In this document: piece by piece, positions 1 through 32,000 of the stretch
Numbering within the stretch: position 1 is the first letter of the stretch
Layout of the letters: the number at the start of each line of letters is the position of its first letter
Origin: Erysipelotrichaceae bacterium OH741_COT-311
GTDB taxonomy: Bacteria > Bacillota_I > Bacilli_A > Erysipelotrichales > Erysipelotrichaceae
DNA: 32,000 nt
Assembly (NCBI GenBank): GCA_003858585.1
Contig: RQZE01000006.1
Coordinates: forward strand, 1 to 32,000
Direction of reading: 5' to 3'
The notes under the pieces: generated by a model
Databases searched by the model: none
Told to the model about the DNA's origin: nothing
Seen by the model: only the letters and a program-made list of their open reading frames with translations
Made by a program: the position numbers and the translations under genes

Positions 1-61
1 GCTGGCAGGCGATAAAAGCACACGTGTGTGCAGCCAGTGATAGTAGGGCTAAGCCCGAAAA

Positions 62-88
62 TGAAAAACCACCCGCTAGGCGGGTGGA
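62..88 (-). terminator. Rho-independent terminator downstream of the GH31 gene (possibly bidirectional)
   Basis: ccacccg (69-75) pairs with cgggtgg (81-87): a 7-bp G+C stem with a 5-nt loop. On the minus strand a TTTTT run (complement of 64-68) follows it, just past the ORF stop at 100. On the plus strand atatttatt follows it. Confidence 0.8.
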
Positions 89-99
89 TATTTATTAAA

Positions 100-3000
100 T
101 TATTGACGTACTTTGCGATGTTTACGAATCACGAAGTATCCTAAGACAAGGAAGCTTGTTAGAAGCATCATTGAATAGAATGTAACGTTTGTTGTATCTC
201 CAGTTTTTGGAACAGAAGGATTTCCTTTGAAAGTAGCTGTTTTTGATACACAAGCGTTTGCTTCTTGGCTCCATACTAAGCCTTTCGCTTCACATGTATT
301 TGTTGAAGCTTCCGGTTTTACAACCGGAGGTTTTGGTTGTACGACTGGAGGAACAACTGCATTTTTAACGACTACATATGGTGAGAAGTCTTTTGATTTA
401 AACTTAATGCGGTTGGCATCCAATACTTCATGTGGATATGCTGTTAATGTATTGTCAGCATTTACGTGATATACCGTAACGTTATCGCTACCATTTGCAA
501 GCGTCAAGATAACCTCTACTTCTACTTCCGGTTGTATTTTGATGTCACTTCCGGCTTCTGTAACATAGATATCAAATGTTTCTACTTGCTTGCCATCCAA
601 TACACTTGGTAAAGCAAAGTTTGCAGCAGATGGATGAGAAACATAGTTAATCTTTTGCCAGATCGCTTTTAATTCCATGTTAGCAACAACCGGATCTAAG
701 AAGTTATAAGAAACGTTATTCCATTTCCATTCAATAAATTTAAATCCAAGTTTTGTCGGATTTGCAGGTTGATCGATGCTTTGACCTTTATAAACTGTTT
801 TTGCTTCGACATCACTACCACCATCACTATTGAATGTTACGGTTACTTTTTCATGTTCTTGCCATGTTGCAACAAGTGTTATATTTGCATCAATTACAGT
901 GTCAAATGTAAATGGATTACCATTTAATGTCCAACCGATAAATGTAAAGTGTTCTTTTACCGGAGTTATCGGAGAAATTGTTTCATTTTTATAAATTTCG
1001 ATTGGAGCAAGAGCGTTTCCACCTTGAGTATCAAAGCTAACAGTTACTTTTTCGTGTTCTTGCCAGATCGCTTTTAATGTAATGTCATCATCAACCGTTT
1101 CTTCAAATGTGTAATCTGTATCACCGTTTACCCATTTTACAAATGTATGATGTGGTTTTGATGGATCACTTGGCTTGTTAACCTTGCTTCCACGTTCCAC
1201 TTGTACCGGCGTTAATGAAGTACCACCATCCGTATCAAAAGTCACAGTTACCGGATCTGTTAATGCAATCGCTTCCCATGTAGCAATTAACGTGATGTTA
1301 CGATCTACCAATTCGGTAAATGTATACTCAACTCCATCCAGAGTCCAGTTGATAAATGTATGACCATCACGAGTTGGATTTTCCGGTTTATTTGCGGATT
1401 CATTGGCATTTACGGTTTGAGCAGGAATTGCACTACCACCGTTTGAATCAAAGGTTACAGTAAAGGTAACGGCATTTTCCGGACGATAGATGGCATCTAA
1501 TGTAATGTCTTCCGTAACAGGAGTATCGAAGTTATATACCACACCATCTTTTTGCCATTCAACAAAGACATAGCCTTCTTTTTCAGGGTCATTTGGACGA
1601 TCTAAGATAGTTCCTACATACACTTCCATAACACCGGATGGACTATTGTTGTTTGGATTGAAGGTTACGTTTACTTTTGCTTTTTCTTGCCAGATCGCTT
1701 TTAATGTCATGCTTTCTGTTACCAACGTTGCAAAGTCATAGGCAACACCATCTTTTTGCCATTCAACAAAATCATAATTTTCTTTTGTCGGATTTTCTGG
1801 ACGAGGCAGCGTTGTATTTACACTAACTTGTGCATCCAAAACCGGAGTACCACCATCACTGTCGAAGTGAACAGTTACCTTTTCTTTTTCTGCAAAGAAT
1901 TGGATTTCAGCTAGTGTTGCAAATTTATTGTTGTCTTTAGGGACATTTGCAAAAGATTCTAGGACTTTAATTTTTACATATTGGGCAACAATCGGATTGA
2001 ATTTTACATGATGGAATTGATCTTTGTTAAGAAGCTGATTGCCATCGTGTTCTAATTCAAAGTTTCCTGCCAATACATAATCTACATTATTTGTACTTGT
2101 ATATACTTCAAATTTTTTGAAATCACCATTACGTGAATTTTGTCTTGATAATAATTTAATGTCTGTTAATGTTACAGGTTTACCTAAATCATATGTAATT
2201 TCTTGAGGTAGTTTGTTGTTTGATGGAACTGTCCATTTTGAATGCCAATAAGTATCGTTTTGACCATCTAATGTATAACGCAATTCCGCATCTTCACCGG
2301 TTGCAAGGGTCATTTCGTTTTCTGTAGGTAGATTTGTAACTCCTTCCAGTTTGTTTGCTTCAATTGCAGGAAGGAAACGTAATGCTTTATAAGCTTTTAA
2401 TAATGTATCGTAGGCTTGATCTACATCATCTTGTGAGGCTTGATCATTACTATCAACAGTAGTAGCTTGTGAATAAGCTTCATTAAATGGTTCAAATGTT
2501 GCAGGTTCATATAGATTTGCTGCATCAATGAATCTTACGGTTTCATCAATTAGTGCTTGAAGAGCGTGCTTGTTTGCTCCGCCATGGATTGTTACTTCTT
2601 TTGTATTAGTAATGGTTGGATTTGAAACGGATGCAATTGTTAGGGTTGCACTTCCTGGCTGTATTGCAGTTGCATAGTATTTAAATTGATCGCCTTCTTT
2701 ATTTGTCACAATTTTTACATTGTCATTATTCGAAGTGATTTTTACATACTTATTGCTTGCTTCTTCAGGGAGAACTTCAACATCCAATTCTACAACATCA
2801 CCAACATATAGATTACTTAAATCGTTTTTGATGTTTACAGAGGTTACATCTACGTTAGCGTTATAACCGATAGTAACTTCATTAATTGTAATCATACGAT
2901 TTGTTGTTTGTGTTAAAGTATTTGCTGTTCCTGTTGTTTCTAAAGGAATTACATCAACACGTTTAATCTTGATGTTTTGATCAAATGTAAAGTTAAATAC

Positions 3001-6000
3001 GGCATTTGTACTTGTAAGTTCACCTAAGTCATGTTCTTGGTTGCTTTCATCAACTAAGACAACTTTTGCTTTCTTAACAGTACCATTACCACCGTTACGT
3101 CCATAAAGCGTTACACTATTTACTTTACCCGGTTGATTTAAGTGGAATGAGAATGTTGATGGAACTTTAATATAAGCAGGGAATTCTGCATCTGTTTCTG
3201 ATCCGAAGTACCATCTGAATTCAAATTGAGCACCTGATTTTACACCGTCCAATAAAACACGTGGGTTTGTTTGTTCTTGTGCAAGCAATTGATAGTTATT
3301 ACCATCATCGTTTTGTAATAAATCGTTTGTAATGTGAATTGCTGAAATATCACTTGCTTGATAGAAACGTTCACCTTCTACAATTGGGAAGTCCGGTTCT
3401 TTACTTGTAGCATCTACAACGTTCAGTCTAGGACCTACTAATTTTGCTTCATTATTCAATAATACCGGACCATCTTGTAGAGCTTTTAACTTGATGGTTC
3501 CAAGTAGAACATTTCCTGCAACCAATGGTTTATTACCAATGTTTGCTTGCGTAATGATTAATTCTTTTGTTCCGTTACTACGTTGTTTATCTGCCACAAA
3601 CGGCTTCATAGCTCTAGTGATAAAGCTACGATCAAATTCTACAAATTGAGCATGATTTTCTGTTAAGTTTAAACGTATTGTATAAGCATTTACGGCATTT
3701 AAGTTTACACCCATAACTTTTAATTCATACGTTTCCCCTTCGCTTACCGTTGTTTTGCTTGGAATTAGAACAATTTTACCACTTGCATTTCCTTGTTGTT
3801 TTGTTCCATTTTCCAATTGTGTTGTCACAAACGATAGGTCGTAGGCATCAATAATATTGTTGTAGTCAATATCTGCACCCTTATCTACAATGTAATTCCA
3901 ATCTGAATCTGTAGAAACTAAACCGTGATAGTTTTCAAAGAATGTTAAGTCATTACTATCAATGATGCCATCACCGTTTCCATCAGCGACTGCATAAGCA
4001 TTACTTCCATCTACTTTATATGGTTGAAGCTCTGCAGCACTTAAGAATCCATTTACAGTTTGAATAGGTGTTAAGCGAATATAACGAGCAAGTGTTTTTT
4101 CCGACGATGGAATTTCTTTTACACGATTGTCGGTTGTTAAATTCCATAATTCATCTTTGTCATAGAATGTTTTCCAATGTACACCATCTAAACTTGTTTC
4201 AATACTTGCTTTTTTTACAGTACCATTCCATGCATTTTCACGAGCAATGTATACAAATTTTTCTAGATTATAAACCATTTTCATATCTAAGATTACCGGT
4301 TTGTCCGTTGGATCTGTGCTATGGAAAATAGAATTTAAATCTTTATCTATCGCATGGTCTTTAGCACCCCATTGATCTCCGTGATTCCAAATTACACTCA
4401 TGTTTTCCGGAATATTGCGATACGGATCTAATAAAGTTTTTGCATCAATATAATCAGACCATTGTGAATAACCATCTTTGTTGACTGCACGAACACGATA
4501 TTTATGAGCTGAGTCGAATGGTTGGTCAAGATGTGTAAATGAAGTAGCTTTAATATTACGGTTTAAAATACCATCAACTTCAATATCGTATTTTGTTGCT
4601 TGATCAACAGCATTCCATGTTAATGTTACAGACGTTGAAGTCAATGCGTTAGTATCAACAGCAAAGTTTGCAGGCACTTGCAATGCCGGATTTAAAGCGT
4701 CCTTATCAAAGTCTGCTTCATTTTTAAAGCCGTTTACTACTACAGTTTGTGTTGTTTGATTAACATTTGCTTTTGCAAATTTCACCATTATTTTTGGATT
4801 GGTAATGATTTCTTTATCTTTAAATGTACCTGTTCCATATTTATTTAGGTTATATTTGCTATTGTAGAAATATACAGTGTCACTTGCATTTTTAAATTCT
4901 TCATAGGAATTTACTTCACGAATTGCTTGATTGCCATCCGTTACACCTGCAGGTTTTTCACTAACATTAATAATAAATGTTGTAACACGATTTGCATCAT
5001 ATCCATTGTAAGAACCTGTTGATGGATGTGCTGTTAAGGTAGCAACATCACCAACCACTTCAGAAGTGAAGCGTGTTTTTACACTTGGTCCATAAGTTGG
5101 TTCTTCTTTATTGGTGTTGTTTAATGAAACCCCATCATCTTCCAATAACTCATAAGAAGTAGAACCATCCGGCCAAAATTCTACAACACGTTTAGTACGA
5201 TCTAATCCTTTTACATTTGTTGTAGATGGAGCAAACGCATTGTTGTTTTCTTCGTACATAGGAACAATGGCACCGTTTCTAACGAATAACGGCAGTTTCC
5301 AAATAGGGGCATCAAAGTTATTGATGGTACTTCCGCCTTGATATTGTTCTCCTGTAAAGTAATCAATCCAAACTTTACCGGGTTCCGGTAAGTAGATGTT
5401 ATTACGAATATCATTTCCGGTAGCAGAATCCATAGCAGTATCCTTATAAATAGGAGCTACCAAGAAATCATTACCGAACATAAATTGGTATTGTAAATTT
5501 AAGCTATATGCATATGGATCGTTTGGATAATTTAAAAACATTGCACGAATCATTGGCAGATCATCCATAGATTTATAAGCTTCATTATAAAGGTATGGCA
5601 ACAATTCAGAACGAAGTTTTAAATACATACGATTGATGGAAGTAATATCATCACCAAAATAATGTGGTTTTTTTGGATAACTTCCCCATCCATCCATATT
5701 TAATAGAAGTGGTGTAAATGTTTTCCATTGGTAATCACGAGCAGTAATGATATCTGAACCACCAAAGATTCCATCCATATCGGAACCGATGTTTGGATTT
5801 CCTGATAAAGATTGACCTACATAAGTTGGAATATGGAAACGAATGTATTCCCAATCTCCACCGGTTTGGTCACCTGTCCAGATTCCACCAAAACGTTGTG
5901 TACCTGCCCATCCATCTAATGTGATAATCGTTGGACGTTCATTATTAGCTCCAATAATGTCGTAGGCACCATGAATTCCATTTAATCCAAATGAATATCC

Positions 6001-7302
6001 CGGACCTACCCATGCAACGTCTGTTTTTAAGATCTTGATACCGCCGTTATTAACTTCTTTTGCAAAGTCACGTTGTAAATGATCTTTTTCTCCTCTTACA
6101 GGACTTAAGTTTGATTGTGTCCAAAGACCTGTAATGATACCAAACTGTCTAGCATAATCTGTAAATTCTTTAAGATTAGCAACGTTTTGATCAATGTTAG
6201 AAGATGGATCGCTGCTTACTTCATTGAATCCATGTCTTCCATATCCACATCCATATCCATCGTTTGGTAAAAACCATCCAAATGGCATGTCATTTGCTAC
6301 ATAGCCGTCAATAACAGCTCTTGCAGAAAATGGATCTTGATTATTCAAAGACTCAAGGGTTCCACCATTTTTGATGAAGCCTTTGTTGTTAATTTCATTA
6401 TATGTTTTTCCATCTTCCAAACGAATTCTTGTGCCATTTACCCATTCATCACGATTGTAACAGTTTAAATGACCTACGTAATAAGAATTAATATGAAAAA
6501 CAACGGGTTTACCGGTTACTTTATAATATAAATTCAAGATATCTTTTGGAGTGCTACCTACAAAGTAGTAAGCATCAAAGCGATTATCTTCGTGTGTAGT
6601 TACAACTTGATCTTGATGTTTAGAACCAAAATCATAGACACCCGGTTTAAAGGTATTTCTTAAAACTCCATACCCATTTGTTGTATAGTAAAATGGATTT
6701 GGACTTGCAACTCCACCATCTACCCAGTTGTTTGTATTTTTTATGGCGATACTTTTATTTGTATGGATGTAACGACCGTTTTGTGTTCCTCCACCAAAAT
6801 AATGTTCGTTTTCTGCTTTACTTAATGTTTGATAAGTTCTTGTACCAACTGAAAGAGGGCTTACTTCAGTAAATAATACTTTATTATTCTTATCTTTTAA
6901 TGTGAGTTTACTTGTCGCTTTATCAATCTCTAAGATTGCCTTTCCAGTGGTAAGTACATATTTATCGTTTTCCTTACTTAACTGTGGAGTTGGTTTTGTA
7001 TATTCTGCGGAACTATCTGGTTGTTGTTGAATTTTAGCTTCCGGATATCCTTGGCTAGGCTTTGCATACTCATAGAAGTCACCATTAGGATCTACGGTAA
7101 ATCTAAAAATATCATCTTCTAAAAATTTAATTTGACCTTTTTGTCCATTTGAATATGTGATTTTAACGACGTTTCCTTGAACAGTTACTTCCGTTACACT
7201 ACCAAGTGTTGTTTCGTTGGCTAATACAATACGTGGTGTCTGTGTGTAAACAATTGAAAAAGAAACGAAAAGTGCCAAAAACAATTTTAATAAATGTTTC
7301 AT
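100..7302 (-). CDS. Secreted, cell-wall-anchored multimodular glycoside hydrolase family 31 (GH31) enzyme; substrate specificity unknown
   Basis: 2400-aa ORF with AGGAGGA directly upstream (complement of 7306-7312) and signal peptide MKHLLKLFLALFVSFSIVYTQTP. GH31 catalytic signatures: GIKILKTDVAW (nucleophile Asp codon about 6019-6021; cf. E. coli YicI KTDFGE) and WTGDQ...GSDMDGIFGG (cf. YicI WGGDC...SHDIGGF). Downstream modules: FN3 (TSVTLTWNAV...YRVRAVNKDG), three F5/8-type-C/CBM32-like modules, a dockerin-like double Ca loop, a cohesin-like module, Big_2, a FIVAR-like segment and six Listeria-Bacteroides (Flg_new) repeats. The C-terminus has a Pro-rich linker (PPVVQPKPPVVKPE), a VPKTG sorting motif (196-213), a TM helix and an RKHRKVRQ tail. 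Confidence 0.95.
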   Translation of the reverse strand: MKHLLKLFLALFVSFSIVYTQTPRIVLANETTLGSVTEVTVQGNVVKITYSNGQKGQIKFLEDDIFRFTVDPNGDFYEYAKPSQGYPEAKIQQQPDSSAEYTKPTPQLSKENDKYVLTTGKAILEIDKATSKLTLKDKNNKVLFTEVSPLSVGTRTYQTLSKAENEHYFGGGTQNGRYIHTNKSIAIKNTNNWVDGGVASPNPFYYTTNGYGVLRNTFKPGVYDFGSKHQDQVVTTHEDNRFDAYYFVGSTPKDILNLYYKVTGKPVVFHINSYYVGHLNCYNRDEWVNGTRIRLEDGKTYNEINNKGFIKNGGTLESLNNQDPFSARAVIDGYVANDMPFGWFLPNDGYGCGYGRHGFNEVSSDPSSNIDQNVANLKEFTDYARQFGIITGLWTQSNLSPVRGEKDHLQRDFAKEVNNGGIKILKTDVAWVGPGYSFGLNGIHGAYDIIGANNERPTIITLDGWAGTQRFGGIWTGDQTGGDWEYIRFHIPTYVGQSLSGNPNIGSDMDGIFGGSDIITARDYQWKTFTPLLLNMDGWGSYPKKPHYFGDDITSINRMYLKLRSELLPYLYNEAYKSMDDLPMIRAMFLNYPNDPYAYSLNLQYQFMFGNDFLVAPIYKDTAMDSATGNDIRNNIYLPEPGKVWIDYFTGEQYQGGSTINNFDAPIWKLPLFVRNGAIVPMYEENNNAFAPSTTNVKGLDRTKRVVEFWPDGSTSYELLEDDGVSLNNTNKEEPTYGPSVKTRFTSEVVGDVATLTAHPSTGSYNGYDANRVTTFIINVSEKPAGVTDGNQAIREVNSYEEFKNASDTVYFYNSKYNLNKYGTGTFKDKEIITNPKIMVKFAKANVNQTTQTVVVNGFKNEADFDKDALNPALQVPANFAVDTNALTSTSVTLTWNAVDQATKYDIEVDGILNRNIKATSFTHLDQPFDSAHKYRVRAVNKDGYSQWSDYIDAKTLLDPYRNIPENMSVIWNHGDQWGAKDHAIDKDLNSIFHSTDPTDKPVILDMKMVYNLEKFVYIARENAWNGTVKKASIETSLDGVHWKTFYDKDELWNLTTDNRVKEIPSSEKTLARYIRLTPIQTVNGFLSAAELQPYKVDGSNAYAVADGNGDGIIDSNDLTFFENYHGLVSTDSDWNYIVDKGADIDYNNIIDAYDLSFVTTQLENGTKQQGNASGKIVLIPSKTTVSEGETYELKVMGVNLNAVNAYTIRLNLTENHAQFVEFDRSFITRAMKPFVADKQRSNGTKELIITQANIGNKPLVAGNVLLGTIKLKALQDGPVLLNNEAKLVGPRLNVVDATSKEPDFPIVEGERFYQASDISAIHITNDLLQNDDGNNYQLLAQEQTNPRVLLDGVKSGAQFEFRWYFGSETDAEFPAYIKVPSTFSFHLNQPGKVNSVTLYGRNGGNGTVKKAKVVLVDESNQEHDLGELTSTNAVFNFTFDQNIKIKRVDVIPLETTGTANTLTQTTNRMITINEVTIGYNANVDVTSVNIKNDLSNLYVGDVVELDVEVLPEEASNKYVKITSNNDNVKIVTNKEGDQFKYYATAIQPGSATLTIASVSNPTITNTKEVTIHGGANKHALQALIDETVRFIDAANLYEPATFEPFNEAYSQATTVDSNDQASQDDVDQAYDTLLKAYKALRFLPAIEANKLEGVTNLPTENEMTLATGEDAELRYTLDGQNDTYWHSKWTVPSNNKLPQEITYDLGKPVTLTDIKLLSRQNSRNGDFKKFEVYTSTNNVDYVLAGNFELEHDGNQLLNKDQFHHVKFNPIVAQYVKIKVLESFANVPKDNNKFATLAEIQFFAEKEKVTVHFDSDGGTPVLDAQVSVNTTLPRPENPTKENYDFVEWQKDGVAYDFATLVTESMTLKAIWQEKAKVNVTFNPNNNSPSGVMEVYVGTILDRPNDPEKEGYVFVEWQKDGVVYNFDTPVTEDITLDAIYRPENAVTFTVTFDSNGGSAIPAQTVNANESANKPENPTRDGHTFINWTLDGVEYTFTELVDRNITLIATWEAIALTDPVTVTFDTDGGTSLTPVQVERGSKVNKPSDPSKPHHTFVKWVNGDTDYTFEETVDDDITLKAIWQEHEKVTVSFDTQGGNALAPIEIYKNETISPITPVKEHFTFIGWTLNGNPFTFDTVIDANITLVATWQEHEKVTVTFNSDGGSDVEAKTVYKGQSIDQPANPTKLGFKFIEWKWNNVSYNFLDPVVANMELKAIWQKINYVSHPSAANFALPSVLDGKQVETFDIYVTEAGSDIKIQPEVEVEVILTLANGSDNVTVYHVNADNTLTAYPHEVLDANRIKFKSKDFSPYVVVKNAVVPPVVQPKPPVVKPEASTNTCEAKGLVWSQEANACVSKTATFKGNPSVPKTGDTTNVTFYSMMLLTSFLVLGYFVIRKHRKVRQ
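652..1878 (-). repeat. Six tandem coding repeats (about 69 aa each) of the Listeria-Bacteroides / Flg_new type inside the GH31 gene
   Basis: Six units of pattern VTVxFDSDGGSxV...P.NPTKxGxxFxxWxxDGxxYxFxTxVTxDxTLxAIWQE, running from VTVHFDSDGGTPV (codons start at 1878) to MELKAIWQK (about 652). DNA-level echoes are present, e.g. gttactttttc(a/g)tgttcttgcca near 840 and 1045. Confidence 0.85.
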
Positions 7303-7443
7303 GTGTCCTCCTGTCTACTAGATAGTCATGTATGATTATCAATATAAGGCTCTGCAAGTCATAAAAGTAAGTTTATATTGAAAAGATACATCACGTAAAG
7401 AAAGCTCTAAATGGAATAAAAATGACTTCTTACTCCCTCCCCA

Positions 7444-7457
7444 TTTAAACGCTTACA
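7444..7457 (-). promoter_or_regulatory. Candidate catabolite-responsive element (cre, CcpA site) in the GH31 promoter/leader
   Basis: The plus strand reads TTTAAACGCTTACA and the minus strand TGTAAGCGTTTAAA, matching 13/14 positions of the Bacillota cre consensus TGWAANCGNTNWCA. It lies 6 nt downstream (minus-strand sense) of a perfect TATAAT. Confidence 0.45.
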
Positions 7458-7463
7458 TTGGAT

Positions 7464-7469
7464 ATTATA
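7464..7469 (-). promoter_or_regulatory. Candidate -10 box (TATAAT) for the GH31 gene
   Basis: The minus strand reads agttTATAATatccaaTGTAAGCG. It is a perfect -10 hexamer about 160 nt upstream of the start codon. The -35 region (ttttta, 17-nt spacing) is weak. Confidence 0.35.
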
Positions 7470-7573
7470 AACTAGAAGAATACATTTAAAAATATACGAA
7501 TTAGTTTACCGTTTGTACTTTTTAGTAAATAAATGAAAGAGCTAAAAATTATAAATTTAAACTTATCAAAAAT

Positions 7574-7604
7574 GAAAAAAAGCATTATACTATAACGCTT
7601 TTTT
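7574..7604 (-). terminator. Rho-independent terminator after the GDPD gene (A/T-flanked, could act in both directions)
   Basis: agcattata (7581-7589) pairs with tataacgct (7591-7599), 9 bp including one G-U; the inner pairs must open to form a loop. An A run lies on the left (a T run on the minus strand) and TTTTTT on the right. Confidence 0.5.
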
Positions 7605-7686
7605 CAAAATAGAAAAGAGAAAAGAGGAAGAGATATTTTTACTATAAATAGTATAGAAATTAGTAAAATTTTTAGATAAGAAATAT

Positions 7687-9474
7687 TTAAAATCCAAACA
7701 ATTCTTCTAATAGAATTTGGAATTTATTTCGTTGTTTATTATAGGTAATTCCTTCTTTTACTTGAATAACATAATCTGTAATAATTCCGTCAATATTGGA
7801 ATTGACAAAGCGATGAATAGATTCTTCGGTATTTACAGTCCATACAATGGCTTTTTTTCCTAATGAGTGAATGTACTGAATATGCTCTTCACTAGCTTCT
7901 CGCTCTTCCATTAAGAAGAAATCGGCATGAATGTCTTTCAGTGGAATTATACGAAAGAAATAGATGTATCCACTTTGAACTTCGGGATAATGAGTTTCGA
8001 TGTAGTCAATTAATTTGTAATCTAAAGAAATTAATACGTGATTGGAAAGGGCATTGTACTCTTTAAGTTTGCTAATGACATCATCCACCATTTGAAAATC
8101 AGCAGTAGATCCTTTTAATTCAATGAATAATCCAATGCGATTATTTGCGATTTGTAAAGCTTCTTCCAGTGTGGCTATCGGTTGAGAAGGACGATGTTTA
8201 TCAAAGTGATCTTTAATCAATAAATGTTTGATTTCTTCAAGAGTGAAGTCGGCAGATTTCCCTTTTCTTCCACTGACACGTTTAAAGCTTTCGTCATGGT
8301 TAAGGATGTAGTGACCATCTTTTGTGCGTTGTATATCAATTTCACTATAAGCAACCTTTTGCTCAATGGCTTTTTCAATGCCTAATAAAGAGTTTTCAGC
8401 AGCGAGATCGCCTCCGGCACGATGAGCGATAATCATCATGTTGTATTCATGATCAAAGATTTTTTGGTAATTGTTAGCTAAATAATCAGCAAATTTAAAG
8501 TTAAAGAAAAAGAATACAAGAAGGAAAGATAGCCCGATTAAGAAAGTGATAAAGCGATATCGCTTTATAGTAAAATTTCTTTTTTTAATGTTTCTAATAG
8601 CAGGGTTGCACATGGTTTGAGGTTGATATTGATAAAATAAATCGGTTATTATACTCACTGTAATTGGAATTGTTAAAAATGCAAAGAAAGATGCCATTTG
8701 TAAGAAAAGTAAAAAGCCATAAATAAGAGCGGTTTCTTGAAATTCGTTTGTAAAAAAGACAAAAAGCACAACAGGAAGTGTAACGAATAAGACTGTTAAT
8801 AAAAAGAAACCAAATTGTTTAAGGAATTTTATTACTAAAGACCCTGTGATAGAAAAGAAATGCTGCTTGACTAATGATATAGATTGTTTCATAGCTTCTA
8901 GCGGTTGGATACGTAGTAGGATGATAAAGTGAAGTGTAAACATCAAAAAGAAGCTAAAGATGGTAAAAAGTGTAAGAAAGAAAATATATAGATATAGTTG
9001 GGAAGGGTTGCTATAAATGGTAGAAGTAATGAAGTTAGGGATGGTGAAGTCTATCATAGGAGAAATGGTCAATCCTATGTTTATAAGAGGTAAGATGAGT
9101 GCTATATATAATATTAAAAACAAACCACTAAGATTCCACAATGCAGTGGTTGATTTTATGCCTTCTAAGATTACGCTGCTTAAACGATAATGATAGTTTC
9201 CTTCTTTCATTAAGGCAGTTAGAATAATGGAAGCATTAATATCAATACCAACTAAAACGGTAGCTAATATAAGGGTAATAATCACTGCTAAAAATCCTTG
9301 GAAGCTGAATAAGATAGGAATGTAATCGGCAGAAGATAAATAAATACGTCCGGTGGAAGAAATAAGCAGCAGCATGATTTCTGTATAAATGGGAAGAATG
9401 CATAAAACGAAGATAGTTTTTGTGATGAGTTGATATTTGGTAAATATCCATAGTTTATGGAAGAATTTTATCAT
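7687..9474 (-). CDS. Membrane-bound glycerophosphodiester phosphodiesterase (N-terminal polytopic membrane domain + C-terminal GDPD domain)
   Basis: 595-aa ORF. The first roughly 330 aa are multiple hydrophobic helices. The C-terminal part carries GDPD signatures: IIAHRAGGDLAAENSLLGIEKAI...YSEIDIQRTKDGHYILNHDESFKRVSG and a final WTVN...DGIITDY. Confidence 0.85.
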   Translation of the reverse strand: MIKFFHKLWIFTKYQLITKTIFVLCILPIYTEIMLLLISSTGRIYLSSADYIPILFSFQGFLAVIITLILATVLVGIDINASIILTALMKEGNYHYRLSSVILEGIKSTTALWNLSGLFLILYIALILPLINIGLTISPMIDFTIPNFITSTIYSNPSQLYLYIFFLTLFTIFSFFLMFTLHFIILLRIQPLEAMKQSISLVKQHFFSITGSLVIKFLKQFGFFLLTVLFVTLPVVLFVFFTNEFQETALIYGFLLFLQMASFFAFLTIPITVSIITDLFYQYQPQTMCNPAIRNIKKRNFTIKRYRFITFLIGLSFLLVFFFFNFKFADYLANNYQKIFDHEYNMMIIAHRAGGDLAAENSLLGIEKAIEQKVAYSEIDIQRTKDGHYILNHDESFKRVSGRKGKSADFTLEEIKHLLIKDHFDKHRPSQPIATLEEALQIANNRIGLFIELKGSTADFQMVDDVISKLKEYNALSNHVLISLDYKLIDYIETHYPEVQSGYIYFFRIIPLKDIHADFFLMEEREASEEHIQYIHSLGKKAIVWTVNTEESIHRFVNSNIDGIITDYVIQVKEGITYNKQRNKFQILLEELFGF

Positions 9475-9544
9475 AAGTCAATGTCCTTTTTTATAGTATA
9501 GAGTATTTATTTTAACATTGAAAATAGTATTTATAAAGATTTCG

Positions 9545-9553
9545 TGTTACAAT
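9545..9553 (+). promoter_or_regulatory. Candidate extended -10 promoter (TGtTACAAT) for the 9574 gene
   Basis: cgTGtTACAATg lies 20 nt upstream of the AGGAG RBS (9563-9567). Confidence 0.35.
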
Positions 9554-9573
9554 GAAAAAAATAGGAGTGTAGT

Positions 9574-10071
9574 ATGAAAAAGTTCTTAAATGTATTTGTT
9601 GGCAGTTTCTTTGTTGCTTTTGGGTTATTCTTATGGTTTAATCCGGTAACTACTCTTTTGACATATTCGCTTTACTTAGGAATTCTTCACTTATTGGGTA
9701 CGATTGGTACACTTATCTTTTATGTGCAACATAAAATTCAACCAATTCCATATGGTTCTATTGTTCTTTCCTTTTTTATAGGAATTATGATTTTATTTAT
9801 TCCAAAGATTTCTTTAACGGTATTACTTTGGGTTTTAGTAGGTAGTATGATAGTGTTAAGTGGATATTGGTTGTTCCACATCTTAACAACGAAAGAAAAA
9901 CATTGGAGTGTTGTTTTGCAATTGTTGTTGGCTTGTGCGGGAGTTGTTTATGCCTTGGTGATGTTATTTTATCCCGGTACAGGATTTAAGACGTTGGCAA
10001 AAGTGATTGCAGGTATTGTTATGATCAATGGACTTTCGTACTTTATCTCTATCAAAAAGAATAAAGACTAA
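9574..10071 (+). CDS. Small integral membrane protein (5-6 predicted TM helices; DUF308/HdeD-like appearance, unverified)
   Basis: 165-aa ORF with an AGGAG RBS. It is almost entirely hydrophobic helices with short loops, and I see no catalytic motif. Confidence 0.6.
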   Translation: MKKFLNVFVGSFFVAFGLFLWFNPVTTLLTYSLYLGILHLLGTIGTLIFYVQHKIQPIPYGSIVLSFFIGIMILFIPKISLTVLLWVLVGSMIVLSGYWLFHILTTKEKHWSVVLQLLLACAGVVYALVMLFYPGTGFKTLAKVIAGIVMINGLSYFISIKKNKD

Positions 10072-10120
10072 TCTTACTTGCTTTTAAGGTAAGAAAGTGA
10101 TATAGTCAGTTGAGGATACA

Positions 10121-10147
10121 TTCCCCCACCATGGAGGGAATTTTTTT
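10121..10147 (+). terminator. Hairpin + T7 run: terminator of the upstream membrane-protein gene; it overlaps the guaC RBS
   Basis: ttccccc (10121-10127) pairs with ggagggaa (10133-10140, one bulged A) over a 5-nt loop, followed by ttttttt (10141-10147) and then the guaC ATG at 10148. The GGAGGG in the 3' arm is the only Shine-Dalgarno for guaC. Confidence 0.6.
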
Positions 10148-11128
10148 ATGGAAAAATTGACCGTTTTTGATTATGAAGACATTCAACTCATCCCACGTAA
10201 ATGTGTGGTTACAAGCCGTAGTCAGTGTGATACCAGTGTAAGACTTGGTAAACATCTATTTAAACTTCCGGTTGTTCCGGCAAATATGCAAACCATTGTG
10301 GATGAAAAAGTGGCAATGTATCTCGCAAAAAAGGGATATTTCTATATCATGCATCGTTTTGAGGAACAAAGTCGATTGGATTTTATTAAGAACATGCAAG
10401 CAGAGGGTTTCATCGCATCCATTAGTGTCGGTGTGAAAGAAAATGAATTTCGCTTTATTGAAACGTTAAGTAAAGAACAAATTGTTCCTGAATATATTAC
10501 GATTGATATTGCTCATGGACACAGTGAACAAGTCATTGACATGATTAAGCATATTAAGCGTTTATTACCGGAAAGCTTTGTGATTGCAGGAAACGTAGCA
10601 ACACCGGAATCAGTAATGGAATTAGAAGAAGCCGGTGCAGATGCAACTAAGGTGGGTATTGGTCCCGGAAAAGTGTGTATTACGAAAATTAAAACAGGAT
10701 TTGGTACCGGTGGTTGGCAACTTGCAGCGATTGAGTGGTGTAGTAAAGTTGCAAAAAAACCGATTATTGCTGATGGTGGAATTCGTACACATGGTGATAT
10801 CGCAAAGTCAATTCGTTTTGGAGCAACTATGGTTATGATTGGTTCTCTATTCGCAGGTCATAAAGAATCACCGGGAGAAATTATTTATGAACACAATCAG
10901 AAATTCAAAGAATATTTTGGTAGTGCCTCAGAATATCAAAAAAAGGAAAAGAAAAACGTTGAAGGAAAACGTATGCTGGTACCATATAAAGGATCATTAG
11001 AAGATACATTATTAGAAATGCAACAGGATTTACAATCTGCTATTTCTTATGCAGGAGGAACGAGGTTAAATGATCTTAAAACAGTAGATTATGTCATAGT
11101 AAGGAACACCATTTATAATGGGGATTAA
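10148..11128 (+). CDS. guaC: GMP reductase
   Basis: 326 aa. The N-terminus [26 protein letters not shown] is typical of Firmicute GuaC. IMPDH/GMPR-fold motifs are present: [26 protein letters not shown] (catalytic Cys loop) and [26 protein letters not shown]. Confidence 0.93.
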
Positions 11129-11141
11129 AATAGAAAAAGAA

Positions 11142-11168
11142 AACAGATAGAATTTCTATCTGTTTTTT
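11142..11168 (+). terminator. Rho-independent terminator of guaC
   Basis: aacagataga (11142-11151) pairs with tctatctgtt (11155-11164): a perfect 10-bp stem with a 3-nt loop that runs into TTTTTT (11163-11168). Confidence 0.85.
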
Positions 11169-11173
11169 ACATG

Positions 11174-11338
11174 TAGAAGAAACTTTATAAGTATGATAGT
11201 TAACCTGGAAGTCTAATAGAATATGTAACCAATTATCCGCGTTAATCCTTTATAAGTATGATAGTTAACACAATGACGTCATCATGCCAAAAAGCAAATG
11301 GACTAAGCGTTAATCCTTTATAAGTATGATAGTTAACA
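11174..11338 (-). CRISPR. Orphan CRISPR-like mini-array: 3 repeats / 2 spacers, no cas genes in window
   Basis: The 32-nt sequence gcgttaatcctttataagtatgatagttaaca is identical at 11239-11270 and 11307-11338. A third copy ending at 11204 keeps the 22-nt core ctttataagtatgatagttaac (11183-11204) but is degenerate at its left end. The periods are 65 and 68 nt. Unique intervening segments of 33 nt (11206-11238) and 36 nt (11271-11306) are unrelated to each other. Minus orientation is inferred because the degenerate repeat is on the left and the AT-rich leader-like DNA on the right. Confidence 0.5.
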
Positions 11339-11398
11339 ACGTAGTTATCGTGTTTTTTTACGTTGCTAAAGTTATTTTATCATAAAATAGTACAAAAA

Positions 11399-11470
11399 TC
11401 TTCGACCATCGGTAAAAAAATGATGTTATTTCTACCTAAAAAGACATGAAAAATAGGTGATGGTCGAAGA
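11399..11470 (-). terminator. 12-bp perfect inverted repeat with 48-nt spacer followed (minus strand) by TTTTT; possible terminator of the yigZ-family gene or a structured element
   Basis: tcttcgaccatc (11399-11410) pairs with gatggtcgaaga (11459-11470). On the minus strand the second arm is followed by tttttg. The element starts 21 nt after the stop of the 11491-12093 ORF. Confidence 0.4.
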
Positions 11471-11490
11471 ATTTGTAAAAAAAGTAGGAA

Positions 11491-12093
11491 TTATTGTTCT
11501 ATTTCAATCACTTCTGTTTTTATAAATAATGGTAGGAATTGCCCTTTGGTTAGTTCTTGGATGTCTTCTATAATGTTTGCGTATTGGGTGTAAAAGGTAT
11601 AGTGTACATCCTGTTCGTATTGTTTATCGAGAATGTAGGTTTTTTCTTTTAAATAATATTCTAAGATATTAATAAGATCATACGAAAAGGTTAAGGTGTA
11701 AAAACTAACTTCTTTGGTATCTACCTTTTTAGCTAATTCCAGAGTTTCTTTGACACTGCGTGTATAGGCTTTAATTAGTCCTCCGGTACCTAGTTTGATT
11801 CCTCCAAAATAACGAACAACCACTACGCATATATCTTCCACATCACTATTGAGTAACACATTTAGCATGGGTGCTCCAGCTGTTTTGGCAGGTTCTCCAT
11901 CGTCATTACTACGCATGATTTGACGGTTTTGACATAGAAAAGCAGTGCAGTGATGGGTAGCCGTTGGGTGGAGTTTTTTAATGTGTTGTATATAGCTACG
12001 AGCTTCTTCTTCTTTAAAGCATCGAGTCATATAGGTTATGAATTTTGATTTTTCAATTTCAATAGTATGGATAAATTCTTCTTTTAAGCGCAT
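11491..12093 (-). CDS. YigZ / IMPACT-family (UPF0029) protein
   Basis: 200 aa with an AAAGGA RBS. It carries the family signature around SNDDGEPAKTAGAPML and FGGIKLGTGGLIKAY. Confidence 0.8.
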   Translation of the reverse strand: MRLKEEFIHTIEIEKSKFITYMTRCFKEEEARSYIQHIKKLHPTATHHCTAFLCQNRQIMRSNDDGEPAKTAGAPMLNVLLNSDVEDICVVVVRYFGGIKLGTGGLIKAYTRSVKETLELAKKVDTKEVSFYTLTFSYDLINILEYYLKEKTYILDKQYEQDVHYTFYTQYANIIEDIQELTKGQFLPLFIKTEVIEIEQ

Positions 12094-12144
12094 AGTAAAT
12101 TCCTTTGTTTTATTATACGCTGAATTGTTTTTTTAGAAAAGTTT

Positions 12145-12174
12145 TTGCTTAATCTTGATAAATCAAGTTATAAT
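12145..12174 (+). promoter_or_regulatory. Candidate sigma-A promoter of the MATE gene with an embedded 14-bp perfect palindrome
   Basis: TTGCTT (12145-12150), 18 nt, then TATAAT (12169-12174). The spacer contains CTTGATAAATCAAG (12154-12167), a perfect palindrome. Confidence 0.4.
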
Positions 12175-12194
12175 ATACTACTAAGGAGAAATTT

Positions 12195-13541
12195 ATGAGA
12201 CAATCAGACAAAATGGCAAACTGGTCAATTCCGAAGTTGTTGTACTCAATGAGTATACCGGCAGTTTTTTCTATGTTTGTTCAAGCTATGTATAACATTG
12301 TAGATACCATCTATGTTTCACAAATATCAGAGGATGCCTTGTTTTCGATAGGTCTTGTATTTCCGGTACAAATGCTATTGATATCCATTGCGCTTGGAAC
12401 CTCTGTTGGATCAGGATCTTTGATTGCACGTCGTTTAGGGGCAAAGAATTATGAAGAAGCAAATAAGGTAGCTACTACCGGTTTGGTATTAACAACAATC
12501 AACTATATAGTTATTGCTTTAGCGGGCTTTATGTTAACGAAACAATTTGTAATGTTATTTACAAGTAGAGATGTCATTGTAACGATGGCAAGTGATTACT
12601 TGTCTATAGTTATGATTTTTAGTGTAGGGATGTTTATGGCTATCTATTTTGAACGTGTTCTACAATCTCAGGGAAATATGATAGTTCCAATGTTATCGCA
12701 ATTAATAGGGGCAGTGATCAATATTATTTTAGATCCTTTGTTTATTTTTGGTTTCGGTTTTATACCTGCCTTAGGTATTAAGGGCGCAGCCATTGCGACC
12801 ATTACTGCACAATTTGCTAGTGTGGTATTTATGCAGGTTGTGTTTTGGAAGATTAAAAAAGATGTGCATATTGAGTTAAAAGGTTTTCAATTACAATGGA
12901 AACGTATAAAAGATATTTACAGTATTGGTATACCGGTAGCGTTTATCAGTGCGTTATCTTCAGTGGCGATTACCATTGTTAATGGATTGTTAATCAGTAT
13001 TTCAGAATTAGGGGTGAATGCTTTATCCATTTATTTTAAATTACAGTCTTTTGTGTTTATGCCATGTTTTGGATTTAATCAGGGAACGTTACCAATTCTA
13101 TCCTATAGTTATGGTGCTAAGGATTATCATCGTTATATCAAAACATTTCGTTTGTATGTCACCACAACCATCTCAATTACTTTACTAGGGGCGCTTATGT
13201 TTTGGTTACATACCGATTTCTTTATTAATTTATTTCATCCTTCACAGGAATTATTGGTGATTACCCGTGATACGTTACGTATTATTTCATTGTGTTATTT
13301 CTTTTATGCCTTGTCCATTGCGATGGGTACGATTTTTCAATCGTTAGGGATTGGAGTTTATAGTATGTATATGGCAATTTTAAGACAAGTGATTTTATTG
13401 CTTCCGCTGGCTTATCTATTATCACATTTTTTTGGCTTAACAGGAGTTTGGATGGCGTATCCGATTACGGAGGCTGTAATTTGTATGGTCTTTGTGCCAA
13501 TTTGTATTAAGAATGTAAAAATGAAGTTTAATAGGGCTTAG
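12195..13541 (+). CDS. MATE-family multidrug/toxic-compound efflux transporter
   Basis: 448 aa with an AAGGAG RBS and about 12 hydrophobic helices. The N-terminal pattern LLYSMSIPAVFSMFVQAMYNIVDTIYVSQI...ALFSIGLVFPV and the internal GAKNYEEANKV loop are typical of the MATE/NorM-DinF family. Confidence 0.88.
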   Translation: MRQSDKMANWSIPKLLYSMSIPAVFSMFVQAMYNIVDTIYVSQISEDALFSIGLVFPVQMLLISIALGTSVGSGSLIARRLGAKNYEEANKVATTGLVLTTINYIVIALAGFMLTKQFVMLFTSRDVIVTMASDYLSIVMIFSVGMFMAIYFERVLQSQGNMIVPMLSQLIGAVINIILDPLFIFGFGFIPALGIKGAAIATITAQFASVVFMQVVFWKIKKDVHIELKGFQLQWKRIKDIYSIGIPVAFISALSSVAITIVNGLLISISELGVNALSIYFKLQSFVFMPCFGFNQGTLPILSYSYGAKDYHRYIKTFRLYVTTTISITLLGALMFWLHTDFFINLFHPSQELLVITRDTLRIISLCYFFYALSIAMGTIFQSLGIGVYSMYMAILRQVILLLPLAYLLSHFFGLTGVWMAYPITEAVICMVFVPICIKNVKMKFNRA

Positions 13542-13564
13542 GTATCATGGCTTTTGTGTGAGTG

Positions 13565-13573
13565 TGCTATAAT
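13565..13573 (+). promoter_or_regulatory. Candidate extended -10 promoter (TGcTATAAT) upstream of uvrA
   Basis: gtgTGcTATAATtg lies 22 nt upstream of the uvrA start. No LexA/Cheo box was seen. Confidence 0.35.
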
Positions 13574-13595
13574 TGAGGTGATTTAGAGGTAAAGT

Positions 13596-16412
13596 ATGAA
13601 GCAAGATAAAATAGTAATTAAAGGAGCTCGAGTAAATAACTTAAAGAATATTGACTTAGAGATTCCTCGTAATAAATTAGTAATTATGACGGGCTTATCG
13701 GGTTCGGGAAAGACGTCACTTGCCTTTGATACGATTTATGCGGAAGGACAACGACGTTATGTAGAATCTTTGTCTGCGTATGCTCGTCAGTTTTTAGGTG
13801 GAGTGGAAAAACCGGATGTCGATTTGATTGAAGGGTTATCTCCGGCAATTTCCATTGATCAAAAAACAACGAGTAATAATCCGCGTTCGACCGTAGGGAC
13901 AGTAACAGAAATCTATGATTATTTACGTTTGTTTTGGGCGCGTATAGGCACGCCCTTTTGTCCGATTCATCATGAACCGATTGAATCGCAAACCATATCA
14001 CAAATGATTGAGCGTATTATGTTGTTGGAAGAAGGTTCCAAGCTTGAAATTCTAGCACCGGTTGTTCGTCGTAGTAAAGGAACACATAAAGATTTATTGG
14101 ATAAATTATTTAAAGATGGATATGTGCGTTGTTATATTGATCAAGAGTTAGTATTGATTGAAGAGGCACCAAGTTTAGAAAAGAATAAAAATCATACGAT
14201 TAGTGTCGTCGTAGATCGTATTATAAAAAAAGAAGATATTCGTAGTCGTCTACATGACTCCCTTGAAACATGTTTAAAACTAGCAAATGGTCTTGCGATT
14301 GTAAAGTGTGGAGATGAAGAAACCTTATTTTCAAGTAATTATAGTTGTCCACATTGTGGTTTTAGTGTGCCTAATTTAGAGCCTCGCTTGTTTTCTTTTA
14401 ATAGTCCTCTTGGTGCTTGTCATCAATGTAAAGGTTTAGGTATTACGCAAGAAGTGGATGTAGAGCTTTTGATTCCGGATGATCGTTTAAGTATCCATGA
14501 AGGTGGTATTCGCTATTATAAAAATATTGTAAATACGACGAATTTAGAGTGGCAGAAGTTTGAAATTTTATGTCGTCATTACGAGATTGATTTGGATAAA
14601 CCGTTAAAAGATTTTACAAAAAAAGAGTTAGATATTATTTTAGTGGGTTCGGATGAAGAAATTAAGTATGAAATTCATTCTAATAGTGGAAATAAGTATA
14701 TTCGTAAGGAATATATTGAAGGAGTAAAGACCTTAATTGAACGTCGTTTCTTTGAAACCAATTCTAATTTTTCAAAAGAGTGGTATCAAACTTTTATTAT
14801 GGAAACAACATGTAAGACGTGTTTGGGGAAACGTTTAAATGAAGTGGCTTTATCTGTAAAAGTCAATGACTTCAGTATTCATGATTTTACACATTTATCC
14901 ATTGAAAAAGCCTTAACATGGATTCAGGAAGTAAAATTAAATGAAACACAAATGGAAATTGCAAGGTTAGTGATTGCGGAAATTACCAATCGTTTAACAT
15001 TCTTAAATGATGTTGGTTTAGGTTATATTACTTTAGATCGCTTTGCCGGTACTTTAAGTGGTGGAGAGGCTCAGCGTATTCGTCTAGCTACTCAAATCGG
15101 TTCTAAGTTAACCGGTGTTTTATATGTCTTAGATGAACCTTCTATAGGATTGCATCAAAAAGACAATGCGAAGTTAATTCAAACGTTAAAGAATATGCGT
15201 GATTTAGGAAATTCCTTGATTGTCGTGGAACATGATGAAGAAACGATGATGGAATCGGATTACATTGTTGATATTGGTCCTGCGGCAGGTCTTGCAGGGG
15301 GTCAAGTTATGGCGGTGGGTACTCCGCAAGAAGTCATGGAAAATCCAAATTCGATTACGGGGCAATATCTAAAAGGAACATTGAAGATTGAGTATCCTAA
15401 GAAGCGTAGTAAAGGGAATGGTAAATTCATTGAAGTTAAAAAAGCAAGCGAAAATAATTTAAAGGATGTAGATGTTAAAATTCCACTTGGTACAATGTGT
15501 GTAGTAACCGGTGTAAGCGGTAGTGGGAAATCGACGTTAGTGAATGAAATTATTTGTAAGGCTGCGAAACAGTATTTAGGTCATGTGCGTAGTAAACCCG
15601 GTAAATATAAAACAATCAAAGGGTTAGAACATATTGATAAAGTGATTGAAATTGATCAAGATCCGATCGGACGTACACCACGTTCCAATCCGGCGACGTA
15701 TACAGGAGTTTTTGATGATATTCGTGACTTATTCGCATTAACTCCATTGGCGAAATTAAAGGGGTATGATAAAGGCCGTTTCTCTTTTAATGTGAAAGGT
15801 GGACGTTGTGAAGCTTGTCAAGGAGATGGATTAAAGCGTATTTCTATGCATTTTTTACCGGATGTCTATGTTCCTTGTAGTCAATGCCATGGGGCTCGTT
15901 ATAATGAAGAGACACTTGAAGTTAAATATAAAGAGAAAAGTATTTATGATATTTTAGAGATGACCATTGAAGATGCGTTGGTGTTCTTTGGTAATATTGC
16001 AAAAATTAAAAATAAACTAGAAACATTAAACGATGTAGGTTTAGGCTATTTAAAACTTGGACAAAGCGCAACCACTTTAAGTGGAGGAGAAGCTCAACGT
16101 GTAAAACTGGCTAGTGAACTACAAAAAAAGGCAACTGGTAAAACGATGTTTGTTTTGGATGAACCAACGACAGGGTTACATACTCATGATGTAGCCAAGT
16201 TATTAAAGGTATTAAAACGCATTGAAGCCAATGGGGATACGGTTATTATTATTGAACATAATTTAGATATTATTAAAAATGCGGATTATATTATTGACCT
16301 TGGTCCATTAGGTGGCGATGGTGGAGGTCAAATTGTAGCGAAAGGAACGCCTGAGGAAGTAAGTAAAATCAAAGAAAGCTTTACAGGAGCGTATTTAAAG
16401 AAGGTGTTATAA
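13596..16412 (+). CDS. uvrA: Excinuclease ABC subunit A
   Basis: 938 aa. It has two ABC ATPase modules (Walker [13 protein letters not shown] and [11 protein letters not shown]; signature [12 protein letters not shown] and [12 protein letters not shown]) and zinc modules CPHCGF...CHQCKG and CEACQGDG...CSQCHG. Confidence 0.98.
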
Positions 16413-16413
16413 G

Positions 16414-17364
16414 ATGGAAAATTTTGAAGGAAAAGTAAGAATTCGTGAAATTAAAGATTATTTTAATTTCAATGTCATTTGTGGAAATGAAGAGGCATTA
16501 GATCGTTGGGTGATTGTTCCGGATGTCAATCGTCCGGGGCTGGAGTTGGCAGGGTTTTATAAACATACAGAGCCAAAGCGTATTGTTATTATCGGTGATA
16601 AAGAACAAGCTTATATTGAAACGTTAGAAGAACATGTATTACGTGAGCGTTTTGAGTTTTTAACGGATGCTTATACGCCATGTATTATCATTACTCGTAA
16701 TCGTCAATGTCATCCATTGTTGATGGAGATTGCTCAACACCGTAATTTTCCTATTTTACAAACAGAACTTCCAACGTTCCGTTGCATGGTCGATTTGATT
16801 AGTTTTCTGGATGAAAAATTAGCGGATACAGACTCATTGCATGGTGTATTGGTAAATGTGTATGGGATTGGGGTATTGTTAAGTGGAGAATCCGGTATGG
16901 GGAAATCGGAGATTGCCCTAGAGTTAATCAAAAAAGGTCATGTTTTAGTGGCAGATGATCGTGTCGATGTTTTCCGTATTCATAATTCCCTAGTTGGTCA
17001 ACCACATGAATTGTTGCAGGGAATGCTTGAAATTCGAGGAATAGGGGTCATTGATGTGGGTAAGATGTTTGGTGCCAGTGCGATTTTGGATAAGACCAAA
17101 ATTGATTTGGTAATTTATTTACAAAAGTTTGATTCTAAAATTGAATTTGATCGTTTAGGTATCGAAGATGAACGTTATATGGATATTTTAGGTGTTCATG
17201 TTCCCAAGTTGGATCTTCCGGTTAAAGAAGGACGATCAATGGGAGTGCTTGTTGAATCGGCAGTTACAAATTTCCGTTTAAAACAAATTGGGTTTAATAG
17301 TGCCAAAGAGTTTGAAAAACGTGTGTTAGAAAATATTGAAAAAGAAAGACAAAGAAATGGGTAG
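16414..17364 (+). CDS. hprK: HPr kinase/phosphorylase
   Basis: 316 aa, starting 2 nt after the uvrA stop. It has the P-loop GESGMGKSEIALELIKKGHVLVADDRV and the LEIRGIGVIDV signature. Confidence 0.96.
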   Translation: MENFEGKVRIREIKDYFNFNVICGNEEALDRWVIVPDVNRPGLELAGFYKHTEPKRIVIIGDKEQAYIETLEEHVLRERFEFLTDAYTPCIIITRNRQCHPLLMEIAQHRNFPILQTELPTFRCMVDLISFLDEKLADTDSLHGVLVNVYGIGVLLSGESGMGKSEIALELIKKGHVLVADDRVDVFRIHNSLVGQPHELLQGMLEIRGIGVIDVGKMFGASAILDKTKIDLVIYLQKFDSKIEFDRLGIEDERYMDILGVHVPKLDLPVKEGRSMGVLVESAVTNFRLKQIGFNSAKEFEKRVLENIEKERQRNG

Positions 17365-17373
17365 AATAAGACT

Positions 17374-18462
17374 ATGAATTTATTTCCAGATATGAAAACA
17401 GTGGTTTCCTTTGGTACACTTGAGATTAAGTGGTATGCAATTATTATTTTATTCGCTGCCATTATGACGTATTATTTATCCCTACAAGAATTTAAAAAAT
17501 TTGGATATGAAAAAAACATCATGGAGGACTTTTTCGTCTATACCTTTGGTGTTGGTTTAGTGGGAGCACGTCTGTGGTTTTGTGTGTTTTATGATTTTAA
17601 ATATTATTTTTTCAATCCGATTAACTTATTAAAGGTGTATGAAGGGGGATTGGCTATTCAAGGTGGTTTAGTCTTTGGAGCACTATTTGCCTATTGGTTT
17701 TTAAAGAAACGTAATATTAGTTTTTTACGTATGGCAGATGCGATTGCACCTAATATTTTAATTGCTTCATTTATTGGACGATGGGCGAACTTTATTAATC
17801 AAGAAGCGTTTGGTCCAATTGTTCCGGAAAGTTTTTATCAATATTTCCCAAGTTTTATAAAACAAGGAATGTACATTCAAGGGAATTATCATTTACCAAC
17901 GTTCTTTATGGAGTCTATGGGTTGTTTGATTGGTTGGTTGTTGATTAAGTTTGTGTATCGTCGTTTCTTTAAGGTAAAACGAGGGCATTTGGCGTATAGT
18001 TACTTACTTGCCTATGGTATTATTCGTATCTATGTAGAAAGTTTCCGTACCGATAGTTTATATATCGGTCCATTAAAAATGGCACAGATGACATCTTTAG
18101 CATTTATCATTGTAGCTATCTTGGGTTATAGTGGGCTCTTTGATCGATTTATTAAAAAACGTAAACCTTATATTTTATTTAAGGTAACCCACATGGATCA
18201 AGTGGTTTATGATAACTTAAAGAAAGAATATCAAGTAGGCATCTTAGATAAAGACTTAAAAGAATATATCAAAGAACATAAGATTAGTCATGATGAATTT
18301 ATTTTGGTAAGTGATGAAGAAGCATTGTTAAAACAAGGAACAAGCCTAGGTTTATATACGGTAGGGTATCATGTTCCGGCTAAGAATCAAGTCATTAATG
18401 ATTTAAATAAGATTCATGGTATTTTAAAACAAAACATTCATTTTACATACAATGAGGTCTAA
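17374..18462 (+). CDS. lgt: Prolipoprotein diacylglyceryl transferase with a 97-aa C-terminal cytoplasmic extension (degenerate HAD-like)
   Basis: Residues 1-265 look like Lgt: WYAIIILFAAI..., GARLWF, GGLAIQGGLVFGA, IGRWANFINQEAFG, ESFRTDSL. hprK-lgt linkage is conserved in Bacillota. Residues 266-362 (nt 18169-18459) are extra compared with typical 270-290-aa Lgt proteins. Confidence 0.9.
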   Translation: MNLFPDMKTVVSFGTLEIKWYAIIILFAAIMTYYLSLQEFKKFGYEKNIMEDFFVYTFGVGLVGARLWFCVFYDFKYYFFNPINLLKVYEGGLAIQGGLVFGALFAYWFLKKRNISFLRMADAIAPNILIASFIGRWANFINQEAFGPIVPESFYQYFPSFIKQGMYIQGNYHLPTFFMESMGCLIGWLLIKFVYRRFFKVKRGHLAYSYLLAYGIIRIYVESFRTDSLYIGPLKMAQMTSLAFIIVAILGYSGLFDRFIKKRKPYILFKVTHMDQVVYDNLKKEYQVGILDKDLKEYIKEHKISHDEFILVSDEEALLKQGTSLGLYTVGYHVPAKNQVINDLNKIHGILKQNIHFTYNEV

Positions 18463-18843
18463 ATGGTTACTTTAGAATTTAAAGAAGGTTTTGAAGGAAG
18501 CTTTAGTAAAAACAATCAAACCATTGCAATTGGAAAAGATTACTTTCTGCCTTATGATTTTACCTTTGCAGCGTTAGGGAGCTGTTTATATGCCACCTTT
18601 TTAGATGAACTGGAAGCTTTGAATGTAAAGGTGTATGATGCCAATATTACAGTTGATGGTGTAAAACGTAGTAGTGTACCAACGACATTGGAAGAAGTTA
18701 CGATTGTATGTAAATGTTGTAGCAAAGATGATCCCAATATAGTGAAAGAAGCGTTTCATTTAGCTTGTTTACATTGTAGTATGTTTCAAATGATTAAGCA
18801 TGTGGCAGATATGTTTGCGGATATTGAAGTGATTTGTAAATAA
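18463..18843 (+). CDS. OsmC/Ohr-family protein (small thiol peroxidase-like fold)
   Basis: 126 aa; its ATG directly follows the lgt stop. It shows an OsmC-like pattern: PYDFTFAALGSCLYATF, a Cys-containing helix, then ...LACLHCSMFQMIKH. Confidence 0.6.
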   Translation: MVTLEFKEGFEGSFSKNNQTIAIGKDYFLPYDFTFAALGSCLYATFLDELEALNVKVYDANITVDGVKRSSVPTTLEEVTIVCKCCSKDDPNIVKEAFHLACLHCSMFQMIKHVADMFADIEVICK

Positions 18844-18912
18844 TAATGATTTTCATTTCAAAAAAAATATAATAAAATAAGTGAGTAACTCGTAAAGAGT
18901 ACGGGAGGAAAA

Positions 18913-19473
18913 ATGAAGAAATTATTACTTTTATGTGCAGCAGCAATGTTGTTGATAACAGGTTGTAGCACTACAAAAACAGCAAAGTTTAAACCGAGTG
19001 TATTAGCGAAAGAGTTGGTAGAAACAAAAGACAAGGCATTCTTTATGTCTTTGACAGAACAAAGTCCGGATGAATTGGAAGTAATCAGCTTGCAAGATGT
19101 TTCATTTATTGATGGTTTTGCATCAAAAGAAGCATGTGCAGCGGATGTATTAGCTAAGGATAAAGAAGCGTATACAACAGCGATACAAGATCTGGGAAAA
19201 GCGTATAGTGAATTATTAGCTGGTTTAGATGGAAAAACAGAAGAAAAAGCAACGTTAAATGCGAAAGATGTTGTATTTGGATTTAAGATTACAAGTCCTG
19301 GTTTAAATAAAACAATTTATGTTTATTCTAGTAAATTTGTAAAATTATATGATGGTACTACAGATTATATTTATGCATTGACAGATGAAGAGTTCGCTAA
19401 CTTAAGTAAGGTAAAAGATGACTTCTTTGGTTATTACCATGGCGAACAAATGCCTTGTTGGAATAAAGAATAA
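18913..19473 (+). CDS. Lipoprotein of unknown function
   Basis: 186 aa with a GGGAGG RBS and the signal peptide + lipobox MKKLLLLCAAAMLLITGCS. I recognise no domain. Confidence 0.75.
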   Translation: MKKLLLLCAAAMLLITGCSTTKTAKFKPSVLAKELVETKDKAFFMSLTEQSPDELEVISLQDVSFIDGFASKEACAADVLAKDKEAYTTAIQDLGKAYSELLAGLDGKTEEKATLNAKDVVFGFKITSPGLNKTIYVYSSKFVKLYDGTTDYIYALTDEEFANLSKVKDDFFGYYHGEQMPCWNKE

Positions 19474-19480
19474 TTTTTAA

Positions 19481-19509
19481 AAGACAGTGAGAAATCATTG
19501 TCTTTTTTG
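19481..19509 (+). terminator. Rho-independent terminator of the lipoprotein gene
   Basis: aagacagtga (19481-19490) pairs with tcattgtctt (19495-19504): 10 bp with one G-U, GAAA loop, running into TTTTTT. Confidence 0.8.
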
Positions 19510-19533
19510 TAAAGAAGTGTTAAATCGTATGTT

Positions 19534-19630
19534 TTAGGGAACATTTTGTATATAAATATCTTTAAAAGTTCCCTAAAAGATTGTTTCATAGGGAACTTTT
19601 TGTTATTATTTTGATAGGAAAGTTCCCTAT
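19534..19630 (+). promoter_or_regulatory. Operator-like array: two copies of TAGGGAAC-N25-GTTCCCTA, 54 nt apart, directly upstream of the Fic-like gene
   Basis: TTAGGGAAC (19534-19542) pairs with GTTCCCTAA (19568-19576), and ATAGGGAAC (19588-19596) with GTTCCCTAT (19622-19630). Both inner spacers are exactly 25 nt and AT-rich. The first spacer contains TATAAAT (19551-19557). The last half-site abuts the AAGAGG RBS (19631-19636). Confidence 0.5.
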
Positions 19631-19645
19631 AAGAGGTTTAAGAAG

Positions 19646-20590
19646 ATGAACAATACATTTAATATTATACAGAAATTACTTCAGGAAAAGGCAGATTATC
19701 AAGCTCGTTTAAGCTTGATTCCTTATGATGGATCTCCTGAAGTTAAAGAAAATACGAGTGGAAAATATCTATATATTAGGAAAAGAGTTAAAGGGAAATT
19801 GACATCCACTTATGTCGATGTATATTCGGATGAATTGTATCAATTTTTACTTCGCAATTTTAAAGAAGCGCGAGAATTAAAAAAGCAGATTCGTCGTGTT
19901 GATAAAGAGCTTACTAAAAATGGTTATGTATCAGAAGAACTTTCATTAGATGTGTTGATGAATCTAGATTTTGCAAGAGCGAATATGAAAGCAAATATCT
20001 ATGATCAAGCAATTTTAGAGGGAGTTGCTACAACGTTTCCACAAACAGAAGAAATCATAGAAAATGGTACTGTAAATGGAATGTCAGCTAGTGATGTACA
20101 AAAGATTCTTAATTTAAAACATGCATGGGAGTTTATCCTTGATAAAGATGTCATACAAGCGGATAGTAACTTCTATTTATTGTCACATATAGCTAAATTG
20201 GTCAATGAAGGATTCTTTCATGATGGCGGAAGGATTCGAGGGGTTCCTGTAAGTATTGGTGGTACCAGCTATATTCCACCATTACCTATAGAACCCATTG
20301 TTATAGAAACGATGAATGCAATTGTAAAGTCAAACAAAGAACTTATTGATAAAGCCATTGAACTTTGTATGTATTGTATGCGAACGCAAATCTTTCTTGA
20401 TGGGAATAAACGAGCATCCATCATCTTTGTGAATCATTTTATGATTTCTCATGGATTGGGAATCCTTGTTATTCCTGAAAATCATGTTACAGAGTTTAAG
20501 AAGAAACTGGTTGAGTATTATGAAAATGCCGATATACAAGGAATGAGTGTATTCTTAAAAGAAAAATGTTGGAAGAAAATGAACGATTAA
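19646..20590 (+). CDS. Fic/Doc-fold protein with degenerate active-site motif (QIFLDGNKR instead of HxFxDGN[GK]R)
   Basis: 314 aa. The layout is Fic-like: an alpha-inh-like QAILEGVATTF, then GRIRGVPVSIGGTSYIPPLPIEPIVIETM (cf. G.yR...V.I.g..y.pP), then the core motif TQIFLDGNKRASIIF at nt 20387-20413. The first roughly 100 aa form an unrecognised domain. Confidence 0.7.
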   Translation: MNNTFNIIQKLLQEKADYQARLSLIPYDGSPEVKENTSGKYLYIRKRVKGKLTSTYVDVYSDELYQFLLRNFKEARELKKQIRRVDKELTKNGYVSEELSLDVLMNLDFARANMKANIYDQAILEGVATTFPQTEEIIENGTVNGMSASDVQKILNLKHAWEFILDKDVIQADSNFYLLSHIAKLVNEGFFHDGGRIRGVPVSIGGTSYIPPLPIEPIVIETMNAIVKSNKELIDKAIELCMYCMRTQIFLDGNKRASIIFVNHFMISHGLGILVIPENHVTEFKKKLVEYYENADIQGMSVFLKEKCWKKMND

Positions 20591-20709
20591 AATTTAAGAA
20601 TTTAAGAATAGTATAAATGATATATTGACTATTCAGTTAAAATTCTATATCATATTATGATTTAACTTTAAAGTTGAATGGGCGGTATGGGCAAAGAAAG
20701 GATTTAATT

Positions 20710-21393
20710 ATGTATCATTTTGAATATGTAAAAAAAGTAGAGTATATACCAGAGAAAAAAATCATAAAGCTTCTACAAGATGTAAAAAGAGATTTAAGCA
20801 AAAAATTTACAATACGTTTTAAGTTTGTGGGAAGTGTGGCACGTAATATGATTACACGAGACAAAAAAACAAATGTTGGATATGATTTTGATGTAAATAT
20901 TTATGTGGATAATGTTTATGATTACAAACCAAAATATATACGTATGGAAATTCGAAAATCCATTGATAAATTTGTTAAGAAGTATGGATATGCTACAGTT
21001 GAAGATAGTACAAGTGTACTCACTATTAAGGTAAAAGACAAAGCAAAGTCTTGTATTAAGCATAGTTGTGATTTTGCAGTGGTAGATGAATTTGAAGATG
21101 AAGATGGAAATTGGAATCAATGCTATATAAAACTCAATAAAAAAAGTAATTCTTATATCTGGCAAGAGCGATCAAATAGTTTTTATGACCTACAATATAA
21201 AATAGAATGGCTAAAAAAGAATAACTATTGGCATGAAGTTCGTAATCAATACATTGAAAATAAAAATAAAAATGAAAATCCAAAAGTGAAATCAAGATCA
21301 ATCTTTGCGTATACAGTAGCGGAAGTATTTCATTGGTATAGAGAAGCAAGAAAACCAAAAGTAAAACAAGATATAGTTTTAAACTTTTGGTGA
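20710..21393 (+). CDS. Minimal Pol-beta-superfamily nucleotidyltransferase (SMODS/CD-NTase-like appearance)
   Basis: I place the start at ATG 20710 (GAAAGGA RBS 7 nt upstream) rather than the track start at 20674, giving 227 aa. NTase signature FVGSVARNMITRDKKTNVGYDFDVNIYV (G-S...D-x-D, nt 20830-20892) plus a downstream acidic strand HSCDFAVVDEF. The C-terminal half is helical. The gene is AT-rich (11 G+C in 20881-20940 by hand count). Confidence 0.55.
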   Translation: MYHFEYVKKVEYIPEKKIIKLLQDVKRDLSKKFTIRFKFVGSVARNMITRDKKTNVGYDFDVNIYVDNVYDYKPKYIRMEIRKSIDKFVKKYGYATVEDSTSVLTIKVKDKAKSCIKHSCDFAVVDEFEDEDGNWNQCYIKLNKKSNSYIWQERSNSFYDLQYKIEWLKKNNYWHEVRNQYIENKNKNENPKVKSRSIFAYTVAEVFHWYREARKPKVKQDIVLNFW

Positions 21394-21422
21394 AATAAGT
21401 TTCATAAATAATAGGAGTTAAT

Positions 21423-21896
21423 ATGATTAAAATTATGTTTGTGTGCCACGGCAATATTTGTCGTTCAACCATGGCAGAAGCGATTGCGAAAGATATGATT
21501 ATAAAAAGAGGACTTCAAGATAAGATAGCAGTGGCATCTTGTGCGACAAGTTGTGAAGAACTAGGTAATGAGCCGGATGCTAGAACGATGAAGGTATTGA
21601 ATCGACACGGCTATGATGCAAGTGCGCTTTTAAAGGGAAAACGTGCTAGACAAGTAAAACGTCATGAATATACAGATTGGGATTACTTTTTTGTCATGGA
21701 TGACAACAACATTCGTAATCTTTCCGGAATCTTTGAAGATACCGATCAAAAAGTGTACAAGATAGCTACATATACAAAAGGATTGAATAAAAATGTGGCA
21801 GATCCTTGGTATAGCGGTGACTTTGAAACGACATATCAAGAATTAATTGAGTACATTGCTATTCTTTTTGATAAGCTTATTGATGGTGTATTATAA
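21423..21896 (+). CDS. Low-molecular-weight protein-tyrosine phosphatase
   Basis: 157 aa with an AGGAG RBS, the N-terminal P-loop IMFVCHGNICRSTMAEA (CX5R-S/T) and the general-acid motif VADPWY. Confidence 0.9.
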   Translation: MIKIMFVCHGNICRSTMAEAIAKDMIIKRGLQDKIAVASCATSCEELGNEPDARTMKVLNRHGYDASALLKGKRARQVKRHEYTDWDYFFVMDDNNIRNLSGIFEDTDQKVYKIATYTKGLNKNVADPWYSGDFETTYQELIEYIAILFDKLIDGVL

Positions 21897-21944
21897 TAGC
21901 TTCAAGGATTTTATCTGGCTATAATAAATATGTGGAGGTATGGT

Positions 21945-22685
21945 ATGACAGATTTCATTCAGATGATAAAAAATCATCGCAGTATTCGAAATTATACGGA
22001 TGAACAAGTAAAAGAAAAAGATTTACAGGCTATCATTGAAAGTGCAATTCATGCACCCTCATCGATTAATGGACAACAATGGAGCCTTTTAGTAGTTAAA
22101 GATCAAGTGAAGAAAGAACAATTGGCGCAGTTATGTGGTGGACAGCCATGGATTGCGAAAGCTCCGGTTTTTATGATTTTTTTAATGGATTATTATAAAA
22201 TTGCAAAAAAGATGGAAGAATATGGATATCCATTTGAGCACTCGACATCTATTGAATCTATTATGGTTGGCTCTGTGGATGTTGGAATTGCGTTTTCTAA
22301 TGCGATGAATGCGGCAGAATCGTTAGGGTATGGCATTGTTCCTATTGGGGGAGTGCGAAATGAACCAAACGAAATCATTGCTCTTTTAGAGCTTCCAAAA
22401 TATGTATATCCTGTGCTTGGGATGTGTATAGGTGTAGAAGAAGGTAAACAAGAGGTGAAACCTAGACTTCCGTATGAGGCAATGGTTTCGGTGGATGTAT
22501 ATAATCAGAATAGTGATTTATATGTAAAAGCATATGATGAAACGATTAAAGAATATATGAGTAAGCGCACAAACGGTAAGAATCAACGCTCTTGGAGTGA
22601 AGCAGTAGCTTCGGTATACAAAGCAGTTTCTTCTACTAAAGTTCGAGATAGTTTAAAAGAACAAGGTTTTACAAACGAGAAATAA
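21945..22685 (+). CDS. NfsA-like NAD(P)H nitroreductase
   Basis: I place the start at ATG 21945 (GGAGG at 21934-21938). The pattern NHRSIRNYTDEQV...AIHAPSSINGQQWSLLVV and the roughly 246-aa length fit the nitroreductase (NfsA/FRP) family. Confidence 0.85.
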   Translation: MTDFIQMIKNHRSIRNYTDEQVKEKDLQAIIESAIHAPSSINGQQWSLLVVKDQVKKEQLAQLCGGQPWIAKAPVFMIFLMDYYKIAKKMEEYGYPFEHSTSIESIMVGSVDVGIAFSNAMNAAESLGYGIVPIGGVRNEPNEIIALLELPKYVYPVLGMCIGVEEGKQEVKPRLPYEAMVSVDVYNQNSDLYVKAYDETIKEYMSKRTNGKNQRSWSEAVASVYKAVSSTKVRDSLKEQGFTNEK

Positions 22686-22706
22686 TTAATATAGTTGTTT
22701 AAAAAA

Positions 22707-22737
22707 ATATAGGTCAATGCAAGTCATTGACCTATAT
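22707..22737. terminator. Bidirectional rho-independent terminator between the convergent nitroreductase and DeoR genes
   Basis: atataggtcaatg (22707-22719) pairs with cattgacctatat (22725-22737): a perfect 13-bp stem with a 5-nt loop, an A run upstream and a T run downstream. The right arm overlaps the last codons of the DeoR ORF. Confidence 0.85.
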
Positions 22738-23514
22738 TTTATTTAGGGGTTTTAATTTGGTAACCAAAACACCATGTTCTTTCAATTTTTCACATTGTTC
22801 ATCGTTTGCGTTAATGTCTGTAATCACATGATTTATAGAACGAATATGTCCGGTTGTAAAACTGTGATCATTACCAATCTTAGTATAGTCACATAATACA
22901 AAAACAGGTCCGTTGCAGCGTTCAATCATCATCTCGTTGATAGGAACTTCATTTTGTATGGCAGTGGTAATTCCGTTAGTTACACTAATACCGCTACATC
23001 CAATAAAGCATTTATTGGCAGAAACACGACGTAAATTATTTAAAGCAAACTCTCCGATCATTGCTTCTTTAGGAAAGCGTAACTCTCCACCTGTTAAAAA
23101 AATGGATACCAACGGGTCGTGTTTTTCTAACAGTGATTTGGCGTTGTTTGTGATAATGGTTACTCGTTTATGTTTGATATATTGAATAATTAATAATGCT
23201 GTGCTGGAAGTATTAATAAAAATCGTATCTCCATCTTCGATAAATTGAGAGGCATATTTTGCGATGGCGTGTTTATAACGATCATTGGTAAAGTTGGTAT
23301 TGTTGTGGTTTACCATGTGTTGTACTAATTTAGCACCGCCATGAAACCGAGTAATGGCACCACGATCTTCCCAATACTGCAAGTCACGACGTATCGTGAT
23401 TTTAGAGGTTTGAAATTCATTGGCTAAGGTATCTACATCAATTTTACCAAGTTTTTGAATTAAAACCATAATGTTATCTCGACGTTGTTTTACAATTTCA
23501 TAATTTACTTTCAT
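22732..23514 (-). CDS. DeoR-family transcriptional regulator (UlaR-like by position, divergent from the ula operon)
   Basis: 260 aa with the N-terminal wHTH IDVDTLANEFQTSKITIRRDLQYWEDRGAITRFHGGA and a C-terminal DeoR sugar-phosphate sensor domain (FINTSSTA..., FLTGGELR, AFIGCSGIS). Confidence 0.88.
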   Translation of the reverse strand: MKVNYEIVKQRRDNIMVLIQKLGKIDVDTLANEFQTSKITIRRDLQYWEDRGAITRFHGGAKLVQHMVNHNNTNFTNDRYKHAIAKYASQFIEDGDTIFINTSSTALLIIQYIKHKRVTIITNNAKSLLEKHDPLVSIFLTGGELRFPKEAMIGEFALNNLRRVSANKCFIGCSGISVTNGITTAIQNEVPINEMMIERCNGPVFVLCDYTKIGNDHSFTTGHIRSINHVITDINANDEQCEKLKEHGVLVTKLKPLNKI

Positions 23515-23522
23515 ACTGTTAC

Positions 23523-24290
23523 CTATAACATCTTCTCTACCGGAAGTTTATTACACACTTCGTAGAGTTCTTTTTTTATACCTTCGGCTTGTTTTGAATC
23601 GATTTTTAACATCGTTTTATATTGGTACAAATAAAACTGTGTAAGTTCTTTATTGTTCATATATGCCGTATTTACTAATTTATAGTTTTTTAGTGCTTTT
23701 TGATAATCGTTACTCATATAGTAAAATAAGGCTTCTAATTCTGTGTAGTGATAAATAGGAGCAATCTTATGCCCTTTTACTTTTGCATCTTTTAACTTTA
23801 CAATTTCAGGATACCATTTTTTAGCTTGTGTTTTATTATTAGCATAAACATGGGCTTGAAAGGTTGATACATTTCGGATGAACAACATATCAATGGAGCT
23901 GCGAAATTGTTTGTCGTAAGTTTCCAGATGCTTTAAAATACGTTCACTATCAAAGGTTGCAACATAATAAAGTAAGCCAAATAAAATACGATCGTTTTTG
24001 TAGGAACGAAAGATATCTTTTTTTTGTAAATGATTAAAAATTGTTACTGCTTTTTCAGGATCACATTCCATATTTAAGGCTTTGATAGCAAGGTGATATT
24101 GATATTTTAAATATTCTGCAAATATAGCAACACTTAACATAATCAGGGTGATTGCTAAGTAGAGTGCTTTTACTTTTATATCTTGTGTTTTTAAGATTAA
24201 GTTTACTGAAAAAATGACAAAAACTGTATAAATAATAAAATTGATTATGCGTTGTGTTTTGGGATGAAAAATAAATTGTTTTAGTTTCAT
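23523..24290 (-). CDS. Hypothetical membrane-anchored helical-repeat (TPR-like) protein, co-transcribed with the DeoR regulator
   Basis: 255 aa with a GAGGT RBS. Two N-terminal TM helices (IINFIIYTVFVIFSVNLIL; ALYLAITLIMLSVAIFA) precede a helical Tyr/Lys-rich soluble part. Its stop is 8 nt from the DeoR start. Confidence 0.55.
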   Translation of the reverse strand: MKLKQFIFHPKTQRIINFIIYTVFVIFSVNLILKTQDIKVKALYLAITLIMLSVAIFAEYLKYQYHLAIKALNMECDPEKAVTIFNHLQKKDIFRSYKNDRILFGLLYYVATFDSERILKHLETYDKQFRSSIDMLFIRNVSTFQAHVYANNKTQAKKWYPEIVKLKDAKVKGHKIAPIYHYTELEALFYYMSNDYQKALKNYKLVNTAYMNNKELTQFYLYQYKTMLKIDSKQAEGIKKELYEVCNKLPVEKML

Positions 24291-24352
24291 ATCGTTTTAA
24301 CCTCAACCTATTATATGTTTATATAGACATAAAAGTCAATGTATTTAAGACA

Positions 24353-24366
24353 TGTAAACGCTTAAT
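24353..24366 (+). promoter_or_regulatory. Candidate cre (CcpA) site in the ula / deoR divergent control region
   Basis: TGTAAACGCTTAAT matches 12/14 positions of TGWAANCGNTNWCA and shares the core TAAACGCTTA with the GH31 cre candidate. It sits 6 nt upstream of TATAAT (24373-24378). Confidence 0.35.
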
Positions 24367-24477
24367 TTCATGTATAATTTTGTAAATAATTCATATAAAC
24401 GGTCAAATAATCATATAATTGTATTGTGAATTAATGAGTAATTATATATGATTACTTTAGGTAAAGGAGTGTGAAGT

Positions 24478-25542
24478 ATGCCAAAAGTAAATGATGTTAC
24501 ACGTGAATCTTGGATTTTAGGAGCGTTTCCGGAATGGGGAACTTGGCTAAATGAAGAAATTGACAATGAAGTTGTAAAACCTGGGAATTTAGCGATGTGG
24601 TGGCTTGGCTGTGTTGGACTTTGGATGAAGACAGAAAATGACACAAATATTGCGATTGATTTGTGGTTTGGCAATGGAAAACGAACGCAAAAAGTAGCGG
24701 AGATGTTACCTTATCATCAAATGAGAAATATGATGGGGGTTAAGGCACTACAACCAAATTTAAGAGGTGCACCGATTGTTTATGATCCATTTGCAGTTAC
24801 AAAGTGTGATGCTGTATTGTCGACACATTATCATAATGATCATATTGATTTGTTCTTTGCAGCAGCTGTACTTAAGAATTGTAAGGATGATGTGCCGTTT
24901 ATCGGACCGTTGGAAAGTGTTAAGAAGTGGCTTGCATGGGGTGTTCCTGAAGAACGCTGCCGTGTAGTAAAACCGGGAGATGTGATTCAAATCAAAGATG
25001 TGAAAATTCACGTATTGGATTCTTATGATCGTACGTGTCTTGTAACAACAGAAGTAAATGAAAATATCAGTGGTATTTGTCCAAGTAATATGGATGATAA
25101 AGCGGTTAACTATTTATTTGAAACACCTGCGGGTAATATTTATCACACTGGTGATTCACACTATAGTATCTGTTATGCAGAAATCGGTAAGAAGTATGAC
25201 ATTGACGTAGTATTTGGTTCTTACGGAGAAAATCCGGTTGGTTGTCAAGATAAGATGACTTCTGTGGATATTTGTCGTATGGCAGAAGCATGTAATGCAA
25301 AAGTGGTAATTCCACTTCATTATGATGTATGGACAAACATGAAAGCAGATCCGGAAGAAATCATGATGATTTATAATTTTAAGAAAGATGTATTGAAGTA
25401 TAAATTCCATCCGTTTATTTGGGATGTTGGTGGTAAATATATTTGGCCACAAGATAAAGATTTATTGAAGTTCCATTATCGTCGTGGATTCGAAGATTGC
25501 TTTACAGAAGAAAGAAACGTTCCGTTTAAGAGTATCTTATAA
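24478..25542 (+). CDS. ulaG: L-ascorbate-6-phosphate lactonase
   Basis: 354 aa, collinear with E. coli UlaG from the first residues: [22 protein letters not shown]...[13 protein letters not shown]...[11 protein letters not shown] (metallo-beta-lactamase HxHxDH). Confidence 0.93.
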
Positions 25543-26003
25543 TGAGTAATCTATTGCAGACGATGATAGATAACAAATTGACTTGTTATCATGAAGGATT
25601 TGAAGATTGGAAAGATGCATTAGTGGCTTGTGGACAACCATTAATGAAGGCTGGTTATATTACAAGTGAATATATCGATGCGATTATTGATTGTGTTGAA
25701 AAATATGGTTCTTATATTGTAATTGCTCCAAATATCGCAATGCCTCATTCTACTGAAAATGCGAAAGGGACATTGAAAACAGGCATTGGCTTTATGAAGG
25801 TAAATCAAGCCGTAGTGTTTGAAAAAGAGGATCGTGAAAAAGATGCAAGATTGTTCTTTACACTTGTATCTTGTAATCATGAAGATCATTTGGCAAACAT
25901 GATGCAGCTATCTGAACTTTTAATGAATGAAGAGTTAGTGAGTGAATTGCTTAAGGTGAATAACGATGAAGAGTTATTAGCCGTAGCTAGAAAGTATGCG
26001 TAA
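25542..26003 (+). CDS. ulaC: Ascorbate-specific PTS enzyme IIA
   Basis: 153 aa; the start overlaps the ulaG stop (taATG). It belongs to the PTS_EIIA_2 family, with YIVIAPNIAMPHS containing the phospho-His (cf. E. coli UlaC YFVLAPGLAMPHG). Confidence 0.9.
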   Translation: MSNLLQTMIDNKLTCYHEGFEDWKDALVACGQPLMKAGYITSEYIDAIIDCVEKYGSYIVIAPNIAMPHSTENAKGTLKTGIGFMKVNQAVVFEKEDREKDARLFFTLVSCNHEDHLANMMQLSELLMNEELVSELLKVNNDEELLAVARKYA

Positions 26004-26020
26004 GCATAAAGGGGAATAAT

Positions 26021-27490
26021 ATGAATTTTTTATTTGAAATATGGAAATTTTTTGCCAGTAACATTCTAACCCAACCGGCTTATTTCATTGGGTTTATGGT
26101 TTTAGTAGGATACTTATTATTACGTAAACCGGTCTATGAAGCATTTGCAGGTTTTATTAAAGCAACGGTTGGTTATCTTATTTTAGGTGTTGGTTCTGGA
26201 GGATTAGTTAGTAACTTTAGACCAATTTTAGTTGGATTAAAAGATCGTTTTAATTTAGATGCAATGGTGATTGACCCATACTTTGGACAAAATGCGGTTC
26301 AAACAGGGATGGAAGAAGTATTTGGTCGTACCTTCTCACAAGTAATGTTGTTACTTCTTGTGGCATTTATTTTTAACTTATTATTAGTACGTTTTAAAAA
26401 GTTCACAAAACTTCGTGCCGTATTTACAACCGGGCATGTGCAAATGCAACAATCAGCAACAGCATTTTGGCTAATTTTATTCTGTTTCCCAGCGTTGGGT
26501 GATAATGTAACATTAGTGGTTATGGGGCTAGTGTTAGGTCTATATTGGGCAGTTGGTTCAAACTTAACAGTTGAAATTACACAAGATTTAACTGAGGGTG
26601 GAGGCTTCTGTGTGGCTCACCAACAAATGTTCGGTTTATATTTCTTCTCAAAATTATCAGAACGCTTTAAAGGTAAGAACTCTAAGCGTTTAGAAGATAT
26701 TCAACTTCCTGGTTGGTTGTCAATCTTTAATGAAAACATGGTTGCAACTTCCATCTTAATGTTAGTATTCTTTGGTATTATCTTAGCTGTTTTAGGTAAA
26801 CCATATTTAGTAGAACAAGGTTTCTTGAAAGCAGATAAAAACTTCTTCTTCTACATTACAACAACATGTTTTAACTTTGCAGTATATTTAGCAATCTTAC
26901 AATTAGGTGTTCGTACATTCGTTACAGAACTTACACAATCATTCCAAGGTATTTCGAACTCATTCTTACCGGGTGCAGTTCCAGGTATTGACTGCGCTGC
27001 AACGTATGGATTTGGATCTCCAAATGCCGTTACAGTAGGATTCTTAGCTGGTGCTTTTGGTCAATTCTTAGCTATCGTTGGATTAATTTTATTAAAATCT
27101 CCAACATTGGTTATTGCAGGTTTCGTTCCTGTGTTCTTCGATAATGCAACAATTGCTGTATTTGCAAATAATAAAGGTGGTATTAAAGCTGCCATCATCA
27201 TGCCATTTATTGCAGGGCTATGCCAAGTGTTAGGTTCAGCACTCATCGCTTCTTGGGTAGGATTAGCATCTTATGGTGGATACTTAGGTATGTGGGACTG
27301 GGCAGTTGTATGGCCAATCTTTACAGTAGTTATGAAGTACTTGAGTTATGCCGGTTTAGCAATCGTGATTATTACATTAATCGCAATTCCACAATTACAA
27401 TATCGTGCAAATCCGGATACATATTTCTTAATCACAGAAGATTATGATGCATATAAAGAAAAAATGGAAAGTAAGAAAGGGATGAAATAA
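26021..27490 (+). CDS. ulaA: Ascorbate-specific PTS enzyme IIC (SgaT/UlaA family)
   Basis: 489 aa polytopic membrane protein. The N-terminus FFASNILTQPAYFIGFMVLVGYLLL and overall pattern are typical of UlaA/SgaT. Confidence 0.92.
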   Translation: MNFLFEIWKFFASNILTQPAYFIGFMVLVGYLLLRKPVYEAFAGFIKATVGYLILGVGSGGLVSNFRPILVGLKDRFNLDAMVIDPYFGQNAVQTGMEEVFGRTFSQVMLLLLVAFIFNLLLVRFKKFTKLRAVFTTGHVQMQQSATAFWLILFCFPALGDNVTLVVMGLVLGLYWAVGSNLTVEITQDLTEGGGFCVAHQQMFGLYFFSKLSERFKGKNSKRLEDIQLPGWLSIFNENMVATSILMLVFFGIILAVLGKPYLVEQGFLKADKNFFFYITTTCFNFAVYLAILQLGVRTFVTELTQSFQGISNSFLPGAVPGIDCAATYGFGSPNAVTVGFLAGAFGQFLAIVGLILLKSPTLVIAGFVPVFFDNATIAVFANNKGGIKAAIIMPFIAGLCQVLGSALIASWVGLASYGGYLGMWDWAVVWPIFTVVMKYLSYAGLAIVIITLIAIPQLQYRANPDTYFLITEDYDAYKEKMESKKGMK

Positions 27491-27792
27491 TGTTAAAAAT
27501 ATTAGTTGCGTGTGCCAATGGTGCCGGGACATCGTTAATGATGAAAATGCGAGTGGAAAAGGCTACAAAGGATTTAAATCTTAAAGTACAAACCATTCAT
27601 CATTGTTCGCTTTCAGAAGGAAAAAGTGCTGCAAGTCAATATGATATCGTATTTTGTCCATTAAATTTTGTAAGTATGTTTGATGATGCTGCAAAAAAAG
27701 GTGTAAAGATTTGTGGTATGAAAAATGTCTTATCGGATAAAGAAGCTCAAGAGTTACTAAAGGCTTCTGGCTTAGTTGAGCTACATCAATAA
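27490..27792 (+). CDS. ulaB: Ascorbate-specific PTS enzyme IIB
   Basis: 100 aa; the start overlaps the ulaA stop. The N-terminal KILVACANGAGTSLMM carries the phospho-Cys loop. Confidence 0.9.
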   Translation: MLKILVACANGAGTSLMMKMRVEKATKDLNLKVQTIHHCSLSEGKSAASQYDIVFCPLNFVSMFDDAAKKGVKICGMKNVLSDKEAQELLKASGLVELHQ

Positions 27793-27798
27793 TCATTT

Positions 27799-27819
27799 AA
27801 GCTGCCAATTTGGCAGCTT
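27799..27819 (+). terminator. Intra-operon hairpin (weak terminator/attenuator or processing site) between ulaB and the downstream catabolic genes
   Basis: aagctgcca (27799-27807) pairs with tggcagctt (27811-27819): a 9-bp stem with a 3-nt loop, followed only by gtttatt, a poor U tract. Confidence 0.4.
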
Positions 27820-27840
27820 GTTTATTAAAAGGAGAATACA

Positions 27841-28866
27841 ATGAAAATTGAAAAAATACATTTAGATGATATAAGAAGATGCTATAGTGCAAGTCATATC
27901 ACAATTGATAATAAATTTTATGCCTTATTGGCAAGTGAAGATCCTAACAGTTTATGTATGGCATATTCCGGGAAAGATTTTAGTGAAAAAGAAGTGGTTT
28001 GGAAGGATCGTGGTGGCTGTATGTCGATTATTCCGATTCCGGGTAAAAATGGTGAGTTTTTGGCAGTAAATGAGTTTTATTTAAAAGTATCTCCAAGTCT
28101 AGCGAAGATTGTTTGGGGTAAAAAAACAGAAAACGGATGGGAAATAAAAGATTTATTTTCACTACCATATATTCATCGTTTTGATATTTACAATGTAAAT
28201 GGTGTAAATTATTTCATTGGCGCAACCATCGCCAAAGATAAACAACATAAAGAAGATTGGAGTTTACCGGGACAAATCTATGTAGCAAAACTTCCGGATG
28301 ATTTAACGCAAGAAATACATTTAGAAAAGATTTATGATGATTGTTATCGCAATCATGGATATGCTCAAGGTGTATATGAAGGAAAAGTATGTGGATACTT
28401 TGCATCGGATCAAGGAGTGGTGCGTGTTATGCCTCCGTATGATGGTAAATGGACGATTGAAAAAATCTTAGATGGAAACATCAGTGAAATCGCCTTTAGT
28501 GATGTCAATAACGATGGACAATTGGAAATGATGACGATTGAACCATTCCATGGCAATCAAATGAAAATCTATAAATTAGTAAATGGTAAGTATGAATTGG
28601 ATTACACGTATCCAACAGAAATTGATTTTGCACATACCTTAGTTGGTACAACTATCTGTGGTGTAAATAGTTTTGTTGGTGGTGTACGTCGTGTAGAAGC
28701 AGAATTATTTATTATTCAATACCACAATGGTCAATATGAGGTAACAATTGTTGAAAAGGGTGTGGGTCCTGCAAACTTAACAGTTGTAAACTTTGAAGAC
28801 GAAGACATCATCATTTCAGCAAATCATACAAAAGATGAAGCAGCTATTTATCGCATTACAAAGTAG
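27841..28866 (+). CDS. Uncharacterised 341-aa protein in the ulaD position (beta-rich; one FG-GAP-like Ca loop DVNNDGQLE)
   Basis: Strong AAGGAG RBS and tight operon spacing. There is no resemblance to the UlaD/SgbH (OMP-decarboxylase fold) sequence. The strand-like periodicity is repetitive (e.g. FLAVNEFY, YFIGATIA, VCGYFAS, EMMTIEPF), and DVNNDGQLE lies at nt 28501-28527. Confidence 0.6.
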   Translation: MKIEKIHLDDIRRCYSASHITIDNKFYALLASEDPNSLCMAYSGKDFSEKEVVWKDRGGCMSIIPIPGKNGEFLAVNEFYLKVSPSLAKIVWGKKTENGWEIKDLFSLPYIHRFDIYNVNGVNYFIGATIAKDKQHKEDWSLPGQIYVAKLPDDLTQEIHLEKIYDDCYRNHGYAQGVYEGKVCGYFASDQGVVRVMPPYDGKWTIEKILDGNISEIAFSDVNNDGQLEMMTIEPFHGNQMKIYKLVNGKYELDYTYPTEIDFAHTLVGTTICGVNSFVGGVRRVEAELFIIQYHNGQYEVTIVEKGVGPANLTVVNFEDEDIIISANHTKDEAAIYRITK

Positions 28867-28875
28867 GAGGTTTGT

Positions 28876-29571
28876 ATGTTAGAACAATTAAAAGAAGAAG
28901 TATTTCAAGCGAATTTACTATTACCAAAATATCAACTTGTAACCTTTACTTGGGGTAATGTATCAGCCATTGATCGTGAAAAAGGCTTAATTGTGATTAA
29001 ACCAAGTGGTGTAGAATATGAAACCATGAAAGTGGAAGATATGGTTGTTTGTGATATGGATGGAAATGTCGTGGAAGGACACTATAAACCATCAAGTGAT
29101 TTAATGACTCATCTTGAACTGTATAAGAATTTTAAAGATATTAAGGCAGTTGTACATACGCATTCAAGATATGCAACTTCATGGGCACAAGCCAATCAAG
29201 ACTTAGTGGCATTGGGTACAACGCATGCAGATTATTTCTATGGTAACATTCCTTGTACCGATAAAATGCGTGTGGATGCGATTCAAGGTGAATATGAACT
29301 TGAAACAGGAAAAACCATTGTTGAGGAGTTTACAAAGCGTAATATTGATCCAAACCAAATGCCGGCTGTATTAGTGGCAAGTCATGGTCCTTTTACATGG
29401 GGGAAGGATGCGAAAAATGCGGTATTTAACTCTGTAGTATTAGAAGAAGTTGCATTTATGGCAATGAATACACTCTTGATTAATAAAGAGGTTGGACGTA
29501 TGCAACAAGAATTATTAGACAAGCACTTTTTAAGAAAACATGGTCCGAGAGCTTACTATGGGCAAAAATAA
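28876..29571 (+). CDS. ulaF: L-ribulose-5-phosphate 4-epimerase
   Basis: 231 aa of the AraD/UlaF class II aldolase family: [31 protein letters not shown]...[12 protein letters not shown]...VHTHS. Confidence 0.92.
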
Positions 29572-30418
29572 ACAATATCAATTAGGGCAATATGAAAAAA
29601 GTATGCCTAATGAGTTAACTTGGGAAGAAAAGTTAAGTTATTGTAAAGAGTTTGGATTTGATTACTTAGAGATGAGTATTGATGAAAGCGATGCGAAACT
29701 TGCACGTTTAAAGTGGAGTGATGATGAAATTGATGCCTTAAGACATCTCATGGAAGAAAAAGATCTTTATATTAAATCCATTTGTTTAAGTGGACATCGT
29801 CGTTTTCCATTAGGAGATGAAGATCCGGAAGTAACAAAAAAAGCACTTGAAATCATGCAGGAAGCCGTTGATTTAGCTTATAAACTAGGCGTTCCTATTA
29901 TTCAGTTGGCTGGTTATGATGTCTATTATAAAGAAGGCAATGAAAAGACAAAGGTAAATTTTATTGAAAATCTAAAAAAAGCCACACTTATGGCAGCAAA
30001 TAAAGGAATTCTTTTAGGCTTTGAAACGATGGAAACACCTTTTATGGATACGGTAGGTAAGTCAATGGAATATGTTAAGTTAGTCGATAGTCCATACTTA
30101 CATGTATATCCGGATTTTGGTAACTGTACCAATGCGGCATTGAAGTATGGGCATAACGTCTTAGATGATTATCGACTAGGAAAAGGGCATATCATTGCCG
30201 GACATTTAAAAGAAATGTTACCCGGGAAATATCGTGAAGTTCCTTTTGGAACGGGACAAACGGATTTCAAGGGTGGTATTGAAGTCTTGAAAGAATTAGG
30301 TGTTCGTCGTTTTGTTGGTGAGTTTTGGTATGTTGGTCAAGAAGACTGGCAGAAGGATTGTTACTTCGCAAATACTTTTTTAAGAAGTTATTTGGATGAA
30401 GTGTTTAAAGAAGATTAA
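29558..30418 (+). CDS. ulaE: L-ribulose-5-phosphate 3-epimerase (L-xylulose-5-P 3-epimerase)
   Basis: I place the start at ATG 29558 (14-nt overlap with ulaF). [17 protein letters not shown] aligns with E. coli UlaE MLSKQIPLGIYEKALP. It also has [35 protein letters not shown] and [10 protein letters not shown]. Confidence 0.92.
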
Positions 30419-30461
30419 AAAATAAGACCTTAAATTAAAAATAACATATAACAAAACACAC

Positions 30462-30511
30462 ATGAAAAAGGATATTATTCTAAATTATTATATTTAATAT
30501 CCTTTTTTCAT
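30462..30511. terminator. Bidirectional terminator / island boundary hairpin between ulaE and the convergent AT-rich genes
   Basis: atgaaaaaggatatt (30462-30476) pairs with aatatccttttttcat (30496-30511): a 15-bp inverted repeat (one extra T) with a 19-nt AT loop. Confidence 0.6.
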
Positions 30512-30543
30512 ATGAAGTTATATTATTTAAATCATTTTGAATT

Positions 30544-31452
30544 TTAAGGGTGAAGACTTAATATCCTTTTTTTATCATTATCATTCAATATTTTATGATA
30601 AATTTTAGTTTCATCTAAATCTAAATGTTTTATTGTGATTTTTTTGAATTTTTTAATTGCACATTGACATTTCTCACAAGGAAATTTAGAGACGTAAATT
30701 ATACCATTAAAGTTACTGTGGTTGTAAATAAAATTCTGTAAAATTTTTCTTTCACAACAATTGTAATGATTTATTTCGTATTTTATTGGAAGTTTATTAA
30801 AAAAGTTAGTGTCATTTAATTTTAGGTGTTTATAATAATAAAAAAAGCAGTAAGGATAATGATCAAAAAAAAATCTAAAATCATCAATAAAATATCGACA
30901 AATTCTTCTCTTAAAATCTTCATGCATATACATGTTATCAAAACATTCATGCATATACATGTTATCAAAACATTCATGCATATACATGTTATCAAAACAT
31001 TCATGCATATACATGTTATAAAAACATTCATGCATATACATGTTATAAAAACATTCATGCATATACATGTTATAAAAATATTCTGAATCATTTTTTAAAA
31101 ATTTTAGTTCAATATCACATGACGAGATATTTTCTAATGAATGAAATCTAATGGAATTATCATTTAGTGGGCAGTATAGTATATGTGCGTTCTTATATAT
31201 TTCGTTAATTATTTTTTTACCTTTTAATATCAAGTCAATAATATAGCGCTTTTCCTCTCTTTGATAAACATTGCCTTGATAATCTTCTGTCCCACTTATA
31301 GAAAAGTAGATTATACTCCTATTATCAGGGTCTTTAAAATCCTTTTTTAGAAGTGCAACACATTTATGTTTAATGATATTTTTAACTTCTATGTCATAAA
31401 GAGATTTTGTACTAAATAGTTCTTTAAGAAAATCTTCAAAAAAATCATTCAT
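30544..31452 (-). CDS. Hypothetical protein with C-terminal cytidine-deaminase-like zinc motif (CxE-x23-PCxxC) and an internal 9-aa x6 tandem repeat
   Basis: 302 aa with a GGAGA RBS. The start overlaps the upstream ORF stop (ATGAATGA, 31445-31452). The C-terminus reads ...IKYEINHYNCCERKILQNFIYNHSNFNGIIYVSKFPCEKCQCAIKKF (CCE codons 30751-30759; PCEKC 30667-30681). The middle reads (YNMYMHECF)x3(DNMYMHECF)x2 DNMYMHEDF. No signal peptide or TM helix. The DNA is extremely AT-rich. Confidence 0.6.
   Translation of the reverse strand: MNDFFEDFLKELFSTKSLYDIEVKNIIKHKCVALLKKDFKDPDNRSIIYFSISGTEDYQGNVYQREEKRYIIDLILKGKKIINEIYKNAHILYCPLNDNSIRFHSLENISSCDIELKFLKNDSEYFYNMYMHECFYNMYMHECFYNMYMHECFDNMYMHECFDNMYMHECFDNMYMHEDFKRRICRYFIDDFRFFFDHYPYCFFYYYKHLKLNDTNFFNKLPIKYEINHYNCCERKILQNFIYNHSNFNGIIYVSKFPCEKCQCAIKKFKKITIKHLDLDETKIYHKILNDNDKKRILSLHP
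30920..31081 (-). repeat. Tandem 27-bp repeat, 6 copies, in frame within the 30544-31452 CDS
   Basis: The plus-strand unit tcatgcatatacatgttatcaaaacat is identical in copies 1-3 (30920-31000). Copies 4-5 (31001-31054) differ by one C->A at unit position 20, changing Asp to Tyr on the coding strand. Copy 6 (31055-31081) carries that change plus one more substitution. All six frames stay open across the repeat. Confidence 0.97.
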
Positions 31453-32000
31453 TTATATCTTCTCCATTTCTATACTTAATTTGTAATTTAACATATATAT
31501 TATTATCTTCTTCTAAACTGAATTCAAACTCATTAAAATATTTAGATAAATTATAAGCATGGTGAACATATTCAGGATATTTAGAGTTATTAATATCATC
31601 AATTAATTTTGAATCTTTTTGTAAGATTTCGTTATAAATCTTCTTTGTAAAGTCAATATTACGATTTTCATTATTATCATCAGAATCTTCATTATGATTT
31701 ATTGTGTTATGACGACAGATTTCTGATAAAAGAATGAAAAATTTTCGAGAGTTATTTTCGTTATTATTTTCTTTTATATAATCATCATAAATTTTTCTCG
31801 CAAAATTACTGTATTGAATTGAGTTTATAGACAGATATAGTGTATCAATGAAAAAGTAAAAATCAGAAATAGACATTTTTATTGTATTATTATAGAAAGA
31901 ATCTTCATTTTGAGCAAGTTCTATCTCATAATTTACATTTGATTTTTCGTTTTGAGCAATTTTTGATAACAAATAAATATCAATAAGATGTGGTAAGTTA
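31445..32000 (-). CDS. Hypothetical Asn/Asp-rich protein, 5' end probably outside the window; translationally coupled to the deaminase-like gene
   Basis: The track start is a TTG at 31970-31972, but I translated the same frame to nt 31999 and it stays open (..NLPHLIDIY-LLSKIAQ..), so the gene is probably truncated by the window. I recognise no domain. It has a low-complexity stretch, NHNEDSDDNNENRN. Confidence 0.5.
   Translation of the reverse strand, partial: NLPHLIDIYLLSKIAQNEKSNVNYEIELAQNEDSFYNNTIKMSISDFYFFIDTLYLSINSIQYSNFARKIYDDYIKENNNENNSRKFFILLSEICRHNTINHNEDSDDNNENRNIDFTKKIYNEILQKDSKLIDDINNSKYPEYVHHAYNLSKYFNEFEFSLEEDNNIYVKLQIKYRNGEDINE

What the first reader, a model, noticed from the sequence alone, without database searches (positions are those of the whole stretch)
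30420..32000. AT-rich terminal island with a translationally coupled operon ending in a deaminase-fold-like protein: candidate uncharacterised toxin/defence module
Composition drops sharply right after the ulaE terminator hairpin: by hand count, 10 G+C in 31441-31500 versus 28 in 15301-15360 of uvrA. Two minus-strand ORFs overlap by 8 nt (ATGAATGA), implying coupled translation, and the upstream ORF runs off the window, so the operon may be longer. The distal 302-aa protein ends with NCCERKIL-(x)-GIIYVSKFPCEKCQCAI. This is Cys-x-Glu, 23 residues, then Pro-Cys-x-x-Cys, with a hydrophobic strand directly before PC. That is the zinc-ligand geometry of the cytidine-deaminase-like fold: tetrameric CDAs use C-A-E-R...P-C-G-x-C, and AID/APOBEC use H-x-E-x23-28-P-C-x2-4-C. 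I see no signal peptide, TM helix or toxin-delivery domain. The N-terminal roughly 110 aa and the partner protein contain nothing I recognise. Deaminase-fold effectors are established in polymorphic toxin/TA systems and in anti-phage defence (dCTP deaminases, AvcD, RADAR RdrB). A cytoplasmic deaminase-like protein coupled to unknown partner(s) in a foreign-looking island is therefore a plausible novel module.
Basis: partly seen in the sequence, partly recalled or inferred. Interest (0 to 1): 0.7.

Follow-up and report, generated by a model that had tools for sequence, protein, structure and literature searches.

The report
Strain-specific orphan operon with deaminase-like protein
A 1.8-kb piece of foreign-looking, AT-rich DNA, present in this dog-mouth bacterium but missing from a near-identical relative, carries two coupled genes with no relatives in about 15 billion known proteins. 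One of them ends in a zinc motif that looks like a cytidine/dCMP deaminase, so it is a plausible but unproven toxin or defence module.

Summary
Window 30426-32000 is the left part of a 1,785-bp insertion (GC 0.22 against 0.34). It is absent from a conspecific genome that is 97-98% identical in the flanks.

- **Operon:** the insertion holds exactly two minus-strand genes, not a longer operon. GeneA is 212 aa, acidic, and starts 83 nt beyond the window. GeneB is 302 aa. They overlap by 8 nt (ATGAATGA), each has a GGAGAAG ribosome-binding site, and a strong hairpin is shared with ulaE.
- **Orphans:** neither protein has a relative. An exhaustive HMMER search of 1.84 billion representatives hit only geneB's repeat segment, spuriously.
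- **Motif:** geneB has C232-x-E234-R235, then 23 residues, then P258-C259-x-x-C262.
- **Profile evidence:** the C-terminal fragment gives sub-threshold Pfam hits to six families, all deaminases (SNAD4, dCMP_cyt_deam_1, APOBEC_N, OTT_1508, APOBEC1, APOBEC4). None of 17 motif-preserving shuffles does. My own dCMP-deaminase HMM beats 5,994 of 6,000 motif-preserving shuffles.
- **Not shown:** no hit reaches a curated threshold, AlphaFold failed (pLDDT 36-39), and motif conservation cannot be tested.

A deaminase fold is likely (about 0.6). A toxin or defence role is inferred from context only.

The parts
30426..32000 (.). Left 1,575 bp of a 1,785-bp strain-specific low-GC insertion. It ends at composite coordinate 32210, 210 bp beyond the window. 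It replaces 17 bp of the conspecific empty site.
   Evidence: blastn of the conspecific MAG locus L003 against window + L002: L003 1-6868 = 23558-30425 and L003 6886-7940 = 32211-33265. GC is 0.221 against 0.334-0.340 in the flanks. No target-site duplication, terminal inverted repeats, tRNA or integrase.
30461..30514 (.). AT-rich hairpin between the convergent ulaE-like gene and geneB. Probably a bidirectional terminator.
   Evidence: RNA fold -25.4 kcal/mol, z = -5.27, 0 of 200 shuffles as stable. A T-run follows on either strand.
30544..31452 (-). geneB (EII25_03965), 302 aa. Layout: N-terminal domain of unknown type, 9-residue x 6 repeat linker, C-terminal deaminase-like domain.
   Evidence: ORF. 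Identical NCBI protein, the single member of its cluster. Chance of an open frame about 4e-14.
31084..31452 (-). geneB N-terminal region, residues 1-123, no recognisable family.
   Evidence: Pfam at E up to 10: nothing. PDB, phage and plasmid searches: nothing credible (only a chance ThreeFoil hit at E 1.8 in the PDB search). No similarity to the C-terminal domain.
30922..31083 (-). In-frame tandem repeat, 27 nt x 6, residues 124-177, (E[YC]F[YD]NMYMH)6. The RNA forms long inter-copy hairpins.
   Evidence: TRF: period 27, 6.4 copies, 96% matches. Unit listing. RNA fold -58.2 kcal/mol, z = -5.5. Logan unitigs break inside it.
30547..30921 (-). geneB C-terminal domain, residues 178-302, basic (pI 9.2, net +9). 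Candidate cytidine/dCMP-deaminase-like zinc domain.
   Evidence: Pfam sub-threshold hits to SNAD4, dCMP_cyt_deam_1, APOBEC_N, OTT_1508_deam, APOBEC1 and APOBEC4. 0 of 17 motif-preserving shuffles hit any of these deaminase families. Own HMM: 0 of 6,000 composition shuffles and 6 of 6,000 motif-preserving shuffles reach the real score. Charge.
30748..30759 (-). Codons for C232-C233-E234-R235: candidate zinc ligand Cys and catalytic Glu at the start of a predicted helix.
   Evidence: Covered by the Pfam dCMP_cyt_deam_1 alignment, protein 229-270 to profile 51-94 of 102.
30667..30681 (-). Codons for P258-C259-E-K-C262: candidate second and third zinc ligands.
   Evidence: The local alignment IYVSKFPCEKCQCAI to lYvtlfPCnECaKaii of viral dCMP deaminases.
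31445..31452 (-). 8-nt overlap ATGAATGA: the geneB start codon lies inside the end of geneA.
   Evidence: Coordinates and sequence.
31459..31465 (-). GGAGAAG ribosome-binding site, 6 nt upstream of the geneB ATG, inside geneA.
   Evidence: Read directly from the sequence. The same heptamer precedes geneA.
31445..32000 (-). geneA (EII25_03970), 212 aa in full; the start codon is at composite 32083, beyond the window. Acidic (pI 4.8, net -14), Asn-rich, no recognisable family.
   Evidence: No credible match in any profile or sequence search (only chance-level Pfam DALR_1 and SLT_4 and NCBIfam dihydroorotate oxidase hits, E 0.016-0.08).

Best explanation
A horizontally acquired, strain-specific two-gene cassette. 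GeneB is a cytoplasmic three-part protein whose basic C-terminal ~125 residues form a zinc-dependent deaminase-fold domain. C232, C259 and C262 would be the zinc ligands and E234 the proton shuttle. R235 would offset the charge of the third cysteine, as in Cys3 cytidine deaminases. The sequence around PCxxC is closest to dCMP deaminases and AID/APOBEC-like enzymes. GeneA, an acidic 212-aa protein made first and translationally coupled to geneB, most likely binds and restrains geneB, acting as an antitoxin, inhibitor or sensor partner. When that restraint is lost, geneB would deaminate cytosine in nucleotides or nucleic acids, arresting the cell or an invading phage.

Shown: the insertion, the operon anatomy and coupling, the motif, and profile similarity beyond the motif. 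Inferred: the fold, zinc binding, catalysis, the substrate, the partner's role, and any toxin or defence function.
For: **Insertion and foreign origin**
- Clean empty site in a conspecific genome.
- GC 0.22 against 0.34, with lower GC at all three codon positions.

**Real, expressed-looking operon**
- Long ORFs in DNA where about 10% of codons would be stops.
- GGAGAAG sites before both genes, an 8-nt overlap, a promoter-like site and a terminal hairpin.

**Motif**
- CxE(R), 23 residues, PCxxC.
- The spacing lies within the 21-24 seen in 23 viral dCMP deaminases. It compares with 22 in DCTD and 26 in TadA.

**Profile similarity**
- The full protein hits dCMP_cyt_deam_1 at E = 0.021, in register with the zinc-binding region.
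- The isolated C-terminus hits six deaminase families at E from 0.001 to 1.2.
- 0 of 17 motif-preserving shuffles, and a five-alanine motif mutant, hit any deaminase family.
- An independent HMM built from viral dCMP deaminases scores the real sequence 11.4-12.4 bits. That beats 6,000 of 6,000 composition shuffles and 5,994 of 6,000 motif-preserving shuffles. A mixed HMM gives the same picture.

**Context and charge**
- Charge complementarity: geneA is -14 and the geneB C-terminus is +9.
- A neighbouring second strain-specific insertion encodes a KAP NTPase matching PADLOC PDC-S20, PifA and QatA models.
- Deaminase toxins and defence deaminases are established: PMC3239186 and PMC10511110.
Against: - No deaminase model reaches its gathering score: 17-19.6 bits against 25-27.
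- For this K/N/I/F/Y-rich composition, 5 of 17 shuffles gave unrelated Pfam hits at E between 4e-4 and 3e-2, so the E-values alone mean little.
- The similarity detected by my own HMMs is local, about 20-30 residues around PCxxC.
- A narrow TadA HMM is only weakly better than shuffles, P about 0.005-0.02.
- AlphaFold2 without an alignment gave pLDDT 36 and 39, and the Foldseek search of the model was meaningless.
- No PDB deaminase is found by sequence.
- There are no homologues, so motif conservation and selection cannot be assessed.
- No PADLOC, PHROG or NCBIfam match for either protein.
- GeneA shows no DNA-binding or immunity-family signature.
- At 302 and 212 aa, both proteins are large for a classical type II toxin-antitoxin pair.
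Confidence: 0.4

Rival explanations
1. GeneB's C-terminus is a zinc-binding module that is not a deaminase fold, or is a catalytically dead one. The cassette would then be an orphan pair whose function is unrelated to deamination.
For: All deaminase hits are below threshold and short. Shuffled sequences of this composition readily give spurious Pfam hits, including a zinc-finger family at E = 4e-4. GeneB is Cys- and His-rich overall, with 15 Cys and 16 His. Structure prediction failed.
Against: The first ligand is CxE at a predicted helix start, not a CxxC knuckle. The hits converge on one superfamily and stay in register. Motif-preserving shuffles almost never reach the real score.
Confidence: 0.25
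2. The cassette is recently acquired or decaying DNA with no present function. The ORFs would be leftovers of a mobile element from a more AT-rich donor.
For: Seen in one isolate only, and absent from the conspecific genome. No relatives anywhere. The repeat array is nearly perfect, so it expanded recently.
Against: Both frames are intact across 514 codons in stop-rich DNA. Ribosome-binding sites, coupling, a promoter-like site and a terminator are all preserved.
Confidence: 0.1
3. A nucleoside or nucleotide salvage deaminase (an analogue of Cdd or ComEB) with an accessory protein.
For: The best local similarity is to the dCMP deaminase zinc region. CxER resembles tetrameric cytidine deaminases; this point rests on my own knowledge and was not tested against real Cdd sequences (one search found none to test with).
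Against: It is strain-specific, foreign in composition and has no orthologues. It has an extra N-terminal domain and a repeat linker. No NCBIfam equivalog matches.
Confidence: 0.05
4. A secreted polymorphic-toxin deaminase with its immunity protein.
For: Many bacterial deaminase clades are such toxins (PMC3239186). There is a weak OTT_1508_deam hit at E = 0.051.
Against: No signal peptide, TM segment, or LXG, WXG, RHS or other trafficking domain. The partner gene lies upstream rather than downstream. No Imm, SUKH or SUFU match.
Confidence: 0.04
5. The 27-nt array is the functional element, and the long geneB ORF is partly incidental. The array could be a repeated RNA antitoxin sitting 5' of a deaminase toxin, as in type III toxin-antitoxin systems such as AvcI/AvcD. 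Alternatively it could be iterons inside a plasmid rep gene.
For: The array RNA folds far better than shuffles, z = -5.5. The unit is open in two of three frames on that strand. AvcID pairs an RNA antitoxin with a deaminase toxin.
Against: The N-terminal 123 codons are open in the same frame (chance about 3.5e-6, my calculation's stop-codon frequency). No ribosome-binding site or start signal follows the array. There is no canonical terminator after it. No RepA_N or other Rep match. No Rfam family beyond chance.
Confidence: 0.05

Closest known systems
dCMP / cytidine deaminase zinc-binding domain (Pfam PF00383 dCMP_cyt_deam_1; DCTD, ComEB, phage Cd, TadA)
   Same: [CH]xE, about 22-26 residues, then PCxxC. 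A hydrophobic strand (IYVSKF against lYvtlf) lies directly before PC and a helix follows. The spacing of 23 is within the 21-24 of viral dCMP deaminases.
   Different: Cys replaces His as the first ligand, and Arg follows the Glu. The score is 15-18 bits against a cutoff of 25. The upstream VGA and GxN strands are not recognisable. The protein adds a 123-aa N-terminal domain and a repeat linker. It is an orphan, not housekeeping.
AID/APOBEC-like deaminases, including SNAD4 (PF18750), APOBEC_N (PF08210) and APOBEC1 (PF18769)
   Same: SNAD4 is the best Pfam score (19.6 bits, E = 0.001), covering E234 to about residue 287. Bacterial toxin origins of this clade are proposed in PMC5889660.
   Different: Below the cutoff of 27. 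CxE rather than HxE. SNAD4 proteins are secreted sponge proteins. Whether helix 4 precedes strand 5 here is unknown.
AvcID and dCTP-deaminase anti-phage systems
   Same: A deaminase effector held inactive by a co-encoded upstream partner, carried on an acquired island (PMC10511110).
   Different: AvcI is an sRNA, whereas geneA is a 212-aa protein. No PADLOC match for either protein or for the isolated C-terminal domain. The N-terminal region matches no Pfam family, kinase or otherwise.
Polymorphic-toxin deaminases (DddA/SCP1.201, SsdA/DYW-like, YwqJ, MafB19, OTT_1508; Iyer et al. 2011, PMC3239186)
   Same: Small, fast-diverging, strain-variable deaminase domains at protein C-termini, paired with a tightly linked neutralising protein.
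   Different: No secretion or trafficking module. The partner is upstream and overlapping. None of these families is matched, apart from OTT_1508 at E = 0.05.
Type II toxin-antitoxin operons
   Same: Two genes with the upstream one acidic, overlapping stop and start codons, an acquired islet, and a basic putative effector.
   Different: Both proteins are two to three times the usual size. No HTH, RHH or AbrB domain in geneA. No known toxin family.

Membership tests
Deaminase (CDA) superfamily | HxE/CxE/DxE zinc and catalytic motif in helix 2 (PMC5889660) | tested here: met
   C232-C233-E234. The helix is predicted only by low-confidence models.
Deaminase (CDA) superfamily | CxnC (usually PCxxC) in loop 5 and the start of helix 3, preceded by strand 3 | tested here: met
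   P258-C259-E-K-C262 preceded by IIYVSKF.
Deaminase (CDA) superfamily | Spacing between the two motifs typical of the superfamily | tested here: met
   23 residues, against 21-24 in 23 viral dCMP deaminases, 22 in DCTD and 26 in TadA.
Deaminase (CDA) superfamily | Profile match above a curated threshold to any member family | tested here: not met
   Best scores are SNAD4 19.6 of 27 bits and dCMP_cyt_deam_1 17.7 of 25 bits. The real sequence is still significantly better than motif-preserving shuffles.
Deaminase (CDA) superfamily | Three-layer alpha/beta/alpha fold with a five-stranded sheet and the ligands clustered on one zinc | tested here: inconclusive
   AlphaFold2 gave pLDDT 36 for the full protein and 39 for the C-terminus. 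Foldseek was uninformative.
Deaminase (CDA) superfamily | Motif conserved among homologues | not testable with these tools
   No homologue in 1.84 billion representatives, the 5.8 billion clusters of the protein collection, or the genome, metagenome, viral, phage or plasmid collections.
AvcD / dCTP-deaminase defence proteins | Match to the defence deaminase models | tested here: not met
   No PADLOC match for the whole protein or the C-terminus.
AvcD / dCTP-deaminase defence proteins | RNA antitoxin encoded upstream (AvcI) | tested here: not met
   The upstream element is a 212-codon ORF with its own ribosome-binding site. No Rfam match.
Polymorphic toxin deaminases | N-terminal secretion or trafficking domain, or a signal peptide | tested here: not met
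   No Pfam domain in residues 1-123 and no hydrophobic segment.
Polymorphic toxin deaminases | Immunity gene immediately downstream, from a known Imm, SUKH or SUFU family | tested here: not met
   A terminator and the convergent ulaE-like gene lie downstream. The partner is upstream and matches nothing.
Type II toxin-antitoxin system | Bicistronic operon with the antitoxin first and coupled translation | tested here: met
   8-nt overlap, and a single promoter-like site upstream of geneA.
Type II toxin-antitoxin system | Antitoxin with a DNA-binding domain; toxin from a known family | tested here: not met
   No credible Pfam, PADLOC or NCBIfam match for geneA; the only hits are chance-level (DALR_1, SLT_4, dihydroorotate oxidase; E 0.016-0.08), none to a DNA-binding domain.
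Type II toxin-antitoxin system | Toxicity of the distal gene neutralised by the proximal gene through direct binding | not testable with these tools
   Needs expression and pull-down experiments.
Tetrameric (Cys3) cytidine deaminase | CxE followed by Arg plus PCxxC, with the substrate-binding NxE / FxxGAA elements | tested here: inconclusive
   CCER and PCEKC are present. The upstream elements are not recognisable by eye. No real Cdd profile could be built.

The most novel reading that the evidence does not exclude
GeneA and geneB would found a new two-protein conflict system, of toxin-antitoxin or abortive-infection type. Its effector would be a compact bacterial deaminase of about 125 aa, standing between dCMP deaminases and AID/APOBEC-like enzymes. 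It would use a Cys3 zinc site and be fused to a new N-terminal sensor domain through an expandable linker of Met/His/Cys-rich 9-residue repeats. A new acidic protein inhibitor would control it. A further possibility is that the hairpin-forming repeat RNA also takes part in regulation, echoing AvcI/AvcD.
Probability: 0.2. Interest if true: 0.65.

Novelty: new variant of a known kind. Interest (0 to 1): 0.4.

Why it matters
If geneB is an active deaminase, it would be a very small and highly divergent member of a superfamily that has repeatedly supplied toxins, immune effectors and base-editing enzymes (PMC3239186, PMC5889660, bioRxiv 10.1101/2023.05.21.541555). It would come with a ready-made protein inhibitor and an unexplored regulatory domain.

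It also shows how strain-specific AT-rich islets at intergenic sites can hide effector genes that sequence searches, and even AlphaFold without an alignment, cannot classify.

Its reach is limited. The cassette is known from one isolate only, so it says little about a widespread biological system unless relatives turn up.

Tried and rejected
**Homologue searches, all empty**
- Word-indexed search of 5.8 billion clusters for both proteins.
- Exhaustive phmmer of geneB against 1.84 billion representatives. The 18 hits all fell on the repeat segment and are unrelated repeat proteins.
- GTDB genomes, JGI metagenomes and IMG/VR, searched by back-translated peptides.
- A degenerate CCER-N63-FPCxxC DNA pattern. 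It gave 22 metagenome matches, all non-coding noise, and 0 viral matches.
- tblastn against phage and plasmid collections for geneA and for both halves of geneB.
- PDB by sequence.
- PHROGs, PADLOC and NCBIfam.

**Structure**
- AlphaFold2 on the full protein and on the C-terminus, both below pLDDT 40. Foldseek on the poor model was meaningless.
- I considered threading with a TadA/DCTD alignment. I dropped it because MAFFT put CxE two residues out of register and the result would have been circular.

**Bait search.** It returned only near-identical TadA and DCTD proteins. hhalign against it aligned only 15-31 columns. A viral scan for tetrameric Cdd found none.

**Ideas rejected**
- Internal duplication, with the N-terminus a second deaminase domain: no similarity.
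- Transposon-like ends or a target-site duplication: only short AT-rich chance repeats.
- tRNA integration site: none.
- RepA_N-type rep gene with internal iterons: no Rep match.
- A known RNA family in the island: none.
Full report
**Source and anatomy.** The window comes from Erysipelotrichaceae bacterium OH741_COT-311, a canine oral isolate. Both target proteins are identical to NCBI entries EII25_03965 and EII25_03970 on a 128,822-bp contig. This is one of 33 canine oral genomes described in PMC6557473.

The finding's coordinates hold two minus-strand ORFs:
- geneB, 30544-31452, 302 aa.
- geneA, 31445 to beyond the window end.

The region is 22.0% GC against 34.0% for the rest of the window. 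No other stretch of equal length falls below 29.6% (profiles).

With this base composition about 9.7% of codons would be stops. Open frames of 302 and 212 codons therefore have chance probabilities near 4e-14 and 4e-10. The genes overlap by ATGAATGA. A GGAGAAG site lies 6 nt before the geneB start, inside geneA.

**Beyond the window.** I recovered the continuation through the full-length geneA protein (P0002, 212 aa) and a Logan contig of run SRR9701139 that is identical to the window where they overlap.
- GeneA starts 83 nt past the window end. The same GGAGAAG heptamer and a TAGACA-17-TATTAT promoter-like site precede it.
- The next gene is a divergently transcribed S66 peptidase at normal GC.
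- A low-GC KAP-family NTPase follows, and then ordinary genes: aldolase, Zn peptidase, rhodanese and an ABC transporter.

So the operon has exactly two genes. On the other side, a strong AT-rich hairpin (-25.4 kcal/mol, z = -5.3) sits between geneB and the convergent ula-type operon. That operon carries PTS EIIA/EIIC/EIIB, a class II aldolase and an AP_endonuc_2 (xylose-isomerase-like) protein.

**The island is a strain-specific insertion.** A scan of GTDB species representatives with the ulaE-like protein returned a conspecific MAG, isolate S17M_Sa_23, locus L003, with 99% protein identity.
- Its DNA matches this strain at 97.4-98.2% on both sides.
- It has 17 bp where this strain has 1,785 bp (30426 to composite 32210; geneB, geneA and their signals; GC 0.221).
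- It has 64 bp where this strain has a second insertion of 1,805 bp (the KAP NTPase; GC 0.249).
- The S66 peptidase between the two insertions is conserved.

There are no target-site duplications, terminal inverted repeats, tRNA genes or recombinases at either insertion. GeneA and geneB have lower GC than host genes at all three codon positions: GC1 0.31 against about 0.49, GC2 0.18 against about 0.30, GC3 0.16-0.20 against about 0.25. This fits an origin in a more AT-rich donor. The KAP NTPase matches PADLOC models PDC-S20 (9e-17), PifA (4e-13) and QatA (7.5e-13). The S66 peptidase gene is thus flanked by two variable islets, one of which looks defence-related.

**Both proteins are orphans.** Neither protein has a relative in any collection I could search.
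- The word-indexed search of 5.8 billion clusters found only the proteins themselves.
- An exhaustive phmmer of geneB against 1.84 billion representatives gave 18 further hits. All fall on residues about 110-210 and all are unrelated repeat-containing proteins.
- Genome, metagenome and viral scans, a degenerate motif-pattern scan, phage and plasmid tblastn, PDB, PHROGs, PADLOC and NCBIfam gave nothing.

**GeneB architecture.**
- It is in frame and encodes EYFYNMYMH, then ECFYNMYMH twice, then ECFDNMYMH three times.
- Copies 2-3 are identical to each other, and so are copies 4-6, so the array is young.
- It divides geneB into three parts: an N-terminal region (residues 1-123, near-neutral, no match to anything), the acidic repeat linker (residues 124-177), and a basic C-terminal region (residues 178-302, pI 9.2, net +9).
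- The two ends are not similar to each other.
- The Logan unitigs stop inside the array, so its copy number rests on one assembly.
- As RNA, the array folds into long hairpins because each unit carries the quasi-palindrome CAUGUAUAUGCAUG (z = -5.5).

**Is the C-terminus a deaminase?** The motif is C232-C233-E234-R235, 23 residues, then P258-C259-E-K-C262. PMC5889660 defines the superfamily by HxE/CxE/DxE in helix 2 and CxnC at loop 5 and helix 3. Both signatures are present. The spacing falls within the 21-24 of real viral dCMP deaminases, and compares with 22 in DCTD and 26 in TadA.

Pfam results:
- The full protein hits dCMP_cyt_deam_1 at E = 0.021, 15 bits, in register (229-270 to profile 51-94 of 102).
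- Residues 215-302 alone hit SNAD4 (0.001), dCMP_cyt_deam_1 (0.0034), APOBEC_N (0.033), OTT_1508_deam (0.051), APOBEC1 (0.27) and APOBEC4 (1.2).
- All are deaminase families, and all are below their cutoffs of 25-27 bits.

Controls:
- Among 17 shuffles that keep C232, E234, P258, C259 and C262 in place, none hit any deaminase family. A five-alanine motif mutant lost all hits.
- The same shuffles gave unrelated hits at E between 4e-4 and 3e-2 in 5 of 17 cases. Pfam E-values in this range are therefore not trustworthy for this composition. What counts is the convergence on one superfamily.

For an unlimited control I built an HMM from 22 non-redundant viral dCMP deaminases plus DCTD.
- The real fragments score 11.4 and 12.4 bits.
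- None of 6,000 composition shuffles reaches those scores. Only 1 of 3,000 and 5 of 3,000 motif-preserving shuffles do.
- A mixed dCMP-deaminase/TadA HMM agrees, while a narrow TadA HMM is weaker.
- The aligned stretch is short, essentially IYVSKFPCEKCQCAI against lYvtlfPCnECaKaii.

Structure prediction failed without an alignment (pLDDT 36 and 39). My estimate for a deaminase fold is about 0.6. The motif plus its context is better than chance by roughly three orders of magnitude. The fold, the N-terminal strands of the domain and catalysis remain unverified.

**Function.** The case for a conflict module (toxin-antitoxin, abortive infection or defence) rests on architecture and context only:
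- an acquired, strain-variable islet;
- an acidic upstream partner (net -14) coupled to a protein with a basic putative effector domain (net +9);
- no export signals;
- a candidate defence gene in the adjacent islet;
- precedent for deaminase toxins and defence deaminases (PMC3239186; AvcID, PMC10511110).

Against membership in any known system:
- No PADLOC, PHROG or NCBIfam match.
- No trafficking domain, and no downstream immunity gene as in polymorphic toxins.
- No RNA antitoxin as in AvcID.
- No DNA-binding antitoxin domain.

I therefore treat it as working like a protein-restrained deaminase effector, but as a member of none of the named systems.

**Verdict.** The deaminase-like reading survives controls but stays below every formal threshold, and the toxin or defence role is inference. 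As a singleton orphan cassette in one isolate, it is of moderate interest. Its value would rise sharply if simple expression and activity tests were positive.

Noticed in passing
window 30922-31083 (minus strand): The in-frame 27-nt x 6 array encodes a Met/His/Cys/Glu-rich 9-mer, which could bind metal. Its RNA forms very stable inter-copy hairpins (z = -5.5). Independent Logan unitigs break inside it, so the copy number is supported by one assembly only.
   Followed up: partly
beyond the window: composite 33266-35070 (L002 about 7014-8818): A second strain-specific low-GC insertion of 1,805 bp, absent from the conspecific MAG. It encodes a 559-aa KAP-family NTPase that matches PADLOC PDC-S20, PifA and QatA models. 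Together with the first insertion it brackets a conserved S66 peptidase gene.
   Followed up: partly
window 18913-21393: A 314-aa DUF6788 protein with a faint Fic signal (19646-20590) weakly matches the PADLOC candidate PDC-S04 (2e-7). Two ORFs with no family match flank it (18913-19473 and 20674-21393). GC dips to 0.275 around 20501-21500. This may be another accessory or defence-like patch.
   Followed up: no
window 100-7302 (minus strand): A 2,400-aa protein with a GH31 glycosidase core, F5/8 type C domains, a dockerin-like segment and six Listeria-Bacteroides repeats. It is probably a large surface-anchored glycan-degrading enzyme.
   Followed up: no
method note: Shuffled sequences with this K/N/I/F/Y-rich composition produced unrelated Pfam hits at E between 4e-4 and 3e-2 in 5 of 17 cases. 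Sub-threshold Pfam E-values should not be read at face value for proteins from very AT-rich DNA.
   Followed up: yes
window 30461-30514: The shared ulaE/geneB hairpin is missed by the consensus terminator scan because its stem is almost all A-T. Its fold is nevertheless far more stable than shuffles.
   Followed up: yes
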